Notes under the pieces: model-generated
What the model saw: the letters and a program-made list of their open reading frames with translations, nothing else
Database searches by the model: none
Told to the model about the DNA's origin: nothing
DNA from: Escherichia phage F13
DNA: 64,000 nucleotides
Reading direction: 5' to 3' (one strand)
Sequence record: OP745617
Part shown: in pieces, positions 1 through 64,000 of the stretch
Layout of the letters: each line of letters starts with the position of its first letter
How positions within the stretch are numbered: position 1 is the first letter of the stretch
Made by a program: the position numbers and the translations under genes

Positions 1-20
1 TCTTTATAAGGTACTCGACC

Positions 21-368
21 ATGGCTCATGTTAAAGACGAAGTGTTGTTTGGCGCAGAGATTAAGAAACGTGTCAGAGAAATGGCAGGAGAAGAAAGAGT
101 GAAGTCGCTGCGAAAAGGTTTTGATCACATCAATGGTGTATCCGGCACGAAGGAGATGGGCGTGTTGGTAAAAGACATTCGCATTGGCGATGTCATGGTC
201 ATCGACCGACAAGCACGAGTCGTTATCCAGGTGCAACCGAACGATGATGAAGGATGTGTCCTATTGAAGCTGAAGAAGCTTTCATCCAGCCCAGCAAAAG
301 CCGTCATCAAGAAGGTCTGGCCCGAAGGATTACGCAAACTCATTCGTCGACCCGTGGAGAATGTATAA
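21..368 (+). CDS. hypothetical early protein (115 aa)
   Basis: ORF in a tightly packed plus-strand array; stop overlaps the next start (TAATG). Confidence 0.4.
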   Translation: MAHVKDEVLFGAEIKKRVREMAGEERVKSLRKGFDHINGVSGTKEMGVLVKDIRIGDVMVIDRQARVVIQVQPNDDEGCVLLKLKKLSSSPAKAVIKKVWPEGLRKLIRRPVENV

Positions 369-604
369 TGGAAGATTATATCAATGCGATGTACATGGCA
401 TTCTATGTCGTGCAACTTCCCAATGGCGCGGTATTTTATGGCGAGTATACCTTTGACGTTCAATATGACGTTTCAGAGCGTACAGTGTTAACAAGGGAGT
501 TGATTGCGGACCTTAAGGACGACATAAAACGCGTCGCGCGGCAGCAGTTCAATTTGGATGACACCGTCATCGTTCGAATTACCGGAATAACAGAGGTGCA
601 GTGA
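368..604 (+). CDS. hypothetical early protein (78 aa)
   Basis: Internal ATG of ORF 254..604 placed at the stop of the upstream gene; translationally coupled. Confidence 0.35.
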   Translation: MEDYINAMYMAFYVVQLPNGAVFYGEYTFDVQYDVSERTVLTRELIADLKDDIKRVARQQFNLDDTVIVRITGITEVQ

Positions 605-933
605 TGACCCGTGATCAGATACTCGCCGCGCATGAGCGTGAGAAGGTGAAAGAGATTTGTAAAAGGCACGCATTATTTGCTGACTCTTATGTGTTCTTAA
701 AGTCTTGCATCAAACAAAACGCAAGGATGGATAACACTGTATTGACATTCAACCTTTTGTCTAACGGAGCAAAGCTTGATGCAATATGCGGGTGCAGAAT
801 TGCCAGCATGACGTTTGAACGAGGTGCTCACAAAGACTCTTTCTTCTATCAATTCTCCCACCGGACGGGTGATACAAAGATAACAAGGACAAGGCACGAG
901 ATAGAGATTGACCTACTCCACTATGTAAAATGA
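601..933 (+). CDS. hypothetical early protein (110 aa)
   Basis: ATGA overlap with upstream gene; several Cys residues. Confidence 0.4.
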   Translation: MMTRDQILAAHEREKVKEICKRHALFADSYVFLKSCIKQNARMDNTVLTFNLLSNGAKLDAICGCRIASMTFERGAHKDSFFYQFSHRTGDTKITRTRHEIEIDLLHYVK

Positions 934-949
934 ATGTCAAAGGTGATTT

Positions 950-1144
950 ATGAGTGTTAAACTAGACATACAGAAAACTCTTGATAAGGCCGCTGCAATA
1001 AAGAACTTCATGGATTGTTATGCCAGTTGCACGCTTTATGGAAGCGTGCCAAACGGCGACGTAAGGCCGGAAAGCATGCTTGAGTGGCTTGTTGAACATC
1101 GTTACATCATCGACATAGTTGATGAATACATAAAGCAGAAATGA
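950..1144 (+). CDS. hypothetical early protein (64 aa)
   Basis: ORF in the early gene array. Confidence 0.35.
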   Translation: MSVKLDIQKTLDKAAAIKNFMDCYASCTLYGSVPNGDVRPESMLEWLVEHRYIIDIVDEYIKQK

Positions 1145-1168
1145 ATATCAAAAAGGTGAGCTAAATGC

Positions 1169-1197
1169 TTGCCTTTTCTTTTATCAATACTTATACT
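1169..1197 (+). promoter_or_regulatory. sigma70-like promoter (-35 TTGCCT, 17-bp spacer, -10 TATACT)
   Basis: Hexamers read directly; part of a conserved ~80-bp block also present at 2399-2476; followed by GAGGTG RBS and ATG at 1229. Confidence 0.5.
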
Positions 1198-1228
1198 CTT
1201 TTCATCAAGACGAAAAGTGAGGTGAATT

Positions 1229-1546
1229 ATGATTTACTTAGGCATCGACAAGGAACAAGACGAGCGGTTAGGAAGCGTGTTAAACGTAGACTTGAACACA
1301 GCTGTACACATCAAGCCTTGGCCAGATGGCCACCCCGACGTAGTTGTACCCGTTGCGCCTTGGACGCGTTACGTTGCCATTGACAATAACGGCCTTGTTC
1401 ATTGTTATTCAGAAAGGCCAACGTATTTCGAGATGTACCGCGAATGGCTCATGACTGGATGGGCAAAGGTGCGCTGTTGCGGCGAAGTCGGTCTGGATGG
1501 CTGGAGCTTCGAGGCTAGTGAATCGTGTGTCGAGGTGCAATTATGA
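1229..1546 (+). CDS. hypothetical early protein (105 aa)
   Basis: ORF with GAGGTG RBS immediately downstream of the promoter block. Confidence 0.45.
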   Translation: MIYLGIDKEQDERLGSVLNVDLNTAVHIKPWPDGHPDVVVPVAPWTRYVAIDNNGLVHCYSERPTYFEMYREWLMTGWAKVRCCGEVGLDGWSFEASESCVEVQL

Positions 1547-1761
1547 ATGGCGCGCTGGGTAAGTTGTCTTTCAACAAGCGTAATGAGCTGCGCATGGTGT
1601 CGCGCTTTCAGTTTGTATTGAACGCAATGTCGAATATTGCCATCACGATGCTTCGCGCTGATTGCCCTGCTGAAAAGCGTGAGACTTTATTTGAACGTCA
1701 CAACCAATTACGAAAGGCTGCTTATAAGCTGCAGCAATATGCTATGGAGTATGCAAAATGA
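1543..1761 (+). CDS. hypothetical early protein (72 aa)
   Basis: Internal ATG overlapping upstream stop (ATGA). Confidence 0.4.
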   Translation: MNGALGKLSFNKRNELRMVSRFQFVLNAMSNIAITMLRADCPAEKRETLFERHNQLRKAAYKLQQYAMEYAK

Positions 1762-2141
1762 GAATGAAGCGTTGCCCTTACTGCCACGATGTGATGCACC
1801 TTCCACACGAAGAGTTTGTGCAGCACATGACTAACTGTGATAAGAATCCTAATAGCGAAAGCCAGCTTGAAGAAAGAATGTTCTTGGTGTCATTCAAAGC
1901 TTCTGCTTATGAAGTGCAACGTTCTTACGGCGCACCAAGTACGATTTACTGTCCAACAACATTGAGAAGTGATATCGACTCAATTCAGCTTGCTGCCTGG
2001 ATTAACGTTAAGGAAGGAATCACGCCGCACTTTATTGCGCGCATCCAATCTCAGATTCTACAAATGAAGCGCGAATACAACCGTGACATCACTGAAGTGA
2101 AGGTGTTGTCCATCACGCCAATGAATAAGGAGTTGCCGTGA
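1758..2141 (+). CDS. hypothetical protein with Cys/His cluster (127 aa)
   Basis: ATGA overlap; N-terminal CPYCHDVMHLPHEEFVQHMTNC suggests a zinc-binding motif. Confidence 0.45.
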   Translation: MRMKRCPYCHDVMHLPHEEFVQHMTNCDKNPNSESQLEERMFLVSFKASAYEVQRSYGAPSTIYCPTTLRSDIDSIQLAAWINVKEGITPHFIARIQSQILQMKREYNRDITEVKVLSITPMNKELP

Positions 2142-2398
2142 ACAAGGGTCCGATGACTAAGTTAGCCGTTGCCGCGCGGAAGCTTCGACAAGCCGTTAAT
2201 GGGTCGCGCCCCGTGGTGTTAACACTCGACGACGCAAAGGCACTGGTAGAGCTACTCGACGAGCACAACCGACGCAAGAATCTGGAGAACACATTACGCT
2301 GGCGCGTTACTCCGAAAGGGCGGGAGAGTGAAAAGAAAGCTTACTTGCGACGCAAACTAAGGTCGGTCGGCCTCCACGAAGAGGCGAAGAATATTTAA
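2138..2398 (+). CDS. hypothetical basic protein (86 aa, GTG start)
   Basis: GTG start overlapping upstream stop; Arg/Lys-rich C-terminus. Confidence 0.4.
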   Translation: MNKGPMTKLAVAARKLRQAVNGSRPVVLTLDDAKALVELLDEHNRRKNLENTLRWRVTPKGRESEKKAYLRRKLRSVGLHEEAKNI

Positions 2399-2420
2399 TT
2401 CAAAAAGGTGATCTAAATGC

Positions 2421-2448
2421 TTGCCTTTTTATTTGCCTGTATTATACT
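2421..2448 (+). promoter_or_regulatory. sigma70-like promoter (-35 TTGCCT, 16-bp spacer, -10 TATACT)
   Basis: Second copy of the conserved promoter block; followed by AAGGAG RBS and ATG at 2477. Confidence 0.5.
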
Positions 2449-2476
2449 TAGTTCATCAAGCAAAGGAGATTTGATT

Positions 2477-2779
2477 ATGAGTTACGACGAAAGGTTTGGC
2501 AGAAGTGGATTATTTCACGATGCTGTATGTAAGGACAGCCAAGATGTTGTCTGCGTATTCAACGTTGATTCTTACGGCGTGCTCAAACCGTTTAAAATCG
2601 GTGAGACATACGAATTGTTTCACGGATGGTTGACGCGTCGCAACAACCTTCCTGATATGGAAGTCTGGTGGATAGAATATAAGGGCCAGGCCCATCGCTG
2701 CAAGGTTGTAGAGGTGCGCGGCGTGAACTACTATCAATCTGTTATCAGCGGCTTTGTTTTTAAAGAGGGTGAGCTATGA
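2477..2779 (+). CDS. hypothetical early protein (100 aa)
   Basis: ATG with AAGGAG RBS; the longer ORF start at 2417 lies inside the promoter and is rejected. Confidence 0.45.
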   Translation: MSYDERFGRSGLFHDAVCKDSQDVVCVFNVDSYGVLKPFKIGETYELFHGWLTRRNNLPDMEVWWIEYKGQAHRCKVVEVRGVNYYQSVISGFVFKEGEL

Positions 2780-3081
2780 GTACCGAAGCAATGAAGAAAA
2801 AGATTTTGAACGCTTTGCAAGAAGCCGTGAACTGTGGTGCAATTAAAGAGTTCAAGGAGACGCAAGAAGGCGGTGAGCCAGTATTCTTCTTTAAGAATAA
2901 AAAGGACGGTGTAGCGGCAATCATGCTATTAAAGAATAGTGATGATACATTTATTCTTTGCGTCGGCGGTTACGACCTTGTCACTGATGATGCATTCATC
3001 ACTTGTGTCGACGGCCTTAATCCTATGTTGACATTTGAGCGTCGCGCCATCCGTGTTGCAACGTTTGGAGGGAATTTATGA
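2776..3081 (+). CDS. hypothetical early protein (101 aa)
   Basis: ATGA overlap. Confidence 0.45.
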   Translation: MSTEAMKKKILNALQEAVNCGAIKEFKETQEGGEPVFFFKNKKDGVAAIMLLKNSDDTFILCVGGYDLVTDDAFITCVDGLNPMLTFERRAIRVATFGGNL

Positions 3082-3263
3082 GTACCGAAGTCCATAACGC
3101 TTCAGCAATGGTAAGCTTTTACCGTAACAAAGGCGTGTCACTCGTTAAAACGCCGCAAGGCATGATGTTCTTTGGCACGCGATTCCTTAAGGCTTCGGAG
3201 CGTGAAACGCTGTCCAAGTTTGACCAGAAAACATTGCACGCAGTTTGGAGAAGACAACAATGA
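3078..3263 (+). CDS. hypothetical early protein (61 aa)
   Basis: ATGA overlap. Confidence 0.35.
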   Translation: MSTEVHNASAMVSFYRNKGVSLVKTPQGMMFFGTRFLKASERETLSKFDQKTLHAVWRRQQ

Positions 3264-3553
3264 GATTAAGCCTAGCTCAGATTCAGACATTATATCGCAT
3301 GGAAGACGGCACATCATACATGTTGCGCGGCGACCGCAAGAAGGCTTATGAGAAACGGCCTTCATTGTTTCACGACGTTAACGCGCCATCAATCCCTGTC
3401 TTATTCCGGCTGGGCCTTGTTGACTGGAAAGTGCCAGGAGAGAAAGACCCAACTCGATATTCACCGGTTGTGATGACAAAGAAAGGTCGTGCAGCATTAA
3501 AAGAAATTAAAGAGCATATGGCTGGAGAAAAATACTATGACATCAAATCTTAA
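3260..3553 (+). CDS. hypothetical early protein (97 aa)
   Basis: ATGA overlap; motif GAGAAGACAACAATG also precedes the gene at 3718. Confidence 0.4.
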   Translation: MRLSLAQIQTLYRMEDGTSYMLRGDRKKAYEKRPSLFHDVNAPSIPVLFRLGLVDWKVPGEKDPTRYSPVVMTKKGRAALKEIKEHMAGEKYYDIKS

Positions 3554-3717
3554 GGCCCGTTTGTTATTCATCAAGCCGCATGTGCCATATAAGATTAGTA
3601 AGCGCACCTGGCTTAACATTTACAACCGCAGCGGCGACCGTTGTCTGTACAAGGCGAAGCGACGCAAGAAGGTATATTCTTACACAACATCTATCAAATA
3701 AATAGGAGAAGACAACA

Positions 3718-4221
3718 ATGAAAATAGAACAACTCGAAGCAGTATTGGAAATGGCCGTAAAAGCTGGCGCAATCAGAAGCTATCGCCGCGAGAAGTCGGA
3801 AAACGATATGGTGTTTTGTCGCAACTTCTATATCGTCGGCAACCTTAATGACCACTACACCATCGAGTGGTATACTAACATGATGACGCTTAAGTCGCGC
3901 ACCATGGAGCTTTGGTGTGATGACATCTGCTTATCCAACACCCATCCATCCTACGACGTTGCATTGGCATTCTATTACGGAAGCCGTCAACCTGTCGCCC
4001 ACATCGGTGAGAAGCATGAGCATCTTAAGGCGCGACCAGAGGAATCAATGGAAGGTTGGATTGAATGGGCTGGCGGCAAGAATCCGGTGCCTGGTAAGAA
4101 GGTCATGTTGATGTGGAGGAATGAAGGGAAGTCTTCTTATTCATCCAATTCAGAAGGATGGCTATGGCAGCACAACGGAAGCGTTTATGACATCATTGCT
4201 TATCGCGTCGTGGAGGAATAA
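3718..4221 (+). CDS. hypothetical protein (167 aa) sharing a C-terminal domain with 5103..5528
   Basis: RBS GGAG; C-terminus WIEWAGGKNPVPGK...DIIAYRVVEE parallels the 5103..5528 product. Confidence 0.5.
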   Translation: MKIEQLEAVLEMAVKAGAIRSYRREKSENDMVFCRNFYIVGNLNDHYTIEWYTNMMTLKSRTMELWCDDICLSNTHPSYDVALAFYYGSRQPVAHIGEKHEHLKARPEESMEGWIEWAGGKNPVPGKKVMLMWRNEGKSSYSSNSEGWLWQHNGSVYDIIAYRVVEE

Positions 4222-4562
4222 TGGAAGAGCAAGAAGGCCGTGAGCTAACATTTGACGAGCAGATGCAAGAGCTTCAGCGCACATCGCCGCTGCGCGGTAA
4301 GGTTGTTGACATTGAGGCGAGCGAATCCAATCTCACCCAGTGGCGACTCAAGTGCACCAGCACAAGCAAGGATATGTTAAGCTTCAAAGTCGGTCAAACC
4401 TATTTGCTTTATGAGGCAAAAGGACTTATTATTGATGGAAGGCAAATCGTCTTCACGGTAGTCAGCGGAATGCGTTGGTTCGTGAAGCGTGATGTCGAGG
4501 GCCGTGATATGTTTGTCGCAGGCTTTCCAGAAACAAGATTCCAATTGGAGAAGGTTAAATGA
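4221..4562 (+). CDS. hypothetical protein (113 aa)
   Basis: Start overlaps upstream stop. Confidence 0.45.
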   Translation: MEEQEGRELTFDEQMQELQRTSPLRGKVVDIEASESNLTQWRLKCTSTSKDMLSFKVGQTYLLYEAKGLIIDGRQIVFTVVSGMRWFVKRDVEGRDMFVAGFPETRFQLEKVK

Positions 4563-4888
4563 AATTGAAATGGTACGTGGACCCTGAGCCGACAGGCCAA
4601 TACAGGTCATTCCAACGTCGCGGCTGGCCGATTTGTTACAGCGGCAATCCCGATAAAGAAGATTGCGAGATGCTCGCCGCGATAGTAAGTCTTAACCATG
4701 ACGGCTATGAAGGCCACTACGCGAGAGCAACCAACCTTCGGCTCAAGGTGCGCATCCATTTCAAGGTCGCAGGCGAGGACCGCACCGGACTCTCCAAAGA
4801 AGAGTTCAGCAGCATTGCCGAAGCAAAGGCATGGCTAAAGGCATTCTACAAGGCCAATCCTAAATTTTATCCAACTAAGGGTGCATAA
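4559..4888 (+). CDS. hypothetical protein (109 aa)
   Basis: ATGA overlap. Confidence 0.45.
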   Translation: MKLKWYVDPEPTGQYRSFQRRGWPICYSGNPDKEDCEMLAAIVSLNHDGYEGHYARATNLRLKVRIHFKVAGEDRTGLSKEEFSSIAEAKAWLKAFYKANPKFYPTKGA

Positions 4889-5106
4889 TGACCGATAAAC
4901 AATACGCAGTCGGGCAACGTGACATCGAGCAACTCGACGAGGGCGGTTATTATACACGCCACATCTATGCTATGACTCAAGAAGGACTTTACAGCAAGTC
5001 GGACATCGCCGCTGAACTGGCCCATCGCGACTTGCAAATTGATCTTCTCAAGATAGAAGTGCAGAACTTACGAAACACCCTGTTAAACACCTGGAGCTTA
5101 AAATGA
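4888..5106 (+). CDS. hypothetical protein (72 aa)
   Basis: Start overlaps upstream stop. Confidence 0.4.
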   Translation: MTDKQYAVGQRDIEQLDEGGYYTRHIYAMTQEGLYSKSDIAAELAHRDLQIDLLKIEVQNLRNTLLNTWSLK

Positions 5107-5528
5107 TACAGCGTTACGACCTGACATATGATGTGGCATCGGACGATTTCGCCGTCACTCCCGTTCCAGAAAGTCATGAAGGACGTTTTGTTGCATATGA
5201 GGACTATGAATCACTGCTCAAGCTTAATGAGTCGCTAACAAAAGAGATTGAGCAATACCACGAGCGCATCAAAGTCGCTGAAGATGTTATCAAGCTTTTT
5301 AGCGAGGCTGTTGAGAAATACAAGGAGCGCAACGTACCGATTAAGGAGGAAGCGTGGACCGTGTGGCTTGGTGGTGAGAATCCTGCACCTGGCGAGATTG
5401 TTGAATACAAGCTGCGCAATGGAGGTGATAAAGTATTGTCGAGACTTTCTGACCATCTTCACTGGGGTCATATAGGAGCACTCAAAGGCAGCGACATCAT
5501 TGCTTATCGGGTCGTTAAGGAGGGGTGA
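5103..5528 (+). CDS. hypothetical protein (141 aa), paralogous C-terminal domain
   Basis: C-terminus WTVWLGGENPAPGE...DIIAYRVVKEG similar to the 3718..4221 product. Confidence 0.5.
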   Translation: MIQRYDLTYDVASDDFAVTPVPESHEGRFVAYEDYESLLKLNESLTKEIEQYHERIKVAEDVIKLFSEAVEKYKERNVPIKEEAWTVWLGGENPAPGEIVEYKLRNGGDKVLSRLSDHLHWGHIGALKGSDIIAYRVVKEG

Positions 5529-6061
5529 TGGGTAACGATGCAGGATGGGGCAAGCCGCGATACTCAAAACTTGCCCACTACTTTGACGACGGCGAGCAAA
5601 TCAGCTTGTGCGGTAAATTCAACAAAGGCAATACAGAGTTGACCGATGCTCAAGAAATGGAATCAAGTCTGACAATTGGTGATTGCTCTAAGTGCAGAAA
5701 GGCATTATATGAGTTATTGACTCTAAGGGGATTGAAAGCGGCAAAATCAAGGGATGAATGGGTCATCAACGTCTGTGAAGGGAATCCAGAATTGATGGAT
5801 GAATTGCTGAAAACAGATGCCGTTAATGCCATTTTCAAAAGGCATTATAAAACTTGTATGCGTTACAAGATGAATGATGATATTATTTTTATGGTATTAT
5901 CTTATTCAAGGAGCACAATGGACGTCAAAAAGCTTCGACAATATCGCCACAAGGTCATGTGTGAATTGCGCCGTTTAGGAGTTATTGTGGATAATAATGT
6001 CATTAAAACGGAGTTAAAGAAGCGTGATAAAAGGAATGGTGACTGGAAGGTCAGCGGATAA
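5525..6061 (+). CDS. hypothetical protein (178 aa) with possible Cys cluster
   Basis: ATGA overlap; SLCGKF...DCSKCRK spacing suggests metal binding. Confidence 0.5.
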   Translation: MMGNDAGWGKPRYSKLAHYFDDGEQISLCGKFNKGNTELTDAQEMESSLTIGDCSKCRKALYELLTLRGLKAAKSRDEWVINVCEGNPELMDELLKTDAVNAIFKRHYKTCMRYKMNDDIIFMVLSYSRSTMDVKKLRQYRHKVMCELRRLGVIVDNNVIKTELKKRDKRNGDWKVSG

Positions 6062-6319
6062 ATAAACACTGTTTACGTGTTTTGAAGAATGGAATGTGTG
6101 CAATGGGTCGCTTTATGCGGCCTTTTGTCGTTTGGGTCATGTTTTGCTATGGAATAATTATGAGGTTGTGTTTTATTTATTAATTGTGCGGAAATATTTA
6201 GAAATATATATAAACAGGATTGTTAATATTTTAATAGTTTATGGCTATTGGTCCGTGGTGTTTGTTAGATTCTATCTATGGATTGGATTTTCTTGGGTCG
6301 TGAAACGTGGTTTTGAACA

Positions 6320-6690
6320 CATTTGATACGCCTAAAATACGGTTAAAAATTAAGCGTATCATGGCTGCAGGCCGCGCCGTTCCTGGATTCCTCTTTTCCA
6401 AATTGGTACACCCTTACGTCATGATACGTCATGGTTTTTTATCCGTATCAGTGTACAACCCTTGCCGCGCCTGGCTTGTACATTAATCTTACGGATGATA
6501 CGGATAAAACTGAGCATCGTTATATATAGAATTCGAAAAATTAATTAACTCCATTTTAAAAACATTTATATTAATTTTTTTCATATCCTCATACTTATGT
6601 TAATTTATATATTTAACGTATCATCCGTAAGATATAAGTAAAAACAAAGACTTGCGGCAATACGGATGATACGTCATGATACGCTTCAAC
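6320..6690. repeat. iteron-like module: direct and inverted ATCCGTATC / GATACGGAT 9-mers flanking an AT-rich core (copy 1)
   Basis: Repeats read directly (tatccgtatca, ttacggatgatacggat, cgtatcatccgtaag, tacggatgatacgtcatgatacg); AT-rich core 6530-6615; homologous module at 22845-23135. Confidence 0.7.
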
Positions 6691-6874
6691 CAGCCAGCAG
6701 CGGCTAAGTCGTTGATTTGCATAACAAGCGGCAAAAGGGATGGATTTCTTTTATACGTATCAAACAGTACACCACGCACCACGGTCCGTTATCCATTCAG
6801 CAATATGATTTGTGTACGTTTATAGCCATAATGAACATCAATCTGCACTTGAATATAATGTCCATCCATTGTAT

Positions 6875-8095
6875 AATTCACACTATTAATTTGCACTATG
6901 GGATTTTGCACTATGAGTCAAGATTATGTAGCGATGCCTGAAGACTTTGAAGACCCGCGATTCGCAGAGCACAATCAGGCTTTATTCGATGAGTTCATTG
7001 ACCTTGTTATTCAGGGTCATGACATGCGCGCAGCTTTTGCACTAGTATTTGGAATGGAAGTTGCAACGGATAACTACACTGGCCAGCGAATCCTTTGCAC
7101 GCAACGCAATCCATACTACAAGATGCGCTTCAAAAAGCGTATGGAAGAGATGCCACTCAAGGATTTGTGGAGCGTAAAAGGTGCAATTCACAATTTGGTT
7201 AAGCTTGTTCGTGATCCAGAAGTCGCGGCGTCAGCCAAGCTTAATGCTATTCGTGAACTGAATATCATCTACGGCATCACGATGATTGATGAAAACGGCA
7301 ATAGTAAAATGGGCCGTTCCATGGACGATTTCTACAAGGATTTTGGAGAGGCGGCCAAAGAAGGTGAGCAATTCTCCCGCCACTAGCCAATTTGCACTAT
7401 AAAACGGCCCTAGAACACATTTTCTCCAATTCTAGGGCCATCGGTAATACGACGGGGAAGGTTACAAACATAAACGCGTTAGAAAGTGTATTATTATAAG
7501 TCATCTTTTAGTCACCTTACGTAACAATTTACGACCTTCAACCGTCCAATCGAACGACTCCACCAGCAGATTCGCACTATAACCTAAGACGATGCGTCCC
7601 TTCTCGTTATCGACCCGCCAACAAGTCTCGAATAGCATTCGATTTGCACTATTAACTATTGCCGCAACTCGCGTAGGATAAGCGCAATTTGAACTATGGT
7701 CGTAAAGGGATAAGGTGCGACCACTTCCGATGGACAACGTAGCGATGAGAATGAGCGTATTCATAAGCCACCAATTTGCACTATGAAAAGCGACCCCGAA
7801 GGGCCGCCATTCGATTAGATAATCTGGAAGGTATAGGATTTGTTGCCGAACTCAAAGTTCAAGCGCCCAGCTTCCTTAAGCTTCATGCGGAAGCGAATGT
7901 GCTTGCTATCCGGCAAGCCCAGCACGGCGAACGCTACGCGGACCGATTTGAACTCGCCTACACCCTCGACCATAACGCCGTTACGGGTGAGACGCTTTTG
8001 CGCCACTTCCTTATTATCCCAACTTTTTGCAATACCTTCGCTATTCGAACGGCGATGGGAAGGAGTTCCATTTTGCACTACGCAATTTGCACTAT
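6875..8095 (+). repeat. array of about 10 copies of the 12-bp motif (A/G)ATTTGCACTAT, all on the plus strand
   Basis: Copies at 6875, 6888, 6903, 7389, 7569, 7641, 7686, 7773, 8071, 8083 (some with one mismatch). Confidence 0.7.
6898..7386 (+). CDS. hypothetical protein (157-162 aa); speculative small terminase or DNA-binding protein
   Basis: ORF starting inside the first motif copies (alternative ATG at 6913); the terminase idea is only from size and the adjacent repeat array. Confidence 0.4.
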   Translation: MGFCTMSQDYVAMPEDFEDPRFAEHNQALFDEFIDLVIQGHDMRAAFALVFGMEVATDNYTGQRILCTQRNPYYKMRFKKRMEEMPLKDLWSVKGAIHNLVKLVRDPEVAASAKLNAIRELNIIYGITMIDENGNSKMGRSMDDFYKDFGEAAKEGEQFSRH

Positions 8096-8441
8096 CGTTT
8101 AGACCGCTCTTAACGAAGGCTTCATACTCTTCGTCGGTCATCGCGTCGAGTTCTTCCTGGGTCGGCTCGGCCTTTTTAACGACCGCACGCGCCTTATGCG
8201 TTTTTACATCGCTGGACACTTCCTCGCGCGACTTCGCTTCGGGGATGGGCGATTCGTTGGACGGCTCATCGAGCGCGTTTAAGGACTCGATTAACGCGAT
8301 TACGCGAGTCTCGGCGGTACGGCGGTCCGCAAATTTCTTAATCGGCTTCGAACCGGAATTTGCATTATAAAATGCAACGAGGTCGGCGGTCTTAGTTGCG
8401 ATAACGTCGCCGCTAGTCGAGAAACGATTTAAGCTAACCAT
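7815..8441 (-). CDS. hypothetical protein (208 aa)
   Basis: Protein-like composition (acidic stretch EEELDAMTDEEYEAF); the antisense plus-strand ORF looks like a shadow. Confidence 0.45.
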   Translation of the reverse strand: MVSLNRFSTSGDVIATKTADLVAFYNANSGSKPIKKFADRRTAETRVIALIESLNALDEPSNESPIPEAKSREEVSSDVKTHKARAVVKKAEPTQEELDAMTDEEYEAFVKSGLNDSANCVVQNGTPSHRRSNSEGIAKSWDNKEVAQKRLTRNGVMVEGVGEFKSVRVAFAVLGLPDSKHIRFRMKLKEAGRLNFEFGNKSYTFQII

Positions 8442-8521
8442 AATGAACTCCTATTTGTTAGGGCGCTAGGCGCGAAAGAATTTTATTAAAGCGCCGCGCA
8501 CGACGCTCTAAAAATCCTCTC

Positions 8522-8806
8522 TTACGCTTCGACGAGGGAGAAGGTCTCAAATTCTTCTTCGCCCATAACGAGTAAGATGTTACCGATTTCGACCGCTTCG
8601 AAGAAGTATCCGTTAACGTTTACTTCGAAGGCTTCGCGGTCCGATTCCGGTAACGCCGCGTAAAGTTTAAAAGCCTCGGCGACCGTTACCCCACCCGCCT
8701 CGATGGTCTGGTCTACGTTCGCGGCGTAGACTTCGGATAAAATTTGTTTTACGCCGTAGTTCTCGACGATAGCGTTACGGATGGAAGAAACGTTAAGAAT
8801 AGCCAT
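8522..8806 (-). CDS. small protein (94 aa), paralog family member
   Basis: Aligns with the 9744..10034 product (SxIR, VY..NVD..IE, NG[YF].[FY]..EIG); own promoter upstream. Confidence 0.5.
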   Translation of the reverse strand: MAILNVSSIRNAIVENYGVKQILSEVYAANVDQTIEAGGVTVAEAFKLYAALPESDREAFEVNVNGYFFEAVEIGNILLVMGEEEFETFSLVEA

Positions 8807-8874
8807 TTTAAACTCCTAGTTGGGAGAGGCGTTAACGACCTATTCGCTAACTCATCCCGTCCCGATATGAGTAC

Positions 8875-8902
8875 ATTATAATATAGTGTAGAAAAAAGTA
8901 AA
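8875..8902 (-). promoter_or_regulatory. sigma70-like promoter on minus strand (-35 TTTACT, 16-bp spacer, -10 TATAAT)
   Basis: Reverse complement of 8875-8902; inverted copy of the promoter module at 9345-9373. Confidence 0.5.
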
Positions 8903-8946
8903 GCACTTTTTCGATAAAAATGCGATAAATTATTTTATCTTTTTTC

Positions 8947-8974
8947 TTTACTTCTTCGTACACTCGCGTATACT
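8947..8974 (+). promoter_or_regulatory. sigma70-like promoter (-35 TTTACT, 16-bp spacer, -10 TATACT)
   Basis: Diverges from the minus-strand promoter; drives the gene at 9031. Confidence 0.45.
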
Positions 8975-9030
8975 TGTTTATATCGAGACGGGCGATGGCC
9001 CTTCCTTCTACTAGCATCGGGAGCTTTATT

Positions 9031-9333
9031 ATGACTACTTTAATCTCTTCCATCCTTACTTACGACGAAGACCGTTTAACCGTTCGCTCTCTTATCGCCG
9101 CCGTTAACGCCGAACTAGAATCTAGCGCCATTAAGGTCCGCGCGGTTGCCTTCGTCGGTCTTTCCTTCGACGATATCAAGTACGCCGAACGTAGCGCCAT
9201 CCGCTTCGCGAAGACCGACGACGAAGCCGTTACCCTTATCGAGACGGTTACTCCGCGCGGCGAAACGTTAATTATCGTCGAGTATATCGACGTAGAAGGC
9301 GATAAGGCTTATAAATATTTTATCGCAAAATAA
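9031..9333 (+). CDS. small protein (100 aa), probable distant member of the same paralog family
   Basis: ATG with GGGAG RBS; 3' 200 bp of this gene is duplicated in the tandem repeat. Confidence 0.5.
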   Translation: MTTLISSILTYDEDRLTVRSLIAAVNAELESSAIKVRAVAFVGLSFDDIKYAERSAIRFAKTDDEAVTLIETVTPRGETLIIVEYIDVEGDKAYKYFIAK

Positions 9334-9744
9334 CGAAAAAGTGCTTTACTTCTTAGTACACTAAGACTATAATGTTTTATATCGAGAGGGGATGAGGTAG
9401 CGAATAGGTCGCTACCCTCCCGACTAACTAGGAGAATATTACGCGCGGTTGCCTTCGTCGGTCTTTCCTTCGACGATATCAAGTACGCCGAACGTAGCGC
9501 CATCCGCTTCGCGAAGACCGACGACGAAGCCGTTACCCTTATCGAGACGGTTACTCCGCGCGGCGAAACGTTAATTATCGTCGAGTATATCGACGTAGAA
9601 GGCGATAAGGCTTATAAATATTTTATCGCAAAATAACGAAAAAGTGCTTTACTTCTTAGTACACTAAGACTATAATGTTTTATATCGAGAGGGGATGAGG
9701 TAGCGAATAGGTCGCTACCCTCCCGACTAACTAGGAGAATATTA
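9139..9744. repeat. tandem direct duplication, 2 x 303 bp (9139-9441 and 9442-9744)
   Basis: Near-identical units read directly; each carries the gene 3' end, promoter (TTTACT-17-TATAAT at 9345-9373 and 9648-9676), leader hairpin and RBS. Confidence 0.85.
9442..9639 (+). pseudogene. promoter-less 3' fragment of gene 9031..9333 created by the tandem duplication
   Basis: Copy of the C-terminal coding part; at the junction the RBS is followed by ACG rather than ATG. Confidence 0.5.
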
Positions 9745-10034
9745 TGATCACTTTATCCGCTATCCGTGCCGCTCGCGTCGAAACTTCCGAAAACTCTAAC
9801 GTATTTGGCGAAACCTTAGAGAGCGTTTATCTCTCTAACGTTGACGCGATTATCGAGTCTATTTATGAGCCGATCAACTTCCTCGACCTTTACAAGTATC
9901 GCGATGAGGACATCGTGTCCTACCGCGTAACGATTAACGGCTTCGTTTATACGATTACCGAAATCGGCGGCGAATATCTCGCTGTACCGCAACTCGGCGG
10001 CGAAGTAACTTACTTTAAAATCGTAAGCCTTTAA
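9744..10034 (+). CDS. small protein (96 aa), paralog of 8522..8806
   Basis: AGGAG RBS; clear alignment to the 8522..8806 product. Confidence 0.55.
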   Translation: MITLSAIRAARVETSENSNVFGETLESVYLSNVDAIIESIYEPINFLDLYKYRDEDIVSYRVTINGFVYTITEIGGEYLAVPQLGGEVTYFKIVSL

Positions 10035-10045
10035 GGAGAAGAAAA

Positions 10046-10255
10046 ATGATTAATATGAATAACTCTCTTAACGCGCGCGCCCATCGCACCGCCGTCATCG
10101 ATATGTTCCGTGAGCTTAAGGACTTATGCGATAATATGAACGCGATGTTATCCATCGGCGGCTGGGGATACGAAGAAGAAGTTAAATATGCGGTTATGCG
10201 TCGCCGTCGCGATAACGTCCTTGGGCAAATTAAACGCGCCGGATTATTCCTTTAA
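10046..10255 (+). CDS. hypothetical small basic protein (69 aa)
   Basis: ORF with AAGGAG RBS; RRRRD motif. Confidence 0.4.
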   Translation: MINMNNSLNARAHRTAVIDMFRELKDLCDNMNAMLSIGGWGYEEEVKYAVMRRRRDNVLGQIKRAGLFL

Positions 10256-10281
10256 TTATAATCAACCACCGTTACTAATAG

Positions 10282-10306
10282 GCCGCGCTTAGTCGCGGCT
10301 TTTCTT
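10282..10306 (+). terminator. Rho-independent terminator
   Basis: GCCGCG-cttagt-CGCGGC stem-loop followed by TTTTCTT. Confidence 0.6.
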
Positions 10307-10419
10307 CGTCCCTATCTCGGTGCGCTCCTACGCGAAAACTCCTTTATCCTTCCCTTCGTCGTCGCATAATCTTCGTCGATATGCGCCTTAGTTCGCATAA
10401 CAGGTATTACGTTAAATGG

Positions 10420-10960
10420 AGAACATCGCGTAAGTCCTTGTTTTATATAGACACCTATATCGGACCGTTAGGGCGGGTCGCGTAAGTCGTTGTTTTATAA
10501 AGGCGCAAAACTTTCCCTTCGTTCCGAACTAAAACGAGGAATATGCCGACCCTTCGTCCGAAAATAGTACGCATGCGAAATTACATGCATCTAGAATAAT
10601 CCCCACAGATATTATCCTACACGCAATCATTCGCTTTCGAATCATTATGCTTCATATTATTATGCGTCGAATCATTCGCTTTCGAATTGTAACGCTGGAA
10701 ACTGTAACGGCGATTGATTATTGCGTTCGTGTGGTTTTTATGGCATGGGTCTTTTGGTGCGTTTTGCTACTTGATGGAATTTGCGGTACACTAATCAAAA
10801 TACGACACATTTAGTCTACTAACTTTTCAAAGAAAAAGTCCTGGACAGTACCGTACTATTTTGTACCCACAGGAAATTTGCAGTACACTCCTGCGCGCGG
10901 CAGGCAAAATAAAGGGCCGCACCAAGCGACCCACGATTCACGATTCACGGTTAAAGCAAC
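10420..10960. repeat. noncoding region with several short direct repeats
   Basis: cgcgtaagtc(c/g)ttgttttata x2 (10425-10500), aatcattcgctttcgaat x2 (10628-10700), ggaa(a)tttgc(g/a)gtacact x2 (10774, 10872), cacgattcacgattcacgg (10934). Confidence 0.6.
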
Positions 10961-10969
10961 ATCCACCCA

Positions 10970-11416
10970 CTATTCACTCTTATGGGCATCACCAAATCCA
11001 TCAGCAATCTGGCTGATCAACGACTCAATGGACACAGTTTTACCAATTGATCGAGCGGTTATGGCGAGCATATTATCAATCAAACCATGATTGACACAAT
11101 ACTCTGGAGATTTAGAATCATCTTCAGAACAACCAAAAAGCTGGTCGCGCAGACTTTCAAGAGAACGCTCAATATTTTCCAACTTCTCTTCTAAATCGGA
11201 TTGGCGACGTAAAACCCATGTTAAGTCTCGGTTGCCGACTTCCAACCCATCAGAATAGCAAGGTGGAGCGTCAATTTTGATGCTGGAACCAAAAGCAGTG
11301 CCGCTGCCTTTAGTATAAGTATGGCTCATAGAATCATTTTTATTTGACATATCATTACCTTTAATATTTGGGTGATTAACAATAACTATAATAAAGCCGC
11401 ATAGCGCGGCATTCAA
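10970..11416 (-). CDS. hypothetical protein (148 aa)
   Basis: ORF; coiled-coil-like central region. Confidence 0.4.
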   Translation of the reverse strand: MNAALCGFIIVIVNHPNIKGNDMSNKNDSMSHTYTKGSGTAFGSSIKIDAPPCYSDGLEVGNRDLTWVLRRQSDLEEKLENIERSLESLRDQLFGCSEDDSKSPEYCVNHGLIDNMLAITARSIGKTVSIESLISQIADGFGDAHKSE

Positions 11417-11447
11417 ATCGATTTATTAATTGTGACGATTGGATTCA

Positions 11448-11642
11448 TCAATCGATACCAACTGAGCCGATGTGCTGAAAGAACTCTGAATAAACTTCCT
11501 TCCAGTACTTACGCGCTGCTTTCTGGGCTTGTCCTTTGCGCTTGAAGCTTTTGCCTTGAAAGATGAAACGGTCGCTTGTCGCGCGATACTCCACCACACC
11601 TTCCAGCCATTGTAAGAATGCTACTGATTCATTTTTATTCAT
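11448..11642 (-). CDS. hypothetical protein (64 aa)
   Basis: ORF. Confidence 0.35.
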   Translation of the reverse strand: MNKNESVAFLQWLEGVVEYRATSDRFIFQGKSFKRKGQAQKAARKYWKEVYSEFFQHIGSVGID

Positions 11643-11649
11643 TTCAACC

Positions 11650-12117
11650 TCAATATTTTAATAAGAAAGCACCCAACCAACTTTCCTCAACCTCGCGGCC
11701 AGTAGCCACACGGTCGGTCTTGGCTATGGGTCTGGATTCGCCGCAGGGCAACCCGTCTTGTAGTTGTGTACTATTGCCAATTCTCACCAGAACCTTTCCA
11801 TCAGGGTCGATATAAGCGCGACAACCCATGATTTCGAGTCGTTGTAGACACTGGCGAATCGTTTTCAGCTTCTCACCGGACCGGATAGAGCGCGGTCGCG
11901 ACCGCTGACCGTTCTTATTTACTGTACGCTTGAAGACCGGAATATCATTGGTGCGTTGCGGCTTGGGTCGGTAGTAGGCTTCTTCGCCAGGAGTCGCACC
12001 TGGCGTCAATTCGCGCTTGAGCGCCTTTTCAATATCAATGATCATAATTATGCCGCAGCAGCGTGAATTATTGCGTAAACAATTCCTAACAGGGCGACAA
12101 CGCAAACAGTGCCCCAA
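11650..12117 (-). CDS. hypothetical basic protein (155 aa)
   Basis: ORF; Arg/Lys-rich with several Cys; function not recognised. Confidence 0.4.
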   Translation of the reverse strand: MGHCLRCRPVRNCLRNNSRCCGIIMIIDIEKALKRELTPGATPGEEAYYRPKPQRTNDIPVFKRTVNKNGQRSRPRSIRSGEKLKTIRQCLQRLEIMGCRAYIDPDGKVLVRIGNSTQLQDGLPCGESRPIAKTDRVATGREVEESWLGAFLLKY

Positions 12118-12138
12118 AATGCAAAGCGTCGTGCCTCT

Positions 12139-12438
12139 TTATCCATTGTCCACCGCCCCAATATCCATGAAATTAAAAACCAATTTCGCCATTTCATCTT
12201 GTGAAATGACATTATAGTGCTTAGGCAAATCGCTTTCTGATAATACCTTCTGGGCTTCTTCTTTTGTCTCAAAGAGAGGGATGCACCAGTTTACTGCTTC
12301 ACCAGATTCATTACTGTCTACTTGCTTTAAAAAGACCAAGCGGTTATCTTCAGGATCAATGCCGCAGATGACGTATTTTGGCAATGCTTTTGCTTTTTGA
12401 GTCTTATCAATATCTTCAAATTTCATAATACACCTCAC
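12139..12438 (-). CDS. hypothetical protein (99 aa)
   Basis: ORF. Confidence 0.4.
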   Translation of the reverse strand: MRCIMKFEDIDKTQKAKALPKYVICGIDPEDNRLVFLKQVDSNESGEAVNWCIPLFETKEEAQKVLSESDLPKHYNVISQDEMAKLVFNFMDIGAVDNG

Positions 12439-12507
12439 TTGTTAACGTATAATGAGTATAACTTAATAGCGCATAAAGTAAAGGCGCTTTTCAGCGCCTT
12501 GAGTGAA

Positions 12508-14817
12508 TTATTTTGCTGATTTCAGCGCGGCTATCTCTGCCTTGAGTTCACCTATCTGATCCATGAGTGCAAGAATAGCCTCGTGGTGCAATGCCGCTGC
12601 CACTCCGTAAGTGTCGACTGATTTGACATCCTTGACCACGGTCCCATCAGCCAGTTCCATATCACCTGAAACAGAAACGGCTTCTGGGAAATCAACCTCA
12701 ACATCTTGAGCCACGAATCCAAAACCTACTTTCGCGCCGTCAGTTTTCAATCGCCATGACACGCCATTAATCCTTTTCATCTTGGTCAATGGGTCTTGAA
12801 TCTTGACAATCTCATCCTTGATTCTGACGTCTGAAGAAGTACCCCAACCGCCAGCGCAAACAGCATTACCTGCTTGCAGGAATTGGAAATACTTGTTGGT
12901 GCCTACACCGCCAGCAGTAGTGGTCATTATGGTCACATCGCCATTACGCTCAGAATATACCCGACCATACGTTGCTGTGTTGGCACTGTTCTTAAAATCG
13001 ATGAACGATTGGTTGTTGGTGTTTCCAATGAACGTCGCTTGACCGCCGCGAGTTATCAACTGGCCTTTTGCATCAACGTTCCCAGAGCTGGTGATCAAGT
13101 TATTTGGCACAAGCAAGTTGCCGTTGTCGACAAAATCGAATGCCTGGCTGGCGGCAGTCGTCAAATTGGTAACGGTCAATCGCATGTAATAAGCGCCACC
13201 GATAACAGCGCGAATGCGCATGCGACCTTCAGCCTCAACAGCAGTCCCCACTCGATACTCCGACATGACGCTGCCGCCGTCAGCGGTCGTGCCTGGACCT
13301 GGCATTGCCGTATCGCCGTTTATAACAGACCATTGCGTATTCGCCGCTGTGAATCCACCGGATGCACGAATCACCCAAACGCCTGAAAAGTTGCGCGGCA
13401 ATACTTCATCTGTTGCAAGGTTGTTACGACCGTAAGCTGGGCTTGAGTTAGAAGCTCTTAGCGCAACGCTTCCCAAAGAGTTCGCACCAGAACTTAAAAG
13501 CGAAACACCTCTTACATATCGCGGAATGGTGAATCCTTCTCCATTGATGAATGCGCCGCCAGCACCTGCGACAACCGTTCCTGATGCTGGTTCACTTGCA
13601 GGGCCGGACCCGTGGAAGTTGATGTTGCCAGTGATGTTTGGCAGGAAGGATTCCATTATCATTCCGTCATTTGACGAGTTGCCGCCATCGCCACGGGCAA
13701 AAAGTGCACGAACACTTCCTGTCTGAACGCCGTTACGGTCTGGAACACGGAATGTTGTTGTTCCGTTGCCTAAAGAATACTTTCCGCGCTTCAGCGGGTC
13801 AGCCAACCAATCTGCATCAGCAATAGGCGTAAGCATTTGCGCATAAGCCCAAAGCTCAGGCCAGTCTGCACGGTTAAGCAATTGTCCGTCGGCAACAACT
13901 TCATACGACTGAATATAGGCGCGACTGTCGCGCAGGTGAAAGTCACCAACGCCATAGTTCATTACGCCGTTCATGCTTGGGCCAACGGTGCCAGTATTTA
14001 CTAAGTTCTCAACCCAACGCTTCGTCGCGGCATCATAATCATTGACGGGGTCGCCAGCCAGTGGTGTTGAGCCTTGTGGACGAATATTCAACCATGCTTG
14101 CGCATTGTCTGCTGATCCTGTGCCGCCCATGGAAGTTGGAACGATGCTCTGATCAGCAACAGGGCCAAATCCAAAGGCATCTTTCATTCCCTGAATAGTC
14201 GTTTGACCTGTGCCGCCGTTTGCAATTGGAATTGTGCTTTGTGAACTATAAATTTGCGCCCAAGGCGACCATGAAGATGTTTCAGCATTGTACCTTCTTT
14301 GGTACAAGTTATTTGAGTTGAATGTGGTGTATCTTTGAATGCAACTTTCCAAAGATATGGCAGTCTGCAGGACTTCCAATATCCCAGCTTCCAAGGCTAC
14401 TGGATAGTTGAGGGATGTCTGCGCAGCAGCATTTGAATATTGGTAATATTGCCCAAACCAAGTTCCAGTCAAAGAGTTCAGATTTATCCCCGACGGCAAA
14501 AGTCCAAAATTCCTGACAGTATTGGTCAAAGATGCGGCAGTTGTTCGAATGGAAAGCATGTCGCCTGCCGCCCATGCGCGCGCTGCAGTTCCTTCCTGTG
14601 CACGCTGCACAGTCAGGACGTTCCCAACCACGGCTGTTACAGTGATGATTTCAAATTGGAGGCCTGTTGCAGCGTCGACGATTGTCGCCACTACACGCTC
14701 GTTTGCACCCAAGGTCGGAAAGCCCGACCCTGAGCGGATTGTGATTGTGGTGTCTGAAGTCGTCGCTGGCTGAGCGAGCGCGACCTCAAAGTTGTTTTTG
14801 AATATTAGCCTTGGCAT
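12508..14817 (-). CDS. tail fiber or tailspike with C-terminal intramolecular chaperone (peptidase S74-like) domain
   Basis: 769 aa; C-terminus SSDVRIKDEI...GVSWRLK...GFVAQDV...LKAEIAALK is typical of the self-cleaving chaperone domain of fibers and endosialidases. Confidence 0.8.
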   Translation of the reverse strand: MPRLIFKNNFEVALAQPATTSDTTITIRSGSGFPTLGANERVVATIVDAATGLQFEIITVTAVVGNVLTVQRAQEGTAARAWAAGDMLSIRTTAASLTNTVRNFGLLPSGINLNSLTGTWFGQYYQYSNAAAQTSLNYPVALEAGILEVLQTAISLESCIQRYTTFNSNNLYQRRYNAETSSWSPWAQIYSSQSTIPIANGGTGQTTIQGMKDAFGFGPVADQSIVPTSMGGTGSADNAQAWLNIRPQGSTPLAGDPVNDYDAATKRWVENLVNTGTVGPSMNGVMNYGVGDFHLRDSRAYIQSYEVVADGQLLNRADWPELWAYAQMLTPIADADWLADPLKRGKYSLGNGTTTFRVPDRNGVQTGSVRALFARGDGGNSSNDGMIMESFLPNITGNINFHGSGPASEPASGTVVAGAGGAFINGEGFTIPRYVRGVSLLSSGANSLGSVALRASNSSPAYGRNNLATDEVLPRNFSGVWVIRASGGFTAANTQWSVINGDTAMPGPGTTADGGSVMSEYRVGTAVEAEGRMRIRAVIGGAYYMRLTVTNLTTAASQAFDFVDNGNLLVPNNLITSSGNVDAKGQLITRGGQATFIGNTNNQSFIDFKNSANTATYGRVYSERNGDVTIMTTTAGGVGTNKYFQFLQAGNAVCAGGWGTSSDVRIKDEIVKIQDPLTKMKRINGVSWRLKTDGAKVGFGFVAQDVEVDFPEAVSVSGDMELADGTVVKDVKSVDTYGVAAALHHEAILALMDQIGELKAEIAALKSAK

Positions 14818-14855
14818 TTTACGGTCCTCGTTTTGTCGACAACCGTATTATAACC

Positions 14856-15197
14856 TTAATTTCTTTTGAGAGGAATATGACGGTGGCTGCCATTATTTGG
14901 TTTAATAATGAGCATAAAAACGATTAGAAAGATGATGGCTGATATACTTAATTCAATCAGCGCGGCTTGAGATATAGATTGATCTTCGTGATACTGCTTT
15001 TGCATTTCTGCTTTCTTCTGAGCGCAAACTTCAGGTGATATGTAATCGCCTTTTGAGTTGCCATAATAAATTTCGCCGTTTTCAGAAATCAGTCTGCCGC
15101 AAATATCCGTTTCAGCCTTTGCACTTGACATCATAATAACGGTGCCGATAATAGCGGCGATAGTCCAGATTAACAGTTGTGATAAAGTGTTGTTCAT
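14856..15197 (-). CDS. membrane protein with N-terminal signal peptide and C-terminal TM anchor (113 aa)
   Basis: Start at internal ATG with AAAGAGG RBS; signal-like MNNTLSQLLIWTIAAIIGTVIMMSSAKA and C-terminal hydrophobic segment. Confidence 0.5.
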   Translation of the reverse strand: MNNTLSQLLIWTIAAIIGTVIMMSSAKAETDICGRLISENGEIYYGNSKGDYISPEVCAQKKAEMQKQYHEDQSISQAALIELSISAIIFLIVFMLIIKPNNGSHRHIPLKRN

Positions 15198-15393
15198 GAT
15201 AACCTCTTTAAATTCCCTTCCCATATCGGGAAGGGTGATAATTATTTTACGCGAAAGAATAGGCGCGTGCCACACAGCGAGTCCCAACGGCCTTCACCAT
15301 CCCATACCGACCCAACGCCAGCGGTGATGACACCAGCAGAATTGGCGGCATTGGCCCAGGCGAGTCGTTTCAGCTTCCAACTACACCAACGAT

Positions 15394-15645
15394 TCACAGT
15401 TCATCTCCAGATTGCAGAACAAGTCCCGCATAGAGGATTGCCAAGGCCAAAGGTGCACCACCACCAGCCTCTCTATTCTCTTTGATTTGAAGAGTATCCT
15501 TAAGGAATTGCAGCTGAACGTTGAATTCACTTTCAATTCCAAGCACTCTAGCCAATTCTTTTACAGAATCTGCATATGCCTTGTCTAGCACTTCTTTTGG
15601 TACTGTTAAGGTTAATTCATTTGCCATTTTCTTTCCACTCCACAA
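15394..15645 (-). CDS. hypothetical protein (83 aa)
   Basis: ORF. Confidence 0.4.
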   Translation of the reverse strand: MWSGKKMANELTLTVPKEVLDKAYADSVKELARVLGIESEFNVQLQFLKDTLQIKENREAGGGAPLALAILYAGLVLQSGDEL

Positions 15646-15838
15646 ATGTGTTGCCGCTTGTTTCTCTGTTTAGCAGGTATCTGCCGCGCATCCCATGAAG
15701 GCTGAACTCAACCGTCGATGGATTAGATTTTGAAAGCCATATAGGCTGCCCGTCGAATGGACCGCCTACGCATGTATATTTCGCTTTTGGCTCACTCCTT
15801 TTGGGCCGTTTTGCCCGCTCTTTGATTGATAGTCTCAT
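15617..15838 (-). CDS. hypothetical basic protein (73 aa)
   Basis: ORF. Confidence 0.35.
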   Translation of the reverse strand: MRLSIKERAKRPKRSEPKAKYTCVGGPFDGQPIWLSKSNPSTVEFSLHGMRGRYLLNRETSGNTFVEWKENGK

Positions 15839-16053
15839 CAGTCTTCACCTTGAGATTCCAGACAAGTAAGGACAAGCCAAGTCATCGGAAGAATCAAAAC
15901 CAGAGAAATGAGGGACCAGATAGACCAGCACAGGATGACAGACTTGAATGTGTGAACGTCGCCAAACGCAGCAGTAAAACAGAATCCCATTACAAATGCA
16001 ATAGCGGTGGAATGGTTGTCTATGGCTTTGATGGCACGGTCGATGAGTTTCAT
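15838..16053 (-). CDS. small two-TM membrane protein (71 aa), holin-like
   Basis: Two hydrophobic segments and charged C-terminus; assignment from topology only. Confidence 0.4.
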   Translation of the reverse strand: MKLIDRAIKAIDNHSTAIAFVMGFCFTAAFGDVHTFKSVILCWSIWSLISLVLILPMTWLVLTCLESQGED

Positions 16054-16125
16054 ATTACCTCCGGTTTTGAGTTAATATGATTATAACGCAGAGTCTCAGA
16101 AAGGCAAACTTTTTGTGAATTTTAA

Positions 16126-16156
16126 TCAAAAAAAATGGCCAGAAAAAAATCTGGCC
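16126..16156 (-). terminator. stem-loop GGCCAGA-loop-TCTGGCC with T-tract on minus strand
   Basis: Inverted repeat read directly, at the junction of divergent modules; role uncertain. Confidence 0.3.
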
Positions 16157-16232
16157 GAAAGATCACCCTTTATCCACTACTAAGCTGGAATCATAATTTT
16201 ACTTGATATAGCTTGTACAAGCAAACTATAAT

Positions 16233-17693
16233 ATGAATAAAATATTAACACATAATTGGAAATTCATGTACCAGTTGAATCCTGCTTTAAAAGAAGTCTG
16301 GAAGACAAAAGCGCGATACAAAGTAATATACGGCGGTCGTGCATCTTCCAAATCGCACGATGCCGCTGGTTTTGCTATTTATTTGGCGGCAAACTTCAAA
16401 TTAAAATTCCTTTGCGTTCGACAATTCCAGAACAAAATTTCTGAATCTGTATATACTCTATTAAAAGACAAAATAGAGATTTCTGATTTCAAAGATGAGT
16501 TCAATTTATTAAAGAACTCTATTGAACATAAAAGAACTAAATCTGAATTTCTATTTTACGGTATCGCACGTAACGTTGATGAAATTAAATCAACAGAAGG
16601 TGTTGACGTCCTTTGGCTGGAAGAAGCGCACGCGCTTACTGAAGAACAGTGGGACATTATTGAGCCGACAATCCGTAAAGAAGGGTCCGAAATATGGATC
16701 ATCTTTAACCCCGATGAAGAGGCCGATTTTGTCTACCAAAACTTTGTTATGCGACCGCCGAAGAATGCCATTGTTAAAAAGATAAACTGGCAAGACAATC
16801 CATTTTTGTCGCAAACGATGCTGGACGTTATTGCAGGCATGTACGAGCGCGACCCGAAAAAGGCAGAGCACGTTTATGGCGGCGTGCCGAAGACTGGCGG
16901 CGATAAATCTGTAATCAACCGCGCATTCGTTAAGGCCGCGCTTAATCTCCACAAACACCCTACGCTGGGATGGAGTTTGTCAGGGTCTAACCGTATAGGC
17001 TTTGACGTAGCGGACGATGGCGACGACCTTAACGCCACTGCATTCGTTACAGGAAACGTATTGCGCGGCATCAAGACATGGGAAGGTCTGGAAGATGAAT
17101 TGTTAAAATCGGCAAGCGGAGTTTGGAAAGATGCGCTTACATTTGGCGCTTCTATAACTTATGACGCCATCGGTGTCGGCGCTTTTGCTGGTTCAAAATT
17201 TGATGAACTGAACGAGTATGCAATACATGAAAATCCATCATTTCCAAGAATCGAATTTAATGCGTTCAATGCGCAAGGGTCTGTTGATGATCCTGATGAC
17301 GTTTTTCTTGAATTACCACACGTTGAAATACTCAATAAAGACCATTTCGCAAACATAAAAGCGCAAAAGTGGACTGAAATTGCAGAGAGATTCAGAAAGA
17401 CATACGAATATGCAACTGGGCAAGCCGTATATCCGACTGATGAGTTGATTTCAATCGACACCGATGGCATACCAGAACTTGGAATTCCAGCTTGGACTAC
17501 TGAAGAGATTGAGACGTTTCTTTTTGAGATGTCAGCGCCGCGCAAAGATACGTCTGTTCTTGGCAAGTTCAAAGTTGAATCTAAAAAGGATATGGCAAAG
17601 CGTGGAGTCAAATCACCTAACAAAGCGGACGCGGCAATCATGGCATTAATGAAACCAATCGTTGCAGCATCCGGCTTCTTCTCTAACCTTTAA
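16233..17693 (+). CDS. terminase large subunit
   Basis: 486 aa; N-terminal ATPase motif KVIYGGRASSKSHDAAGF; position upstream of portal. Confidence 0.85.
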   Translation: MNKILTHNWKFMYQLNPALKEVWKTKARYKVIYGGRASSKSHDAAGFAIYLAANFKLKFLCVRQFQNKISESVYTLLKDKIEISDFKDEFNLLKNSIEHKRTKSEFLFYGIARNVDEIKSTEGVDVLWLEEAHALTEEQWDIIEPTIRKEGSEIWIIFNPDEEADFVYQNFVMRPPKNAIVKKINWQDNPFLSQTMLDVIAGMYERDPKKAEHVYGGVPKTGGDKSVINRAFVKAALNLHKHPTLGWSLSGSNRIGFDVADDGDDLNATAFVTGNVLRGIKTWEGLEDELLKSASGVWKDALTFGASITYDAIGVGAFAGSKFDELNEYAIHENPSFPRIEFNAFNAQGSVDDPDDVFLELPHVEILNKDHFANIKAQKWTEIAERFRKTYEYATGQAVYPTDELISIDTDGIPELGIPAWTTEEIETFLFEMSAPRKDTSVLGKFKVESKKDMAKRGVKSPNKADAAIMALMKPIVAASGFFSNL

Positions 17694-17696
17694 CAA

Positions 17697-17936
17697 TCAA
17701 AGCATTCCGTGCTGAAGGTCTAGTTTTCTTGCAGCAAATGACCTGGCACGGAATCGCTTACCCGCCCTTACTGCCTGCCGAATCTTCTTTTGCATACACT
17801 TACGGTCAAAATCGTTGCGGTCAACGGCTTCGAGTAAATCCCGACGCAAAGCACCTAGTGTCGCCTTTTCGGATAATTCTACGCCCAGCGCGGCTGCAAC
17901 GTCTTTCAAAACATCGAGTTCGGTTAACGTTCTCAT
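17697..17936 (-). CDS. hypothetical protein (79 aa), possible Rho-N-like domain
   Basis: LTELDVLKDVAAALGVELSEKATLGALRRDLLEAV resembles Rho N-terminal/SAP-like motifs. Confidence 0.35.
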   Translation of the reverse strand: MRTLTELDVLKDVAAALGVELSEKATLGALRRDLLEAVDRNDFDRKCMQKKIRQAVRAGKRFRARSFAARKLDLQHGML

Positions 17937-18349
17937 TTGATAATCCCCTTGATGTCTGATTCTGCCATAAAGATTGGAGTGCCGCCGCCAGGAACAATCG
18001 AGCGCGTTACTTTGTCGAACATATCGTTTTCTTCAACTTGAATACGATAAAATTTATTCTTGGATGAAGATGGGCACAATTCCATAAATTTACCAATGCC
18101 GCGAACGCATTCATCTTCAAAGTATACTGTTTCACCTTGAATGGATTCGATGTTTTCAACCGGATACACCTTGCGACCTAAAAGCCATTCATCCATGGTC
18201 GCCTGCAACACGCTTCTCGCATCCAAAATCCAAGGGTCAACTGTGGCACCTTCATATCGCGCAGCAGTGGCTTTTGCCAGCTCTTCATATTCGCATACGT
18301 TTACTACTTCGCCTTGATGAAGGACGACAAATACAATTGTTGTGCTCAT
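17933..18349 (-). CDS. hypothetical protein (138 aa)
   Basis: ORF between terminase and portal on the opposite strand. Confidence 0.45.
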   Translation of the reverse strand: MSTTIVFVVLHQGEVVNVCEYEELAKATAARYEGATVDPWILDARSVLQATMDEWLLGRKVYPVENIESIQGETVYFEDECVRGIGKFMELCPSSSKNKFYRIQVEENDMFDKVTRSIVPGGGTPIFMAESDIKGIIK

Positions 18350-18511
18350 TTCAATCTCCTTTCGTTTGGTTAACTAAAATATAACTCAAAATGATACAAA
18401 AGCAAAATATTTTATGAACTATTTATGATTACTATACATATCATTTGCTTACAAACACATGAATATTTATAATATAGATTGATTCCCTTTCACTGTCAGG
18501 TGGCGTTAACA

Positions 18512-20887
18512 ATGAAAATTCTTGGCATAAAACTCTGGGAGAAGACGCGACCAGAAGCCGAACCAGCGGAGATGCCGCCAGGCGACCCATTGGCACCGTT
18601 TGAACGCCTTGAAAGGCGCGGCAGCGGTCAACGCTGGGAAAAGACTGAAAGCAATCGACCGACCTTTAAAACGGTTGATGACTTCCCTTTATATGAGCCT
18701 GATATTAACGGGGACGGTGTTGCAATCATCAAAGGTCGCTCAGTAGATTCAGCAACCGTATCCAAAAAAGTTATGGATAATGCCTTAAAGAACATCAGTT
18801 CAGAAGGGCAGGTGAATCCATACACAGTGCCTATTCAGTTGCAAAACTGGTACTTATCGCAATCATTTATCGGATATCAAGCTTGCGCCATCATCGCGCA
18901 GCACTGGCTAGTGAACAAGGCTTGTTCCATGGTAGGCCGCGATGCGGTCCGTAAAGGCTGGGAAGTCAAATCCAGTTCTGAGTCGGAATTGTCAGTACAG
19001 GCCAGCGAACGCTTAAAGCAAATTGATAAAGAATTTAACATCAAAGAGCACTTAGTTGAAGCCGAACGATTCAAGAATATTTTTGGCATCCGCGTCATCA
19101 TATTTGATGTGCGCAGTGATGACCCAGAATATTATAGCAAACCTTTTAACATCGATGGTGTGACAAAAGGGTCTTATAAGGGAATCATTCAGGTTGACCC
19201 TTATTGGATGATGCCATTCTTGACGTCTGAAAACACTGCAGACCCTGCGTCACAGCATTTCTATGATCCAGAATACTGGGTGATCAGCGGACAGCGTTAT
19301 CATCGCAGCCACCTAATCATCTTGCGCAACGATGAGCCAGCTGATATTCTCAAGCCGACTTATATCTACGGCGGCATTCCTCTGACTCAGCAGATTTATG
19401 AACGTATCTATGCCGCTGAACGTACCGCTAACGAAGCGCCATTGCTGGCGATGTCTAAGCGTACAACCACGCTTCGGACCGACGTTGACAAGGCGATTGC
19501 CAATGAGCGGTCGTTTGCCGAACGTCTGATGATGTGGATTAAGTACCGCGACAACTATGCAGTCAAAGTGCTTGGTCAGAAAGAAGAGATGGACCAGTTC
19601 GACATCAACTTGTCAGACTTCGACAGCATCATCATGAACCAGTACCAGCTGGTGGCCGCAATCGCAAAAGTTCCGTCGACAAAACTGTTAGGGACGTCAC
19701 CTAAAGGCTTTAACGCCACTGGTGAGTTCGAAATGGTCAGCTATCACGAAGAATTGGAGACTTGTCAACAGCACGATTTGACGAAGATTCTTGACCGCCA
19801 CTATAAAATCCTTTTGAAGTCTGAAGGCGTGGAAGTCGACGTTAAAGTGGCATGGGAGCCAGTTGGTTCACTTACTGCTACTCAGCTTGCAGAGATTAAC
19901 GACAAACGAGCGAATACTGGCAAGACTCTCATTGATGCTGGCGTAATCTCCCCTGATGAAGAGCGCGACCGCATCAAGGACGACAAAAACAGCGGCTACA
20001 ACCGTTTGCCGGAAGATGCAGCAGAAGAAACCCCAGGGATGTCTCCAGAGAATATGGCACTGCTTGGCAAGTCTGCTGGTGAAGTTCTGCAAGGCAAGGC
20101 CGATATTGAACAGGCCAAAGCTGATGTTGTCAAGATGGGCGGCCAGTTCTATAGCGAGACTGGTATTATGCCGGAAGGTGCCGCGCGTGGTGAGTTGGCG
20201 GAAAACCCTGACAGGGCACCAGTTGAGATTAACATGGATGATACCGATGACGAATCAAGCCATCACGTTGATGTCCTAACGCAACTGAAAGAAGGTCTGG
20301 AGGGTATTGCTGACTATTACCTTAAAGAAGGTCAGGACGTGGATTTTGACCCTCAAAAAGATGCAAGGTCGGTGCAACCGTCTACGCTTCCAAGCGTAAA
20401 AGGAAATGTCGTGAACTTGCGACACAATGTAGGGAAGATGGATGCTGCATCGCTGCCTAAGATGAAGTTGCACGGGATGATTCTTGGTATTGAGAATCCT
20501 CGCAACAGCATTCGCAGGGGTAACAGCCTTGATGGTGAATGGGCAGTTAAGATGCCGCACCATTACGGATTTATCAAAGGCACCAAGGGCGCTGATGGTG
20601 ATGAAGTCGACTGCTTTGTTGGACCAAACATGAAGTCGCCTAAAGTATTCATCATTAACCAAAATGATAATTATTCTGGCGAATTTGATGAACACAAGTG
20701 TATGCTTGGATTTGATTCAGCAGAAGAAGCGAAAGAAGCTTATCAGGCGTCATTTGGTAACGGTTGGAACGGATTTGACTCAATCCACGAATTGGATGTA
20801 AACTCATTCAAGGAGTGGTTGAAGGGTGATTGCTCTCAAGCATATGGAGCACTCAACAATCCTACTAATTCACCGAAGCAAGGTTGA
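18512..20887 (+). CDS. portal protein with C-terminal inorganic-pyrophosphatase-like domain
   Basis: 791 aa from ATG 18512; synteny terminase-portal-head morphogenesis; C-terminus YGFIKGTKGADGDEVDCFVGP matches the family I PPase signature and context. Confidence 0.65.
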   Translation: MKILGIKLWEKTRPEAEPAEMPPGDPLAPFERLERRGSGQRWEKTESNRPTFKTVDDFPLYEPDINGDGVAIIKGRSVDSATVSKKVMDNALKNISSEGQVNPYTVPIQLQNWYLSQSFIGYQACAIIAQHWLVNKACSMVGRDAVRKGWEVKSSSESELSVQASERLKQIDKEFNIKEHLVEAERFKNIFGIRVIIFDVRSDDPEYYSKPFNIDGVTKGSYKGIIQVDPYWMMPFLTSENTADPASQHFYDPEYWVISGQRYHRSHLIILRNDEPADILKPTYIYGGIPLTQQIYERIYAAERTANEAPLLAMSKRTTTLRTDVDKAIANERSFAERLMMWIKYRDNYAVKVLGQKEEMDQFDINLSDFDSIIMNQYQLVAAIAKVPSTKLLGTSPKGFNATGEFEMVSYHEELETCQQHDLTKILDRHYKILLKSEGVEVDVKVAWEPVGSLTATQLAEINDKRANTGKTLIDAGVISPDEERDRIKDDKNSGYNRLPEDAAEETPGMSPENMALLGKSAGEVLQGKADIEQAKADVVKMGGQFYSETGIMPEGAARGELAENPDRAPVEINMDDTDDESSHHVDVLTQLKEGLEGIADYYLKEGQDVDFDPQKDARSVQPSTLPSVKGNVVNLRHNVGKMDAASLPKMKLHGMILGIENPRNSIRRGNSLDGEWAVKMPHHYGFIKGTKGADGDEVDCFVGPNMKSPKVFIINQNDNYSGEFDEHKCMLGFDSAEEAKEAYQASFGNGWNGFDSIHELDVNSFKEWLKGDCSQAYGALNNPTNSPKQG

Positions 20888-20888
20888 T

Positions 20889-21740
20889 ATGGCTTTTAAA
20901 GCTTCGAAAAAACGTGAACGCCGCTCACCCGATAGAATCGGGCGCGGCAGTCCGATAATCCCATCCAACGCAATCGCGATGGCCTATCGTCGTGAGATGA
21001 AAGGTCTTTGCTATGCGATGATTGACGACTATCAAGAAGGAATTGCTGAGTGGCTTGAAAAGAAGCAGGTGAAAAAATTCTTTGCGCAAGACTCTGCTGA
21101 TTCAACTTTTCAAACCTTGATGAAGCGACTGCAACTGAAATGGGCAAAAGCTTTCGCCCGTGTCGGGTCAAAGATTGCCGCAGATTTCATCAAGTCAGTT
21201 GAAAAGGGTGCCACTTCTGCTACATTTGCAAGTCTTAAATCTGCAGGAATAGAAGCGCCAAAAGCCACATATAATAAATTCGTTGAGAACACTCTTAAAA
21301 CAAGCGAGACGTTCAACACGACTTTAGTGACTAAGGTTGGCGAGGATATTCACAACAGGGTGTACGAAGCGGTGATGCTTTCGCTGACTTCGCCAGACCC
21401 AGCGCAACAAGGCACGTCCGGTATTCAGGCGGCATTAAGGAATGTAAAACACTTCTCTGCAAAGCGCGTAGACCTTATTGCAAAAGACCAAACGAGCAAA
21501 CTTTATTGCGTATTAAGTGATGAAAGGATGCGACAGAATGGAGTCGAGGAATTTGAGTGGGCGCATTCAGGAGCAGGCAAAGAGCCGCGAATATCGCATG
21601 AGCATGTCGATGGAATGAGATTCAAGCTTGATGACAAACGCTTATGGGAAGTAGGTGGAGAACTTAAGTTCAAAAAGGGTGACATCGGTCCTCCTGGATG
21701 GGCGATACACTGCAAGTGCAGGAAAATACCAATTATCTGA
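20889..21740 (+). CDS. head morphogenesis protein (SPP1 gp7 / Mu F-like)
   Basis: Position after portal; C-terminal HEHVDG...WAIHCKCRK motif. Confidence 0.7.
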   Translation: MAFKASKKRERRSPDRIGRGSPIIPSNAIAMAYRREMKGLCYAMIDDYQEGIAEWLEKKQVKKFFAQDSADSTFQTLMKRLQLKWAKAFARVGSKIAADFIKSVEKGATSATFASLKSAGIEAPKATYNKFVENTLKTSETFNTTLVTKVGEDIHNRVYEAVMLSLTSPDPAQQGTSGIQAALRNVKHFSAKRVDLIAKDQTSKLYCVLSDERMRQNGVEEFEWAHSGAGKEPRISHEHVDGMRFKLDDKRLWEVGGELKFKKGDIGPPGWAIHCKCRKIPII

Positions 21741-21747
21741 GGTCATT

Positions 21748-22668
21748 ATGACGATACCAATCAACACATTCCCTCTATCTGGACAAACTCCAGTCTTGCC
21801 TGCGGTGTATGCTAATGGCTTGGCAATTGTCTCAGAATTCACTTCTGATAAAAACTTGATTGTTCCACTGAGCCCGCCGCTTTCATCAGGGTATAACTCA
21901 GTAGGCCAGTTCTTTATGATTGGCAATGATGGCGATTCGACCAGCAAGCCTAATCTGACATTGTCTGTACCTAAGATGAACATCACCGACGTTCAAACTG
22001 GCTTGACTGCATCAACAATCACCATTGCTTTTGGAGAAGCAGTGATTATAGGAATGGAGTCTGGAGGGTCCAAGAATGCTGTCGCCGTTAAGGTAGTCAA
22101 ATCCAGCGACAACCAATACACTTTACCAGCTGCGACGGCTTCCGTTCTCGGCGGCGTCAAAATAGGAAGCGGAATAAGCGTCGCAGGTGACGGTACAATT
22201 AGCGTAACTCAATACTCATTGCCGATTGCGTCAGCATCTACTTTAGGCGGCGTAAAGGTCGGTACAACTCTATCAATTGATGGTTCCGGTGTGCTTAACG
22301 CAGCAGCAAGCACCGTCCAGAATGCCACGAACAGTGTTAGCAATCCTCCAACCACTTTGGTTAATCTGGCAACCTTAAACCTTCCTGCAGGAAAGTGGCT
22401 TGTGACGGCAAGCCAATTGACCGTTGCAACTGCAGGCATTCAAGCGAATACCGGAATCACTGTAAAATTATCAACAAGCAATTCAGATATTACGGATGAT
22501 GCATTTACCATGTCAGCGGGTATTCGGGCTTCAGGACGTTTTGGCGGTAACGTCCCAACAAAAATGATTACTCTTGCCGCGCCTGGTAATGTGTATCTAA
22601 ACTATCAGTGCACCGATGCGTTAACATCTACCGTTTACGGACAGATCACCGCAATTAAGCTGAACTAA
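21748..22668 (+). CDS. structural protein with internal tandem repeats (fiber or decoration-like)
   Basis: Repeats TLPAATASVLGGVKIGSGISVAGDGTISV / SLPIASASTLGGVKVGTTLSIDGSGVLNA; start at internal ATG 21748. Confidence 0.5.
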   Translation: MTIPINTFPLSGQTPVLPAVYANGLAIVSEFTSDKNLIVPLSPPLSSGYNSVGQFFMIGNDGDSTSKPNLTLSVPKMNITDVQTGLTASTITIAFGEAVIIGMESGGSKNAVAVKVVKSSDNQYTLPAATASVLGGVKIGSGISVAGDGTISVTQYSLPIASASTLGGVKVGTTLSIDGSGVLNAAASTVQNATNSVSNPPTTLVNLATLNLPAGKWLVTASQLTVATAGIQANTGITVKLSTSNSDITDDAFTMSAGIRASGRFGGNVPTKMITLAAPGNVYLNYQCTDALTSTVYGQITAIKLN

Positions 22669-22678
22669 AGAGGAAGTT

Positions 22679-22816
22679 ATGCAAAAGATTATTCAGTCAC
22701 GTTATGTTAAAGTGCGAAATATTAATTGCAACTCTTTGCTTTCTTGGAAATGGGCTGTTTATGACTCGATGTTGATTGGCGTTTTAGTGGCAGGAGTGCT
22801 ATTTAATATTCACTGA
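22679..22816 (+). CDS. possible small hydrophobic protein (45 aa)
   Basis: Short ORF with GAGGAAG RBS and hydrophobic C-terminus; not in the supplied ORF track (below its length cutoff). Confidence 0.25.
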   Translation: MQKIIQSRYVKVRNINCNSLLSWKWAVYDSMLIGVLVAGVLFNIH

Positions 22817-22844
22817 ATTCATCGGCAAAGGATTGCCGCGAGTT

Positions 22845-23135
22845 TTATACGTATAATGACGTATCATCCGTATCAAGTAAGTTGTTGTTTTCAAAAGAAT
22901 CTTACGGATGATACGGATGATACGCGTTGCCGCCGTACTATATAGGAATTCAAATAAATTAATTTAAAATTATATATCTAATTTAATTTTATTTTTTTAT
23001 AAACTCTTATATATATGAAAAGTATCCGTATCATCCGTATCATCCGTAGCACACCAGTGATAGCGCGGCTTATACACCGATACGGATAAAAATACGCCTC
23101 ATTTTATCCGTATCATCCGTATCACACTAATAAAG
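22845..23135. repeat. iteron-like module (copy 2): GATACGGAT / ATCCGTATC 9-mer arrays flanking an AT-rich core
   Basis: ttacggatgatacggatgatacg (22901-22923), gtatccgtatcatccgtatcatccgta (23021-23047), tatccgtatcatccgtatc (23105-23123); shares the 21-mer aatcttacggatgatacggat with copy 1. Confidence 0.7.
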
Positions 23136-23239
23136 GCGCGGCTATATCGGTTGTTATACATATTCAAACCATAATTATTGTTTGCCTAAGTTTTTTTCAT
23201 TAGATATAATACACAATACTTATTTGAGGGTGGATGCGA

Positions 23240-24655
23240 ATGCAAACGGCACGCGAAATTGACAAAAATGGATTCTTGACGATTATGGGTTGTCCGATTT
23301 CGTCATTTGGCATTTTTGATTATTCTGCTGGTCAAGTTGGTCTTGATGGTGATCCGAATCGCATCGTAAAAGTCTATCGCCCTGAGTCAGCGGTGAAAGA
23401 CCCCGAAGCGATAGATTCATTCAAAAATATCCCTTTCATCGACAATCACGAAATGCTTTCTGGATTTGAAGGTGATGAGGATAACACAGCACCCGAAGAG
23501 TATGGCGTTGATGGCGTTCTGACTGGCAATGTTTATTATGACAAGCCATGGATGCGCGGCGACCTTAAAGTGTTTAGCCGTCGTCTGAAGAAGGCCATTG
23601 ATTCTGGAAAGGTTGACTTGTCTTTGGGCTATGACTGTGAATTCATCATACAGTCTGGAGAGTTTGACGGGCAGCCGTATGAAGTGGTGCAGACAACTCT
23701 TCGCGGCAACCACATTGCTCTCGTGGACGTTGGTCGAGTACCAGGTGCACGGGTGCTGGATGGTCGTTGCTTTGACCATCTTTGTTTGACGACTGTAACA
23801 CCATCCAACGAGGATTTAGACATGCCAAAACCGTTAAAAGGTAAAGCGCGTGATAATGCTGTTGAACAGCTGAAATCACTGATCCCTGCGCTCGAACAAT
23901 TTCTGAACGAAGAGAGTACTGAAGCTGCTCATCAGGACGAAGTTGAAGTGAAAGCAGAAGAGAAGGACTCAACCGAAAATCGTGAAGAAGTAATGGTTGA
24001 TCCAGAAGTCAAGGCAGAAGCAGAAGAAACCCCAGAAGGTGAAGAGAAGTTTGAAGTTGAAACTGAATCTCACGCTGGCGGCGAACTTCCGCAATTGATC
24101 AGCCAAATCGAAGCACTTATTGCAAAACTGAAAGGTGGCGCGGTAGGTGATGAAGAAGAAGTTGAAGCCGAAGTCAAAGACGAAGAAGAAGTTGAAGTCA
24201 AGGCTGAAGATGTATCACCTTGCGACAAAGCTGAAGATGTGGTTAGCGGCCTGCAAAACAGCAACGTAAAGGGGGCTTCGGTCGAAAAAGATGACAAACC
24301 GACAAAAGCGGCGAAAGCGTCGCCAGGTCCAGCAAAAGGGGAACACTCAATGGCATCTGATTCAGCAGTTGCTGCTTTCTACGCTGATTCTGCTCGTAAG
24401 AATAGCCTCTACCAGCGCCTGTCTAAAGTTGTTGGTGCCTTTGATCATGCAACTATGGACTCCAAGTCCGTAGCGAAATATGGCGCTAAAAAGTTAGGCT
24501 TGAAGTGCGTTGATGGTGCTGAGTTTGACGTGGTGGATAATTATCTGCGCGGCGTTGAGCACGGTCAGAAACAGCGTGTAGTCGCAAAACAAAAGGCCGC
24601 TGCGGATTCTGCAGCAACTGACGAAGCATTTGAAGCTTGGTTGAAAGGGGAATAA
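23240..24655 (+). CDS. scaffolding / prohead protease-like protein with acidic region
   Basis: Position between head morphogenesis and capsid; long Glu-rich stretch (EVEVKAEEKD...EEEVEAEVKDEEEVEVKAED). Confidence 0.5.
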   Translation: MQTAREIDKNGFLTIMGCPISSFGIFDYSAGQVGLDGDPNRIVKVYRPESAVKDPEAIDSFKNIPFIDNHEMLSGFEGDEDNTAPEEYGVDGVLTGNVYYDKPWMRGDLKVFSRRLKKAIDSGKVDLSLGYDCEFIIQSGEFDGQPYEVVQTTLRGNHIALVDVGRVPGARVLDGRCFDHLCLTTVTPSNEDLDMPKPLKGKARDNAVEQLKSLIPALEQFLNEESTEAAHQDEVEVKAEEKDSTENREEVMVDPEVKAEAEETPEGEEKFEVETESHAGGELPQLISQIEALIAKLKGGAVGDEEEVEAEVKDEEEVEVKAEDVSPCDKAEDVVSGLQNSNVKGASVEKDDKPTKAAKASPGPAKGEHSMASDSAVAAFYADSARKNSLYQRLSKVVGAFDHATMDSKSVAKYGAKKLGLKCVDGAEFDVVDNYLRGVEHGQKQRVVAKQKAAADSAATDEAFEAWLKGE

Positions 24656-24657
24656 AC

Positions 24658-25275
24658 ATGACTTTCCAAACTAGTGTAGGCCGTCAATATACAACTGGCT
24701 TTCCTGGCGACATCGTTCGCGACGGCCCACAGCGTGGGAAGCCAGGCCGAATCGTTAGCGCCAACGACGGTGCAAACGTAAACGCCATCAGCCGTGTGTT
24801 TGGTTTTAAGGCTGACGTGTCATTAATGGGTACTGGCCAGACCAAAACCTTGGGCGCGCAGGACTTTGAAGTTGAACTGGGCGGCACCAATTACTATGGC
24901 ATCCTTGGCAACAGCAAGCGTTACGCTCTGTATGGCAACTCTACTGGTCCTTTGGGTGCCAGCATGGTTCTGCCTCAATATAGCGAAGGCGAGTTCTACG
25001 ATATGTGCACGGGCCTCGTAGTTGAAGTGTTCAACCCAAGCACCAGTCCGCAGACGCTGAACTACGGCGACCTGCTCGCTTATGTACCTAAAGGCATTTC
25101 CAGCGGTAACAACCCGAACAACTTGCCTATCGGTGCAATTATCGCCTATACTGGCTCACTGCCAACTGGCATGGTTGCCATTCCAGGCGGTATCGTGATT
25201 GACCCGACTGCTATTGCCCTTTCCGGCCCAAGCGTCCAGTCTTCCACTTATACCATTGTACAATTGACTCGTTAA
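24658..25275 (+). CDS. head-associated structural protein (205 aa)
   Basis: ATG after AAAGGGG RBS; Gly/Ser-rich; immediately upstream of capsid. Confidence 0.45.
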   Translation: MTFQTSVGRQYTTGFPGDIVRDGPQRGKPGRIVSANDGANVNAISRVFGFKADVSLMGTGQTKTLGAQDFEVELGGTNYYGILGNSKRYALYGNSTGPLGASMVLPQYSEGEFYDMCTGLVVEVFNPSTSPQTLNYGDLLAYVPKGISSGNNPNNLPIGAIIAYTGSLPTGMVAIPGGIVIDPTAIALSGPSVQSSTYTIVQLTR

Positions 25276-25289
25276 TAGGCAGGTGAATA

Positions 25290-26429
25290 ATGACTCGCAT
25301 TAGCCAAACACACTCTCGCCTCCCAGCGAGCAAGGTGCGCCCTTTTGATATGCAATCTGTTACCGACGCGGCTGTTTCCCAGCTTGCTCGTATCGGTATT
25401 GTGTTTGATTCCGCGATTGTGCGTGATCAGATTGAGCACTTAAACCGTGCAGGCGCTTTCCGCGTAGGTGACGCCGCGTTCACTGCACCGCAGACTACTC
25501 CGTCAATCCCGACCCCGCTGCAGTTCCTGCAGCAGTGGCTGCCTGGCTTCGTCAAAATCATGACCGCTGCTCGTAAAATCGACGAGCTGGTTGGTATTGA
25601 TACCGTTGGTCAGTGGGAAGATGCAGAAATCGTTCAGGGTATCGTTGAACCAGCTGGCACCGCAGTTGAATATGGTGATTTCACCTCTATTCCTCTGGCA
25701 AGCTGGAACGTAAACTTTGAACGTCGTTCTATCGTTCGTGGCGAAATGGGCATGGCAGTTGGTATGCTGGAAGAAGGCCGCGCGTCTGCTATGCGTCTGA
25801 ACTCCGCAGAAACCAAGCGCCAGCAGGCTGCTGTATCTCTGGAAATCATGCGTAACGCAATCGGCTTCTATGGCTGGTACAACGGGAACAACCGCACATT
25901 CGGCTTCCTGAATGATCCAAACCTGCCAGCGGCGATGACTTCCAACACCACTTCCGGCTGGGCTACTGCGACTTTCCAACAGGTAACTGCAGACATCCGT
26001 TTGATGGTTCGTCAAATTCGTGTGAACTCTCAGGACCAGATTGATCCAGAGAAAGTTGACATGACTCTGGCGCTGCCGACTAACTCTATCGATTGGCTGT
26101 CCAACACCACTGACTTCGGTATTTCTGTACGTGACTGGATCACCCAGACCTATCCGAAGATGAAGATCAAATCTGCACCGGAACTCAACGGCGCACTTGG
26201 CAGTGACCCGACTTTCTTGAACGTGGCATACCTGTACGCTGATCACATCGATTCCTCAATCGATGGTTCAAGCGATGATGGTTCCGTATTCAGTCAGCTG
26301 GTTCAAACCAAGTTCATGACTCTGGGCGTTGAAAAGCGTGCTAAGAGCTACGTTGAAGACTACGCAAACGCAACAGCAGGCGTTCTGCTCAAGCGTCCGT
26401 TCGCAGTCGTCCGTATGACTGGCATTTAA
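25290..26429 (+). CDS. major capsid protein
   Basis: 379 aa; position after scaffold; codon usage typical of a highly expressed gene. Confidence 0.65.
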
Positions 26430-26454
26430 TTGCTGTGATTACACAGTAAAACAC

Positions 26455-26484
26455 ATGGGGCGTGGTCGAAAGGCTTCGCCCCAT
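26455..26484 (+). terminator. stem-loop downstream of the capsid gene
   Basis: ATGGGGCG-14 nt-CGCCCCAT with no T-tract; may be a stabilising hairpin rather than a terminator. Confidence 0.25.
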
Positions 26485-26544
26485 ATCAATAGACCTCAAG
26501 GGCTGTAGGGGCTTATCTGAGGCTTATATAAATAGGACTACAAA

Positions 26545-27009
26545 ATGTCAAAATACATCGTTTCAACTATGTCTATGTCAGTTAACTACACTTTCTATAC
26601 GGAAGTGAAAGAAAACCCGAATGCAAAAGCTGGTTCAGGCGCTCTTCCAAATATTCGCAAACAGATTCTAATCAAGGGCGGCGCTGGTCTTACTTCAGCA
26701 ACTTCCGGCTTTGGTGAAATGGCAAAAGGCGCTGACGGTGCACCTTTGTGGACTCCTGAAGGAATCGTCACCGTTGTAAGCGATGCAGATTTTGAGCATC
26801 TGAAAGATCATCACGTGTTTAAGCAGCATCTTGAAAAAGGTTTGGTGAAAGTCGTAAATCACGACATTGTTGGCAATCACAAAGCCGTCGCTAAAGAAGT
26901 TCGCAGCATGTCAGACGACCCGTTTGCGCCTATGACGCGCGAAACTGCTGACAAGCGCATCAAGGTAAAATTGAGCGGCGACCAAGAAGATGATTTGTTC
27001 CGCGTTTAA
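26545..27009 (+). CDS. structural protein (154 aa)
   Basis: ORF after capsid. Confidence 0.45.
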   Translation: MSKYIVSTMSMSVNYTFYTEVKENPNAKAGSGALPNIRKQILIKGGAGLTSATSGFGEMAKGADGAPLWTPEGIVTVVSDADFEHLKDHHVFKQHLEKGLVKVVNHDIVGNHKAVAKEVRSMSDDPFAPMTRETADKRIKVKLSGDQEDDLFRV

Positions 27010-27023
27010 ATAAGGTGAATGCC

Positions 27024-27479
27024 ATGTCATTAGATTACGAAAAGTTCAGAATTAAATTTCCACAGTTTGCTGATCAGGTTAAATTCCCTGACACAACACT
27101 TCAAGTATTCTATGACATGGCATGTGAATTTATTGAATCACAAGACAGTCCTTGTCGTGTTTTAAATGGCAGTAAATTGGAGCTGGCATTGGAATATATG
27201 ACGGCTCATCTTTTATGCATAGCCGCAGACCAACAAGTGTCTGTGTCTTCTGGTGACGGAGTTGAACAAGGCGGCTTCGTGACTGGCGCAACAATTGGTG
27301 ACATCACAGTGAACAAAGTCGCGCCGCCTGCGAGTGATGGCTGGGAATACTGGCTATCAAGCACTCCATATGGCATGGCGCTGTGGGCGCTTCTTCAAGC
27401 ACTGGCCGTTGGCGGCTTGTCATTCGGCGGTCTTCCAGAGCGTGAAGGATTCCGTAAAATTGGTGGGGTATTCTGGTGA
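27024..27479 (+). CDS. head-tail connector or head completion protein candidate
   Basis: ATG 27024 with AAGGTGA RBS; position in the connector region. Confidence 0.45.
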   Translation: MSLDYEKFRIKFPQFADQVKFPDTTLQVFYDMACEFIESQDSPCRVLNGSKLELALEYMTAHLLCIAADQQVSVSSGDGVEQGGFVTGATIGDITVNKVAPPASDGWEYWLSSTPYGMALWALLQALAVGGLSFGGLPEREGFRKIGGVFW

Positions 27480-27862
27480 GGATTCCTGGCGTAAACTTAT
27501 ATCGAGTTGCGACAAAGGTTATCGGTCGCCAACCGATTCAATATTACATGTACAAGGGGCGCACCCTTGATAAGATGCGCAACTATGTCACTACATATGA
27601 AGAACCAATCACCTTACTTGCTTCGGTGCAGGCTGTACTTCGAAACCAATACGTTGAGCTTGGTTTAGAGCTTCAAAAGAACTATGTCAAAATCTGGGTG
27701 GACAAAGACATTGTTGACCTTGACCGCGACGCTTCCGGCGACTATTTTGTGTTTGGTGGCAAAACATACAAGATGGAAGATGAAACGACATGGTTTGACC
27801 AAGATGGTTGGACGTCTTGCCTTGCCGTGGAAGTAAAACAAAGCTTTCCAGTGTCTACTTGA
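27476..27862 (+). CDS. neck / head-tail joining protein candidate (128 aa)
   Basis: ATGA overlap in the structural operon. Confidence 0.45.
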   Translation: MRIPGVNLYRVATKVIGRQPIQYYMYKGRTLDKMRNYVTTYEEPITLLASVQAVLRNQYVELGLELQKNYVKIWVDKDIVDLDRDASGDYFVFGGKTYKMEDETTWFDQDGWTSCLAVEVKQSFPVST

Positions 27863-27863
27863 G

Positions 27864-28445
27864 GTGTATATGACAGATGTCGACCTGATTGACATGCTGG
27901 CAACGCGAATTGAAGAAGGTCTGGCGGCGTATAGTCGTGCAGACCTTTCTGCTGTTCCGGTCCAGAAAAAATACCAACCGACTCAACAGGGCATTCCGAC
28001 TGGTGATCAGATTTGGTTTAACCTTTTATTCTCAGTCCCATTCGGTTGGTCAATGAGAAAGAATGAATTTGTCAATGATGAATCTCAATTCGTTAATGGC
28101 AAATTTAAAGATATTGAAGATCAGATATACGCAACACGTTTTCAAATTAGCGGCTTATTTCCAGAAGTTCCTGGCAATCCAGAAAAGCCTACGGCTAATG
28201 ACGTTTTGACTTATTTAGCAAGATTCATAACCCACAAGGCTAATTTGAGGGATTGGTTTAAAAGGCATCAAGCTTCAGTATATAGAGTCGACATGAACAA
28301 CAATGAAAAGTTCTATGACGACATGTCTCAGTTTGAATCGTTTCCTTCTTTTGATTTGGTAATCCTTCACAGAAACGCAATTTCAATTGACACGCCTGCT
28401 GTTGCAAGAGCTGTTAATAACGATTTAGGCGATATTCCGGTGTGA
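27864..28445 (+). CDS. neck / tail completion protein candidate (193 aa)
   Basis: ORF in the structural operon. Confidence 0.45.
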   Translation: MYMTDVDLIDMLATRIEEGLAAYSRADLSAVPVQKKYQPTQQGIPTGDQIWFNLLFSVPFGWSMRKNEFVNDESQFVNGKFKDIEDQIYATRFQISGLFPEVPGNPEKPTANDVLTYLARFITHKANLRDWFKRHQASVYRVDMNNNEKFYDDMSQFESFPSFDLVILHRNAISIDTPAVARAVNNDLGDIPV

Positions 28446-28446
28446 T

Positions 28447-28932
28447 ATGACAAAATCAAAAATGATAGAAAAACAGATAAAGGCGCTTCAATCGATGAAG
28501 GGTCTTACTGTTGAAGCAGGATGGTTTGATTCTACCAGATACCCTTCAGAAACTGGTGGGGAAGGCATGTTGGTGTCAGAAGTCGCGCGACTGAATGAAT
28601 TTGGTCACATAGCCGTTTTGAACTTTGGGCAAGGGCCAGTCAGGGTAGAAGTGCCACCCAGACCATTCATGAGATATGCCTATGAATTATTCGTTAGTGA
28701 GCGCAGTGAAATAGAGAATAAAATTGCTAAAAAGATTTTTTCCGGTAAAATAGACGCTAGACAGGCATTAGGTCAGATTGGGCTTGCGATGGAAGCAAAG
28801 ATTGTCGAATCAATTAAAAACGGACCTTGGCAAAGAAACGCCAGATATACCGTGCGTGTGAAAGGATTCGACAAACCTTTAATTCACAGCAGCCTTATGT
28901 GGCAATCTGTCAACAGCCAAGTCATTAAATAA
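28447..28932 (+). CDS. tail completion / terminator protein candidate (161 aa)
   Basis: ORF immediately upstream of the sheath candidate. Confidence 0.45.
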   Translation: MTKSKMIEKQIKALQSMKGLTVEAGWFDSTRYPSETGGEGMLVSEVARLNEFGHIAVLNFGQGPVRVEVPPRPFMRYAYELFVSERSEIENKIAKKIFSGKIDARQALGQIGLAMEAKIVESIKNGPWQRNARYTVRVKGFDKPLIHSSLMWQSVNSQVIK

Positions 28933-28944
28933 GAGGACACCGAC

Positions 28945-30483
28945 GTGATCAGTCAATCTCGTTATATTAAAATTGTATCAGGGGTCGGAGCAGGCGCGGC
29001 TGTTGCAGTTCGCAAACTGTCGCTTCGCATCATGACTTCCAATACAGTTCTGCCGCCAGGCATTGTAGCAGAATTTTCAACTGCTGATGCCGTTGGATCA
29101 TATTTCGGTTTTTCTTCCGAAGAATACAAGCGTGCAGCACTGTATTTCGGATTCATCAGCAAGCAAATCAACTCGCCTGATTCAATCAGCTTTTCTCGCG
29201 TTGTATCCACGGCGATTCCTGCAATGGTTATCGGCGACACTGAGCCTAAAACGCTTGCTACTTTCCAGGCATTCACTGGCGCTATCTTAAGCATCACTTA
29301 TGACGGCACAGACTACCTGACTGACGCCATCAACCTTTCAGCGGCAACAAGTCTTGCCAACGTAGCGGAACTTTTGGAAACGGCAATCAACACCAAGTTT
29401 GCAGCAGAAGGTGGCACGTCGGTGCCTGCACTTGCTGATGCAGAAGTGTATTGGAATGCCAACACCCAGCAGTTCACTTTGGAAGCCGCTCCGTCGACCG
29501 CTGGTGCTGGAAACCTTTCGATTAACGTCACAGGTCAACCGACAGACCCATCTCAGGCGCTTGGTTGGACGACTACTGGCACCGTTACGGTTGCTGGACA
29601 GGGTGTAGCAAGTCCGGTAGAAGCCATCGCGGCATCTGTGGAGATTTCCAACAACTTTGGCTCATTCCTTTTCGCTGGAGCAGACCGAACGCTGGAAGAA
29701 ATCACAGCCGTTGCAGCTTGGACTCACTCGCAGAACAACATGTACATGTATCTGTTCTCGACTGCATTCGCCAACATCGGCTCATACTATACCGCGTTGA
29801 AAGGTTACTCAGGCGTTGGTATGATGATCCGTGCAACTAACCTCGCGAATGATTACATCGACCAGGCGCCTGCTGAAATTCTTGCGGCGACAAACTATAA
29901 CACTGTAAATGCAACTCAAAACTACATGTATTATCAGTTTGAAACGCGAAATGTAACCGTATCGACTGATTCACGCGCAGATACTGCTGATCAAAACCGT
30001 GCAAACTATATCGGTGCGACTCAGCAAGCTGGTCAAACTCTCGCGTTCTTCCAGCGTGGTGTTCTGATGGGCGGGTCTACCGCAGCAGTTGACATGAACA
30101 CTTATGCCAACGAGATGTGGCTTAAATCTGCTATCACTTCTCAGCTGTTCAGCATGTTCTTGAATCTTGGTCGCGTGCCTGCAAACGAAGAAGGCAAAGC
30201 GACTGTCCAAGCCATGATTCAAGTTGCTGTTGACAATGCGAAGGTTAACGGCACCATCTCTGTCGGTAAGGCGCTGACGGAAATTCAGAAACAGTACATC
30301 ACGCAAACCTCCGGTGACAACACTGCTTGGCGGCAGGTTGAGACTATCGGTTATTGGTTGACTGTCGATTTTGACACTGAAACCACTTCCGATAACCGCA
30401 CCGAATACTATGCAACATACACGCTAATCTACTCTAAAGATGATGCTGTGCGTCGCGTTGAAGGTCGTGACGTTCTTATTTAA
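28945..30483 (+). CDS. tail sheath protein candidate (512 aa, GTG start)
   Basis: Size and position before small tube-like proteins; AAGAGGA RBS; no motif confirmed. Confidence 0.5.
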   Translation: MISQSRYIKIVSGVGAGAAVAVRKLSLRIMTSNTVLPPGIVAEFSTADAVGSYFGFSSEEYKRAALYFGFISKQINSPDSISFSRVVSTAIPAMVIGDTEPKTLATFQAFTGAILSITYDGTDYLTDAINLSAATSLANVAELLETAINTKFAAEGGTSVPALADAEVYWNANTQQFTLEAAPSTAGAGNLSINVTGQPTDPSQALGWTTTGTVTVAGQGVASPVEAIAASVEISNNFGSFLFAGADRTLEEITAVAAWTHSQNNMYMYLFSTAFANIGSYYTALKGYSGVGMMIRATNLANDYIDQAPAEILAATNYNTVNATQNYMYYQFETRNVTVSTDSRADTADQNRANYIGATQQAGQTLAFFQRGVLMGGSTAAVDMNTYANEMWLKSAITSQLFSMFLNLGRVPANEEGKATVQAMIQVAVDNAKVNGTISVGKALTEIQKQYITQTSGDNTAWRQVETIGYWLTVDFDTETTSDNRTEYYATYTLIYSKDDAVRRVEGRDVLI

Positions 30484-30530
30484 ATAATTGCCGCCGTAAA
30501 TGGCGGCCATCTCTCTGAGAGGAATCTGTA

Positions 30531-30998
30531 ATGATTAACGTTTCCGGTTTTGGCGCTTCGATTCGTTTGGTAGCATCAAACACTTTTCCGAATGGTGTGA
30601 CTCTTTCTGATTTTGCAGATGATGCTGATCCGATTGACGCGCCGGACCTGCAAATCTCTGAGGCTGCAATGGGCCTTAACGGTGACTTAGTAGTATGGAA
30701 CCGTGCAAACCCGCTTGAAGTAGGTGTGAACATCATCCCTACTTCTGAAAGTGATGTCAACTTGGACGTTCTTGCAGCTGCAAACCGCGTAGGCAAGCGT
30801 AAGAACTCTGCAAAAGACGTGATCACACTTGTGCTGACTTATCCTTCTGGAATGGTTATCACGCTAAACAAAGGCACCTTGACAACTGGTTCAGTAATTC
30901 CTGGCATCCAGTCTCAAGGTCGTGTGAAAACACGTCAATATCGCTTCAAGTTTGAGAACGTAGTCAAAACTGGCGTGAGCAACCAAGAGATTTTATAA
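30531..30998 (+). CDS. tail tube protein candidate (155 aa)
   Basis: Position after sheath; paralog of 31949..32446. Confidence 0.5.
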   Translation: MINVSGFGASIRLVASNTFPNGVTLSDFADDADPIDAPDLQISEAAMGLNGDLVVWNRANPLEVGVNIIPTSESDVNLDVLAAANRVGKRKNSAKDVITLVLTYPSGMVITLNKGTLTTGSVIPGIQSQGRVKTRQYRFKFENVVKTGVSNQEIL

Positions 30999-31327
30999 TG
31001 TATCAAATACCACTTGACAGCGTACCTAACCAGAATATCAGCTTTAACGTTGACGGTGCATATTGGCAGTTGCACATTTTTGCCGCTATCGAGCACATGT
31101 GCGCCGACGTATACCGCAACGGTGAACTTTTGATTCAAGGGGTGCGCTGTTTTGGTGGTATCCCAATGGTGCCTTATAAGTATCTCATGATTGGGTACGG
31201 TAATTTCATTTTCGACAGCGTACCTGATTATGAAAGTTTTAACTCTGGCGGCTGTAATCTATATTACATGTCAGAATCTGAGTTGGCTGAATTCCAGGCA
31301 ACTGCTGAAGCGGAGTTTGCAATTTGA
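30998..31327 (+). CDS. structural protein (109 aa)
   Basis: Start overlaps upstream stop. Confidence 0.45.
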   Translation: MYQIPLDSVPNQNISFNVDGAYWQLHIFAAIEHMCADVYRNGELLIQGVRCFGGIPMVPYKYLMIGYGNFIFDSVPDYESFNSGGCNLYYMSESELAEFQATAEAEFAI

Positions 31328-31680
31328 CAACTCTAACAATTGAAGTTAACGAAAATAATGACCTTTTTCTGCCTGATGGAAGAAACTTAAATATTCTTTC
31401 AGGAGAAAAAGCGATGGTGCAAGTAATCAAGGCCGCGCACCAGATGCGACTTGGTGAAGACTTGTACGATATAGAAAACGGTGTCGATTATTTGGGGACC
31501 GTTTTCAAGTCGCCCGTTGACGAAGACGGTGCGCGAAAGTCGATTGCAGATGCTATTCTGAAGAAAGCAGACGTTGCCGGAATCGACTCGTTGACTGTCA
31601 CCATCCAAAACGGTATCCTTGGATTCACTGCAGAAGTGGTGACTATTTATGGCGAACGTATAAAGGTGAGTAATCAATAA
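31324..31680 (+). CDS. structural protein (118 aa)
   Basis: Overlapping start. Confidence 0.45.
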   Translation: MTTLTIEVNENNDLFLPDGRNLNILSGEKAMVQVIKAAHQMRLGEDLYDIENGVDYLGTVFKSPVDEDGARKSIADAILKKADVAGIDSLTVTIQNGILGFTAEVVTIYGERIKVSNQ

Positions 31681-31946
31681 TGGCACAAGTAATTCATTTT
31701 GCAAATGGCGTCATGAAATTTGGCGAAAAATTTGAAGACGCATCAGAGCTGTTTAATAAGAAGGTTGATCCTGTTGCAGAAATCAAAGAGCAGGTCGAAG
31801 AAAAATCCGTTGAACAAAAACTAGATTTTGATTCCATGAGCGTTTCAGAATTGAAGTCTTATGCTAAAGAAAATGGCATTGACATCAAGGGTCTTTCTTA
31901 TAAGGATGAAATTCTTGCTGCAGTTAAATCTGCATCTGCGGAGTAA
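31680..31946 (+). CDS. structural protein (88 aa)
   Basis: Overlapping start. Confidence 0.4.
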   Translation: MAQVIHFANGVMKFGEKFEDASELFNKKVDPVAEIKEQVEEKSVEQKLDFDSMSVSELKSYAKENGIDIKGLSYKDEILAAVKSASAE

Positions 31947-31948
31947 AC

Positions 31949-32446
31949 ATGGTCAATATTAGTGGATTTGGCACAAGCATTAGAATTGTCGCTCTTCAAT
32001 CTTTTCCTGTTGGGCTGAATATCAGTTCTTTGTCTGATGACCAGGATTCGCTAATCATTGAGGAAGTTGAATCAGTAGGTTATCAACTTACTTACGACGG
32101 CGGCATTTGCATATACGACAAAGCCGCCGTCGTTCGCGTATCCATTGCGGTCATTCCAAACACTGAAGACGACATAAATCTTAAGCTTTTATTATCTGCC
32201 CGTAAAGGTGGATTCAAGTGGTTGCCAATTCAGGATGTGACATCGATGCTCATTACATATCCTGACGGTGGAAGGGTGGCATTCTCTAACGGAACGATAA
32301 TCAGCGGTCCGCTTGGTGACTCCATAGAGCAATCAGGCCGTCGCAAGACAAACCGATACACATTTGTGTTTGCCAGCTACGGTGGCGCACAGAGCACGTC
32401 TCAAATTGCCAAGGGCGTGGTGCAGAGCATATTGGGGTCCATTTAA
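31949..32446 (+). CDS. tail tube-like paralog (165 aa)
   Basis: Aligns with the 30531..30998 product (M[IV]N[VI]SGFG[AT]SIR[LI]VA...[LM][VI][LI]TYP[SD]G...G[TS]...G...QS[QG]R.KT..Y.F.F). Confidence 0.5.
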   Translation: MVNISGFGTSIRIVALQSFPVGLNISSLSDDQDSLIIEEVESVGYQLTYDGGICIYDKAAVVRVSIAVIPNTEDDINLKLLLSARKGGFKWLPIQDVTSMLITYPDGGRVAFSNGTIISGPLGDSIEQSGRRKTNRYTFVFASYGGAQSTSQIAKGVVQSILGSI

Positions 32447-32979
32447 TGGCTATCGATTTACTGTCATATAGTCTATCAAACAGAAGCTTCACGATAAAGA
32501 GCTTCAACCTTGGAGAAGTATCCACGCTTGGATGGGCCATAGTCAACGTCAAAATAAGACTCCAAGCAAAGATATTCAAAAACCAAAGGGAAGACGGCAG
32601 CTATATTGTCGATGGCAGAGTAAAGATGCCGCGAATACTCACTGTCACCGTGATAGCTCAGACGAAAAGCGCATCAGATGCAATAGCTAAGATGTTGCAA
32701 AACAGGTCGACTATATACACAATTAATTCCCGTGGTCTAATATTCGAACGTATGGTGCTGCAAAATAACAACTTCAGCCAGGACGCTGACAATATAACGT
32801 CTCAGCCCATACAATTGGTCTTCCATGAGATATTAACACAGCAGGATGTGTCTATTCAAACAGCGCAGGCAGGCGACTCAACAGTAATAGAGCGCGGCAT
32901 TGCATACATAAAAGAAACTTCTGCCAGCGTCACCGGCGTCGCTACAAAGGTGATGAATGGTATCAAGGGGATGTTCTGA
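32446..32979 (+). CDS. tail structural protein (177 aa)
   Basis: ORF in the tail operon. Confidence 0.45.
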   Translation: MAIDLLSYSLSNRSFTIKSFNLGEVSTLGWAIVNVKIRLQAKIFKNQREDGSYIVDGRVKMPRILTVTVIAQTKSASDAIAKMLQNRSTIYTINSRGLIFERMVLQNNNFSQDADNITSQPIQLVFHEILTQQDVSIQTAQAGDSTVIERGIAYIKETSASVTGVATKVMNGIKGMF

Positions 32980-33539
32980 TGGACTTCGTTTCGATTCTGC
33001 TTTCTGGTCAATCTTTGACCATAACGAATGAGTCAACAGGTCTTCCTGTCTGGACAAGGCTTTCACCTGTTTCTGCAGAAATAACATCCCCAGCAGAAAC
33101 AACTCAATTCCCTCTTGCTGGCACAGCCATGCAGGTTGTCGAAGTATCAAGCACGTCATCAGTAAGCAATTTACAGGCAGCAAAGGTTGTAATGCCAGCC
33201 CATATGGCGTTAAACGTAATTTGCAATGACCAGTCTACAATTGAAAATATCATAAATTCATTTGATGATGACGAAGTCACATTTTCAATAACTTCTCGAA
33301 GCATCATTGCCAGTAAAATGTCGATGTCCGACGTTGAAATAACCCAGTCAGAAGAAAACTTGAATGGAGTCTCAATAGTAATAACTTTCGAGCAAACGTC
33401 ATTTAGCATTCAAGGAAGCTTCGACCCTAAACAATCTGCAGACGAATCATCAAATGGTGTTGCTATTAAAGAACCAGTCAGTTTGACTACAACTGTGAGT
33501 TCGTTATATAATAAAATAAAATCAACAGTAGGAATATAA
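32979..33539 (+). CDS. tail structural protein (186 aa)
   Basis: ORF in the tail operon. Confidence 0.45.
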   Translation: MDFVSILLSGQSLTITNESTGLPVWTRLSPVSAEITSPAETTQFPLAGTAMQVVEVSSTSSVSNLQAAKVVMPAHMALNVICNDQSTIENIINSFDDDEVTFSITSRSIIASKMSMSDVEITQSEENLNGVSIVITFEQTSFSIQGSFDPKQSADESSNGVAIKEPVSLTTTVSSLYNKIKSTVGI

Positions 33540-33540
33540 A

Positions 33541-33957
33541 ATGAAGATCACCAACAAACAAACTGGTCGTACAGTAGAAATTAAAATCAGCAAAATGACT
33601 GCGATGGAAGGCTGGAATATTCAGCGTCGCTTTGTCGAATTTGCAATGTCGAAAGACCCTGCGTTTCGTTCAGAGTATACGATGGAAGTGTTGAGCTTCG
33701 CAAAAGTCGAGCTTGATGTGGGTCAAGAAATCCCATTAAGCACTGGTGCACTAATTGACAACCATCTTGGTGACTGGGAAAACCTTAAAGAAGTCTTCGA
33801 AGCAGTCCTCATGGAGAACGGTATAAACCCAGATACTCACGCCGAGCGTGAAGGCTACTGGGAACAAGCTGGCGGCGAAATGGCTGCAGCATTCATCGGC
33901 GAATCGATGCGATTAATCGCGCCATTCCTCAGCGGCGAGACTCCAAACAAGGGGTAA
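33541..33957 (+). CDS. tail assembly chaperone candidate (138 aa)
   Basis: Position immediately upstream of tape measure. Confidence 0.4.
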   Translation: MKITNKQTGRTVEIKISKMTAMEGWNIQRRFVEFAMSKDPAFRSEYTMEVLSFAKVELDVGQEIPLSTGALIDNHLGDWENLKEVFEAVLMENGINPDTHAEREGYWEQAGGEMAAAFIGESMRLIAPFLSGETPNKG

Positions 33958-33960
33958 ACT

Positions 33961-36141
33961 GTGTCTGACTCATTAGAAAAATTTGTGCTTCAATATACGG
34001 TGGACTTGAAAGAGTCCATCAATCGTCTTGAGCAATTGCAAGATAAAGTTGATCAGACAAACAAAAAGGCGAAATCCGCTGGAAAAGATTTCTCTGGAGC
34101 ATTCAAAGATGTTTTTGGCGAGCTAAAGCCGCTCACTGGTGAGCTAGGGTCAATCGACGGAATACTTGCGCGGCTGACATATCGTTTTGCCGCGCTTGTT
34201 CCTGTGGTAGCAGGATTGGCTGTCGTTGTCAAATCCATCGTTGATGTTCGAAAAGAATACGAAGCGCAAAGAAAGCTTGGTTTTGAAGCCGGACTCTCTC
34301 CAATGGGTGTCGAACAACTACAACGACAGTTGAATGAAAGTTCAGGTGGCATCCTTGGCGCACAGGGGTCGCGCGATTTAATCAGCAAAGCTTCTAATTT
34401 GGCATTCAATGCATACACCAACCCTGATGTGATGAACAAGGACAACTTGTTGCTGAACAAGATGGGGACAAGTCCTTTCAATAGTAACGGCGGCATCAAA
34501 GACACGAATCAGCTGCTTGATGAAATTGGAACAAAGCTGAGAAGTGTTAATGAGCAAACCGCTCGTGCCATTGGTGCTCTGGCAGGATTCACGGCTGATG
34601 AAGTCCGCGCCCTTCGTGAGCGCAACCAGTCTGTGAAAGAAAGCACGCGCATAAGTGACGAAGAAACCGCGAAGCTGCAAAGACAGCAAGCTGCTCTTGA
34701 GACTATACGAAATAGTATGGGGCAAATTCAAGAAGATTGGCGGCGTATTGAACTGGTCATCGGTGAAAACGTTATGCCTGCATTCTCGACGCTTGTCAGC
34801 AAAACCGCCGATACAGTCGAAGGATTCCAGATGATGTTCCAAAGAATGTCCGATGGGTGGTCTGAATTCGTCGACAATTTCATCGCTGACTTGAAACATC
34901 CGTTCGACAAGCAGGCCGCTGTCAACGAGCGTCACGAGCGTGCCGTTGATAGATGGATCACGCAGATGGCAGACGGCGATGTGAAACGCCAGAGGAACCA
35001 GGAGCAAAACGCTGCTGAACAACGCTCTGCACAGGCTCTTTTTACTCGCGATATCAACCTGTTTTCAAGTGCCGTTTCAACCTTTGCTGGCGTGATTGAT
35101 GAGCGTCAAGCTTGGGCGGCATGGGCAGGTGAAATCGGGCGCAGCGCAGGGCAATCCGCGATGCCTGGAACACCAGCATTGAATACTGGCGCGACCGTAG
35201 GGAATAATCTTGGGTCAGGGAATCCGACAGCATACGACTCAATATATGAGGAAGCTTCAAAACGCTATGGTATACCTGTTGCGATGATGAAGGCCGTAAC
35301 AGAAGTCGAATCTGGATTCAACCCCAATGCCGTAAGCGGAGCAGGTGCGACCGGACTGATGCAAATCATGCCTTCCAACTTCAAGGGTCTTGGTATCACA
35401 GACGGCAACGACCCTAGACAAAACATTATGGGCGGCGCTCAACTGTTGAAAGAGTATTTAAACGCTGCCAACGGCGATTGGAATCTTGCGCTGACGATGT
35501 ATCACGGTGGCTACGACCGCAGCGGCTGGGGCAAGAATACACGCGCTTATCCTGGAAAGGTCATGGCAGCTCTCGACCGACAATCCAATGGTGAGTATGC
35601 CACGGCAGCGCCGCAAGGTGCACCAGTTACTCCAGTACTTAGCGGTAGCGGAGCGGAAGCACCAAAGGGCCGTTATGCACCAGTACAAGGTCAATCGCGC
35701 CAAACGGTGCAATACAGGCAATTGCAAGAAGCCATTGCAGGATACCTGAACGTACCAGTTGAGCAGTTGATGCAGGGACAAGTCAACAAAGGTGATATTG
35801 ACTTTGCTCAAACTTACCTTAAGCTTGGAACGCAAAGGGATTATATTAAAAACATGCAACTGGCTTCAACTCCAGGTGTAAGACCGAACATTCAAGCCGA
35901 AGCGATGAAAAACGCTCGTCTTGCTGCATTCCAACTTGAAGCATTCCAGAAATACGGCGGCGACCTTTCCGCGAATAGTCGACCTGGTGGGCGTGATATT
36001 ACTATGGGTCAGAAAAACGTTGTCATCAACGTCAACGGCGCTCAAGACCCACGCAGCACGGCATTCGAAACGAAACGAGTGCTTGAACAAGATGATATCA
36101 ACGACATAAACAACCTTACTGCTACACCTTTGAAGTGGTGA
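33961..36141 (+). CDS. tape measure protein with lytic transglycosylase (SLT) domain
   Basis: 726 aa; helical N-terminus; SLT motifs EVESGFNPNAVSGAGATGLMQIMP...GGAQLLKEYL. Confidence 0.7.
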   Translation: MSDSLEKFVLQYTVDLKESINRLEQLQDKVDQTNKKAKSAGKDFSGAFKDVFGELKPLTGELGSIDGILARLTYRFAALVPVVAGLAVVVKSIVDVRKEYEAQRKLGFEAGLSPMGVEQLQRQLNESSGGILGAQGSRDLISKASNLAFNAYTNPDVMNKDNLLLNKMGTSPFNSNGGIKDTNQLLDEIGTKLRSVNEQTARAIGALAGFTADEVRALRERNQSVKESTRISDEETAKLQRQQAALETIRNSMGQIQEDWRRIELVIGENVMPAFSTLVSKTADTVEGFQMMFQRMSDGWSEFVDNFIADLKHPFDKQAAVNERHERAVDRWITQMADGDVKRQRNQEQNAAEQRSAQALFTRDINLFSSAVSTFAGVIDERQAWAAWAGEIGRSAGQSAMPGTPALNTGATVGNNLGSGNPTAYDSIYEEASKRYGIPVAMMKAVTEVESGFNPNAVSGAGATGLMQIMPSNFKGLGITDGNDPRQNIMGGAQLLKEYLNAANGDWNLALTMYHGGYDRSGWGKNTRAYPGKVMAALDRQSNGEYATAAPQGAPVTPVLSGSGAEAPKGRYAPVQGQSRQTVQYRQLQEAIAGYLNVPVEQLMQGQVNKGDIDFAQTYLKLGTQRDYIKNMQLASTPGVRPNIQAEAMKNARLAAFQLEAFQKYGGDLSANSRPGGRDITMGQKNVVINVNGAQDPRSTAFETKRVLEQDDINDINNLTATPLKW

Positions 36142-36145
36142 TAAT

Positions 36146-37018
36146 TTGAAAAAGAGAATCCTTAAAGTCACCTTATCTATGCCGGATGGCACAAGCCAAG
36201 TGCTTGATGAAGGATTGATGCTTAGATGCCGAATCAAAAAGGCAGCACTTTCCGTGCAAAATAAGGCCACAATCGAAGTCGCAGGATTGACAGGGTACTT
36301 GAGAGAGTACCTGCTTTCCAACTTCACCGCATTCAACAAACGTCTGCGTGATCAAGGTCAATTGGCGGCGAATTATGTCAACGTAACAATTGAAGCTGGA
36401 TATAGAGAAGGCAACGTTGTTAGTAGCAACTTAGTCTACAAGGGGCAAGTCACAACGGTCGAGATAACAGCGCCGCCGCCGAACATCGTCATACGCATCA
36501 CTTGCTACACCAACCAGATAAACAGGACTAAGTTTATCACTCAAGCTGCACCGTCAAACCCAACATTCAAAGAGTTTGTGGAGTGGTCGGCAAAGCAAAT
36601 GGATATTGATACTGTTATATGCGATACTTCGATTAACAATCAGCGCCTTGTTAACCCAGGCCGCACAACATATGTTGCAGCCGCCTTGTTGCTTGAGATT
36701 CAGAACTATCAAAGGAACTCTATTGCGGCATATATCGATGATGATACGCTCATCGTCAAGGATAAAGACAAAATTCTGAATCCAGAACAGATAACGGTGA
36801 TTGAGGAATTTGTCGGAATACCGATGTGGAACGAGTGGGGCGCTGACTTCACTTGCATGTATAACGCGGATTTGAAGCTTGCCCAAGGTGTGAAATTCAA
36901 ATCAGTCTTAAACCCAAGCTTGAACGACACCACATTCGTCATCATGCAACTTGAATATGATTTAGCAAGTCGTGATGACATATTTACGGTGACGGGCGGC
37001 GTTGCACCATCGGCCTAA
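36146..37018 (+). CDS. distal tail / baseplate protein (290 aa, TTG start)
   Basis: ORF after tape measure. Confidence 0.45.
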   Translation: MKKRILKVTLSMPDGTSQVLDEGLMLRCRIKKAALSVQNKATIEVAGLTGYLREYLLSNFTAFNKRLRDQGQLAANYVNVTIEAGYREGNVVSSNLVYKGQVTTVEITAPPPNIVIRITCYTNQINRTKFITQAAPSNPTFKEFVEWSAKQMDIDTVICDTSINNQRLVNPGRTTYVAAALLLEIQNYQRNSIAAYIDDDTLIVKDKDKILNPEQITVIEEFVGIPMWNEWGADFTCMYNADLKLAQGVKFKSVLNPSLNDTTFVIMQLEYDLASRDDIFTVTGGVAPSA

Positions 37019-37020
37019 AT

Positions 37021-37542
37021 ATGAGAAAGAATAAAGTAATTGATTTGTTTGGAGTTACTTATGAAATACATCAATTCAGCGCAATAGATGCGTTTGAAAT
37101 GGTTGATGCGATAAGCATATTAACTCCACTTGAATTATTAAGTGAATGTCATGTTATTAAATATGACGGAACTAAAGTCAGATTAAATTCTGAGAAGGCC
37201 ATCAGTGAAGAAGTGAAAAGTGTGCCAAATCACTTGCCGCCCAACCTTGTATTGAAAGTTCTAATGGAAGCGGTAAAGAAGCACAATTTTGGATTCCTCA
37301 GTGATTGGAAAGGCACTAAGATTCCAAATAGATTCTTGGCTGACGTTCCGACCGTGGAGCCTAATTATCTTGAGCCGATGGTTGCAAGCCTAATAAACAA
37401 TGGTCTTGCTTCGTTAAAAGAATTGGAAGAATATTATTCATTGCGTGATGCATTCGCTATGTTTGATGGACTAATAGCAAAATCACTTAATGAAGCCTAC
37501 TCAAACGAAGCTGCCATTAAAGAATCAAAGTCAAATCGCTAA
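37021..37542 (+). CDS. baseplate-associated protein (173 aa)
   Basis: ORF. Confidence 0.4.
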   Translation: MRKNKVIDLFGVTYEIHQFSAIDAFEMVDAISILTPLELLSECHVIKYDGTKVRLNSEKAISEEVKSVPNHLPPNLVLKVLMEAVKKHNFGFLSDWKGTKIPNRFLADVPTVEPNYLEPMVASLINNGLASLKELEEYYSLRDAFAMFDGLIAKSLNEAYSNEAAIKESKSNR

Positions 37543-37599
37543 AATATTGCTTATAGACTCCTTATAGATTATAATTTGTTGATCAGATATAAGGAGTCT

Positions 37600-38328
37600 A
37601 TGATGGCAGAAAAGTTAACCCAACTTACAAGCCCCAACCAAACTGACAAATCAAGTATGTTTGCCGCGCTGCAGGGAATGCTGGACCGTGGCAAGTATAC
37701 CACTGACGGCATGATTCCTGCACAAGTAATATCTTATGACCGCAAACAGAATTTAGCAGTCATAAAGCCTGTTATTCATTTCGTAAGTCTTGATGATAAA
37801 CCAGTGGAGCGTCAACCCCTGGTGTCAATTCCTGTGTTGGCAATCGGCGGCGGCGGCTTTGTAATCAACTTTCCTCTGAAAGAGGGTGATTTGGGCTGGA
37901 TATTCGCTGGCGACCGCGAGTTGTCGACATTCCTTGAAGAATTGAAGCCGACCGCGCCTACCAATGGTCGCGCGAAAACTTTCGCTGATGGACTGTTCAT
38001 ACCGGATGTATTTCGAAAATACACCATAAGCGGAGAGGATGCAGGCTCAATGGTAATCCAGTCACTCAGCGGCGCTGTCCGCATTGCATTAAGTGATGAC
38101 TCGATAAACATAACTGCATCCGCTGGAGTAAATGTGAAAACACCAATAACCACTATCGACCAACAATTGATAGTTAATGGAAAGGCAACGTTCAATGGTG
38201 GTATAGAAGGGAAAGAAGGAACGACGGCAACGCTTCCGACTGGCACAACAATCGGCGGCATAAATGTATCCACTCACGGTCACATAGGTAACGGACCTGG
38301 AAACAGAACTGGGGATATGATAGAATGA
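37600..38328 (+). CDS. baseplate hub / spike-like protein
   Basis: AAGGAG RBS; Gly-rich segments (IGGGGFVINFPLKEGDLGWIFAGD); assignment by position and composition. Confidence 0.4.
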   Translation: MMAEKLTQLTSPNQTDKSSMFAALQGMLDRGKYTTDGMIPAQVISYDRKQNLAVIKPVIHFVSLDDKPVERQPLVSIPVLAIGGGGFVINFPLKEGDLGWIFAGDRELSTFLEELKPTAPTNGRAKTFADGLFIPDVFRKYTISGEDAGSMVIQSLSGAVRIALSDDSINITASAGVNVKTPITTIDQQLIVNGKATFNGGIEGKEGTTATLPTGTTIGGINVSTHGHIGNGPGNRTGDMIE

Positions 38329-39596
38329 GTGCACAATATTCTTACATAGTAAGCACTGGTGTAATAACCATCGACACAGCCGATTTGCTGGCTGACGTTC
38401 AAAGTGAATGGATTGAGTCATTAGGGGTCGGGCTTGACGTTGATGCATCGACACCGCAAGGCACCCTAATCGCGACAGAGACTTTGGCAAGAACTTCAGT
38501 CATGAAGAACAACGCCGAGCTGGGAAGTCTCATCAACCCTAATTATTCATATGGCGTATACCTTGATGCCATCGCGGCATTGCTTGGTATTGAGCGAACG
38601 AAAAACATCAGCACGATGTTGAAAGGAATTACCGCAGAAGGAACGCCGCTGTTGGAAATTCCTGCTGGAAGTTTGCTGACGGATTCAAACGGCACATACT
38701 GGTATGTTCTTGAAGACGTTCAAATCACTTCGACTGGCAAGACAAGCAACATGACTCTTGCATCAAAAGATTATGGCTCATTTACTGTTGCCCCTGATGA
38801 AGAGTTTACAGTGGTGCAAGGATATGACGTCATCGGATGGTCAAGAACGTATTCAACATCAGCAACGACGACCGTACCAGGTACGCAATACATGGGCGAC
38901 GGAGCGTTAAAGGCCGCTCGCGTAAAGCGCCTTTACCAGCAGGGAATTGCATCGCTTGGTGCTATTCGCGCTCGCGCCATGTCGGTCGACGGCGTGGAAT
39001 CGGTGATGGTCGTGGAGAACGACACGGGATTGCCTGGAACGGTGCGCGGCATCACCTTTTCAACGCCTAACGGTGTCTGGGTGTGCGCAAGCGGAACGTT
39101 CGATAAGCAAGTTTTTGCTGAGACTATTTTCAAGGCAAAGATGGGCGGCCAGCCGTGGGACTTTGGTGCTACCAACCAGGGTGATCCAGTCAACTCGCCT
39201 GATGGAATAGAAGTTGTCGACGAAGAATCGCAACTGTCTTATTTCGTAAAGTTCAACACTGCTGTCATATATGACTTGTATGTCGATATTACTGTTGTAA
39301 GAGGCACCGCAACCGCCGATGCCGAATCTATTATTGCCGCTGTGTTGAATTACGGTAATGGAAATTTTAACGGCGAGCAAGGATATGCAGTGGGCCAATC
39401 TCAATCTTCTTTTGAGATTGCTTCAGCAGTGTCTTGCGAGTATCCAGGTCTGTACATTAAAGATTGCAAAATTGCAGCAGTAAAAAGCGGACAGGCAGCG
39501 CCAAATTATCCATCCGATTACGGCAGCGAGTGGATTGCCAATCCTTGGGATAAGGCTAATACTATGCGCGGCTTCATCAACGTTAAATTTGTGTGA
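38325..39596 (+). CDS. baseplate wedge-like protein (423 aa)
   Basis: ATGA overlap; position. Confidence 0.4.
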   Translation: MSAQYSYIVSTGVITIDTADLLADVQSEWIESLGVGLDVDASTPQGTLIATETLARTSVMKNNAELGSLINPNYSYGVYLDAIAALLGIERTKNISTMLKGITAEGTPLLEIPAGSLLTDSNGTYWYVLEDVQITSTGKTSNMTLASKDYGSFTVAPDEEFTVVQGYDVIGWSRTYSTSATTTVPGTQYMGDGALKAARVKRLYQQGIASLGAIRARAMSVDGVESVMVVENDTGLPGTVRGITFSTPNGVWVCASGTFDKQVFAETIFKAKMGGQPWDFGATNQGDPVNSPDGIEVVDEESQLSYFVKFNTAVIYDLYVDITVVRGTATADAESIIAAVLNYGNGNFNGEQGYAVGQSQSSFEIASAVSCEYPGLYIKDCKIAAVKSGQAAPNYPSDYGSEWIANPWDKANTMRGFINVKFV

Positions 39597-39602
39597 GGAA
39601 CT

Positions 39603-42341
39603 ATGCAAAAGTTTGACACAAACCTGTTGCAAAACCTTAAGTGGATGCAGAACAATGCGCCAAACATTACATCTTTGGTGCAAAAGAAAAGTGACTGGTA
39701 TGAAAGATACCAAGATCAGTTTTGGACTGACTGGTACAATAACATTTTTAACATTGACACTTGTGATGCAATGGGCATTTATATTTGGTGCGACATTCTT
39801 TGCATACCAAGAGACTTTGTGGACTTAAGCAATTATGAGCACAACTGGGCGTTTGGACCGACGCGCGACAACTTTGAAGGTGCGGACAACATCGGCGGCA
39901 ACTTCTTTGGTGCTGGCGGGAAGGTTGTAAAGAATATCGAAGAAGCGCGCATACTTCTTAAGCTTCGTTATCTGACGCTTACAAGTGATGGCCGCATCGA
40001 AAGTATCAATCGCATGCTTAAGTGGATTTTCAACCGTGGAGAGGCTTGGGATTACTCTTCATCACGCTACGCATATGTGACCGACAATACTCAAGGCGCA
40101 GTGTCTTCGTCTGAATCAACCAATGGCTCATTCCTTCTGTACGACTGGCAAGGGTCAACTGAGATTCAGCACGATTATAAGCAGATACTTTTAAGCCATG
40201 GCAACAACGCCGGACTGACCATCAGCGGAGTATCAGGCACCGTGTCACGGATGGCGCATCCAGATTGGTACTCATGGGGGAATGGCTCCGGCACAGGTCT
40301 TGTCGGCGGCGACACCAGACAGTATGGCGGCCCTGATTACTATGGACAGTTGTGTGGTGATTACCCAGGCGAGGCCATAGAGAATTTTGCCAACGCAGTA
40401 AGGGTAGTCAAGACTGCTTCAAGCGGTGAGCCTGTGTATTCTTTGGCAGATAATCCAAGCGCCCAATCCATTGCGCTTCCTTCGCAGGCTGGCGTTAACG
40501 TTTGTTATAGCTTCTACATAAAGGTGCTTTCTGAAAATGTCGCTTCTGTTTCGGTTACAGAGAATAGTGATGCATCTAGTAATGGAAAGTTGTTTGACCC
40601 AGTCACTGGGCAGTTCAACTTGGACCCGTATTTGAGCTATTTCATCACAGGCAAATTCGATGGAGTAAGAAGGGAATCAAGCCGTGGTGGCATCAAAGCA
40701 ATCGGCGGCGATTGGTATCGAATCTGGATTGTAGAGCAGACGGCAACCGCTGCGTCTGGAGTAAGTACCAGCTTTTCAATAGAGTTGAAGGCGACTGCCG
40801 CTGGATCAACTCAAACTCGTGAATTGCCTGAAGGGTCTGATGCACTTCTTTTTGGATACTCGATTTGCGTCTGCGACCCTGTTCAGAATCCAAATGGACC
40901 TGAGCCTTATTTTTATGGAACGCAAAACCCTCCTTCTGACGGAACAGCAATACTGTCTGTAACGGCGGGAACGCTCAACAACATCTCCTGTGCAAACGGA
41001 CCGCTGACGACAAGAAACGGTGTGGTTGGCGAGTCATTCATGCAACCTGGCTCATCACTTGCATACTCTGGCTCAATCGGCGGCTACCCGTACCCAGGGA
41101 ACGCCACATTGATTGCAGAGACTGACGGCATCAGACGCTCATGGAACGTTAGCAGGCTTGATGGAGTACCGCCGCCGCCGACCGCTGACTATTACATGGA
41201 ATACGTCATCGGACCTTATTTCGCCAACAACCTGTCAGACAACTTTAAGACGCTAGTTGGCGACAGGGATGAAGGATTCTTGCCAGCAAATGCCGGAATA
41301 CGCTGGCAGCGTTACCAAGAAGTCGCAGACTTATCTGATATTGATTTGACTGTCAGCAACATAACAGACACGCGAGTAGGATTTGAAACGGAAGGTGTTG
41401 CTTGGATTAACACTGACGGTATCATCAGAGTTGGCGGCATTAACGAGTGGCCGCTGAACAACTTCAACGGTGTGATACGCCAGCTTGAATCTTTGAAAGG
41501 TGTAAACCAGGTCATCGACGGCGCGCTTGTCAACGACTATTCAATCTCAAAAGCATCAAGAGATGACTTTGGTCGTGAAATCCCACGTGCCGCAATCACT
41601 AACTACTGGAGATACACACAGCCCAATGACGGCACATCTTTTGGCAATATCATTGAGGATGGCGCAAACACGGTCACAGCGACGCCAATCAGCGGTGTAC
41701 CCAACCAGTTCCCATCATTCAAGCTTTCCGCTACAATAGGGACTGTGCCAGCGTCCGGTTATGCACGCGCTGTACTTGCTACTAAATACACTGGCACCCT
41801 GACTGGTCCTTTATCATTCATTGCGGTAGTCAAAAACAACACGGTTAACGGTCAAAAACTTTTTGTAACTGTACCGGATGGGATGGGTGGCTATATCCCT
41901 AAATTCTACAACATAGGCGCAGGTGATTTGCAACGTATCGAAATTGACCTTGCCGCTGAGATTGTTGAAGGCGCTACCTGGGATGGATCAACAGGCGGCA
42001 TCAGCATCGGTTTGATATCAGGGAAAGACTTGCCGACCGAAGTTGGTACGACTCTTGAACTTGATATTTTAAGCTTGATGCTTGTGTCTGGTAATACGAT
42101 GAATGCGCTTGCAATTTCAACAAGCGAAGATTTCGCAAAGAAGACTGCGACTTCTATATACATCAAAAACCCAGGATCACTTGCCACTGGAGTTCAATTG
42201 ATTGCTTCTAATGGTGATGTTGTAGCAACAGTAAACTTTCCGAGAAGTGCTGCTGGTGGTTATGTTTCAAGCATGAACATAACTGACTTAACTGGTGATT
42301 GGGCATCAACCCTTTTATCAAAAATTAAATACATCGTGTAG
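39603..42341 (+). CDS. large tail fiber / baseplate-associated structural protein (912 aa)
   Basis: Size, Gly/Ser/Thr-rich composition, position before the fiber gene. Confidence 0.5.
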   Translation: MQKFDTNLLQNLKWMQNNAPNITSLVQKKSDWYERYQDQFWTDWYNNIFNIDTCDAMGIYIWCDILCIPRDFVDLSNYEHNWAFGPTRDNFEGADNIGGNFFGAGGKVVKNIEEARILLKLRYLTLTSDGRIESINRMLKWIFNRGEAWDYSSSRYAYVTDNTQGAVSSSESTNGSFLLYDWQGSTEIQHDYKQILLSHGNNAGLTISGVSGTVSRMAHPDWYSWGNGSGTGLVGGDTRQYGGPDYYGQLCGDYPGEAIENFANAVRVVKTASSGEPVYSLADNPSAQSIALPSQAGVNVCYSFYIKVLSENVASVSVTENSDASSNGKLFDPVTGQFNLDPYLSYFITGKFDGVRRESSRGGIKAIGGDWYRIWIVEQTATAASGVSTSFSIELKATAAGSTQTRELPEGSDALLFGYSICVCDPVQNPNGPEPYFYGTQNPPSDGTAILSVTAGTLNNISCANGPLTTRNGVVGESFMQPGSSLAYSGSIGGYPYPGNATLIAETDGIRRSWNVSRLDGVPPPPTADYYMEYVIGPYFANNLSDNFKTLVGDRDEGFLPANAGIRWQRYQEVADLSDIDLTVSNITDTRVGFETEGVAWINTDGIIRVGGINEWPLNNFNGVIRQLESLKGVNQVIDGALVNDYSISKASRDDFGREIPRAAITNYWRYTQPNDGTSFGNIIEDGANTVTATPISGVPNQFPSFKLSATIGTVPASGYARAVLATKYTGTLTGPLSFIAVVKNNTVNGQKLFVTVPDGMGGYIPKFYNIGAGDLQRIEIDLAAEIVEGATWDGSTGGISIGLISGKDLPTEVGTTLELDILSLMLVSGNTMNALAISTSEDFAKKTATSIYIKNPGSLATGVQLIASNGDVVATVNFPRSAAGGYVSSMNITDLTGDWASTLLSKIKYIV

Positions 42342-42351
42342 AGGAACGGCA

Positions 42352-44136
42352 ATGCCAACACTTATTAACAGACCTTTCGCGCAAAGCGGTGATGTATCCG
42401 TGGTGCCGGATGCAAGTCCAAGCGGTTATGTGAACTTCCAGCGCGGCTACACCCCTGACTATGCACTTGCGCTGGAAGCCGGAAACGTCGCCGCGAAAGC
42501 AGTTGAACGTGAGTCGATGAACTGGTTGCTGAATCTGATCACCGACAACCTTATGTTCATCCAGGACCACGGCGCTCAACAGTATTTCTCGTCTGACTTG
42601 AAGCCAGATGGATACCCGAAAAATGCCATCGTTGTCAGCAACTCTGGCACCCCTTCAGCGCCTGAATGGCGCATTTTCCAGAGTGTGGTAGACGGCAACA
42701 CCAGCGCAGTCCCAGCTAACGGCGAAACGGAATCTTGGCAGGAATTGACGCTGCCTAGCGAAGCGAGAAAATATATTCCTATGCCTGCTGGCGGCGATGC
42801 GCAAAACCCGTATTTTGTTCGCGGACTGATTTCAAACTTTGTGGACTTTGATAATATCACGACTTCCACAACTATTGTCATTCAATCTGATGCCGTTGCC
42901 GCTCTCTGCTCTAACATCCCGAACGCGGTTGGTGCGACGAAGGTTGCAGGTCGTCTCCAGGTTTGCGCTTGGCAGGTTGATGCGCAGACTTTCGCCCTGC
43001 AACAATACACGTCAATGAACGGATATGTTTTCACCCGCTCTTATACTTCTGGTGCTTGGAGTGCTTGGATTCAAAATGCAACTGTTCAAGACGTGCAAAT
43101 CGGCACGCCGAATCTTGCATCAGGTAAAGGCGCACAAGATATAATCCTTACCGTTCCGGCAGGTTATGCATGGCCGCCGTCAGCAGGTAGTCGCCTGACA
43201 ATTGTCAATGATGTAACGACTACCGGACCTGTTACCGTGACCATTGGTGCAAACAAAGTTGCAGTCCTTGGATTCGACGGCGGCGAGCTGCCAGCAGGGT
43301 CCATCGTCGGTCTTCTTCCTTTTACTATTATTTATGACGGCACCGTTTGGCGTCTTCTTCAAGCATTCGGCGCGGCGCAAATCGGTGTCGATGCTAGTGA
43401 GCCGCAACAGTTTGTTACAAAGCGCCAACTCGATGCTTTGGCTGCGAAATTGATAACTATGGGTGATGTATTCGAAGTCGGTGAGACTCGATTCTTGACT
43501 AATGGCACTAACCCAAATACTAAACTGGGCGCTTATGGACAGGTTTGGACCAGATTGCCTGACAACATGGTCATCAGGACATCTGGCACAGCAAGAAACG
43601 GCCTTGCCACTGGCGGCGCGGACTCTGTTACTCTTACCGCCGCCATGCTTCCTCTGCACAATCACAGCGTGAACATAACTACGCGACAGAGCGGTCCATG
43701 GTCCAATACCACTGGAGGCGCAGGCAACCATAACCACACAGGCGATACCAGTCAAAACGGCGCTCACGTGCACGGAATGGATGCTGCTGGTAATCATCAT
43801 CACGACAGTGGCTGGGGTGAGGCTTATGCAGACCAGGCTAGATACGGGGTGTATGATGGCACGCACAATAACCTTGGAAGTGCAAGGTCTGATTATGACA
43901 ACTACAAATACAACACCTCGACTAACGGTAGCCACGTCCACAATATTCAATCTTCTGGGTCACACACCCATGGGTTGAATATAAATTTCGCTGGCAATCA
44001 CAGCCATAGCTATACCCTTCCCGCTCACACTCACGATGTGGTCGGTAACACTGGCAATGCAGGGCAGTCCGTCCCAACGGCTGTTTCAACTCTGCCGCGA
44101 TATGTCGTCTTGAACGGCTGGTACAGAAGCGCATAA
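42352..44136 (+). CDS. tail fiber protein with His-rich HxH C-terminal tip
   Basis: 594 aa from ATG 42352 (GAGGAA RBS); C-terminal HNHS..NHNHTGD..HVHG..NHHHD..HVHN..HTHG..NHSHS..HTHD repeats. Confidence 0.6.
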   Translation: MPTLINRPFAQSGDVSVVPDASPSGYVNFQRGYTPDYALALEAGNVAAKAVERESMNWLLNLITDNLMFIQDHGAQQYFSSDLKPDGYPKNAIVVSNSGTPSAPEWRIFQSVVDGNTSAVPANGETESWQELTLPSEARKYIPMPAGGDAQNPYFVRGLISNFVDFDNITTSTTIVIQSDAVAALCSNIPNAVGATKVAGRLQVCAWQVDAQTFALQQYTSMNGYVFTRSYTSGAWSAWIQNATVQDVQIGTPNLASGKGAQDIILTVPAGYAWPPSAGSRLTIVNDVTTTGPVTVTIGANKVAVLGFDGGELPAGSIVGLLPFTIIYDGTVWRLLQAFGAAQIGVDASEPQQFVTKRQLDALAAKLITMGDVFEVGETRFLTNGTNPNTKLGAYGQVWTRLPDNMVIRTSGTARNGLATGGADSVTLTAAMLPLHNHSVNITTRQSGPWSNTTGGAGNHNHTGDTSQNGAHVHGMDAAGNHHHDSGWGEAYADQARYGVYDGTHNNLGSARSDYDNYKYNTSTNGSHVHNIQSSGSHTHGLNINFAGNHSHSYTLPAHTHDVVGNTGNAGQSVPTAVSTLPRYVVLNGWYRSA

Positions 44137-44144
44137 GGTGATTT

Positions 44145-44789
44145 ATGATTAATGCAAACGTAATATCTAAAGGGACCGGATGCAGCATGGATGTTGCTGA
44201 AAAATGGGTCGACCCCTTCAAGCAGGCTTGTGAGCACTACGGAATCAAAAGCAAGAATGCCATCGCGGCGTTGCTTGCAAACGTAGGAGTAGAAACAGGC
44301 AGTATGAAGACTTTTGTGGAGAACTTGAATTACTCCGCTCAAGGTCTTGCGAATACATGGCCTAGCCGTTACAGCGCCAGCGGTCGTTTCGGTGGCGCAC
44401 CAAACTCCTTGGCATTGTCTATTGCCCGTAAACCAATGGAAATCGCCAATAATACATATGCAAACCGAATGGGCAATGGTTCGGTAGCATCTGGCGACGG
44501 TTGGAAGTACCGTGGCCGTGGTGCCATTCAGCTGACTGGAAAGGCTAACTATGCAGAGTATTCAAAGCAATCAGGGTATGATGCATTGAATAACCCTGAC
44601 ATTTTGACTGAGCCGAAACACATCGCTGACAGCGCGGCATGGTTCTTCAAGAACAGCGGTTGCATCCCACTTGCTGATGCTGGCGCATTTGATTCGACTG
44701 TGAAGCGGATTAACGGGGCCGCGCCGAATACGGCTAACCATGGAGATTTGCGACGGAAGCGTTACAAGGATGCACTAGCAGTTATGTAA
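44145..44789 (+). CDS. endolysin, glycoside hydrolase family 19-like
   Basis: 214 aa; motifs YANRMGNG...GWKYRGRGAIQLTGKANY typical of GH19 lysozymes. Confidence 0.7.
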   Translation: MINANVISKGTGCSMDVAEKWVDPFKQACEHYGIKSKNAIAALLANVGVETGSMKTFVENLNYSAQGLANTWPSRYSASGRFGGAPNSLALSIARKPMEIANNTYANRMGNGSVASGDGWKYRGRGAIQLTGKANYAEYSKQSGYDALNNPDILTEPKHIADSAAWFFKNSGCIPLADAGAFDSTVKRINGAAPNTANHGDLRRKRYKDALAVM

Positions 44790-44792
44790 GAA

Positions 44793-44820
44793 AAAGGCCC
44801 ATATGGGCCTTTGTTTATTT
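44793..44820. terminator. bidirectional Rho-independent terminator
   Basis: Palindrome AAAGGCCCATATGGGCCTTT flanked by T-tracts on both strands, between convergent genes. Confidence 0.75.
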
Positions 44821-45045
44821 TACGGCTTCAACCTGGACGGGCGGCGCGGAACTTGTATCAATGTCTGGCAAGTCGAAGTAATACCCCGCCATGCCAATCA
44901 CGCCAACAATCGCGGCCCGTGCCACCTTGTTGCTGATTGACTCCCCAATAAGCTTTACCAACAGGGACAAGATTTGAGACGTCAAAGCCTTTTTCAGCCT
45001 TTTGTTTTCTTCCAAATCTTTCTGCATAACTACCACCCATGTCAA
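44815..45045 (-). CDS. small membrane protein (76 aa)
   Basis: One hydrophobic segment (AAIVGVIGMAGYYF). Confidence 0.35.
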   Translation of the reverse strand: MTWVVVMQKDLEENKRLKKALTSQILSLLVKLIGESISNKVARAAIVGVIGMAGYYFDLPDIDTSSAPPVQVEAVK

Positions 45046-45584
45046 CGCACTTCCTGTGTCTTAACATTACCTGAAGCATCTCTTAAGGGCAGTGGATAGT
45101 AGGCCATTTGGTAGTCTGATACGCCTTCAACATGATAAAACACGATTACGTCTTTGCTGTTGATGAGCATGTTAACGACATCTGATTTATCTTCTGGAGT
45201 GAGTATGAGTGCGCCGCCTGTCCTGCTGTCTACTGCAACAGGGTATGTCTTATCGACAAGGCCGCTGTCCAATGTATTATACCTGACAACGATTTCAGGG
45301 GCATCAACTTTTGCAATTGACATTCCGAACACAAACGACACGACTTGGCGACCGCGATCATTCATTACGCACATCTTTTCCTTATCAAACCTTTCCTTTA
45401 TCACATCATATTTGTTCCAACAAAATTCGAACGATTGGCCGTTGTTAAAATATCTCGTTAATACTTTTGCATTGCTGTTTGGCGGCGTAAACATACTTTC
45501 AGCCGCTGCACTTTTGGTGAAGAACAAAACTGTCAGCATAGCCATGATGATGATCAAAACAATCTTTAAGTTTTTCGATTTCAT
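45042..45584 (-). CDS. secreted or periplasmic protein (180 aa)
   Basis: N-terminal signal-like MKSKNLKIVLIIIMAMLTVLFFTKSAAA. Confidence 0.45.
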   Translation of the reverse strand: MKSKNLKIVLIIIMAMLTVLFFTKSAAAESMFTPPNSNAKVLTRYFNNGQSFEFCWNKYDVIKERFDKEKMCVMNDRGRQVVSFVFGMSIAKVDAPEIVVRYNTLDSGLVDKTYPVAVDSRTGGALILTPEDKSDVVNMLINSKDVIVFYHVEGVSDYQMAYYPLPLRDASGNVKTQEVR

Positions 45585-45654
45585 TATAATTCACCTTTTG
45601 ATTACGAATATTAATAGTATAGGCCGAAGGTTTTGAAAGTAAATAAGGCGAAAG

Positions 45655-45686
45655 GTAAATAAAAGAAAAGCCGGAGATTTCCGGCT
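45655..45686 (-). terminator. Rho-independent terminator (minus strand)
   Basis: AGCCGGA-gatt-TCCGGCT hairpin followed on the minus strand by TTTTCTTTTATT; downstream of the ligase gene. Confidence 0.6.
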
Positions 45687-45760
45687 TTATGTATACACTG
45701 TATATTAAATTCTATAAAACGACGAGATAGATTATCCGCACCAATTATTTATCTAGTGTC

Positions 45761-46738
45761 TTAGAAATACTCCATATCGGTAATATCACGGAAGCATTTA
45801 TACAAAGCAGAGCGCGGCACGTCAACGATGCCAAAGTTAAAGAATTTATACGTAAGGTATTTATCGCGATAGTTTTCGCGATTCTCCCAAAGCATTTTAC
45901 GCTCTGCCATAGGCATTGAACCAGCGGAGACGCGGAAAGGAATCATTTCACCTTTCTCATCCACATATTTTGGATTGACGACTACGAATGAGCCAAGGTA
46001 TCCTTTCGCAACTAAACCTTCAGCCTCTTTTGAACGCTTGGTGCGACCCAATTCGTCAATGAATGCTTCGTTGTTGTTCTCCATCATCTCAACGAAGTCT
46101 ATGATCAATCCTTCTTCATCGGTCCACGGCTTGTCCTTCCACACATCACGTGACTTCGGCGTCGCGCGGCCATGCTTGTATTTGCCCGTCCAAGACTTGC
46201 CATACAAGCCTTCATATCCAAGCTGGTCCGCTTCGATTTGCATCGCCGCGTACTGTTCCATATTTTCGATGTTTCGATATTCGAGAGCGCGAAGGAATGG
46301 GCGTCGACCATGGTTGATGAGATGTTGATTAACTTCAGCAACTCTAGCTCGATAGTTCGCATAACGCTTTTCAAAAGGCAAATCAGGGTCGCTGAAGTCA
46401 TCAAACACCCACCATGTAAAGTTAGTGATTGCATCAGTATTCATGCACGCAGTATAGGCCTGTTGCATGACGTTCTTGTCATTTGGATTGCCGTCGATTA
46501 GCTCTCCATCAAGTCCGTGAATTAGTTCACCCAAAAAGAGGAATTCTTTTTTGATTTGAACGTTTCTCAGCGCCATGCCGGACGTGCCCATTGGCAAGTT
46601 GTCATACGCCATTGCGCGTATTCCATCGACCTTGAATGACAATCCGCAAGGCAGCGGCACGTCTTCGCCGCGCTCGATTATTTGCTTACGCTGGCAACCC
46701 TTCATTGGTTTTAATGCTTTGATTTCTCCTGCCATCAC
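45761..46738 (-). CDS. ATP-dependent DNA ligase-like protein
   Basis: 325 aa; adenylation motif KVDGIR and EG..K-type motifs (EGLYGK, AEGLVAKG). Confidence 0.55.
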   Translation of the reverse strand: MMAGEIKALKPMKGCQRKQIIERGEDVPLPCGLSFKVDGIRAMAYDNLPMGTSGMALRNVQIKKEFLFLGELIHGLDGELIDGNPNDKNVMQQAYTACMNTDAITNFTWWVFDDFSDPDLPFEKRYANYRARVAEVNQHLINHGRRPFLRALEYRNIENMEQYAAMQIEADQLGYEGLYGKSWTGKYKHGRATPKSRDVWKDKPWTDEEGLIIDFVEMMENNNEAFIDELGRTKRSKEAEGLVAKGYLGSFVVVNPKYVDEKGEMIPFRVSAGSMPMAERKMLWENRENYRDKYLTYKFFNFGIVDVPRSALYKCFRDITDMEYF

Positions 46739-47328
46739 TCAAACTCCTTATTCATCACTTGTTCCAGCGCATAGGCGTAAGCCTGATCAGTAGATTTGAT
46801 GAACGTTCCGTTGTACATGACACCTTTGCGGTCCTTGATGTCTTCGTAGGCCGCTTGCGCACAGTCGGATAAGCGAAGGCCATAATCATGAGCTACGCCG
46901 GAAAGGTAATCGACTGCGGCCATGATGGTGACGTCAATATCCATGGTCTGATTCTTAGCAATAGCATCACCAAGCCGTCCAAGGGTCTTTGCCAGGCGAA
47001 GGATGAATGAATGAGGGTGAGCGCCTTTATCAGCACAACCGCCGCCATTAATGTTTTCGATTTCAGTACCGTTTTGCGCCGCCAGGATGGTCAACACAAC
47101 AAGACAATCGCCAATGTCGTCCTTGATTGCAGCTTGCAAGTCACAGATGGCCTGCTCTGTATATCCAATTTCAGGGTCGAAGAACACAAGGTCATGGAGT
47201 TGATCAACGTGGTCGGTTAACTCCCCAAACTCGCTGATAAGCTTCGGGTATTGGTCCTTAAGGTCGCAACCTTGGATGATGTTACGGTCAGAAGCCCACT
47301 GGCGAATGTTTGCATAAATCTGTTTCAT
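46735..47328 (-). CDS. MazG-like nucleotide pyrophosphohydrolase candidate
   Basis: 197 aa; acidic helix motifs (LISEFGELTDHVDQL, DDIGDCLVVLTILA). Confidence 0.4.
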   Translation of the reverse strand: MKQIYANIRQWASDRNIIQGCDLKDQYPKLISEFGELTDHVDQLHDLVFFDPEIGYTEQAICDLQAAIKDDIGDCLVVLTILAAQNGTEIENINGGGCADKGAHPHSFILRLAKTLGRLGDAIAKNQTMDIDVTIMAAVDYLSGVAHDYGLRLSDCAQAAYEDIKDRKGVMYNGTFIKSTDQAYAYALEQVMNKEFE

Positions 47329-47844
47329 TTATTTTTCCTTTGATGCATTGAATTGATCGATTTTTATTTTAGCCTGATTATAAGTATCAATCAAGCTATT
47401 AACTTTCTCTTTTAATCGATTTGTTTCTGCGGCGAACTGAACAAGAAATCTGACATCCTCTTCTGATAGTCCACAGTTTCCTTCTGGGATAGAGAGGCGT
47501 CCAGTGGTCGCAGAGTCGGGCACACTCCTGAGTAACTCACGGGAGCAGCTGAGTTGCTCGCGCAACTTGACATTCCCAGACTTGTAACGAGCAATAGTGT
47601 CATCAGCAACCAGTTGCGCTTCCTGGCGACCCTTCTCATATGCCGATGCCGATTCAACCTGTAAAGTTGCAATTTGCTCTTCGAGTGCATTTATCTTGTC
47701 CTTACGCTCATTAAGCGATGTCAGATATTGATTATCCTTGGCCAGTGATGCGTTGGTTTGCTGCAGGTCTTCAACGTATGATCCAGCGGCAAACGCGCCA
47801 ACAAGGGCCAGAATCTTCAGGAGCGGTACAATTCTTTCTATCAT
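47329..47844 (-). CDS. i-spanin (Rz-like) candidate: N-terminal TM plus coiled coil
   Basis: 171 aa; TM IVPLLKILALVGAFAAGSYV then heptad-rich sequence; embedded out-of-frame ORF with lipoprotein-like signal. Confidence 0.4.
   Translation of the reverse strand: MIERIVPLLKILALVGAFAAGSYVEDLQQTNASLAKDNQYLTSLNERKDKINALEEQIATLQVESASAYEKGRQEAQLVADDTIARYKSGNVKLREQLSCSRELLRSVPDSATTGRLSIPEGNCGLSEEDVRFLVQFAAETNRLKEKVNSLIDTYNQAKIKIDQFNASKEK
47412..47603 (-). CDS. embedded o-spanin (Rz1-like) candidate
   Basis: Out-of-frame ORF inside 47329..47844; MTLLLVTSLGMSSCAS resembles a lipoprotein signal but the lipobox is non-canonical. Confidence 0.25.
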   Translation of the reverse strand: MTLLLVTSLGMSSCASNSAAPVSYSGVCPTLRPLDASLSQKETVDYQKRMSDFLFSSPQKQID

Positions 47845-47901
47845 GATGCACCAGATAAATAAAAGGCCGCCAATCGGCAGCCTTGTTGATTTGATTGTCG
47901 A

Positions 47902-48762
47902 TTAAAACTCTTCTGCGTCGGTCGGAGTTTCATTGACAGGGCCAGCGGCACCGCTTGCTTCTTCCTGCTTGCTGCGGTCAATGTTAACGTTGCCGCCAAC
48001 TACGTCGTTGTGGAATGCCTTGGCGACTTCGTACAGACCTTTGTCCTGCACCAGACCTTCCAGCTCAAACTTCAGAACTGACCATGTATTGCCGTCTTTG
48101 GACTGGGATGCAGTGCCCATGCGAACGATGTTCATAAAGGTCGGCGGCGTTTTCAGACCCTGCGGAGTCTGAACTTTCTTCTGCTGCAGAGCTGTCATCA
48201 GCATGCGAGACGGCTTGATCATGGAAGAAGTCAGAGACAGCATTGCGCTACCAAATTCACCAGTTTCTTCGTTCAACAGAATTACGAAGTGGTTACGTGT
48301 ATCTGCGTAGTAAGGCGATTTCTTCTCGTGCACCTTGCCGTTTTCGTCCGGCACAAACACTTTACCGTTGATCTCAACAGCGCGCCCTGCCGCGACTTCT
48401 GCATCAACGTGCTCTTTGGTGAATTCACCTTTAAAGCCTTTATCGTCGGACTCGCGACCGCCCCAAAGGATGAAGGTGCGTTTGAATGCACAAGGGATGA
48501 TCTGCACGCCTTTCTTGCCGTCATACAACTCACCAGTGACGGTGTTGTAAAGCATGCCAGCTTTTGCGCCAGGAACGTGTTTCGGATCATCTTCGTCGAC
48601 CATAGGTGACATCTTCTGCAGGACGACGATAAAAGGAATGGCATACGCATCGGCATCGGCACCTTCAAAACCAGCGCCAAAATCGGTCATGTCGACAAAA
48701 TCGGCCATAGCGGACATCTGGGTGTTTTTCACTGCAACTTCGGTGGTTTCTTTCTTAGACAT
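47902..48762 (-). CDS. single-stranded DNA-binding protein candidate (T7 gp2.5-like)
   Basis: 286 aa; acidic C-terminal tail ending in Phe (TDAEEF); position in the replication module. Confidence 0.35.
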   Translation of the reverse strand: MSKKETTEVAVKNTQMSAMADFVDMTDFGAGFEGADADAYAIPFIVVLQKMSPMVDEDDPKHVPGAKAGMLYNTVTGELYDGKKGVQIIPCAFKRTFILWGGRESDDKGFKGEFTKEHVDAEVAAGRAVEINGKVFVPDENGKVHEKKSPYYADTRNHFVILLNEETGEFGSAMLSLTSSMIKPSRMLMTALQQKKVQTPQGLKTPPTFMNIVRMGTASQSKDGNTWSVLKFELEGLVQDKGLYEVAKAFHNDVVGGNVNIDRSKQEEASGAAGPVNETPTDAEEF

Positions 48763-48821
48763 TTGATATTTTCCTATAGTATCAAGTTTCGTGGCAACCT
48801 GATTTCAAGATAAAGGTTAAA

Positions 48822-49379
48822 TTACTTTTTGCTTTTAGGCAAGGTTATTTTAGCTTCTTTGTATTCAAAAACGCTAATATCTTCACTAACTGGATTGCCT
48901 GCTTCCAGCTGTTCTTTTACAAATGACTTCAGTGTAGCAGAATGAACGCCTTGTTTCAATGTGGCTTCAACGCCATCTTCACGCAGCGCGGCAACAATCT
49001 CTTGCGCCTGTTCGATTTCTTCGCGACCGAACTCAGCCGTGACGCTGGACTTGATCAAGCCGCCGTAACCGTTGTTGACAAGCCAATCGAAAACTTTTAA
49101 TTCGTTTTCTTTCTTGATTGAAGCATTCACCTTGGACTCGACCTTGATTTTGGTCTTGTCCTCAAGCTTGATTTCAGACACACCAAGCTCATCCATTACG
49201 CCAGGAAGCAAAACAGTTTTGATTTCACTGATGCGCTGCTTTTGCATATCAGCTTCATCTTCAAGCTCTGTCAAAGCTTCTTGACGTTCTGCAAGTTCAG
49301 ATACTAAGCGCGCAAGGCGCTCTTGAATGCTCTCAGGAGCGACCTGCGGCAAATCATCTTCCCAATTAATATTGCTCAT
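48822..49379 (-). CDS. hypothetical protein (185 aa), coiled-coil N-terminus
   Basis: ORF in the replication or recombination neighbourhood. Confidence 0.4.
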   Translation of the reverse strand: MSNINWEDDLPQVAPESIQERLARLVSELAERQEALTELEDEADMQKQRISEIKTVLLPGVMDELGVSEIKLEDKTKIKVESKVNASIKKENELKVFDWLVNNGYGGLIKSSVTAEFGREEIEQAQEIVAALREDGVEATLKQGVHSATLKSFVKEQLEAGNPVSEDISVFEYKEAKITLPKSKK

Positions 49380-49639
49380 ATTTTACCTTCTTGCATTAGC
49401 CCTTCAACACGGGTCATTTGATAACGTTCAGGTTTCCAAGCCGCCAAAGCCTTCTCAGCGCCTTTTAAGGTTTTATATGCCTTGATGCCAGGCACAATAA
49501 CGGTATTCACCCCAGCGCCGTTGCCATAATCAAACTCTTTAACAACGCGGAACATCCCGTCAATTTCTTTGACCAAAAGACGTTTGAAAGCGATTGCGCC
49601 AGTAGCTTCATTTTTGTAACGTTCAAGGATGCGTACCAT
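49376..49639 (-). CDS. hypothetical protein (87 aa)
   Basis: ORF with overlapping stop/start. Confidence 0.4.
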   Translation of the reverse strand: MVRILERYKNEATGAIAFKRLLVKEIDGMFRVVKEFDYGNGAGVNTVIVPGIKAYKTLKGAEKALAAWKPERYQMTRVEGLMQEGKI

Positions 49640-49713
49640 TTTGTGTTCCTCTGTTTCGTTTCGATGAAGTAATTATGACTCATCTTCCATGACAAGTCAA
49701 ATTATTTTTGATA

Positions 49714-51237
49714 TTAATTCATCTTTTTGCCGTCGAGGATGTGATCAGCAAGCATAGATTTCATGCTCAGTGAACGCTGAATTTCTTCATCGATGGTATC
49801 AACACCAATAAAATCAACATACAACACACTTGATTTGGTGCCGATGCGGTGATTTCGGTCTTCGGATTGCTTGCGCAGCTCGTTGTCATAGTTGCAAGAA
49901 TAATAGATTGCCAAGTCGGCGGCGGTAAGCGTGATTCCGATGCCTGCCGCTGCAGCGTGGCAAACCAAAACTTGTGTTCCACCGTTCTCGACTGTGTTTT
50001 TCTGGAAGTCATCAATCAAGAACTCTCGCTGCTCTTTCGACGTTTCACCGTTGTATACACCAGTGACCACGCCTTCAGACTCAAGCCAATCCTTAATCTG
50101 GTTCATCTCTTCCTTAAAGATGGCCCACACAATGAATTTGCGCTCTGGGTCGTCTTCCAGCACCCCTTCCACATAGTCCTTAAAGGCCGTGAATCGTGGG
50201 TTGTCTTCCATGTAGACCATCTCATCATACACCTTAACAAAGCCTGATGTCACCTGCTTCATCTTGGTGCGAGATGCGATCATCTCAAACTTAACGTTTT
50301 CTTCTTCGCCTTTGTACTCCATCAGATAGTTGTACTCATTCTTGAGTTCATCATATACATCGCGCTGCTTAGGCGACAACTCGAAGTCGATAAACTTGTA
50401 CACCTTCTCTGGAAGGTCCGGCAAGTATTCCGCTTTTGTCGCGCGGAAATAGTGCGGTTCCATCAGCCGGATAAGCTTGTCAAGGTTCTTGTACATCGGT
50501 CGGCCAAACTGGTCTTTGCGAGGCACTTGCGGAATGCCATAACCGTTGCCGCCGATTTTCTTGAGAATGGCCTGCATCTCTGGGTCGTGCGCTTCAAGCA
50601 GGACTGTAAATTCAGAGTTGAATGCACGGAACGATTTGGTGCCAAGCAAGCCAGCTTCAAGGAAGTGATATTGCATGTAAATATCAGCAGGCGAGCGCGG
50701 CAGCGGCGTACCGGAAAGGATTCGACGGGCCTTTGCCAGCCGTCCCAATTCCACAACCTTGATGGAGCGTTTGGCTGTGTTATTTTTGATACGCGTCGAT
50801 TCATCAATGATCATCAAACAGCGGTATTTCTTCAAGACCGACTCAATGTGTTGATAACCGACTGGTGTGTTGACGGTATCAATGTTGAATGAGAAGATGC
50901 GCGCAGGCACTTCGCCTTCAGGGTAGTGATCAGCAAACATCTTCTCCCAAATCGCCTTGCCCTTTTTAGTCTTCATCTTGTCATTGCCGCGCCAGTAATG
51001 CCCAATCCACTTGATGGAAAGGTGTTCTGGTGCTTCACGACGAATCCAGTTTGAGTGCACACCGTTAGGAGCGATGACAACCATGGCATCAAATGCGCCA
51101 GCGGCGAAGTGTTTTTCAAACTCTGCCAAAGCAGTCCAGGTTTTGCCAAGACCCTGCTCCATAAAATAAGCAAAGTATTTTCTGCGGCCTGCTTTATCAA
51201 GCGCCAATAATTGGTGGCGCATTCCTTGTGTTTTCAT
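49714..51237 (-). CDS. SNF2-family helicase
   Basis: 507 aa; GLGKT Walker A, DESTRIKN (DExx box), C-terminal helicase motifs. Confidence 0.8.
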   Translation of the reverse strand: MKTQGMRHQLLALDKAGRRKYFAYFMEQGLGKTWTALAEFEKHFAAGAFDAMVVIAPNGVHSNWIRREAPEHLSIKWIGHYWRGNDKMKTKKGKAIWEKMFADHYPEGEVPARIFSFNIDTVNTPVGYQHIESVLKKYRCLMIIDESTRIKNNTAKRSIKVVELGRLAKARRILSGTPLPRSPADIYMQYHFLEAGLLGTKSFRAFNSEFTVLLEAHDPEMQAILKKIGGNGYGIPQVPRKDQFGRPMYKNLDKLIRLMEPHYFRATKAEYLPDLPEKVYKFIDFELSPKQRDVYDELKNEYNYLMEYKGEEENVKFEMIASRTKMKQVTSGFVKVYDEMVYMEDNPRFTAFKDYVEGVLEDDPERKFIVWAIFKEEMNQIKDWLESEGVVTGVYNGETSKEQREFLIDDFQKNTVENGGTQVLVCHAAAAGIGITLTAADLAIYYSCNYDNELRKQSEDRNHRIGTKSSVLYVDFIGVDTIDEEIQRSLSMKSMLADHILDGKKMN

Positions 51238-51656
51238 GACAATTCCTCTAAATACTTGATGATGTGATGAATAGTTCCCTTCACGATTATCTCACGTTGA
51301 ACGTCTGCAGTATTATAACGCTTTAATTCAATAGAAGGGTGGACTAAATAAAACATCTTCTCAGAATCAACCTTAAGCAGAACAAATGATGGGTATTTCC
51401 AATCATTCCACGAAGAAAGAAAGCTGCATTGGCCTTTCTCAAATGCATTTCTGAAAGGTGCAGTGGTGGCCCTTGCAGGCCACGATTCAAAGAACTTCAT
51501 TTCAAGCCAAAAGCCGCGCCCTTTCCGGTTGGTGCCGATTACGTCCGGCACGCCATCACCAGTCATCGACTCGATTCGTTGAAGCTTCAATACCGATTCT
51601 GAATGCTTCTTCAAAGGCACGAATATGTATTTCTGCTCACGGTTATTTGTTGCCAT
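51234..51656 (-). CDS. VRR-NUC-like nuclease (PD-(D/E)xK)
   Basis: 140 aa; GDGVPDVIG...GFWLEMKF motif; commonly paired with SNF2 helicases in phages. Confidence 0.5.
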   Translation of the reverse strand: MATNNREQKYIFVPLKKHSESVLKLQRIESMTGDGVPDVIGTNRKGRGFWLEMKFFESWPARATTAPFRNAFEKGQCSFLSSWNDWKYPSFVLLKVDSEKMFYLVHPSIELKRYNTADVQREIIVKGTIHHIIKYLEELS

Positions 51657-54540
51657 CTGGATACACCTGTTTGATCACGTCAACGATGAACATGTCAATG
51701 CCTTCAAGCTTACGACCTTTCATCAGGAAGAATGCGCCGTTCCCGACGTTTTCAGCGATGTACTTCCCGTACTTCTGGAATTTCTCTGGACGAATCCTGA
51801 AGCGCATTGGCGAGTCGGTCGAGTCATCCTTGCACATAAGGTCGATGAACTGAGTCTCAAGCTTGTTCCCGTACTGGTCAAACTCTGCGTAGCGGCCATC
51901 AGCTTGAAGACCCTTTTTAAGCTTGCCGTGCTTTGTATAGATGCCGCGCTCAAGTCGTTTACGGATGCGTGTTGCTTCGTTCTCGTCCGCAAGCACTTTC
52001 TTTGTCAACTTGCCGATTACTATTGCGCGCTCGTCATCACCGACTTCCTTCATCTGGCGTATTGAAGCGCCGGACGTCACGCCAATCAGATAAGGGTCAT
52101 TATATGCCCATCCGAACTTTGTGTGCATCTCTGTCAGGTCGCCATATTTAACTTCAGCATTGGCCAATGCATCCTTCTGCTTTTGCGTTAAGGTTCCGGC
52201 TTCACGCGCTTCGATATATTTCATCGCCTTCACCATGCCGTACCCTTTCGCGTTCATGATGCCGCCGATTAGCTTTCCGTTCGCGATGGTCCAGTTCATT
52301 GAAGAGTGATCAGGGTCGATTGGCACATAATCCACGCCTTCCTTCGCAAGTTCACGTAATATCGCAATCGTCTGGTCTTCGTCCTTAGCAGCGCGTAAGC
52401 AGGCTGCGGCAAATTCCAACGGGTAGTGTCGCTTAAGCCACAAGGTCCAGTAGGTCACGACCGCGTATGACACGGAGTGTGACTTGTTAAAGCCCCATGA
52501 CCCGAACGTGGCCATCGCTTGCCAAAGCTTTCTTGCATCCGCTTCCGGTACGCCATTATTTATTGCGCCTGCAACAAAGTCCTCTCCAAGCTTGTTAAAG
52601 TATTCTTCACCCTTACGGCCTGACATTGCCTTACGTACAGCGGATGTTTTCGCCCAGTCGAATGAACCAATCTCTTTAACCACGGCCATGATTTGCTCTT
52701 GGTAAAGAAACACGCCGTAAGTCTCTTTTAGGTACGGCTCAATCTGCGGCACGTCGTACTCAATCGGCGCACGCCCTGCCGCGCGTTCAATGTATTTCTG
52801 GGCCATACCGGATGACAACGGGCCAGGTCGACCCAAAGCCGTCAGGTTGTCGATTTTGTTAAAGTTATCGACGTGCACAAAGTTTGTTACTGAGCGTACA
52901 GCGTCGCCTTCAAACTGGAAGATGCCTGACATCTTGTTTTCGTTAAGAATGTCAAGGACGCTTTGATCATCAAGCTTGATGCCGTAGAGCGTTTCAGCAT
53001 CAATAACGCCTGTATCAGAAATAATTCCGAGAGTACGAAGGCCCAACGCATCAAGCTTCAAAAGGTTAAGGTATTCGCTGTCAGGCTTATCAATTTGTGC
53101 AATCCCTTCTGCAGTTACAGTACAGTAATCAGAGATTGGGTCATTACACACAATGATTCCCGCTGCGTGAACACCTGTGTGGGACGGGTGAATCTCAAGG
53201 TCGCCCATGCAACGCGCGGCATCAGGATATTTGGCCACGAACTCTTGACCCGTGGTTGTTGTTGCAAAGGTATCCTCCAGGCCGTGACCATAACGGGCGT
53301 CACCGGATGAGTATTCAAGCAGTGCGTTTTTAATGTTGGCCGTTTCGTGGTATCCAATGTTGAACTTCTTACCAACCTGCGCCATTACTGAGTTGGCCTT
53401 AAGCGTGTTGATGTTGCCAAGCTTTGCAACGTTCATTTCGCCGTATTTCTCTTTAAGGTAATCAAACACCATGTAGCGTTTGGTATCTTCAAAGTCGATG
53501 TCGATGTCAGGAAGGTCGGCGCGGCTTACGTCGATGAATCGGGCAAACAGCAGCTTATACGGGATTGGGTCCACTTCCGTGATGCCAAGGCAATAGCAAA
53601 CAAGTGAACCAGCCGATGAGCCGCGAGCAGGACCGACGAGCATTTTTGTTTTTGCGAATCGTACAAGGTCCGCTACTACCAGAAAGTATGAGTCGAAATC
53701 TTTCAGCTGAATCTGGTGAATTTCTTCGTTGAAGCGGTCCTCATATTCCTGAGTCCATTCTTTGATGTGACCTGCTTTGAGACGGTACTCCATCCCCTCA
53801 CGCGCAAGCTTTACCATATCACCAGCAAGGTGAATAATCGGTGCCTTGCGTAATTTCAGGTCAAGTCCGACTATGCCGTTTGCTATGTCAACAGCATTGG
53901 CCGTTGCCTGATTCAGCTCATCTTCCGTCAAGATGCCTTTAAGCTGTTTGCGCAAGTCTTCCGCGTCAACGATGCAGTGCGGCTTGACCGTGTCGCGCAC
54001 TTCCCAAGCATAAGCAAAGTCAACGTGCTCAGGTGAAGGCATGTGGTTGTATCCGGTTAAAACCAGCGGCCTTCCGTTGCTGCGGTGAGCCAACACCTGG
54101 CGCTTAGCCAAAAGGAACGATGATGGGTTGACGTCTATATAATCGTAGTCCTCTGGCCGCAGCAACTCCACGGCACCGCCACAGAATTTAACGACGCCAT
54201 CGAGCGCACCGAACTCTGCACGGGTAAGCCCGCCGCGCTGCGTTGAAAGTGTTGTAGCGTTGTAAAAAGATTTTAAGTCAAGGGCCAATATCCAAGCCTT
54301 CGGTTTGAATCCCTTTTTCGGGTCCGCATCAGGGTCGATGATTGGAATCTCCATCCCAAACATAGGCTTAATATCATTTTTCTGGCATTCCTTTTCCCAG
54401 CGAACGTGACCCCATGTATTGTTATCAACTAATGCCGCGACTTCGCAGCCCAACTCTTTGAGCCGTGCTATAATTTCAGGATGCCGTCCATAAACTTCTT
54501 TGAACGTGTAACCGCTGCGAACTCTCAATTGTGGAAACAT
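51643..54540 (-). CDS. DNA polymerase III alpha-like (DnaE-type, PHP domain)
   Basis: 965 aa; N-terminal PHP; catalytic motif GPARGSSAGSLVCYCLGITEVDP...FIDVSRADLPDIDIDF. Confidence 0.9.
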   Translation of the reverse strand: MFPQLRVRSGYTFKEVYGRHPEIIARLKELGCEVAALVDNNTWGHVRWEKECQKNDIKPMFGMEIPIIDPDADPKKGFKPKAWILALDLKSFYNATTLSTQRGGLTRAEFGALDGVVKFCGGAVELLRPEDYDYIDVNPSSFLLAKRQVLAHRSNGRPLVLTGYNHMPSPEHVDFAYAWEVRDTVKPHCIVDAEDLRKQLKGILTEDELNQATANAVDIANGIVGLDLKLRKAPIIHLAGDMVKLAREGMEYRLKAGHIKEWTQEYEDRFNEEIHQIQLKDFDSYFLVVADLVRFAKTKMLVGPARGSSAGSLVCYCLGITEVDPIPYKLLFARFIDVSRADLPDIDIDFEDTKRYMVFDYLKEKYGEMNVAKLGNINTLKANSVMAQVGKKFNIGYHETANIKNALLEYSSGDARYGHGLEDTFATTTTGQEFVAKYPDAARCMGDLEIHPSHTGVHAAGIIVCNDPISDYCTVTAEGIAQIDKPDSEYLNLLKLDALGLRTLGIISDTGVIDAETLYGIKLDDQSVLDILNENKMSGIFQFEGDAVRSVTNFVHVDNFNKIDNLTALGRPGPLSSGMAQKYIERAAGRAPIEYDVPQIEPYLKETYGVFLYQEQIMAVVKEIGSFDWAKTSAVRKAMSGRKGEEYFNKLGEDFVAGAINNGVPEADARKLWQAMATFGSWGFNKSHSVSYAVVTYWTLWLKRHYPLEFAAACLRAAKDEDQTIAILRELAKEGVDYVPIDPDHSSMNWTIANGKLIGGIMNAKGYGMVKAMKYIEAREAGTLTQKQKDALANAEVKYGDLTEMHTKFGWAYNDPYLIGVTSGASIRQMKEVGDDERAIVIGKLTKKVLADENEATRIRKRLERGIYTKHGKLKKGLQADGRYAEFDQYGNKLETQFIDLMCKDDSTDSPMRFRIRPEKFQKYGKYIAENVGNGAFFLMKGRKLEGIDMFIVDVIKQVYPDGNK

Positions 54541-55082
54541 TATTTACTCCAGATGTCATATACGCCAATTTGTTGGCAGACTTTGTGCAGTAATATTACG
54601 TCGTCTAATGCACGGTGCTTCTGTTCATATTTTCCGAAATATAATTCATACAACTCTTGAAGCTTAACTCTTCGGCCAAAAATAGGCAAGGTTTGCTCAA
54701 CTGTACATATGTTTATTTCTGGAAAATTAACATCATCAAGCGTAAGTCCTTCGCGCTGTAGTGCATAATCAAGAATGTTTTTATCGAACGCATGGTTGTG
54801 CGCGATAGTTGCATCAGTCTTCTTGAAGATTTCTTTTAGCTGCGGGACGAAATTGATGAACGGTGGATTGCACTCAAGGTCTTCATTTGTTAATCCGGTA
54901 ATCTTTGTGATGATTTCTTCGATCACAATTTCAGGATTAATTATGAATTCAAAAGTTTCAAGAATCTCTTTGCCGTCTGTCAACAGACCTGCAAATTCAA
55001 TAGGGCGCGGCTGCATCCCAAGCGGCGCTTTCGGGTGCACTGTCAATCCGGTTGTTTCGAAGTCATAAGGGAGAAATAACAC
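54540..55082 (-). CDS. DnaQ-like 3'-5' exonuclease (DEDDh)
   Basis: 180 aa; Exo I YDFETTG, Exo II HNHAFD, Exo III HRALDD. Confidence 0.7.
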   Translation of the reverse strand: MLFLPYDFETTGLTVHPKAPLGMQPRPIEFAGLLTDGKEILETFEFIINPEIVIEEIITKITGLTNEDLECNPPFINFVPQLKEIFKKTDATIAHNHAFDKNILDYALQREGLTLDDVNFPEINICTVEQTLPIFGRRVKLQELYELYFGKYEQKHRALDDVILLHKVCQQIGVYDIWSK

Positions 55083-55136
55083 ATTAGCCTCCTACAAAAA
55101 GGCCGCCCATTAGGACGGCCACAGATTCACGATTCG

Positions 55137-55688
55137 TTATACAGTGTACGGAGTACCGTCTTGATTCAAGCGCACGATAAACTTCAAATCAACGCCGATG
55201 ATTTCACGCGTATCAAAGATCACATAGTTGTAACGACGTTGACCAGCAATGTTCGGGTTGGTATGAGAGTCAGTTACAACTTCCTGTGCAACCTGAATAC
55301 CTTCTTCTTTAAAGAACTTACGCCATTCAGCAAGTTCAGCGGCAGTCACGTGCATGCCAAGGTGGCTGACCTGATTGTCATGCGCATCGATATATTCGAT
55401 GTTTTCGTTAATCCAGTTGCAGCCCATTGTGTAGTCAAGGATTTCAAGCTCAAGAGGCTTACCAGCGCCGCCATCAGTACCGTTGCCAGCCTGATAGTTG
55501 AAGCGCAAGTCAGCTTCATTGGTGCAATCGTCGCGACGACCTTTAAAGTCATCAGCTTCAAATACGCGACCAGTAGCAACAACATGATCATGGAACCATT
55601 CTGTCAGGCCGATTTTAGCCAAGAAATCCTGTGCGCGCTGAGCATCTGGAATTGACAGGGCGATTTGTTCAATTTTAAAATGTGGCAT
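55137..55688 (-). CDS. VOC (glyoxalase/bleomycin-resistance-like) family candidate
   Basis: 183 aa; two beta-alpha-beta-like modules; low-confidence fold guess. Confidence 0.3.
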   Translation of the reverse strand: MPHFKIEQIALSIPDAQRAQDFLAKIGLTEWFHDHVVATGRVFEADDFKGRRDDCTNEADLRFNYQAGNGTDGGAGKPLELEILDYTMGCNWINENIEYIDAHDNQVSHLGMHVTAAELAEWRKFFKEEGIQVAQEVVTDSHTNPNIAGQRRYNYVIFDTREIIGVDLKFIVRLNQDGTPYTV

Positions 55689-55784
55689 TTTGTTTCCTTA
55701 ATTAAATATTATTGATTAATTACTGCGTTGTCTTCGTCCTGTTTCTTTTCAGGAGCGGGTGTGACAACTTCAAGTGTTCGTGAT

Positions 55785-56468
55785 TTATTTACCAAATGGA
55801 ATATCAGTGCCAGACATAAAGCGCCATGCGCCCGTAATTAAGATATGGCGAATGAAGTCAGCAATTACTTGCGGCTCAGTCTCCAATCCATTCATCAGTG
55901 CCTTTTTCTGGTATTCAGCGGCGTATTCAGGAGTCCAGCCGCGAGTCGCGCAAACGGCATCTTCAATCTGTTTAGACATGCCAGTGCCGCGCAACTTGTT
56001 AGGACTAATAGAGAATACCGTGATGCCGTACTTAGGCGTAAGTTCGTGAGCCATCTGCTTGCTGATCATAAGCGCAGCGGCCTTGGATGCATTATAACAC
56101 AAGCTGGACGTCATAGGAATATGCGCAGCATTTGAAACGATGTTGATCACAAAACCTTTGTTTTCGATAAGACCTTTCAGCGCGGCCTGAGTCGTGTTAA
56201 CGAAAGAGAATGCATTGGTGTGCATAACGCGGTTAAACTCTTCATAGTTTACATCTTCAAACCAATTGTTAGAGTTGACACCAGCACAGTTGATCAAGCC
56301 TTCAACATCATATGGGCTTAAAATTTCTTTCATCTGTTTAGCATCGCGGACGTCATATCCGTATGCTGAATCGATGCCAAGCACGTTATGACCGTAAGCG
56401 CCAAGGGTGTCAAAAATAGATTTACCAAGACCGGAATTGGAACCTGTTACAACAATTACTTTTTTCAT
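55785..56468 (-). CDS. short-chain dehydrogenase/reductase (SDR)
   Basis: 227 aa; cofactor motif VTGSNSGLGK (TGxxxGxG) and catalytic YNASK. Confidence 0.75.
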   Translation of the reverse strand: MKKVIVVTGSNSGLGKSIFDTLGAYGHNVLGIDSAYGYDVRDAKQMKEILSPYDVEGLINCAGVNSNNWFEDVNYEEFNRVMHTNAFSFVNTTQAALKGLIENKGFVINIVSNAAHIPMTSSLCYNASKAAALMISKQMAHELTPKYGITVFSISPNKLRGTGMSKQIEDAVCATRGWTPEYAAEYQKKALMNGLETEPQVIADFIRHILITGAWRFMSGTDIPFGK

Positions 56469-56533
56469 TTATTTATCCTTTTTGGACTTCGTTTCGATGA
56501 GGTAAATATAACTCATCGAAACGAACAAGTAAA

Positions 56534-57406
56534 CTATTTATTGAAATTAATATTATGGGTGTTTACAAGACGTTCACACATGGCGCTATAAACACCATCG
56601 TCGTGTATTGAGTCTTCGTGCTTCAGGCCGCTGATTGCGAAGCGTGTAAGCTTGACAATCTTAAGCTCGAACAGATGCCACATGTGGTAGTCTTCCGGCG
56701 TTTTCAACGTTACGCCATTAGGGAAAAGCACCTGCATAACCTGACCTACCATCACAGCGTTATCGCCATAGACAGCGTTGCGCTCACGGAAGGTCGCTGC
56801 CATTGCATCAAGAATATCGGCGGCAGTTGCCGGAGATTGTTCAACTTCCACAGCCTTAGTCTCTTCTTGCCCTGTTGCGCTTGGATCAATTGCTAATTGT
56901 TGCACCACTTCACCTGCTTTGCAAAGATTAAATGTAAAAGCGATTTTATTTTGAGCAACGGAGTTATAATACAATGCTTCATCTTGCATCCGCGCGAGTA
57001 CGTCTTGTCGGTCGTCGAATACATTGATGATTCGATAATCGCCGTGCCGCAAAGCGTGCGATAGCCATGCAGATTTCATAATAGTTGATGGACGTTTGTC
57101 GCCATAGTCTCTCATCTTGATTGTAAATTCATCAAAAGGGAAAACATTGTCCAGACGTTCAAAAGTCACTTGTCTGTATTTTTCTGGCCTTGCAGTCCAA
57201 TATTCAACCGCCTCACCGCGAAGAGATGCCGACTCTACTGCTGATGCAATGTGAGGATAGAACTGATCATAACCAATACCGCTGTGATAGTCATCATAGT
57301 CTGACAACGGACCTGCCACCTTGATGCGGTCTAAGCGCCAACGGTCATCAAACAGAGTTCCGTCAAGGTCGAATACGTTTAAGATTTGGTTATTTTTGAT
57401 ACTCAT
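56534..57406 (-). CDS. HAD-family phosphatase domain fused to a C-terminal domain of unknown function
   Basis: 290 aa; HAD motif I FDLDGTL, WTARP, K, NVFDD; about 120 aa of unassigned C-terminus. Confidence 0.5.
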   Translation of the reverse strand: MSIKNNQILNVFDLDGTLFDDRWRLDRIKVAGPLSDYDDYHSGIGYDQFYPHIASAVESASLRGEAVEYWTARPEKYRQVTFERLDNVFPFDEFTIKMRDYGDKRPSTIMKSAWLSHALRHGDYRIINVFDDRQDVLARMQDEALYYNSVAQNKIAFTFNLCKAGEVVQQLAIDPSATGQEETKAVEVEQSPATAADILDAMAATFRERNAVYGDNAVMVGQVMQVLFPNGVTLKTPEDYHMWHLFELKIVKLTRFAISGLKHEDSIHDDGVYSAMCERLVNTHNINFNK

Positions 57407-58206
57407 CCTTTTGATACTCCATCTTTGGCAACCGGATTATTGGTGATTGGCATCGCATCCCAAAACTGGATGCGCAACTCTTCTTGCTGTGCAGTGGTAT
57501 CCATCCAATCACGATACCAAGGGCAATGGGCCTTGCCATGGCGAGGGAATGCGCACTTGCCCATACCGATGCATTGCGGCTGTAGTAAAGGATTAGCCCA
57601 CGGGTGCACCTTGAGGACTTCCGCTACCATCGCACGGAAAACTTCCTGATACTCGCCTTGAGTACGCGTGCACAAGCGGTTAGAGGCCATTTGTTGTAGA
57701 GTGCGCAAGTTGAACTTTGCCATGATATGCGTTTGCATATTAGAAGGCAACACGGCACGTGCATCTTGAATCTCTGCGCCAGCCGCGCGAAGTTCTTGGT
57801 ATAGGGCGTCAATGGTTGCCATTGCATCATCCCATTTCTCTGCCAGTTCAGCAGCCTTCTCGTCATGACGAGTCCATCCCTTTGGATCATCCTCTGGGTA
57901 AGTGAATTTGGCAGGACGAATCGCATCAAACGCTGACGACTCCTGAGCGCGGCTTGTTCGTTCTTGATATGCACCTGTTCGTGTGCGCACCATCTGATGA
58001 GTCATATTCTTTGATACATCAGTGATGTCAAAGATATAGTCAACAAAGTCGAAAGGTGACTTTATGGTGTCAAGCATGTAGCGCCAGTGCTCTTGCTTCT
58101 CTGATTCTGTCATCTCAGAGACTGGCTTACCAGCCATGCGCGTATTCTTTGTTTCCAGCAGAAGGTCAAGTGCATCTTGGGTGTATCGAATTAATTCAAC
58201 TTTCAT
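57403..58206 (-). CDS. divergent flavin-dependent thymidylate synthase (ThyX)-like protein
   Basis: 267 aa; N-terminus and core align with ThyX (PFDFVDYIFDI...HQMVRTRTGAYQERTSR; ARAVLPSN) but RHR is RTR; Cys-rich C-terminal extension. Confidence 0.55.
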   Translation of the reverse strand: MKVELIRYTQDALDLLLETKNTRMAGKPVSEMTESEKQEHWRYMLDTIKSPFDFVDYIFDITDVSKNMTHQMVRTRTGAYQERTSRAQESSAFDAIRPAKFTYPEDDPKGWTRHDEKAAELAEKWDDAMATIDALYQELRAAGAEIQDARAVLPSNMQTHIMAKFNLRTLQQMASNRLCTRTQGEYQEVFRAMVAEVLKVHPWANPLLQPQCIGMGKCAFPRHGKAHCPWYRDWMDTTAQQEELRIQFWDAMPITNNPVAKDGVSKG

Positions 58207-58219
58207 TTTAATTATCCTA

Positions 58220-58666
58220 TTAACGGTAGTTAACTAGTTGCTGATCACCAGAGAAGGTGCAATGATAAACGAATTGTGCGTTATAAAGCAACTGAAAACT
58301 TTTCTTTGGTTCATTATTAGAACTCATTGATGTAAAGATTTCTGCACCAGAACGGTTTTCACCAATCAGGTTGATAAAGCCGCCAGTTGAACGAGGCTGA
58401 ACGAAAGTGAAACGTTGCATCCACGGAGTGCGGTTGGCACCTTTCCCTGTGAATCCTTGAATCTGAATATTCAGGCCTTCTTGCTCGTTCACACCGATGT
58501 AAGTGGTAATTGTTGCGCCAGTCGTTGCTGCAGTCTTGCCGTCCATCGCTTCGCAATCGTAAACAGCGATTGAATCGGAAGTACGGACAGCGGCTTCAGT
58601 CGCTTCCATATACATGGTTCCGAGAATAGCAGTTGCGGCAAGCGCGATTCCAGTGATTCGTTTCAT
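58220..58666 (-). CDS. small secreted protein (148 aa)
   Basis: Signal peptide MKRITGIALAATAILGTMYMEATEAA; two Cys. Confidence 0.45.
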   Translation of the reverse strand: MKRITGIALAATAILGTMYMEATEAAVRTSDSIAVYDCEAMDGKTAATTGATITTYIGVNEQEGLNIQIQGFTGKGANRTPWMQRFTFVQPRSTGGFINLIGENRSGAEIFTSMSSNNEPKKSFQLLYNAQFVYHCTFSGDQQLVNYR

Positions 58667-58731
58667 TTTCGTTTCCTCTATGAGTTCTGCTTCAATGATT
58701 AAAGTATACGCCCATTGAAGCAGAAAGCAAA

Positions 58732-59727
58732 TTATTTATTAGCAATATAAGCAAATTTTTGATAGTTATTTGCTTTGATGAGTTTTTCAACTTCAACAAG
58801 GTCATGAGCAACGTCATCAAGCAAAATGTTTCGCCAAGTAGCAAAGCGACCGACACTAAATACGTTCAAATCCATGGTCAGCTGTAGGAGTAGAGCGTGT
58901 CGCAAGTCTTTCGGAATGTCGACAATCTTGCCATACTTCTGGTCGACCTTTTCAACTTCTTCGAGATCGATGTCACTCCATGATAGGCCAAAGGCTGTCA
59001 ATACTTCGTCAACTTCTGCACGCAACTTAATGTCACGGTAACGAGTAATGCCGCCAGCGGCTTCAACTGCGGCTTCACTTACGCTAACCAAAGGAATTGT
59101 TTCAATGATCAGTGTGTCACCAGTGATTGATGCGCGGTAAGTTCTGACGGAGTAGTCAGGAAAGTAAATGGTTTGATACAGTGCACACTTGCGCTTAATC
59201 TTAAAGCGGTAAACACGAATGTTTGCCTTATCGAATGAGAAATCAATCTTTTGATCAATCCCAGCAAGCTTCATCATGACTGGCAGCGGCGACGTGTTGA
59301 TGATTGGCGTCTCGCTATAGCCGCAAAGAGTATCAACAGGAGTATTAAAGAATATGCGGTCACCCAGTTTGTCGACAAGCTGATCATAAAAGTCATCAGG
59401 CGCAATATAACGCGTTGCAGTTTTAAGCTTCATGATTGAGCGGCTACCGAATTGATTAGTGACCTTCATGGAATACATATTGGCAAGGTTGATTGGGCAA
59501 TGGTCGTGGTAGTAGTTGCCGCGAAAATACACAGCCTTGTCAACTGTCACGGCCTTAAAAGGGATTCCGGTAATACGGCTTACTTCTTCGCCGCGAAATC
59601 GTAGCAAAGCCTTGTGCTGTGGCGCTCGTTCCCCTGCTTCGTACACAATGGAGTTCGGGAAGTGACACGCGGTAATAAGTCCTGCCAAACCGCCGCCGAT
59701 AATCATTACAGGTTGTTTCATGTTCAT
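58732..59727 (-). CDS. FAD/NAD(P)-binding oxidoreductase
   Basis: 331 aa; N-terminal Rossmann motif VMIIGGGLAGLITA. Confidence 0.55.
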   Translation of the reverse strand: MNMKQPVMIIGGGLAGLITACHFPNSIVYEAGERAPQHKALLRFRGEEVSRITGIPFKAVTVDKAVYFRGNYYHDHCPINLANMYSMKVTNQFGSRSIMKLKTATRYIAPDDFYDQLVDKLGDRIFFNTPVDTLCGYSETPIINTSPLPVMMKLAGIDQKIDFSFDKANIRVYRFKIKRKCALYQTIYFPDYSVRTYRASITGDTLIIETIPLVSVSEAAVEAAGGITRYRDIKLRAEVDEVLTAFGLSWSDIDLEEVEKVDQKYGKIVDIPKDLRHALLLQLTMDLNVFSVGRFATWRNILLDDVAHDLVEVEKLIKANNYQKFAYIANK

Positions 59728-59860
59728 TTGTCCTTTGTGGGTGATATGAGAAGTATAATAGCTAAATTATTTTACAGCAACAAGTCATTTCTATTTAGTA
59801 CAGACGAAAAAGACCCACAACAAGTGTGGGTCAATTACCGCTATATAACCGTCCTACAGG

Positions 59861-60706
59861 TTATTCCGCTTGATCACCGTCTTCGGCATTGTCGTTGGAT
59901 TCAACATCGACAAACTCGATGTGGCCCATCTCTTCCAGCTTGCTCAGGTAGGAGCGAACGGAAGCGCCAAACAGTTGATCTTTAACTTTTTCGCCCAGCT
60001 CATCGATAGACTGCGCCACGCCAACTTCGCCTTCTTTGATCGCCGCCAGAACGCGTCCACGGGTGGAATGCTCTTGCGGCTGGCTCAGGCCATTGCCGGT
60101 GTAGATGAAGTGAGTGGCTTTTGCACGACGCTGACCGTTTGCCTTTTTAGCAGCCTTGCGCTCTGCGATGGCTTTGCGACGTTCTTCAGCTTCTTTCTTA
60201 CGCTGTTCTTTCTGCTGTTCTGCAGCTTCTTTAGCCGCAATCTTAGCAGCTTCACGCTCTGCCTTGCGTTTCGCTTTAGCTTCTTCTTTGGCCTTCTCTT
60301 TTTCGGCCTTCGCTGCAGCACGGGCTTGATCACGCTCTGCTTTCTTGGCCGCAGCCTGCTCAGCTTTCAGGCGCTTGGCTTCTTCTTTAGCCTTTGCCTT
60401 TTCGATTTCTTTTGCTGCTTTAGCGGCTTCACGCTCTGCTTTCTTAGCAGCAGCCTTTTCTGCACGCTCTTTAGCTTTCTTAGCTGCTTCTTCAGCACGC
60501 TTCTGCGCCTTCTCATCAGCAGCCTGCTTGCGTTTCAGCGCAGCTTCTTCACGCTTGGCTTGTTTTTCCTGCTCACGCTTCTGGCGCTTCTCTTCGGCTT
60601 CTTTCTTTTTAGCCAGGCGTTTTTCTTCAGCCACGCGACGACGTTCTGCTGCGGCTGCTTGTTTTTCTTCTTTAGATAATACTTTGATTGCTTCGGCCAT
60701 ATTCAC
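59861..60706 (-). CDS. Lys/Ala/Glu-rich low-complexity protein with C-terminal globular domain
   Basis: 281 aa; about 190 aa of KEA-rich helix then about 80 aa of ordinary sequence; opposite-strand ORF is a shadow. Confidence 0.5.
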   Translation of the reverse strand: MNMAEAIKVLSKEEKQAAAAERRRVAEEKRLAKKKEAEEKRQKREQEKQAKREEAALKRKQAADEKAQKRAEEAAKKAKERAEKAAAKKAEREAAKAAKEIEKAKAKEEAKRLKAEQAAAKKAERDQARAAAKAEKEKAKEEAKAKRKAEREAAKIAAKEAAEQQKEQRKKEAEERRKAIAERKAAKKANGQRRAKATHFIYTGNGLSQPQEHSTRGRVLAAIKEGEVGVAQSIDELGEKVKDQLFGASVRSYLSKLEEMGHIEFVDVESNDNAEDGDQAE

Positions 60707-60859
60707 AGTCCTTAAATAAATTAGTTTATTTTATATTCCCCGTTTGGGATAACTTAATTATGCCTTCAGTTGCCGCCAGTAGCAACTAAAAACTATGGCG
60801 GCAATGCCACTTTAATTAAACTGATTTTCAGTTTTATTTTTCGTAAATTTACGTCAACA

Positions 60860-62044
60860 TTAACGCGCTTTCAAATCACGGTACACGGTCAGATTCTTCT
60901 TAGCACGGGTGATAGCGGTGTACATCATCTTGGAGTACGGAACGCCGCGCAAGATTTCTTCCAGCACGCACACATTATCCCACTCGCTGCCTTGCGATTT
61001 GTGCACCGTGATGACATAGCCATAGTCCATCCCGCCAACAGCGCGTTGCGCTTCTTTGCGCACTTCCTGATCAGTAGAGAAGGAAAGAGGATTGATCTTC
61101 ACCTTTATATCTTTACCATCAGTTAATGAACGCAAGTTGACATACATTATTTCATTCGACTCATCTTCATCCCTTTCAAAGTCCGGCACTGGCTCATAGC
61201 TAATAACAATCCCTTGCTCGCCATTACAGAATCCTGGACCGTGTTGGTTGAATGTGCAAATAACCTTCTCGCCGATTCCTGGCATTGGCGTTATACGTCC
61301 GCTCACTTGCCGTAATAATGAATTCCATTTATCTTTGGTGCTATTATAGGAGCAAATAATTTGATCATCTTCGCCCATGAATTTCTTCAATGCAGTAACG
61401 CGCGGCGATTCTGCCAATACTTTGACGTCATCGTATTCACGCGGGGGAAGGCGGTTGCCTTGGCGCACGAAGAAGGAGGCGCGGATTATATTGGACTCTT
61501 TCCCTTGCCGCATGATTTCGGTTAACAGCACGTCAACGGCATCTTCAGTAAAGTAGGCGGCGGCTTTTACCGGAGGGACTTGTCCAATGTCGCCTAATGC
61601 CAGGACAGGGATGCGGTGATCAAGAAGGCGCTCTGTGTCCCACTCGCCAACCATCGACGCTTCATCGAGTACAACAAGGTGCGGCCTTTCATCCAGCTTT
61701 GACTTTCTCGAAAAGATTGGCTCATTGTCGTCATTTACGCCGCGCACGTTATAGATGAACTGGTGAAGGGTCTTAGCGCCACGACAGCCTTTTTGCTTTA
61801 ATCGGCTTGCAGCCTTTCCGGTCGGCGCAATATAGATAGCTCCATACTCACCGACACAACGGCGCACAATCTCGCGAGCAATAGAGGTTTTACCAGTCCC
61901 TGCATAGCCAGCGATGAAAAACACGCGCTTCGTCGTTTTACCGTCCTGCAATCGCTTGTACCATGCAACGGCTTTCTCGATGGCGTCGATTTGTTGCGCG
62001 TTAAACTGAATCACTGGCTCATCATTAAATTCTGGAATGTTCAT
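60860..62044 (-). CDS. Dda/RecD-like SF1 DNA helicase
   Basis: 394 aa; Walker A GYAGTGKTS, Walker B LVVLDEASMV, C-terminal VITVHKSQGSEWD...YTAITRAK. Confidence 0.7.
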   Translation of the reverse strand: MNIPEFNDEPVIQFNAQQIDAIEKAVAWYKRLQDGKTTKRVFFIAGYAGTGKTSIAREIVRRCVGEYGAIYIAPTGKAASRLKQKGCRGAKTLHQFIYNVRGVNDDNEPIFSRKSKLDERPHLVVLDEASMVGEWDTERLLDHRIPVLALGDIGQVPPVKAAAYFTEDAVDVLLTEIMRQGKESNIIRASFFVRQGNRLPPREYDDVKVLAESPRVTALKKFMGEDDQIICSYNSTKDKWNSLLRQVSGRITPMPGIGEKVICTFNQHGPGFCNGEQGIVISYEPVPDFERDEDESNEIMYVNLRSLTDGKDIKVKINPLSFSTDQEVRKEAQRAVGGMDYGYVITVHKSQGSEWDNVCVLEEILRGVPYSKMMYTAITRAKKNLTVYRDLKAR

Positions 62045-62370
62045 TATAACTCCACTACGCTTTCAAGGTCCAGATATACTGGAATAAAATGGCAATCTTC
62101 TTTTCGTTCAAACATCTCACCATCAACATGGCTGAAGAAAACAGTTGTGTTTGGTATCTTCCATCCTTTCTCGTCGCGCACTAAGTACGCCATGGATTCA
62201 ACAGGGATGTACAGCGATACCGGATTTGCGGCAAAAATAAATTTGATTCTGTCTGGTTGGCCCAGAAATCGCATGATTGTTAGGCTTGAATTCAATCTTG
62301 TATTAAGGAAGGACTCAACGATTCCGACGTGTGTTGCACGTTCGCGTTGCTTCGTCTCTTTTTCGTTCAT
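62044..62370 (-). CDS. hypothetical protein (108 aa)
   Basis: ORF overlapping the helicase start. Confidence 0.4.
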   Translation of the reverse strand: MNEKETKQRERATHVGIVESFLNTRLNSSLTIMRFLGQPDRIKFIFAANPVSLYIPVESMAYLVRDEKGWKIPNTTVFFSHVDGEMFERKEDCHFIPVYLDLESVVEL

Positions 62371-62530
62371 TTCAGGCGACCTTTGTTAGTGCGGAAATAT
62401 TTTCTGATAGTATAATTGCAGATATAGTATAAAGCAAAGTAAATCGAAATTGTGAACTAAATGGTAAATATTGTTGACTTTGTATCACTCAATATTATAC
62501 TGCAGGTATTGATCACCAAAGGAAAGAAAG

Positions 62531-63613
62531 ATGGCTAGTTTAAGAGAAGAAGCAAAAATAATTGAAGAGTTTTTAACAGAACTCCAGAGAGGCATCCCAG
62601 AAGATGAGCGCGTCATGACGGTGTTTGCTCCTGAAGCAACGGTGCAGACTGACGAGCGCGGAAAGAAGATTAACAGCAGCTTCTGGCCTAAGCCTTGGAA
62701 GTTGGGCAAGCCGCTCATGCAGCACCAAAACGGCTATGCTTGCATCAGTTCAATGCGTAAGTCTCCCAACCCAAAGACGGGTGAGATGCGATACTGGCGT
62801 ACAGAGTCGGCCTTTGGTCACGGTATGGCGATGATGGTCGACGACATCGGTCACGGTAAAGGGTCCAAAGGCGATTTAGATTTGGAATTCTTTTTTGAGC
62901 GACTGAAGCCGACTGTCATCGTCGAGACTTCACCGAACAACCACCAGCTTTGGTACTTCTTTAAAGAACCGATTGACCATCTTATTCAGTTCAAAGCGTT
63001 CCTTGGGTCTTTCGTTAACATGGTACTCAAGAAGGGCGGCGACAACACGATTAAAGACGTAACGCGCGTGGGCCGTGTTCCTGGGTGCATCAATAACAAG
63101 CGTGTGACTCACGACGGCCCCTATAAATATGTCGATGAGAACGGCGACCCGTTCCGCTGCCGACTTGTCCATGCAGACTACTCCTTGCGCTACACCATCG
63201 AAGACATTTGTCACGCATTTGGCTTTCACGTCGTCATGCCGCAAAAGCGTGAGATTCAAATTGACGTCGATGAATACAAGTATGATGCCGTTTGGTATAA
63301 AATAGCCCAGCAGATTCTGGCGCGCAACAAGATGGGTGAAGGGTCTGATGGCGACGTCATCGAGAATATGTCAGGCAAGTGCCGCATAATCTGTCCTTGG
63401 GGTGAAGAGCACACCAACGGCGACCCGTATGGCGCGTACTTTCGCGGCCCTATCCCTGGTGCAGAACATGAATTTGTGTTCGGTTGCGCCCACGACTGTC
63501 ACCGGAAAGGGGAAGGCAAGAAAGGTTGGACTGCTTTTGTTGAAGCAATCGTCATGCCTTATATTGAGAATCAACTTGACATGATAAATCGTCGTGCAGG
63601 TGGCATAAAATAG
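62531..63613 (+). CDS. primase-like protein (AEP / prim-pol-like core with C-terminal Cys/His cluster)
   Basis: 360 aa; acidic MMVDDIG, ETSPNNHQLWYFF, RVGRVPGCINNK, and CPWGEEH...CAHDCH. Confidence 0.45.
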   Translation: MASLREEAKIIEEFLTELQRGIPEDERVMTVFAPEATVQTDERGKKINSSFWPKPWKLGKPLMQHQNGYACISSMRKSPNPKTGEMRYWRTESAFGHGMAMMVDDIGHGKGSKGDLDLEFFFERLKPTVIVETSPNNHQLWYFFKEPIDHLIQFKAFLGSFVNMVLKKGGDNTIKDVTRVGRVPGCINNKRVTHDGPYKYVDENGDPFRCRLVHADYSLRYTIEDICHAFGFHVVMPQKREIQIDVDEYKYDAVWYKIAQQILARNKMGEGSDGDVIENMSGKCRIICPWGEEHTNGDPYGAYFRGPIPGAEHEFVFGCAHDCHRKGEGKKGWTAFVEAIVMPYIENQLDMINRRAGGIK

Positions 63614-63671
63614 TTTGCTTTTATTTTCATAGCAACTATAATCATTTTATGAACTGAAGCAGAGGTGATTT

Positions 63672-63818
63672 ATGCAAAGCGAAGAATTGAACATCGAGGT
63701 TGAAGGACTGTTAAAGTCGTTAGAACCTAAACCAGTAGAGCTTCCGACCCTTCAAGGCGTCATGGCTCACCATCAATCGGCTGCGGCCCAACACTACTCT
63801 GAATTTGTTAAGGAATAA
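63672..63818 (+). CDS. possible small protein (48 aa)
   Basis: Short ORF after GAGGTGA RBS; below the ORF-track cutoff. Confidence 0.25.
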   Translation: MQSEELNIEVEGLLKSLEPKPVELPTLQGVMAHHQSAAAQHYSEFVKE

Positions 63819-63820
63819 AA

Positions 63821-64000
63821 ATGAACGAACCAAAAATGATGACCGTTGAAGAAGCACAAAAGCTTCGTGTTGAAAACGAGCTTAAGCTTGTCAACCAGAT
63901 TCTTCCTTTGTTTGCAGGCTACGCAGTGGAGGAAGTTGTTGGGGCAATCCTTAACGTATCCACGCATGTCGCTATGAATCTTCAGGCCGAGCGATTCAAC
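63821..64000 (+). CDS. hypothetical protein, 5' partial (continues beyond window)
   Basis: ATG after AAGGAA; open to the window end. Confidence 0.3.
   Translation, partial: MNEPKMMTVEEAQKLRVENELKLVNQILPLFAGYAVEEVVGAILNVSTHVAMNLQAERFN

Follow-up and report, generated by a model that had tools for sequence, protein, structure and literature searches.

The portal protein of Escherichia phage F13 ends in an InPase domain (Pfam PF18823), which is homologous to family I inorganic pyrophosphatase (PPase) but shorter. We consider this identity, and the architecture of portal, linker and C-terminal InPase, almost certain. When it is combined with the proposal that the domain is a hydrolase held on its tether inside the capsid, we put the joint probability at roughly 80%, a figure that excludes any injection step. 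The fusion is already known, and the novelty that a preliminary description of this DNA had implied does not hold: InPase is a curated Pfam family, and the domain was defined and its fusion to portals reported by Iyer, Burroughs, Anand, de Souza and Aravind in 2017 (J Bacteriol 199:e00245-17; PMC5512222), with the orthologue BcepF1.124 as the example. UniProt, too, gives phage proteins the label "Inorganic pyrophosphatase domain-containing".

The portal gene and the head module

The analysis covered a window of 64,000 nucleotides (record OP745617), in which the portal gene sits near the large terminase gene in a head-morphogenesis module with the order TerL, portal, MuF, protease and major capsid protein. 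The features are as follows.

16266..17693, +, large terminase subunit, TerL (PF04466, E=3e-37; annotation)
18512..20887, +, portal-InPase fusion gene, 791 aa plus stop (ORF list; annotated 'portal protein', SP13_023, OP352608.1)
18512..18829, +, N-terminal extension, residues 1-106 (the alignment to 8fvh begins at query residue 107)
18830..20125, +, portal core with C-terminal helical barrel, residues 107-538 (homology to E217 gp19)
18875..19915, +, Pfam Phage_portal_3 (PF06381), residues 122-468 (E=4.5e-88)
20126..20455, +, acidic linker, residues 539-648 (~110 aa), fast-evolving and of varying length among relatives
20456..20824, +, InPase domain (Pfam PF18823), residues 649-771, compact, with an OB fold as in family I pyrophosphatase
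20594..20614, +, DGDEVDC, PROSITE PPase signature, residues 695-701 (pattern match)
20825..20887, +, short, variable C-terminal tail, residues 772-791, and stop codon, following the InPase domain
20889..21740, +, MuF/SPP1 gp7-like minor capsid (head morphogenesis) protein, directly downstream of the portal (PF04233, E=5e-7; annotation)
23240..24655, +, DUF2213 head maturation protease/scaffold-like protein (PF09979, E=4.5e-35; phrog_3778 'head maturation protease', E=3e-171)
25290-26429, major capsid protein (gene order of the head module)

The portal gene is 100% identical to that of vB_EcoM_SP13 (Wifcevirus) and lies in an unbroken ORF of 802 aa (18479..20887, +). The GenBank start, an ATG at 18512 with a Shine-Dalgarno sequence (AGGTGG) 8 nt upstream, gives 791 aa, the same count as in the preliminary description. 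One PHROG family, phrog_4660, spans the whole architecture (residues 27-788 of the 802-aa ORF), and the MuF-like gene starts 2 nt after the portal gene ends. On the reverse strand, two small ORFs lie between TerL and the portal; neither gave a family match, and there are no tRNAs within the window.

The portal core belongs to the E217 gp19 type, as seen from the PF06381 profile match and from homology to E217 gp19, a portal whose dodecameric structure has been determined (chain 8fvh, E=3.6e-189, query 107-538). The gp19 proteins of Pseudomonas phages E217 and Pa193 (8fvh and 9b41), which share ~51% identity overall with the portal studied here, form portals of twelve subunits whose C-terminal barrel extends into the head, as described for E217 (PMC10329688). 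The 765-aa chain of Pa193 gp19 (Pbunavirus, 9b41) aligns over nearly its full length, including the InPase part, with an E value of 2.7e-250, and the InPase part of both aligned proteins reads HHYGFIKGTKGADGDEVDCFVGPN. The models of the E217 and Pa193 structures cover residues 94/97-528 alone, which leaves InPase outside; the homologous residues 529-765 had 'no discernable density', and neither structure paper mentions a pyrophosphatase-like domain (for E217, PMC10329688).

Conservation among relatives differs strongly by region, with 55-65% identity in the core and 48-64% in the InPase domain against 21-25%, with many gaps, in the linker. Residues 528-650 hold 24 acidic residues (D+E) against 13 basic ones (K+R), and 51 of the 123 positions are G, P, S, A, Q, N or T. 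The linker is probably a flexible tether, and the missing InPase density in the E217 and Pa193 maps is compatible with such a tether inside the capsid. The N-terminal extension is weakly conserved (17-32% identity among relatives) and also falls outside the modelled portion of the homologous cryo-EM structures. At the other end of the protein, the last 9 residues have a pLDDT of <50.

Fold and active site of the InPase domain

The PF18823 profile matches with E=4.4e-46 and 156.5 bits, compared to a cut-off of 26.8, over profile positions 12-135 of 135, and the match at 20456..20824 agrees with the region of 20461..20887 to which the preliminary description had assigned a pyrophosphatase-like module. 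The catalytic core of the domain has an OB fold and is related to that of family I PPases. A profile-profile alignment with E. coli Ppa (hhalign) gave a probability of 89% and E=2e-6, and the only PDB matches of the predicted fold were family I PPases, with modest TM-scores of 0.4-0.5. E. coli Ppa itself (PF00719, PROSITE PS00387, EC 3.6.1.1) shares the OB-fold core and the YG[YF]I...DGD[PE]VD signature. A portal with a C-terminal PPase-like module, as first proposed, is thus borne out. Membership in the classical PPase family PF00719 was rejected: the score was 18.2 bits for the whole protein and 21.0 bits for the domain alone, under the gathering cut-off of 23.5, with an alignment limited to ~25 residues around the signature. 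'PPase-like' is therefore the correct wording and 'a PPase' is wrong.

The stretch YGFIKGTKGADGDEVDCFVGP, from which the module had originally been proposed, is present in the C-terminal part of the portal, and the claimed family I signature was recovered with the PROSITE pattern D-[SGDN]-D-[PE]-[LIVMF]-D-[LIVMGAC], whose single match in the protein is DGDEVDC. From average residue frequencies, we estimate a chance expectation for this pattern of ~5e-4 per protein of such length. The comparison of SAEEAKEAYQASF to the C-terminal helix of PPases fared less well: a likeness is visible by eye, but the HMMER alignment scores -2.6 bits and hhalign, at low confidence, pairs the segment with a helix that comes earlier in E. 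coli Ppa.

A short PROSITE motif with nothing else behind it could have arisen by chance in a low-complexity portal tail, or the ORF could join two genes through a frameshift. The first is ruled out by the Pfam match, the hhalign result and the exclusive fold matches to PPases. A frameshift, which the preliminary description had raised, is ruled out by the unbroken ORF, which is found in 28 Wifcevirus genomes (nucleotide identity 91-100%), full length in 350 phage records and also in PDB 9b41 and in BcepF1. The probability of an artefact of either kind is therefore negligible.

Of the metal-ligand set suggested for inspection, the Asp cluster proved to be conserved. In HMMER and hhalign alignments, D695, D697 and D700 fall on D65, D67 and D70, which are metal ligands in E. 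coli Ppa, and across 159 domain sequences they are retained in 158, 149 and 159, respectively. The F13 domain has each of E661, D695, D697, D700, D726 and E727, with 94-100% conservation in the same 159 family members. Counterparts could be identified for E. coli E20, K29 (as R668), Y55, D65, D67, D70, D102 (D726 or E727) and K104 (K729), and Y744 may correspond to Y141. HMMER and hhalign conflict on the register around FDEHK, as they do on the Ppa helix that pairs with SAEEAKEAYQASF. Since the metal-binding carboxylates are kept, an active Mg2+/Mn2+-dependent phosphoanhydride hydrolase is the most likely activity, and on these sequence grounds the domain is probably a working enzyme, with PPi or a nucleotide-type pyrophosphate as its putative substrate.

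The domain could instead be a non-catalytic remnant with a structural role, for example to plug, to bind a DNA end or metal, or to act as a spacer at the portal crown. It is heavily trimmed (~125 aa against 175 aa for classical PPases), several substrate-binding residues are without a clear counterpart, and it has never been visible in density maps. Against this, the carboxylates together with R, K and Y are near-invariant in 159 sequences from diverse protein contexts, which points to an active-site pattern rather than a structural spacer, and InPase is found on its own in small proteins as well as in effector arrays. We regard a pseudoenzyme as very improbable.

The substrate of an active InPase domain may be other than PPi. 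The HMMER and hhalign alignments to Ppa gave no confident counterparts of E. coli E31, R43, Y51 and K142, and D719, which aligns with D97, is Asp in just 56% of family members; this would be compatible with a different substrate. E661, the strand-1 Glu, and Y685 of the YG motif are 24 residues apart, compared to 35 for E20 and Y55 of E. coli Ppa. The beta-hairpin between strands 1 and 2, which is present in all solved PPases and bears part of the classical PPi-binding site, is absent from InPase as judged at the sequence level, where hhalign places gaps. A refinement of the main explanation would make the target a nucleotide-derived molecule (for example an NTP, an alarmone or a second messenger of immune signalling) and InPase a counter-defence effector. 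For relatives of the domain, linkage or fusion to NUDIX, GNAT and TmrB-like proteins has been noted, and nucleotide-like substrates were proposed (Iyer et al., PMC5512222). Host immunity encoded by cryptic prophages hits Wifceviruses, so that early counter-defence would be useful. The metal-ligand cluster by itself cannot tell substrates apart, and we hold this refinement to be rather unlikely. The searched literature contained no enzyme assay of any PF18823 member, and a search for experimental work on the domain turned up the 2017 computational paper alone.

Location in the particle and possible release

The gene product is the dodecameric portal of the phage, with its C-terminus facing the capsid interior and leading through the acidic linker of ~110 residues to the InPase domain. 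A dodecamer with inward C-termini would hold twelve tethered InPase copies inside the head, beside the portal.

The virion mass spectrometry that the preliminary description had pointed to exists for close relatives. In the published data of a 97%-identical phage, peptides from the portal part and from the InPase part were assigned to one protein, and InPase peptides were detected in preparations of two close relatives, vB_Eco4M-7 and ECML-117. The N-terminal extension is represented by vB_Eco4M-7 peptides at residues 12-32 and 45-53, and the peptide GDCSQAYGALNNPTNSPK (772-789) indicates that the C-terminus is present in phage preparations. Given that the samples also contained non-structural proteins, for example a helicase, the presence of the InPase domain inside virions is likely rather than proven. 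No sign of cleavage between portal and InPase appears in the published peptide list, which gives fully tryptic peptides only.

InPase could be a capsid-carried cargo, like other effectors of polyvalent proteins, that would be released by the head protease and then delivered with the DNA early in infection. We advance release and injection tentatively, as a possibility that falls short of even odds. For any proteolytic release, the DUF2213 head protease is the candidate enzyme; it was found in vB_Eco4M-7 preparations under the label 'capsid maturation protease'. A domain that stays tethered to the portal is unable to leave the capsid.

Alternatively, an active InPase would stay covalently on the portal and never be injected, acting either in the producing cell, late in infection and on free or procapsid-bound portal, or inside the capsid, where it might for instance handle PPi, polyphosphate or metal ions close to the end of the packaged DNA. 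The listed peptides, fully tryptic as they are, span the linker almost without break, and the portal itself stays in the capsid. The protein is listed at 88.7 kDa, a mass taken from the database and not from a gel. Ghost particles of the PB1-like phage SCUT-S1, which have released their DNA, still gave 59% coverage of the orthologue; the peptide data at hand for SCUT-S1, one file, contained no matching peptides. Against permanent attachment stand the thousands of giant polyvalent proteins in which InPase is read as injected cargo, the ADP-ribosyltransferase toxin that relatives carry in the same C-terminal position, where it would be of use only on reaching the host, and the head maturation protease gene three genes downstream. 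Permanent attachment is, in our estimate, on the unlikely side.

Ppa is abundant in E. coli, and extra PPi hydrolysis would therefore bring no obvious benefit. In its most far-reaching form, the delivery model would have the twelve InPase copies cut off by the DUF2213 protease, leave with or before the DNA and serve in the host as an enzyme of the first wave of counter-defence, destroying a nucleotide-based immune signal or alarmone, not PPi. We consider this full sequence of events distinctly improbable. If true, the portal C-terminus in phages of the PB1/Wifcevirus/BcepF1 clade would be a general platform for delivering interchangeable cargo, whether InPase, ADP-ribosyltransferase or topoisomerase IB.

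Relatives and distribution

The published example, BcepF1.124 of Burkholderia phage BcepF1 (YP_001039808.1, 'minor head protein'), shares 53% identity with the F13 portal (residues 20-778 against 29-804) and has the same Pfam architecture of Phage_portal_3 plus InPase. Its head module follows a similar order (TerL, small ORFs, portal, MuF, further ORFs, protease, structural/cement protein, major capsid protein). Its 862 aa include a more extended linker and C-terminal tail, and it comes from another host and another genus (Bcepfunavirus instead of Wifcevirus).

Polyvalent proteins combine 2-15 effector domains in one polypeptide that is delivered with the invading DNA, and portal fusions are treated as related simple architectures (Iyer et al. 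2017, PMC5512222). Both the portal-fused and the giant-protein versions belong to PF18823, but the portal-fused domain starts at profile position ~12 and is without the N-terminal 'QKEAGNYKKGH' motif of most polyvalent versions. The carrier is here the portal itself, whereas the polyvalent versions ride on a giant multi-effector protein, and the portal-InPase fusion is the simplest architecture, with one structural and one enzymatic domain. A likeness also exists to the T4 Alt ADP-ribosyltransferase and to MuF/gp7-toxin fusions, in which a head-carried enzyme is combined with a structural or targeting partner and entry with the DNA has been proposed (PMC5512222). For T4 Alt, packaging and injection have been demonstrated experimentally, whereas release and injection of portal-InPase are proposals.

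Some 350 sequenced Pseudomonas and E. coli phages of the therapeutic type have the portal fusion. Across all contexts, an exhaustive representative search with a limit of E<=1e-3 found the PF18823 domain in 11,277 protein clusters, for the most part giant polyvalent proteins of phages, and often within proteins of 2,000-6,400 aa; a word-indexed homologue search gave just 12 matches. PHROG matches of InPase comprise DarB-like antirestriction proteins, polyvalent proteins labelled 'endolysin' and virion structural proteins. Some relatives carry an extra C-terminal module, as portal+InPase+ART or portal+InPase+TopoIB. InPase is thus very common and strongly conserved, with peptides in phage preparations, yet it was invisible in two high-resolution cryo-EM studies, which marks an experimental gap. 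The BASEL Wifceviruses Bas98-101 can now be grown on engineered K-12 strains of E. coli, making mutant tests of InPase practical.

Gene context and domain composition of the portal fusion

The portal-InPase gene is one continuous ORF (18479..20887, + strand), with no frameshift splitting it. The start codon in the GenBank annotation is the ATG at 18512, with a Shine-Dalgarno sequence (AGGTGG) 8 nt 5' of it, which yields the 791 aa counted in the preliminary description; residue numbers throughout refer to this protein. The gene region is 100% identical to that of Escherichia phage vB_EcoM_SP13 (OP352608.1; Wifcevirus, a myovirus), and its setting is that of a typical head module.

Genes of the head module, in order
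16266-17693, large terminase, first in the order
17697..18349, - strand, a pair of small ORFs of 79 and 138 aa, separating terminase from portal
18512..20887, + strand, portal-InPase gene (GenBank annotation)
20889-21740, MuF-like minor capsid protein, beginning 2 nt past the portal stop
21916..22668, ORF with a head-fibre motif, downstream of MuF (PF11133, E=8e-7)
23240-24655, DUF2213 head maturation protease, after the head-fibre-motif ORF
between the protease and the major capsid protein, cement protein
25290-26429, major capsid protein, after the cement protein

A Pfam search of the two small ORFs gave no match. Burkholderia phage BcepF1 likewise has two small genes in the terminase-portal gap, but there they share the strand of the head genes, whereas the pair in the window lies opposite. 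The head-fibre ORF carries two copies of the PF11133-matching motif A(S/T)xLGGVK(I/V)G, and its orthologue vB_Eco4M-7_38 is abundant in vB_Eco4M-7 mass spectrometry (MS). ARAGORN found zero tRNA and zero tmRNA genes over the whole window (1..64000). Wifcevirus replication is unusually fast according to a report cited in the BASEL paper, taking 3-5 min from adsorption to progeny release.

Pfam found two domains in the ORF, Phage_portal_3 (PF06381) at residues 122-468 (E=4.5e-88) and InPase, "Inorganic Pyrophosphatase" (PF18823), at residues 649-771 (E=4.4e-46; 156.5 bits against a cut-off of 26.8). The latter corresponds to 20456..20824, in agreement with the 20461-20887 previously assigned to the pyrophosphatase (PPase)-like part. 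The family I signature claimed there is also present, as a single match to the PROSITE pattern (DGDEVDC, residues 695-701). The classical PPase family PF00719 scored 18-21 bits in Pfam, under its cut-off of 23.5, with the alignment confined to the surroundings of the signature. The whole protein is covered by a single PHROG family, phrog_4660 ("minor head protein"). Taken by itself, its C-terminal part additionally hits stretches of very large phage proteins, some of them labelled virion structural protein, "endolysin" or DarB-like antirestriction protein.

The InPase domain was defined in phage "polyvalent proteins" by Iyer, Burroughs, Anand, de Souza and Aravind in 2017 (PMC5512222), with four conserved acidic residues and without the hairpin of solved PPases. 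A portal fusion was published in the same work, so that such a module is not new, although the preliminary description knew of none. The published example, BcepF1.124, shares with the window protein 53% identity over residues 20 to 778, both Pfam domains and the gene neighbourhood, and the two are orthologues by these comparisons. The portal-InPase is thus already known, as a Pfam family and a published fusion, and is widespread.

Fold and active site of the InPase domain

The observation of a portal with a C-terminal PPase-like domain is borne out by PF18823, and its interpretation is supported by the fold and the conserved residues. An AlphaFold2 model of residues 637-791, built from a 13-sequence alignment, had a mean pLDDT of 85.6 and a pTM of 0.80. 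With Foldseek, all of its best 50 PDB matches were family I inorganic pyrophosphatases (E down to 2e-4, probability ∼1.0, TM-scores 0.4-0.5). Given these scores and a length ∼50 residues below that of E. coli Ppa, the modelled fold is PPase-like but clearly diverged. Among predicted viral structures (BFVD), the top match was the portal of Serratia phage MTx (TM 0.84), and several matched phage proteins already carry the name "Inorganic pyrophosphatase domain-containing protein".

Most InPase domains of polyvalent proteins start with a conserved T-E-A-Q-K-E-A-G-N-Y-K-K-G-H (Pfam profile positions 1-11). An unrelated segment replaces it in six aligned portal-fused sequences (five from metagenomic relatives and that of the window); in the window protein, compared with 159 InPase domains, this is residues 637-648 (20420..20455), with low pLDDT.

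The profile of 159 aligned domain sequences matched E. coli Ppa (sequence from MG1655) with 89% probability and E=2.3e-6.

Residues of the window protein and their Ppa counterparts in the profile comparison
E661, E20
R668, K29
Y685, Y55
D695 / D697 / D700, D65 / D67 / D70
D719, D97

When aligned by HMMER with the PPase of H. pylori, the FDEHK motif (D726, E727, K729) falls on the D102/K104 strand. Across the 159 sequences, conservation is 99-100% at E661, R668, Y685, D695, D700, Q717, D726, E727, K729 and Y744, and reaches 94% at D697 and 92% at H728; at all twelve positions the window protein matches the consensus. The metal site looks intact. That the domain is a structural pseudoenzyme is unlikely, since its active-site residues are near-invariant.

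The substrate pocket, in contrast to that of a classical PPase, appears altered. Profile comparison and HMMER alignments gave no confident counterparts of Ppa E31, R43, Y51 and K142, and D719 is poorly conserved across the family. From the strand-1 Glu to the YG motif the distance is 24 residues, versus 35 in Ppa, which fits the absence of the beta-hairpin insert described by Iyer et al. These authors proposed that InPase either hydrolyses nucleotide-like molecules that are produced as a response to infection or clears PPi, aiding early replication and transcription (PMC5512222). A substrate other than PPi is slightly favoured by the missing hairpin, the PPi-binding residues without counterpart and the abundant Ppa of the host.

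Probable location in the virion, and distribution

Among solved structures, the gp19 portals of two Pseudomonas phages, Pa193 (9b41) and E217 (8fvh), come nearest, the former aligning with the window protein through the InPase part (E=2.7e-250). Both papers modelled residues 94/97-528 only, with a C-terminal helical barrel pointing into the head and no density for residues 529-765, and neither mentions a pyrophosphatase-like domain. Since the portal C-terminus points inward, by analogy the capsid interior must hold the linker and InPase.

Necel et al. (2020; PMC7048862) analysed phages vB_Eco4M-7 and ECML-117 by MS, the portal gene of the former being 97% identical in nucleotides to that of the window. 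Their supplementary tables contain six distinct InPase peptides, including MPHHYGFIK, LHGMILGIENPR, GADGDEVDCFVGPNMK and the C-terminal GDCSQAYGALNNPTNSPK.

Portal PSMs in vB_Eco4M-7 (counts are not stoichiometries)
N-terminal extension, 1-95: 40
portal core, 96-500: 21
barrel and linker, 501-650: 59
InPase domain, 651-791: 439
total: 559

Because peptides are assigned to it, the domain is present in phage preparations of these relatives, as virion MS had been proposed to check; the digests are of whole samples with some non-structural proteins, and the tables, listing fully tryptic peptides only, do not distinguish attached from portal-free InPase. The N-terminal extension (residues 1-106; 18512..18829) is poorly conserved, unmodelled in E217 and Pa193 and undetected by LC-MS according to the Pa193 authors; peptides at residues 12-32 and 45-53 were seen in the vB_Eco4M-7 and ECML-117 preparations.

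Searched exhaustively (E<=1e-3), 1.84 billion representative proteins yielded 11,277 clusters with the domain, many of them proteins of 2,000-6,400 aa; the window's portal family lies upstream in 5 of the best 150 matches. In GenBank, 350 phage records contain 80% or more of the full-length fusion; they cover Wifcevirus, ∼300 PB1-like phages of Pseudomonas, Burkholderia phage Maja and Xylella phage MATE2. Related GenBank portals such as BcepB1A gp28 are without the C-terminal part. Among diverged relatives, identity is 55-65% in the portal core and 48-64% in InPase but only 21-25%, with many gaps, in the linker, as expected where a flexible tether holds a functional domain.

Possible role of the tethered domain

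The best-supported reading is a predicted metal-dependent phosphoanhydride hydrolase, tethered in twelve copies per virion at the portal crown inside the head. Action in the newly infected cell would require cutting InPase off the portal, for which the DUF2213 protease would be the obvious candidate. We infer such release and injection into the host; alternatively, InPase could act solely in the producing cell or within the capsid. Toxin-bearing relatives argue, by analogy, that the portal C-terminus delivers cargo.

Two longer metagenomic relatives carry further modules after InPase, an ADP-ribosyltransferase exotoxin domain in P0016 (1191 aa; PF03496, E=3e-17) and a topoisomerase IB in P0021 (1106 aa; PF01028 and PF21338); the portal C-terminus looks like a carrier on which effectors can be exchanged. 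Directly after InPase, ahead of the extra modules, both share a motif (DFKEGDHPRAKNGQFG in P0016, DFKESEHPRAPNGKFG in P0021) that could be either a linker between modules or a site of processing; the portal of the window stops short of its position.

At 20425..20440, just 5' of InPase, an in-frame ATG (M643) follows AGGGAAG after a spacer of no more than 3 nt. Internal initiation there, yielding a free InPase protein, is conceivable despite the poor spacing, and four of six portal-fused relatives have Met at this alignment column.

Follow-up and report, generated by a model that had tools for sequence, protein, structure and literature searches.

Genetic Context and Coding Status

The window analysed here is a 64,000-nt stretch of the genome of Escherichia phage F13 (OP745617), a Wifcevirus and PB1/E217-like myovirus related to Pseudomonas phage PB1. 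An open reading frame on its plus strand (21748–22668; ATG at 21748, stop codon at 22666–22668) encodes a fibre-like virion protein of 306 aa and 30.88 kDa. The first-pass annotation had given the same position, and both peptide strings quoted in it were found in the product. The start codon follows the gene of a Mu-F-like head-morphogenesis protein (PF04233, phrog_324) at a spacing of 7 nt, and the ribosome-binding site read from the sequence, GAGG (21739–21742, plus strand), overlaps the TGA stop of that upstream gene. Downstream lie the gene of a DUF2213 “head maturation protease”/scaffold protein (phrog_3778) and then those of the cement protein and the major capsid protein; thus, the location between head morphogenesis and scaffold genes, as described in the first-pass annotation, was correct. 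The fibre-like gene and the protease gene are separated by a 45-aa ORF (22679–22816, plus strand) and a 417-nt non-coding stretch. The 45-aa ORF is mentioned for context: its orthologue at the same position in vB_Eco4M-7 is annotated as a transmembrane protein, and in Pbunavirus SN and Myosmarvirus its place is taken by small ORFs of similar size. A terminator-like hairpin followed by a T-run (22823–22848, plus strand), recognized by a consensus match only, would close the gene string formed by the portal, Mu-F-like, fibre-like, and 45-aa ORF genes. The fibre-like gene is placed inside the head operon and is translated from the portal/Mu-F-like gene string.

Comparison with the orthologue from phage ECML-117 showed identities of 96.4% for the protein, 85.3% for the DNA, and 61% for the third codon positions. 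As judged from this divergence, the gene is a genuine coding sequence under strong purifying selection. Three minus-strand ORFs (21642–21986, 21993–22160, and 22209–22439) overlap the gene; the third-position pattern favours the plus strand as the coding one. Scans of the locus with Rfam, PADLOC, and NCBIfam revealed nothing significant.

Domain Organization and Predicted Folds

The protein can be divided into an N-terminal all-beta domain, a putative virion anchor modelled with AF2 (aa 1–123; 21748–22116, plus strand), two tandem repeats, and a C-terminal TNF/C1q-like beta jelly-roll, a putative distal knob predicted with AF2 and Foldseek (aa 188–306; 22309–22665, plus strand). No helices of at least four residues were present in either the full-length or the N-domain AF2 model.

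Repeat 1 (aa 124–155; 22117–22212, plus strand) has the sequence YTLPAATASVLGGVKIGSGISVAGDGTISVTQ, and repeat 2 (aa 156–187; 22213–22308, plus strand) the sequence YSLPIASASTLGGVKVGTTLSIDGSGVLNAAA. The two copies are identical at 15 of 32 residues and 52 of 96 nucleotides. The best ungapped 30-aa self-match of the protein reached a BLOSUM62 score of 91, compared with 30.6 ± 4.9 (maximum 53) for 500 shuffled sequences; the two tandem copies match the consensus and resemble each other far more than expected by chance, and no third copy was found in the 306-aa protein. The first-pass annotation had reported tandem repeats of about 29 aa: the tandem arrangement stands, while the period has to be corrected to 32 aa, with only two copies. 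The consensus of the 32-aa unit can be written as YxLPxA(T/S)xxxLGGVKxG...DGxxSV. A pattern scan of 122 fetched proteins yielded 400 matching 32-aa segments, 337 of them distinct, and the consensus was obtained from 45. The profile of these 45 repeats retrieved only three PDB sequences at E < 0.01, namely phi29 gp8.5 (twice) and crAss001 gp21, all of which are head fibres. Pfam family PF11133 was matched with 28.4 bits, above its curated gathering threshold (24.6), where aa 108–147 aligned to positions 213–252 of the 277-position profile, and repeat 1 matched residues 232–252 of phi29 gp8.5. By sequence comparison, membership in PF11133 is at the level of the motif only. In the monomer AF2 model, the repeat region was unstructured (pLDDT ~30); such a model is uninformative for this segment, which probably folds only as a trimer.

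The motif is also found in proteins annotated as tail fibres, including those of phiRSL1 and Erwinia phages, and many of the repeat-bearing homologues in the databases additionally carry PF07880 (T4 gp9/gp10) or PF13884 domains. Gene neighbourhoods of repeat-bearing proteins were mixed. The related repeat protein P0014 is encoded between capsid and adaptor genes on an unrelated podovirus-like contig, the gene of P0042 is the last of a tail module, and those of P0009 and P0081 adjoin giant tail-type proteins; the contexts of P0063 and P0055 were uninformative. The repeat alone was consequently rejected as a predictor of location, and PF11133 marks the motif, not the place in the virion, as the inconsistent names in the databases show.

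The AF2 model of the N-terminal domain comprised about 10 strands (mean pLDDT 85, pTM 0.79). Its top fold match in PDB was the capsid spike of phage Pa223 (9ny6_C; E 4e-4, TM 0.52), with 10% identity over the 107 columns of the fold alignment. The next matches were the KP1 baseplate-cup protein (E 1e-3) and the Solidus tailspike (5e-3), followed by weak matches to T4 gp9 (1qex) and gp10 (2fl8), with E values of 0.026–0.052, and to the N-terminus of CBA120 TSP4 (0.07). The gp8.5 entries (6QVK, 6QYD, and 6QYY) were not among the best 50 of the 121 PDB fold matches. PF07880 was not matched in the protein at E ≤ 0.1, and no convincing fold match of the T4 gp9/gp10 type was obtained. When 1.84 billion proteins were searched exhaustively with HMMER, genuine relatives of the domain were recovered only in the listed orthologues and in P0070, and all those whose gene context was read belonged to PB1-like phages. 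Two further HMMER matches (P0121 and P0122) were discarded as spurious, being translations of eukaryote-like satellite repeats. Searches of a 5.8-billion-protein index with the N- or the C-terminal domain alone returned nothing, although full-length orthologues exist; this empty result reflects a limit of word-index retrieval, and exhaustive HMMER and local phmmer were used instead. In a tblastn search of the whole 64-kb window, the fibre-like protein matched only itself, and no other protein of the window shares the N-terminal domain. This domain is a predicted and lineage-restricted beta-sandwich.

The C-terminal domain was modelled with moderate confidence (pLDDT ~55–75 in the full-length model). 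Its 119 residues matched the N-domain of the Burkholderia lectin BC2L-C (TM 0.57–0.59, normalised to the target) and Bacillus ExsFA, as well as Pgp3, the tip of lambda gpJ, and the CBD of a cyanophage fibre. Viral fold matches included C1q-domain proteins and C1q fibre tips, collagen-like proteins, tail fibres, and a gp9+10 fusion. Pfam C1q/TNF families gave no sequence-level match in the protein, and 9ny6 was not among the 50 matches listed for the full-length model, in which the confidence of this domain is moderate. The predicted fold suggests that the knob is trimeric and possibly glycan-binding.

Conservation and Distribution in Related Phages

The protein is identical (100%) to that of vB_EcoM_SP13 (OP352608.1) and shares 95–98% full-length identity with those in 27 other Wifcevirus records, whose hosts include O157, K-12/O16, and Shigella strains. 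The C-terminal domain itself is 93–97% identical to those of ECML-117 and Bas99. For the T-shaped tail fibre of this phage (769 aa; 12508–14817, minus strand), identity over the N-terminal part is only 75–83%, and wide variation of its receptor-binding domains has been reported (PMC11990801). The same study of the BASEL collection counts two tail fibres only, without the protein described here, and gives the T-shaped fibre its own baseplate anchor (PMC11990801). Neither a location among tail or baseplate genes or an anchor shared with other fibres of the phage nor a host-variable distal domain, as would be expected of a receptor-binding tail fibre, was found in the fibre-like protein. Its near-invariance across hosts, the strong variation of the T-shaped fibre, and the BASEL count of two fibres make a role as the host-range determinant unlikely.

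The length of the repeat region differs between lineages. In the same gene slot, the orthologue P0002 (340 aa) has one extra repeat between conserved end domains, and P0003 (367 aa) has about two, which gives shafts of 2, 3, and ~4 repeats. Four relatives, namely Pbunavirus SN, Myosmarvirus, Carpasinavirus, and Aeromonas phage Gekk3-15, are without the gene; the slot after the Mu-F-like gene contains only short ORFs in three of them and also a 197-aa “putative protease” in Gekk3-15. Names given to the orthologues in GenBank are inconsistent, namely “head fiber,” “tail fiber” (“tail fiber protein” in Bas98-101), “tail connector” (“tail connector protein” in EC150 and AV128), and “hypothetical,” and they spread through automated annotation.

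Presence in Virions of Sister Phages

Orthologues of the fibre-like protein were found by mass spectrometry (MS) in CsCl-gradient virions of the phages vB_Eco4M-7 and ECML-117 (PMC7048862). The vB_Eco4M-7_38 protein, encoded in the same slot and 96.4% identical, was identified with a score of 3354, a coverage of 72.9%, and 775 PSMs; its peptides covered the N-terminal domain (36–76), the repeats (139–170), the junction (171–216), and the C-terminal domain (217–240 and 273–304), and the tryptic peptide spanning repeats 1 and 2 alone accounted for 109 PSMs (PMC7048862). The ECML-117 orthologue, gp36, was likewise detected (PMC7048862). Sister phages thus carry the full-length product in particles purified on CsCl. 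The first-pass annotation had proposed a structural protein and had named absence from virions beforehand as the observation that would speak against it; these detections contradict such an absence and support the proposal.

The data for vB_Eco4M-7 show presence in virions, not location or copy number, and the list also includes a helicase, a glyoxalase, and a TolA-like protein, all non-structural, which indicates an imperfectly clean preparation (PMC7048862). The fibre-like protein had 2.5 PSMs per residue, compared with 2.6 for the 779-aa tail fibre, and ranked second of the seven proteins compared by top-3 peak area, behind the cement protein. The major capsid protein and the sheath scored lowest and were grossly under-represented. 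Abundance in MS was therefore rejected as an argument for capsid versus tail: the values are non-quantitative, with capsid and sheath at the bottom and the PSM density of the fibre-like protein equal to that of the tail fibre.

Comparison With Known Fibre Proteins

The head fibre protein gp8.5 of phi29 (PF11133; PDB 3QC7, 6QVK/6QYD), which is dispensable and thought to aid attachment, shares with the fibre-like protein the motif YxLPAATxxxLGGVKxG (gp8.5 residues 232–248), a small size (280 vs 306 aa), an N-terminal all-beta anchor of ~110–120 residues followed by a fibrous part, and a gene in the head module. However, gp8.5 has one motif near its C-terminus, whereas in the fibre-like protein two 32-aa copies follow one another in the central part. 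The helix-turn-helix supercoil stem of gp8.5 has no counterpart in the fibre-like protein, for which no helices were predicted, and the TNF/C1q-like knob is absent from gp8.5. BLASTP against gp8.5 aligned the motif alone, and neither the pseudo-hexagonal capsid base of two small beta-barrels (residues 1–110) nor residues 117–200.

The LGGVK motif is also shared with crAss001 gp21 (PDB 7QOF), in the form YVLPAATTSTIGGVKK. This presumed accessory binder is trimeric, and the capsid that carries it has the triangulation number T=9, as does the E217-type capsid. Nevertheless, gp21 is only 97 aa long, its 38-residue N-terminal peptide plugs a hexon pocket, and it lacks the beta-sandwich anchor, tandem repeats, and jelly-roll knob of the fibre-like protein. 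The capsid spike gp52 of the Bruynoghevirus Pa223 (PDB 9NY6), a suggested adsorption aid, is a homotrimer of ~295 aa with a TNF-fold knob at its end, but it has no detectable sequence similarity to the fibre-like protein, and no LGGVK repeats, and a 41-residue N-terminal arm anchors it to the shell of a T=7 podovirus at the icosahedral 3-folds.

Among baseplate-attached trimers, T4 gp9/gp10 and CBA120 TSP4 weakly resemble the N-terminal domain in fold (E 0.03–0.07). In T4 gp9, too, a beta-sandwich is joined to a jelly-roll at the C-terminus. Unlike T4 gp9/gp10, the fibre-like protein has no PF07880 domain and no N-terminal coiled coil, and its gene lies outside the baseplate cluster.

Location in the Virion

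We consider the protein to be an accessory fibre or spike that is restricted to the Wifcevirus-like members of the PB1/E217 myovirus group and is carried on the head; the probability of this reading is about 50%, and a head location is the best, if evenly balanced, explanation of its position. It is suggested by the gene position, by the fact that the solved proteins with the motif are all head fibres, and by the capsid spike as the best fold match of the N-terminal domain. Weighing against it are the frequent occurrence of the motif in proteins annotated as tail fibres, the weak predicted resemblance of the N-terminal domain to baseplate domains of the T4 gp9/gp10 type, and the fact that neither the base with which gp8.5 binds the capsid nor its helix-turn-helix stem has a similar counterpart here. 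Moreover, this would not be the only fibre gene of the phage to stand outside the tail module. The fibre-like character claimed by the first-pass annotation is borne out by the anchor/repeat/knob architecture, the variable repeat number, the motif homology to phi29 gp8.5 and crAss001 gp21, and the TNF/C1q-like C-terminal domain. Of its suggestion of a head fibre or decoration protein, the virion part holds and the head fibre is our reading of indirect evidence, whereas a strict cement role does not fit, because the cement family PF22758 (E217 gp24, beta-tulip) is matched by the neighbouring gene product (24637–25275) and not by the fibre-like protein.

The protein might instead belong to the tail or baseplate, either as a short accessory side fibre or as a trimeric socket of the T4 gp9 type, through which the separately encoded T-shaped fibre would be joined to an E217-type baseplate, a possibility that we regard as real but rather doubtful. 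The fold matches of the N-terminal domain to the KP1 baseplate-cup protein, the Solidus tailspike, T4 gp9/gp10, and CBA120 TSP4, the gp9+10 fusion among the viral matches, the many repeat homologues with PF07880 or PF13884 or in tail-fibre positions, the “tail fiber” and “tail connector” labels, the PSM density equal to that of the T-shaped fibre, and the precedent of one fibre gene outside the tail module are all consistent with it. In addition, a spread sample listing 40 of the 320 records hit by the N-terminal 250 aa of the T-shaped fibre contained no Pbunavirus match, so both proteins may be Wifcevirus-specific additions. However, the gene stands in the portal/Mu-F-like string away from the baseplate genes, PF07880 was unmatched even at E 0.1, the gp9/gp10 fold matches are weaker than that to the capsid spike, and the N-terminal domain occurs in no other protein of the window. 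Near-invariant conservation is also unlike that of receptor-binding proteins, the T-shaped fibre has been assigned a baseplate anchor of its own in a phage with two counted fibres (PMC11990801), and the loci of distant orthologues carry no large fibre gene at the corresponding place upstream of terL within the flanks fetched.

It is improbable that the protein is no functional surface fibre but an internal protein or assembly factor that co-purifies, or a moron whose function has nothing to do with the virion. Clearly non-structural proteins do occur in the vB_Eco4M-7 MS list, and relatives differ in what follows the Mu-F-like gene; however, the very high coverage and PSM number in one phage together with detection in a second, the strong purifying selection, the lack of PADLOC and NCBIfam matches, and a build of anchor, repeats, and knob with variable repeat number, typical of exposed fibres, all argue against it. 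Still less probable is a fibritin-like whisker of the neck or collar attached near the portal or connector. Such a whisker would agree with the adjoining portal and Mu-F-like genes, the predicted trimeric fibre architecture, and the “tail connector protein” label in two records, but the model is all-beta, without a coiled coil or foldon-like element, and nothing positively indicates the neck. Furthermore, the E217 neck (portal, head-to-tail adaptor, collar, and gateway) has no whiskers, and the Wifcevirus-like loci that were read carry homologues of E217 gp27, gp28, and gp29, among which neck components are expected.

Proposed Function and Significance

The protein is probably a homotrimer, since TNF/C1q-like knobs and every solved protein with the motif are trimers. 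If it is a head fibre, its N-terminal domain would dock to the T=9 shell through the trimeric beta-tulip cement protein or at hexon centres, and the knob, borne on the short shaft, would stand a few nanometres out from the capsid. Contacts of the knob with a conserved surface ligand, which is probably a glycan, may be weak and reversible, and this would raise the rate of encounter with cells, as has been proposed for phi29 gp8.5, crAss001 gp21/gp29, and Pa223 gp52. The capsids of E217 carry no fibres. A bolder and more tentative proposal is that these are the first head fibres of the PB1/E217 type: trimeric lectin-like spikes gained by insertion of a module into the head operon, in which the orphan N-terminal domain would be a new anchor to the capsid (cement or hexon pockets), the conserved TNF/C1q-like knob would bind a conserved glycan of the envelope or mucosa, and shaft length would be tuned by a repeat number of 2–4.

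The scientific gain would be modest, a further modular head or accessory fibre with a new anchor domain. Wifcevirus phages are biocontrol candidates for O157 E. coli, and therapy makes wide use of the related Pbunavirus phages. A surface fibre that is both abundant and highly conserved, if confirmed, would be an obvious immunogen and a convenient display scaffold, and it may be a determinant of adsorption kinetics or of retention on mucus or LPS.

Genomic Context and Putative Transcription of the Gene

The first-pass annotation placed a repeat-containing structural protein within the head-gene block of Escherichia phage F13 (OP745617). The open reading frame begins with ATG at 21748 and runs through the stop codon to 22668 on the plus strand, encoding a product of 306 aa (30.88 kDa). 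Region 20800–23300 was 100% identical to that of Escherichia phage vB_EcoM_SP13 (OP352608.1) and 90–98% identical to 27 other Wifcevirus records, including WFC, WFH, ECML-117, FEC19, vB_Eco4M-7, and BASEL Bas98-101. Wifcevirus phages are myoviruses of ~68–72 kb, distantly related to Pseudomonas Pbunavirus (PB1, E217) (PMC11990801).

Neighboring genes were assigned by Pfam and PHROG, except for terL (terminase large subunit, 16233–17693), which was identified from the homologous gene in related records and loci. Upstream of the studied gene are those of a portal with a C-terminal InPase domain (18479–20887, plus strand) and a Mu-F-like head-morphogenesis protein (20889–21740). It is followed by ORF45, encoding 45 aa, a 417-nt non-coding stretch, and the genes of a DUF2213 protease/scaffold (23234–24655), an E217-gp24-type cement protein (24637–25275), and the major capsid protein (25290–26429). 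Since the ORF limits and this gene order agree with the first-pass description, its coordinates and neighborhood were correct. In the portal protein (PF06381), the InPase domain (PF18823, E 4e-46) occupies aa 660–782, and the same fusion was found in the metagenomic phage contigs L004, L005, and L010.

The gene and the preceding Mu-F-like gene are 7 nt apart, with the ribosome-binding site GAGG of the former overlapping the stop codon of the latter, and a shared transcript with the Mu-F-like and portal genes is probable. A terminator-like hairpin directly 3′ of ORF45 (22823–22848, plus strand) and a sigma-70-like promoter match (10/12) just 5′ of the protease gene (23182–23210, plus strand) are consensus matches only, and the counts of such matches at the locus were no higher than in shuffles. 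The arrangement suggests that the portal, Mu-F-like, and fiber genes may form a transcription unit separate from that of the protease, cement, and capsid genes. The 417-nt gap also contains an iteron-like array (22859–23124), in which the 9-bp unit ATCCGTATC/CGTATCATC recurs ~10 times, in either orientation, on both sides of a very AT-rich core (~80 bp, 22940–23020); a second cluster of such units was located at 6441–6674. The 14-mer CCGTATCATCCGTA (≤1 mismatch) occurred nine times in the window versus 0.01 expected, and was confined there to these two intergenic clusters, which could act at late promoters as operators bound by a phage regulator, or could represent an origin-like element.

Conservation and Presence in Virions

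Compared with ECML-117, the protein was 96.4% identical, the DNA 85.3%, and third codon positions 61%, which is the signature of purifying selection. CsCl-gradient-purified virions of vB_Eco4M-7 and ECML-117 have been analyzed by LC-MS/MS (Necel et al., PMC7048862). The ortholog vB_Eco4M-7_38 (306 aa, 30.9 kDa, 96.4% identity), located in the same slot, was detected with a score of 3354, coverage of 72.9%, 8 peptides, and 775 PSMs, and ECML-117 gp36 (30.8 kDa) was likewise detected (PMC7048862). The peptides of vB_Eco4M-7_38 covered the N-domain (36–76), both repeats (139–170), the repeat/C-domain junction (171–216), and the C-domain to residue 304 (PMC7048862); thus, the intact protein is present in virions. 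The first-pass claim of a structural protein, which absence from virions would have contradicted, is therefore upheld by these orthologs.

The MS data give no stoichiometry: among seven proteins compared, the major capsid protein, present in 535 copies, had the lowest top-3 area (4.4e8), although it is expected to be the most abundant structural protein (PMC7048862, supplementary table), while vB_Eco4M-7_38 was second (3.6e10) after the cement protein (1.1e11). The number of PSMs per residue was equal for vB_Eco4M-7_38 (2.5) and the 779-aa tail fiber (2.6). In view of the low capsid rank and this equality, MS abundance was dropped as an argument on location. The DUF2213 protease/scaffold was among the strongest signals (PMC7048862, supplementary table), suggesting that it, or a fragment of it, remains in mature particles.

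Repeats and Their Motif Relatives

The tandem repeats noted at first pass are real, with the period being 32 rather than ~29 aa. Two head-to-tail copies (aa 124–155 and 156–187) share 15/32 residues and 52/96 nucleotides, and the best 30-residue ungapped self-match scored 91 versus 30.6 ± 4.9 (maximum 53) in 500 protein shuffles; self-comparison of the protein revealed no third copy. The repeat region was unstructured in the monomer AF2 model, which is expected because the segment probably folds only in the oligomer.

The protein scored above the cut-off for PF11133 (phi29 head fiber), with the alignment limited to aa 108–147. Direct comparison with gp8.5, the phi29 head fiber, aligned YSLPAATTTTLGGVKKG (gp8.5 residues 232–248) with each repeat and nothing else; neither the capsid-binding base (1–110) nor the helix-turn-helix stem was matched. 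Thus, the protein belongs to the gp8.5 family only by a motif of ~20–40 residues, whereas the base and stem that define the family were sought and are absent. A profile built from 45 repeats of database homologs matched only three PDB sequences at E < 0.01, namely full-length gp8.5, its crystallized fiber fragment, and the crAss001 head-fiber chain. The latter, gp21, forms a trimer bound in the planar pocket of the hexon on a T=9 capsid, and homology links its C-terminal domain to gp8.5 residues 226–280. All solved motif-bearing proteins are therefore trimeric head fibers.

In sequence databases, by contrast, the motif is much more widely distributed, giving 944 matches at E ≤ 0.001 among 8,000 candidates scored, with up to eight repeats per protein. 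Some of these proteins also carry PF07880 (T4 gp9/gp10), PF13884 (fiber chaperone), or other tail-fiber domains, and others are annotated as tail fibers (phiRSL1, Erwinia phages). The gene neighborhoods inspected were mixed: one gene lies between capsid and adaptor genes, and others at the end of a tail module or adjoining giant tail-type proteins. The name of PF11133 is thus a motif label and not evidence of location. In GenBank, the orthologs are called “head fiber protein” in WFH and CWP003, “tail fiber protein” in Bas98-101, and “tail connector protein” in EC150 and AV128; we consider these conflicting names to be probably pipeline outputs mirroring the ambiguity of the motif.

Architecture of the Terminal Domains

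The N-domain model (residues 1–127, AF2, six sequences) was confident (pLDDT 85, pTM 0.79) and all-beta. Among PDB entries, it best matched gp52, the capsid spike of Pseudomonas phage Pa223 (9ny6_C; E 4e-4, TM 0.52). This spike, a trimer of ~295 aa, consists of an N-terminal arm, a body folded as a triple beta-helix, and a knob with the TNF fold; it occupies the icosahedral 3-folds and is a proposed adsorption aid. Weaker fold matches were a baseplate-cup protein of Klebsiella KP1, an Acinetobacter tailspike, T4 gp9, T4 gp10, and the CBA120 TSP4 N-terminus. In the full-length AF2 model, the C-terminal 119 residues formed a jelly-roll (pLDDT 55–75) matching the N-domain of the BC2L-C lectin (TM 0.57–0.59 relative to the lectin domain) and other TNF/C1q-like folds (ExsFA, Pgp3, the lambda gpJ tip, and a cyanophage fiber CBD); viral C1q-domain, collagen-like, and tail-fiber proteins were also recovered in the fold search. 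At the sequence level, the anchor and knob domains are both orphan.

Distribution and Evolution

Full-length relatives were found in Wifcevirus and three metagenomic phages of the same type and nowhere else, and the distant orthologs occupy the identical slot wherever the context was readable. Repeat number varied among these metagenomic orthologs: P0004 (311 aa) has two repeats, P0002 (340 aa) three, and P0003 (367 aa) ~4. Such variation between conserved end domains typifies a shaft. When the N-domain was searched exhaustively against 1.84 billion representatives with HMMER, only the orthologs and P0070 (L010:8285–8833) were recovered. P0070 is a 182-aa protein with the N-domain and two repeats and without the C-terminal knob, encoded directly 5′ of terL in a contig from a further PB1-like phage. 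The lack of the knob and the position near terL indicate that the anchor and shaft move within the phage group as a module independent of the knob.

No such fiber gene was present in the corresponding slot of Pbunavirus SN, Myosmarvirus TropicalSun, Xanthomonas phage Carpasina, or Aeromonas phage Gekk3-15; three of them have short ORFs only, whereas in Gekk3-15 a 197-aa “putative protease” is encoded there as well. Fibers are also lacking on the T=9 capsid of E217, which is built from 535 capsid subunits and 180 cement trimers. The gene is therefore a lineage-specific accessory insertion.

Relative to the L005 phage, the fiber was 57% identical, versus 90% for the capsid protein and 81% for the cement protein; the gene thus evolves faster than its neighbors between lineages. 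The C-domain (22309–22665) was 68% identical to that of the more distant phage (L004:8001–9023) and 53% to that of the closer one (L005:8001–8936), whereas capsid protein identity was 76% and 90%, respectively. N-domain identity ran the opposite way to that of the C-domain (41% for L004 versus 58% for L005). The domains have differing histories, and these values suggest that the knob was exchanged between lineages. Within Wifcevirus, the protein was almost invariant (95–98% identical) among isolates whose hosts were O157, K-12/O16, and Shigella, unlike the T-shaped tail fiber, which varies strongly (PMC11990801).

Putative Location and Function

We consider it very probable that the product is an exposed fiber-like virion protein. 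Its placement on the capsid, to which we assign a probability of roughly 0.5, is favored because the gene lies in the head operon, all solved motif-bearing proteins are head fibers, and the N-domain matches a capsid spike. A baseplate-associated fiber or a gp9-like adaptor is a less probable reading, consistent with the secondary fold matches of the N-domain to baseplate and tailspike proteins, the promiscuity of the motif, and a PSM density like that of the tail fiber. In addition, the phage already has a fiber gene outside the tail module (12508–14817, minus strand), encoding 769 aa with a C-terminal Peptidase_S74 chaperone. However, the position of the studied gene and the absence of PF07880 from its product argue against a baseplate role, as does the conclusion of the BASEL authors that two tail fibers suffice, the T-shaped one having its own anchor (PMC11990801). 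Little was found in favor of a non-fiber, co-purifying protein, which is improbable, or of a neck whisker, which is highly improbable.

The gene of the 769-aa protein, whose chaperone is intramolecular, lies 5′ of terL in the opposite orientation and well away from the tail module. This protein probably corresponds to the variable T-shaped tail fiber (PMC11990801) and to the top MS match in vB_Eco4M-7. Its first ~100 aa resemble the N-termini of tail fibers of Ralstonia, Burkholderia Bcep22-like, and other phages, with no Pbunavirus match among the records listed.

Members of the studied family are already present in GenBank, some under the name “head fiber,” and their virion proteomics has been published (PMC7048862). 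The protein is best classified among modular trimeric phage fibers, probably as a head fiber. It would work like the accessory head fibers or spikes of phi29, crAss001, and Pa223. It would trimerize via the repeats and the TNF-like knob, while the orphan N-domain would dock it on the virion, with the capsid as the favored site. Candidate docking points are the 3-fold-symmetric site on each cement trimer and the hexon pockets, which hold the crAss001 fiber on a capsid of equal T number. Because the protein is highly conserved, the knob may bind a conserved ligand and thereby mediate reversible pre-adsorption rather than strain-specific recognition.

Follow-up and report, generated by a model that had tools for sequence, protein, structure and literature searches.

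What is an array of short repeats around a very AT-rich stretch doing among the head genes of a phage, and why is it there twice? The question is raised by module 2 (22845-23145) of the window, by which we mean the whole 64,000-nt stretch that was analyzed, and by its relative, copy 1 (6320-6770). The window is from an Escherichia Wifcevirus of the SP13 type: over 22000-25000 it matches Escherichia phage vB_EcoM_SP13 at 100% identity and 27 other Wifcevirus records at 94-98%, among them WFC, WFH, FEC19, ECML-117, Mansfield, and Bas98-101. The Wifcevirus phages are virulent myoviruses of ~68 kb and distant kin of the Pseudomonas Pbunavirus (PB1-like) phages. The Wifcevirus literature that we searched has no mention of the module, and in the literature searched there is no description of a replication origin or packaging signal for either Pbunavirus or Wifcevirus. 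We present the module as an iteron and AT-rich element of the origin type, the homologous DNA being known so far, in the literature searched, only as a putative promoter or "AT-rich boxes" (PMC3008698). Our preferred reading, to which we give a probability of about one half, is that module 2 is a putative bidirectional replication origin recognized by a protein of the phage; that a protein binds there, that the DNA melts, and that replication initiates are things we infer from its anatomy and its relatives. The features of module 2 and its surroundings are the following.

21655-22668, head-fiber-like gene (Pfam Phage_head_fibr; annotated as a tail fiber protein in Bas98)
22679-22816, 45-aa ORF between the head-fiber-like gene and module 2
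22823-22848, plus strand, terminator-like hairpin CGGCAAAGGATTGCCG and then the T-run CGAGTTTTAT, left border of the spacer
22835-22839, plus strand, outer GCCGC box, left polarity
22849-22877, plus strand, outer-left array of three 9-10-bp units, ACGTATAATG ACGTATCAT CCGTATCAA, with the D2 repeat copy at 22860-22875
22898-22924, minus strand, inner-left array, inverted, TACGGATGA twice plus TACG, holding the 21-mer common to copy 1
22929-22933, plus strand, inner GCCGC box, left polarity
22938-23022, no strand, AT-rich core of 85 bp with about 9% GC, candidate DNA-unwinding element
23024-23050, plus strand, inner-right array of three tandem 9-bp units, ATCCGTATC ATCCGTATC ATCCGTAGC, right arm of a 22-bp inverted repeat
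23065-23069, plus strand, GCGGC box, right polarity
23079-23087, minus strand, single inverted unit GATACGGAT
23106-23123, plus strand, outer-right array of two tandem units
23138-23142, plus strand, outer GCGGC box, right polarity
23182-23210, plus strand, sigma70-type promoter of the protease-scaffold-capsid operon, TTGCCT-17-TATAAT, 10/12 match
23234-24655, head maturation protease gene (by annotation), right of module 2
6441, 6497, 22866, 22910, 23024, 23033, 23079, 23106, and 23115, the exact copies of ATCCGTATC

The repeats are nearly private to the two modules. All 9 exact copies of ATCCGTATC in the 64 kb are within them, as are 12 of the 13 copies of the 8-mer CGTATCAT and 18 of the 34 copies of GATACG/CGTATC. 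The sequence-only reading had noticed a 21-mer, AATCTTACGGATGATACGGAT, identical in both modules, and it does occur exactly twice, at 6485 and 22898, and never in 100 shuffles. The units of module 2 follow one another without gaps every 9 bp (in one case 10 bp). The three tandem units that had been placed at 23021-23047 form a real array, but its coordinates are ~3 bases off, 23024-23050 being correct, and the third unit is imperfect (ATCCGTAGC); likewise the inverted units put at 22901-22923 are real but were drawn about 3 bases off, the two TACGGATGA units being at 22903-22920. The inner arrays together make a perfect 22-bp inverted repeat, 22903-22924 with 23027-23048, and on the right side the outer array plus the next GCGGC box repeats the composite unit 23033-23070 at 84% identity (D1). 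What these arrays flank is, as had been claimed, an AT-rich core: ~22938-23022 contains the lowest-GC 80-mer of the 64-kb window, at 8.7% versus 46% overall, and the next lowest is in the copy 1 core, at 12.5%. An alignment of the two copies, which the sequence-only reading had proposed, gives about 73% identity and reaches into the AT-rich cores (TATATAG(G)AATTC..AAATTAATT, T-run), so the modules are paralogs and not just alike in composition. A blastn-short search with module 2 against the window matches copy 1 only, giving no third copy, and the 4.8 kb of the SP13 genome that is absent from the window has none of the repeats. Host DnaA boxes and GATC sites are found in neither module; a consensus search finds no IHF or Fis sites in module 2, and one IHF and two Fis matches in copy 1.

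The other element of the layout is a strand-polar pentamer. In all six modules (two in the window, two in Serratia phage SMP, and one each in Pseudomonas phage HTN4 and Xanthomonas phage FoX6), GCCGC is confined to the left side of the core and GCGGC to the right side, a polarity seen at only 1.4-2.7% of random centers per genome. The box consensus, reading outward from the core, is ~YGCGGCW. The pentamer as such is not enriched (4.8 per kb genome-wide). The boxes may be strand-specific loading or priming signals, and because no consistent hairpin was seen by eye around them, we make no claim of an ssi-type signal.

The sequence-only reading had let its case hang in part on conservation in related phages, and the module is kept in Wifcevirus, Myosmarvirus, Pbunavirus, and FoX6. 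Across 10 Wifcevirus genomes, the DNA from the AT-rich core to the protease gene (alignment columns ~262-600) is almost without substitutions, and the adjacent 45-aa ORF and terminator-like region are variable; the sole length changes are one 9-bp unit missing in Bas101, the length of a T-run, and a TA dinucleotide. In six Pbunavirus contigs, the core and boxes are more conserved than the flanking coding DNA, the spacer sample here being six loci from a scan of IMG/VR. The spacer 5' of the protease gene is 470-515 bp in SMP (Myosmarvirus) and HTN4 (Pbunavirus), and what these phages share with the window is the layout: an AT-rich core between inverted arrays, whose repeat is particular to the genus, with GCCGC on the left and GCGGC on the right. 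The repeat is TACTTTTCGTTT in SMP, unrelated in sequence to that of Wifcevirus, and GGTAATTTGGA / TCCTAATTTCC in HTN4, again unrelated. Serratia phage MTx also has this layout 5' of its protease gene. FoX6 (Carpasinavirus) has no spacer 5' of the protease gene. Its single module, at 53514-53986, belongs to the early/replication gene block and is directly 3' of gp77, the primase-helicase gene, so the element that sits among head genes in the window abuts gp77 in FoX6; at least six GGCGTTATTTAA-type units, some in each orientation, flank the lowest-GC 80-mer there. Repeat clusters are genus-specific in SMP, HTN4, and FoX6, and no 80-mer in any of the three genomes is lower in GC than the equivalent core. 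When IMG/VR was scanned with ACGGATGATACGGAT, multiple matches came only from Wifcevirus-type contigs, including one metagenomic contig of 68.5 kb, and the others were single and at chance level.

A separate observation concerns Pbunavirus, where two genomes have coordinated changes in a left box, CTACTGCCGC[A/G]AG, and a right box, CT[T/C]GCGGCAGTAG. In the HTN4 locus, the covarying boxes are at 2540-2588 and 2781-2829, and their inverted-repeat symmetry is kept across ~210 bp. It is a single covarying pair, hence a single event, which could reflect pairing or gene conversion.

The number of copies differs among these phages, with one in HTN4 and FoX6 and two in the window and SMP. The second module of SMP, at 45381-45525 upstream of terS, is partial, with a 37-nt stretch 89% identical to the protease-side copy. 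The second copy is restricted to two genera that have long direct terminal repeats (DTRs), Wifcevirus and Myosmarvirus (terminal repeats of about 3.56 kb in the latter), and is absent from Pbunavirus and FoX6. Since the layout of module 2 is found at the same locus in relatives and is the sole copy in Pbunavirus, module 2 is, on this comparison, the ancestral, syntenic copy, and copy 1 is a lineage-restricted extra at the DTR boundary. The sequence-only reading had suggested a "second origin" for module 2; an origin is what fits the anatomy and the comparison best, and "second" is wrong, module 2 being the ancestral one.

With regard to transcription, module 2 is inside a spacer, without annotation in Bas98, that is bounded on the left by the terminator-like hairpin and on the right by the sigma70 promoter. 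The terminator-like hairpin at 22823-22848 would close the upstream head operon. The promoter at 23182-23210, with a predicted start at about 23217, is 24 nt 5' of the protease start codon, adjoins module 2 while lying outside it, and is unchanged in the alignment of 10 Wifcevirus genomes. A second Wifcevirus subgroup has a different sequence at the equivalent of 22823-22848, in which a stem and T-run were judged by eye.

As an origin, module 2 would work in the following way. A genus-specific, phage-encoded DNA-binding protein would load cooperatively on the contiguous 9-bp units, which stand as inverted arrays on both sides of the 85-bp, ~9% GC core. Its binding would lead to melting of the core, aided by negative supercoiling behind the strong outward-firing promoter, and the phage helicase and RepB-type primase would then start synthesis outward. 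The GCGGC boxes, with 5'-GCGGC-3' on the strand leaving the core, may mark the two arms for strand-specific loading or priming. The window does encode a RepB-type primase (62531-63613; Pfam RepB_primase, E = 4e-36), and a separate primase/helicase is annotated just outside the window in the SP13 GenBank record.

Several points favor this reading. The repeats are confined to two modules whose cores are the most easily melted DNA, and the strand-polar boxes are symmetric about the core. The repeats differ by genus while the layout stays constant, as would be expected if the sites co-evolve with a binding protein. The element is insulated from transcription, with a strong promoter firing away from it, and in FoX6 it adjoins the primase-helicase gene. 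Other points speak against an origin. It is unusual for an origin to lie within a head-gene cluster and at a distance from the replication genes; module 2 has neither host DnaA boxes nor IHF sites; and gapless spacing of 9-bp units is atypical for classical iterons. Also, copy 1 holds the genome terminus and adjoins terS, a pointer toward packaging. Both GC skew and its cumulative form track gene orientation, with no inflection of the origin type at either module.

For a putative origin of this kind, the closest known system is oriL/oriR of Bacillus phage SPP1, two distant modules in which initiator boxes lie beside an AT-rich stretch and both of which are bound by the replisome organizer G38P; one of the two origins lies among late genes. 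The window phage likewise has two distant repeat and AT-rich modules, one of them among late genes. The SPP1 boxes, however, lie as direct repeats to one side of the AT-rich stretch, whereas the window modules have inverted 9-bp arrays on both sides, strand-polar GCGGC boxes in addition, and one copy at the genome terminus. The oriV of the IncQ plasmid RSF1010 has iterons, an AT-rich region, the priming signals ssiA and ssiB on opposite strands, and the RepB' primase that uses them, and is matched here by iterons, AT-rich DNA, dyad-arranged strand-specific signals, and a phage primase of the RepB family; its iterons are 20 bp as against 9 bp here, and around the GCGGC boxes we recognized no conserved hairpins of the ssi kind. 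In satellite phage P4, ori and crr contain octamer iterons bound by the alpha primase-helicase, and both regions are needed for replication. The window has in common with P4 short iterons of 8-9 bp in both orientations, two separate cis regions, and a phage primase-helicase annotated as a D5/VirE-related type, but relatives of the window phage manage with one copy where P4 needs both.

The practical interest is that Pbunavirus is among the genera most used in Pseudomonas phage therapy, and the PB1-like group includes Wifcevirus. A defined cis-element would tell genome engineers which non-coding DNA to leave unaltered, would give a handle on the initiator protein, and would permit phage-dependent amplification vectors. 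For engineering of this kind, in vitro assembly already works with vB_Eco4M-7 (PMC11074155). The more unusual point is the duplicated copy at the left DTR boundary in two genera, a link that offers a testable entry to how long direct terminal repeats are generated.

That copy is also where the rival that survives best has its strength. The features needed are these.

6320-6770, no strand, copy 1, paralogous module with the same repeats, AT-rich core, and GCCGC/GCGGC polarity, upstream of terS
6371 and 6464, GCCGC boxes of copy 1
6654, 6700, and 6728, GCGGC boxes of copy 1
6832-6877, consensus-like promoter downstream of copy 1, reading away from it
6898-7386, terS, directly downstream of copy 1 (PDB 7uxe "Small terminase", E = 6e-34; annotated TerS in Mansfield)

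The left physical end of the genome, the start of the DTR, is at 6552|6553; it falls within the copy 1 core, 7 bp off the dyad center of the inverted repeat there. Base 1 of SP13, WFC, WFH, Ro157lw, and Mansfield, five GenBank records with DTRs of 3.7-3.9 kb, is window position 6553; the Mansfield terminal repeat of 3,673 bp is annotated as a PhageTerm prediction. The right end of the terminal repeat is window position 10755 (..GGCATGGGTCTTT|TGGTGC), and there is no iteron module in 10625-10755. Ahead of the right end, AATCATTCGCTTTCGAAT occurs twice in direct orientation, at 10625-10642 and at 10670-10687, and TGTAACG also twice, repeats that could be a recognition signal for that end. In Myosmarvirus, the DTR starts of MTx and MyoSmar correspond to SMP ~45447 and ~45433, on the left border of the AT-rich core in the partial second copy. 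A cut-site motif common to Wifcevirus and Myosmarvirus, ACTCC|ATTT, came under consideration and was taken as coincidence, because the DTR starts of MTx and MyoSmar are 13-27 nt to the left of the motif and 14 nt apart from each other.

In protein-binding terms, SPP1 pacL-pacC-pacR and lambda cosN-cosB have repeats that flank a cleavage site beside terS, and copy 1 resembles them in having repeats on both sides of the left genome end, beside terS. The rival explanation is that the modules are terminase or packaging sites, at which the small terminase or an accessory protein would bind the arrays flanking the core as at SPP1 pacL/pacR, copy 1 being the site that is cut and module 2 a second loading or regulatory site that serves as pac in headful relatives. 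We consider this unlikely for the element as a whole. The five records that begin at one base of the copy 1 core, the Mansfield prediction, and terS immediately downstream all speak for it, as do the partial second copy with DTR starts at its core edge in Myosmarvirus, the other DTR genus, and the lack of a second copy in Pbunavirus and FoX6. Module 2 is another matter. It differs from SPP1 pac and lambda cos in having no known terminus and in being away from terS, by about 16 kb. Neither GenBank records nor PhageTerm results place an end at module 2, even though copy 1 has fewer and less perfect arrays, and the cut context in copy 1, AACTCC|ATTTT, has no counterpart in module 2. The ancestral copy is present in relatives for which no fixed ends were detected: Pbunavirus genomes are reported to be circularly permuted and terminally redundant, phage Banzai (Pbunavirus) gives no significant PhageTerm terminus peaks, and TerS of E217 (Pbunavirus) did not bind DNA to any appreciable extent in vitro. 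These Pbunavirus data make it less likely that the ancestral copy serves in packaging. In FoX6, moreover, the element that abuts the primase-helicase gene is ~2.9 kb from terS.

The two roles could also be joined in a dual replication and packaging device, which we regard as rather improbable. An origin copy upstream of terS would set the left end in the genera with DTRs of 3.6-3.9 kb, and module 2 would stay the main vegetative origin. If the copy 1 origin fired on the concatemer, the terminal repeat would be doubled locally, and terminase would cut the left end on one arm of the bubble and the right end on the other. If true, this would explain how the terminal repeat is regenerated in long-DTR phages.

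A regulatory array is the next alternative, and a doubtful one. As activator, repressor, or insulator sites for sigma70-type promoters, the repeats would set the timing or level of expression of terS and of the protease-scaffold-capsid genes. Cooperative repressors of the ribbon-helix-helix type typically have contiguous short tandem units such as these as their sites, a phage that lacks an RNA polymerase of its own needs some control of sigma70-like late promoters, and both copies have consensus-like outward promoters 60-90 bp downstream (23182-23210 and 6832-6877). But the arrays and core are 60-350 bp upstream of the -35 hexamer with no overlap with the promoter, and an 85-bp core of ~9% GC with symmetric arms exceeds what a regulator needs. 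Such an array is found at only one Pbunavirus promoter, where phage 14-1 has 26 sigma70-like promoters, and the FoX6 element is downstream of the primase-helicase gene, with none upstream of the protease gene.

The remaining questions are whether the AT-rich core itself contains a promoter, or whether the repeats act as a non-coding RNA or transcript hairpin. Both are very improbable. The core promoter has been predicted before: in the PB1-like phage JG024, the AT-rich core upstream of ORF22 (the protease gene) is given as a sigma70 promoter or "AT-rich boxes" (PMC3008698), which is DNA homologous to the module 2 core, described without the repeat arrays, their symmetry, or a second copy. That prediction is not borne out by mapping in Pbunavirus 14-1 with ONT-cappable-seq, where the sole transcription start site (TSS) in the homologous spacer (about 12.8-13.2 kb) is that of P014, of sigma70 type, at 13257, further downstream. 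The sequence upstream of P014, TATTGTTCCGCTTATTTACC..GTATATAATACAGCCA, corresponds in position to the window promoter 23182-23210; the preceding TSS on the same strand is at 9247, and the 14-1 tables have no TSS and no termination site inside the repeat/AT-rich element. A sigma70 scan of 22845-23135 gives at best 9/12 (ATGAAA-17-TATCAT), with fewer matches than shuffles lead one to expect. Because the sole mapped 14-1 start comes from the homolog of promoter 23182-23210, module 2 is not the promoter, and the proposal of the sequence-only reading that the module could be a late promoter falls away: the promoter is a separate element, outside the 22845-23135 it had described.

For a structured RNA there is the strong folding of the inverted repeat, the inner-left arm as ssDNA having a hairpin z = -6.3. 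An Rfam covariance search gives no family, with just one chance match, MIR812, with 29.5 bits where the gathering score is 80 (E = 0.29). Well as the arms fold, a required hairpin or cruciform is unlikely, because the arm symmetry is not kept: a unit is missing from the left arm alone in Bas101, and a change in Mansfield is uncompensated.

Least credible of all is a functionless relic of a miniature mobile element, with inverted terminal repeats around AT-rich filler in two copies per genome, since the module is syntenic in three genera without alignable repeat sequence, is near-invariant and more conserved than flanking coding DNA, gives multiple IMG/VR matches in Wifcevirus-type contigs only, and has no target-site duplication that could be seen by eye.

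Aside from the origin reading, the terminal repeat and the SP13 record have some features of their own. Within the terminal-repeat region, ~9150-9755 is a 303-bp tandem duplication with 296/303 positions identical, and an alignment offset suggests that the SP13 GenBank record has one copy fewer. At the internal junction where the right-hand DTR copy starts (~2484 of the segment), the SP13 record reads CTCCAATTTT and the window CTCCATTTT; the extra A is exactly at the terminus position, 6552-6553, and may be an artefact of assembly or end repair. The SP13 record also has, at 60386-60822 and outside the window, 436 bp without an annotated gene, downstream of the primase/helicase gene and its neighbor, with ordinary composition (44% GC) and no iterons. 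Finally, the motif TTTGCACTA / TAGTGCAAA is found just before terS (6890-6915) and again, clustered, within the terminal repeat at 7643-8087, and may be a separate regulatory motif.

Follow-up and report, generated by a model that had tools for sequence, protein, structure and literature searches.

Two tube-fold paralogs, a tail tube and a baseplate tube protein, in the tail module of Escherichia phage F13

Results

Organization of the tail module

The window analysed here is a 64,000-nucleotide stretch of Escherichia phage F13 (sequence record OP745617), and all the tail genes described below lie on its + strand. Two ORFs encode members of the Pfam family PF22764: a 155-aa product at 30531..30998, assigned to class A (tail tube), and a 165-aa product at 31949..32446, assigned to class B (baseplate tube). 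Both were found where a preliminary description of this DNA had placed them, and its count of three intervening genes was also right, with exactly three ORFs (109, 118, and 88 aa) separating the pair. The module is 100% identical to that of Escherichia phage vB_EcoM_SP13, a Wifcevirus distantly related to the Pbunavirus group. For comparison, we used the cryo-EM structures of the Pbunavirus phages E217 and Pa193 (8fuv, 8env, 8eon, 9b42, and 9b45).

Upstream of the pair, the 512-aa tail sheath protein (28945..30483) matched Pfam DUF3383 (6.6e-119) and the tail sheath group phrog_205 (7e-74), and the WFC RefSeq record gives the gene the same name. The tube gene starts 47 nt past the sheath stop codon. 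The first intervening gene encodes a 109-aa baseplate adaptor (30998..31327) with matches to PF22479 Pam3_gp18 (2.5e-16), 9b45_A (1.1e-26), and 8env_G (2.4e-26), which on sequence grounds is read as a homolog of E217 gp33, the Pa193 gp34 'helical bundle', and the Pam3 gp18 plug family. The second encodes a 118-aa sheath initiator (31324..31680), residues 1-111 of which aligned to residues 1-111 of 9b45_G, 'gp35 Sheath initiator' (6.1e-23), with additional matches to 8env_H (1.8e-21) and phrog_120 (8e-21). This ORF has a TTG start and overlaps the upstream stop.

The third intervening gene (31680..31946) encodes a small protein of 88 aa with a Pfam SAP domain (7e-06; score 26.0 bits, cut-off 23.9). 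It had no significant PDB sequence match, and no solved virion component was matched. In the phage collection, it occurred in only 28 records, all Escherichia/Shigella phages of the same group. In Pbunavirus SN, the corresponding slot, flanked by the sheath initiator and baseplate tube genes, is occupied by an unrelated 143-aa ORF, to which no similarity was detectable. In the search for a role for the 88-aa protein, gp35 was found to go unmentioned in the E217 paper (PMC10329688). Apart from the slot gene, all neighbours have solved orthologs in E217/Pa193.

Directly downstream of the 165-aa gene lie two cap-ring genes. The 177-aa product (32446..32979) matched 9b45_S (1.1e-20), 8eon_A (2.9e-20), phrog_2580, and Pfam Gp38_E217 (3.4e-10), and its match to Dit_like (5.8e-05, 23.6 bits) fell just below the 24.2-bit cut-off; it is the ortholog of E217 gp37 / Pa193 gp38 'ripcord-1', Dit-like and tube-related. 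The 186-aa product (32979..33539) matched 9b45_V (1.3e-27), 8eon_D (1.6e-27), and Gp38_E217 (1.8e-71), and is the ortholog of E217 gp38 / Pa193 gp39 'ripcord-2'. The two cap proteins are weak paralogs of each other (E 2e-4). They are followed by a 138-aa protein (33541..33957) that matched phrog_4627 (3.9e-63), a group of unknown function in PHROG, and had no match in the Pfam search. Its gene is directly upstream of the tape measure, in the slot of SN gp39 and of gene 16 of the Bordetella phage, and this position makes it a likely tail assembly chaperone. The 726-aa tape measure protein (33961..36141) matched phrog_2013 (4.6e-139) and several further tape-measure PHROGs, and carries a lytic transglycosylase (SLT) domain at residues 430-529 (Pfam, 2.8e-24). 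The last gene considered encodes the 290-aa trimeric baseplate hub (36146..37018), the ortholog of E217 gp41 / Pa193 gp42 (8eon_E/9b45, named 'Baseplate hub gp41' and 'gp42 Tail hub', 2.5e-85).

Paralogy of the two proteins

The preliminary description had claimed paralogy between the 155-aa and 165-aa products. In a pairwise BLASTP alignment, the two shared 47 identities over 143 aa (33%), with 61% positives and no gaps (E 2e-32), a similarity far beyond chance; they are true paralogs. The N-terminal motif reported for the pair was also correct (MINVSGFGASIRLVA versus MVNISGFGTSIRIVA). The alignment, described earlier as full-length, covers residues 1-143, and the 165-aa protein continues into a C-terminal tail that the 155-aa protein lacks. 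Both scored above the PF22764 (E217_Gp32) gathering cut-off of 27 bits, the 155-aa protein with 203.8 bits (E 1.2e-60, model positions 1-143 of 144) and the 165-aa protein with 180.4 bits (E 1.9e-53, positions 2-143 of 144). Additionally, both belong to phrog_2420.

Assignment to the tube and baseplate-tube classes

As a result of the PDB sequence search, each paralog found a different best match. The 155-aa protein matched best 9b42_M, 'gp33 Tail tube' (E 1.4e-48), and 8fuv_T (E 4.4e-42), and scored 167 bits against tube chain 9b42_M versus 92 bits against baseplate-tube chain 9b45_M. The 165-aa protein matched best 9b45_M, 'gp37 Baseplate tube' (E 1.1e-52), and 8env_I (E 2.2e-49), with 181 and 170 bits, respectively, versus 80 bits for tube chain 9b42_M. 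Class-specific HMMs gave 248 bits (class A) versus 135 bits (class B) for the 155-aa protein, and 274 bits (class B) versus 128 bits (class A) for the 165-aa protein. The 155-aa protein is the tail tube proper, the ortholog of E217 gp32 / Pa193 gp33; its 165-aa paralog, orthologous to E217 gp36 / Pa193 gp37, is the baseplate tube, or 'tail tube-B'.

The two-class split is old and conserved. The 120 homologs separated into 77 class A members, joined by the 155-aa protein, and 43 class B members, joined by the 165-aa protein, in 200 out of 200 replicates of a UPGMA bootstrap. Median identity was 53-56% within classes (56% in class B) and 35% between them. After the last core strand, class B proteins have 21-26 residues and class A proteins 4-14; the 165-aa protein has 24, and the 155-aa protein has 14 beyond the F141 column, the upper limit of its class. 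A search of 379 phage records returned 735 matching places, approximately two per genome, and the two-copy hosts comprise phages of Pseudomonas, Escherichia, Serratia, Burkholderia, Xanthomonas, and others. In phage WFH, the 165-aa protein is 100% identical, although the module DNA is only 89.5% identical; a protein unchanged despite ~10% DNA divergence points to purifying selection.

Predicted structures

Structure prediction and comparison with known tube folds had been proposed earlier as checks on the tube-like identity of the pair. The AF2 models of both proteins gave the tube fold of PF22764, which consists of two facing beta-sheets, one long alpha-helix, and an extended beta-hairpin; in both models we found the strands, the helix at residues 73-85, and the hairpin at ~43-57. 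The 155-aa model (pLDDT 89.6) had 9b42_M as its top Foldseek match (TM 0.90, rmsd 1.7 Å), and the 165-aa model (pLDDT 86.2) had 9b45_M and 8env_I in ranks 1 and 2, so each model was most similar to its own solved ortholog, in agreement with the PDB sequence matches. TM scores of both models to 9b42_M, 8fuv_A, 8env_I, and 9b45_M ranged from 0.78 to 0.90, with 0.80-0.83 for a model against the solved ortholog of the other paralog. Other Foldseek matches were tube proteins of Pam3, Sf14, PVC, AFP, lambda gpV, and Hcp, and the top match outside the Pbunavirus structures was 8hdw_1 (Pam3).

The 165-aa model has an additional C-terminal helix at residues 150-164, and this class B tail is predicted with low confidence (pLDDT ~63). 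Pa193 gp37 was built for residues 1-151 of 167, and the tail was left unbuilt in the solved structures (PMC11456595). The modelling covered monomers; by analogy with E217 and Pa193, the proteins would form hexameric rings with a lumen of ~40 Å.

Expression signals

The two proteins are expected to differ roughly 30-fold in copy number, and no signal explaining this was found among Shine-Dalgarno sequences and promoter-like and terminator-like matches. The Shine-Dalgarno sequences of both genes are ordinary. Across 24000-42500, promoter-like matches (30 versus 26.6 expected) and terminator-like matches (17 versus 19.2 expected) were at chance level. The sheath and tube genes are separated by a GC hairpin that is only weakly unusual (z -1.9).

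Discussion

Proposed roles of the two paralogs

The two proteins are very probably ancient duplicates of a tube protein, each with its own job, the 155-aa copy as tail tube and the 165-aa copy as baseplate tube. These roles are carried over from orthologs that are 51-54% identical, and the stoichiometry of the rings, their place in the virion, and the assembly order would follow the E217 and Pa193 structures. The 155-aa copy would polymerise into a stack of hexameric rings that encloses the tape measure protein and forms the DNA conduit; in E217 and Pa193, the tail tube has 34 rings and 204 copies. The 165-aa copy would form one hexameric ring at the distal end of the tube, sharing the tube's axis. 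The first tube ring would stack on one face of this ring, which is tube-like, and the opposite face would rest on a heterohexameric cap ring of three 177-aa and three 186-aa subunits, which would convert six-fold symmetry into the three-fold symmetry of hub and tip. The genes between the paralogs would supply a plug-like adaptor, the sheath initiator, and the small SAP-domain protein. In E217 and Pa193, the gp36-type ring has the tube on one side and the gp37/gp38 cap ring on the other, and contact with the hub and with the gp33 adaptor is made by the gp37/gp38-type ring, not by gp36 (PMC10329688, PMC11456595).

A heteromeric tube, in which both paralogs are bulk subunits that co-polymerise or alternate along its whole length, is highly improbable. 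The complete tube fold of both proteins and their cross-paralog TM scores would suit it, as would the cyanophage A-1(L) entry 8kee, a Foldseek match that holds several tube-like chains in one sheath-tube entry. However, in both solved relatives the tube is a homopolymer of gp32 or gp33, and the class B ortholog contributes one ring to the baseplate (PMC10329688, PMC11456595). The two classes have also long been separate, with a C-terminal tail peculiar to class B, and the class B gene sits among the baseplate cap genes, away from the sheath gene.

We give almost no credence to the reading of both proteins as tail fibre proteins, which follows the names in PF22764 ('Tail fiber protein gp32'), phrog_2420 ('tail fiber protein'), and many GenBank and RefSeq records, RefSeq labelling both paralogs 'tail fiber protein'. 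In the PDB entries that define the family, the chains carry the names tail tube and baseplate tube, as they do in the papers (PMC10329688, PMC11456595); the predicted fold is a tube beta-sandwich of the Hcp/gpV type, neither a trimeric beta-helix nor a coiled coil; and the actual fibre of E217 is gp46 (PMC10329688). Equally implausible is a decaying or redundant 165-aa copy with no role of its own, for which the bare duplication is the sole argument, as the roughly two-copy form is kept in hundreds of phages across several host genera, class B holds its 56% median identity, the protein is 100% identical across Wifcevirus genomes with ~10% DNA divergence, and its ortholog is an ordered structural component (PMC10329688, PMC11456595).

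Comparison with known systems

The tube and baseplate-tube pair is known biology, described at near-atomic resolution for E217 (2023) and Pa193 (2024). Our assignment of distinct tube and baseplate-tube roles agrees with these systems in the presence of both paralogs within a gene order shared with them, in the one-to-one best match of each paralog, in the predicted folds, and in the SLT-containing tape measure followed by the hub. With Pbunavirus SN, the module shares the series sheath, tube, gp33, gp34, slot gene, gp36, gp37, gp38, pre-tape-measure gene, and tape measure. Identity to the SN orthologs is 54% for the 155-aa and 51% for the 165-aa protein, versus 31-39% to the other paralog. 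The host differs, being E. coli/Shigella here and Pseudomonas for E217 and Pa193, and the tape measure is shorter (726 aa versus 858 codons in SN). From this shorter tape measure, as a rough estimate, the tail would probably have fewer tube rings than those of E217 and Pa193, about 29 when their 34 rings are scaled by tape measure length.

In Pam3, gp14 is the tube, gp17 the tube initiator, gp18 the plug, and gp19 the hub. An initiator of the gp17 type is a Dit-like, tube-related ring that sits directly on the hub and holds the plug protein through a C-terminal helical region. Pam3 has the same tube fold (8hdw_1), and it shares with Bordetella phage vB_BaM-IFTN1 a plug (PF22479) and a hub (PF22759) homologous to those of the window; the vB_BaM-IFTN1 tube is a class A member of PF22764. 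Both phages have one tube gene and one Dit-like/tube-initiator gene, located after the tape measure, and no extra baseplate-tube ring, whereas in the lineage of the window both genes are duplicated and lie ahead of the tape measure gene. The preliminary description had offered tube initiator or baseplate tube as the second role, and only the latter stood. The 165-aa protein was rejected as a Pam3 gp17-type initiator, since its Pfam search matched neither Dit_like nor Gp38_E217, the products of the next two genes both match, and the gp37/gp38-type ring contacts the hub in E217 and Pa193. The Pam3-type tube-initiator position is taken by the products of 32446-33539, a second paralog pair.

In other contractile systems, tube-fold paralogs (T4 gp48/gp54, AFP Afp5/Afp7, and PVC Pvc5/Pvc7) form the first ring or rings between hub and tube, and these rings template tube polymerisation. 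Domain additions differ among the systems, such as LysM in Afp7. AFP and PVC baseplate and tube chains were among our Foldseek matches (6rao_F, 6rao_A, and 9qgl_1A). The second-tube proteins of T4, AFP, and PVC are fold-level relatives with 9-16% identity, outside PF22764, and the duplications there and in the lineage of the window were probably independent.

Evolution of the module and consequences for annotation

Comparison with single-copy relatives places the duplication at the root of the E217-like lineage. A tentative scenario, which we consider possible and somewhat short of probable, is that the baseplate-tube ring and the split of the Dit-like initiator into gp37 and gp38 types arose together, through two duplications and relocation of the cap genes to a site ahead of the tape measure gene. 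These events would fall in the common ancestor of the 65-72 kb E217/Wifcevirus phages, itself derived from a ~40 kb single-copy ancestor resembling Pam3 and the Bordetella phage. If this is true, the class B tail of 21-26 residues may fix the position of the ring or couple it to the sheath initiator or tape measure, and the single-copy and two-copy relatives would be a before-and-after pair for the evolution of the adaptor between six-fold and three-fold symmetry.

The BASEL phage collection preprint reports that a Pbunavirus structure helped annotate Wifcevirus structural genes. Most public records, RefSeq and BASEL included, give both paralogs and both cap-ring genes the product name 'tail fiber protein' or 'hypothetical protein'; the wrong label was passed on from the names of PF22764, phrog_2420, and phrog_2580. 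The main practical value of the present analysis is the correction of this annotation from 'tail fiber protein' to tube and baseplate tube, as the 'tail fiber' label could mislead host-range and receptor-binding analyses of phages in this group.

Paralogy and solved orthologs of the two tail proteins

The preliminary description had reported two ORFs, 30531..30998 (155 aa) and 31949..32446 (165 aa), separated by three small genes. Both ORFs are present, on the + strand, and the intervening three are 30998..31327, 31324..31680, and 31680..31946. Their products were said to be paralogs alignable over their full length. BLASTP returned an E value of 2e-32, far above chance-level similarity; in the gap-free alignment of 143 residues, 33% were identical and 61% positive, and the N-terminus is common to both (MINVSGFGASIRLVA in one, MVNISGFGTSIRIVA in the other). 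The full-length alignment held for the core but not for the C-terminal tail of the 165-aa protein, which has no equivalent in the 155-aa protein.

Both proteins scored above the 27-bit cut-off of Pfam PF22764 (E217_Gp32), with 204 bits (155 aa) and 180 bits (165 aa), and both are included in phrog_2420. Against PDB sequences, the 155-aa protein best matched the tube chains of two Pseudomonas phages, Pa193 gp33 "Tail tube" (9b42_M, E 1.4e-48) and E217 gp32 (8fuv_T, E 4.4e-42), whereas its matches to baseplate-tube chains were far weaker (~E 3e-25). The 165-aa protein best matched Pa193 gp37 "Baseplate tube" (9b45_M, E 1.1e-52) and E217 gp36 (8env_I, E 2.2e-49), with far weaker matches to tube chains (E 1e-21 to 3e-16). 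Judged by these sequence matches, the paralogs fall cleanly apart into tube and baseplate-tube chains.

AlphaFold2 models, each built from the window protein aligned with 116 homologs, reached pLDDT values of 89.6 (155 aa) and 86.2 (165 aa). The secondary-structure elements follow one another in almost the same order in both, and the 165-aa model had an extra C-terminal helix at residues 150-164 (pLDDT ~63). In Foldseek searches of the PDB, the tube chains of Pa193 and E217 were nearest to the 155-aa model (TM 0.90 and 0.86, rmsd 1.7-1.8 A), and the baseplate-tube chains of the same phages, ranked by E-value, to the 165-aa model (TM 0.82). Superposing each model on the other paralog's ortholog gave TM 0.78-0.83. 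Both also matched tube proteins of Pam3, Sf14, Bas63, PVC, AFP, phiTE, Mu, and lambda gpV, plus Hcp. Structure prediction was a check that the preliminary description had proposed, and neither of its refuting outcomes, similarity at chance level or unrelated folds, was observed.

Gene order of the module

Most neighboring genes can be paired one-to-one with a solved ortholog, and their order is that of Pbunavirus SN. The sheath gene (28945-30483, DUF3383) is followed, beyond the 155-aa gene, by a plug-like adaptor (30998-31327; E217 gp33, Pa193 gp34, Pfam Pam3_gp18) and the sheath initiator (31324-31680). Directly 3' of the 165-aa gene lies a second paralog pair, 32446-32979 (177 aa; ortholog of E217 gp37, the Pa193 ripcord-1) and 32979-33539 (186 aa; ortholog of E217 gp38, the Pa193 ripcord-2). 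A 138-aa gene directly precedes the tape measure gene with SLT (33961-36141), after which come the hub (36146-37018, E 2.5e-85), a 173-aa ORF without a Pfam match (37021-37542), and the tip gene (37576-38328), matched in Pfam only by a phage-protein N-terminal domain.

The 88-aa SAP-domain ORF at 31680-31946 is the sole neighbor in the module without a solved counterpart. Its SAP motif spans residues 49-82, and within the phage collection the ORF was detected only in this group, in 28 records of Escherichia/Shigella phages. Pbunavirus SN carries instead an unrelated 143-aa ORF in this slot, and neither ORF belongs to the solved virions. The slot between the sheath initiator and baseplate tube genes is a variable position within an otherwise conserved module.

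The most likely start of the sheath-initiator gene is the TTG at 31324, a codon that shares bases with the preceding stop (TTGA) and is preceded by a GGAG at a distance of 8 nt; the alignment of the 118-aa product with Pa193 gp35 begins at residue 1. The RefSeq record of phage WFC (position 8470) differs in placing the start ~30 codons further downstream (window 31324-31414), giving 88 aa, and probably truncates the gene. Additionally, the sheath and tube genes are separated by 47 nt that contain a perfect 6-bp GC stem (30490-30507; GCCGCC, 6-nt loop, GGCGGC) with only weakly unusual folding energy (z -1.9) and no T-run on the + strand. The stem may act in mRNA stability or processing.

Spread and age of the duplication

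The module (28945-33957) was 100% identical to Escherichia phage vB_EcoM_SP13 (OP352608.1) and 89-99% identical to 27 other Escherichia or Shigella phage records. These include WFC, WFH, and Bas98-101, of the genus Wifcevirus (RefSeq taxonomy; BASEL preprint 10.1101/2024.09.12.612763), a distant relative of Pbunavirus whose structural genes were annotated with the aid of a Pbunavirus cryo-EM structure (10.1101/2024.09.12.612763).

A profile search retrieved 212 homologs, and the best 120 fell into two classes. Not counting the one window protein that joins each, class A comprised 77 sequences (mostly 145-155 aa) and class B 43 (162-167 aa, one of 186 aa), with median identities among these 120 of 53-56% inside the classes and 35% across them. 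The separation of A and B was the top split of the tree in 200/200 bootstraps, and class B has 21-26 residues beyond the last core strand vs 4-14 in class A. In the phage collection, 735 matching places occurred in 379 records, about two per genome, from phages of Pseudomonas (295), Escherichia (26), Burkholderia, Serratia, Xanthomonas, Vibrio, Pantoea, and others. In WFH, ECML-117, and FEC19, the 165-aa protein is unchanged (100% identity), yet WFH DNA is only 89.5% identical across the module, a contrast that points to strong purifying selection.

Proposed assembly and copy number

For the pair, the analysis established paralogy, orthology, fold, synteny, and an old two-class split maintained by selection. 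The two-paralog arrangement is already known from E217 and Pa193. In E217, gp32 forms the tube as 34 stacked hexamers, and gp36 ("tail tube-B"), which resembles gp32 (RMSD 3.6 A), forms a hexameric ring concentric with it (PMC10329688). Three gp37/gp38 heterodimers attach to the surface of the gp36 ring and form a three-fold complex bearing the trimeric hub gp41 and the tip gp43; gp36, gp37/gp38, and gp41 are retained at the tube tip after contraction (PMC10329688). Pa193 gave the same account, with tube gp33 at 204 copies, gp37 as "baseplate tube", and gp38/gp39 as ripcord-1 and ripcord-2 (PMC11456595).

By analogy with these phages (51-54% identity), the 165-aa protein would assemble into a single hexamer that stacks on the 3+3 cap ring with its tube-like face exposed. 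From this face, the 155-aa protein would polymerize along the tape measure protein, and the cap, including the 165-aa ring, would remain at the tube tip after contraction. If ring number scales with tape measure length (726 aa here vs 858 codons in SN), the 34 rings would correspond, as a rough extrapolation only, to ~29 tube rings here. The Shine-Dalgarno sequences of both genes are ordinary, and scans for promoters and terminators, at chance level, gave no expression signal for unequal copy numbers, which are presumably set by assembly rather than expression.

Annotation and evolutionary reading

The label "tail fiber protein" (PF22764 "Tail fiber protein gp32", phrog_2420, phrog_2580) was rejected as a misnomer. 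It passes into RefSeq/GenBank, where four consecutive genes (window 30531-33539) are so named in WFC, SN, and the BASEL phages. Renaming them as tail tube, baseplate tube, and cap-ring subunits is a useful by-product, and the homology of Wifcevirus and Pbunavirus is already in the literature.

The preliminary description had left the second paralog as either a tube initiator or a baseplate tube. In Pam3, the hub carries the homohexameric initiator gp17, which retains the plug gp18 and from which the tube gp14 directly extends (PMC9942802). Bordetella phage vB_BaM-IFTN1 (39.8 kb) has this layout, the single-copy state of the module (3433-9297 of its record). The entire record contains a single PF22764 match, a class A tube gene (198 vs 118 bits) placed after the sheath gene, and 3' of the tape measure gene lie one Dit-like gene, a Pam3_gp18-type plug, and an E217_GP41-type hub. 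By this comparison, the baseplate-tube reading of the 165-aa protein stood, supported by orthology, fold, and gene order, but the Pam3-type initiator position is taken by the next two genes. Their 177-aa and 186-aa products, weakly similar to each other (21% identity, E 2e-4), both belong to phrog_2580 and Pfam Gp38_E217, with weaker Dit_like matches under that family's cut-off. They are orthologs of E217 gp37/gp38, the 3+3 ring that turns six-fold into three-fold symmetry.

The contrast of single-copy and two-copy modules is a second useful by-product. From the vB_BaM-IFTN1 and Pam3 layout it follows that the E217/Wifcevirus lineage gained a baseplate-tube ring through duplication of the tube gene and, separately, divided the initiator ring between two paralogous subunits.
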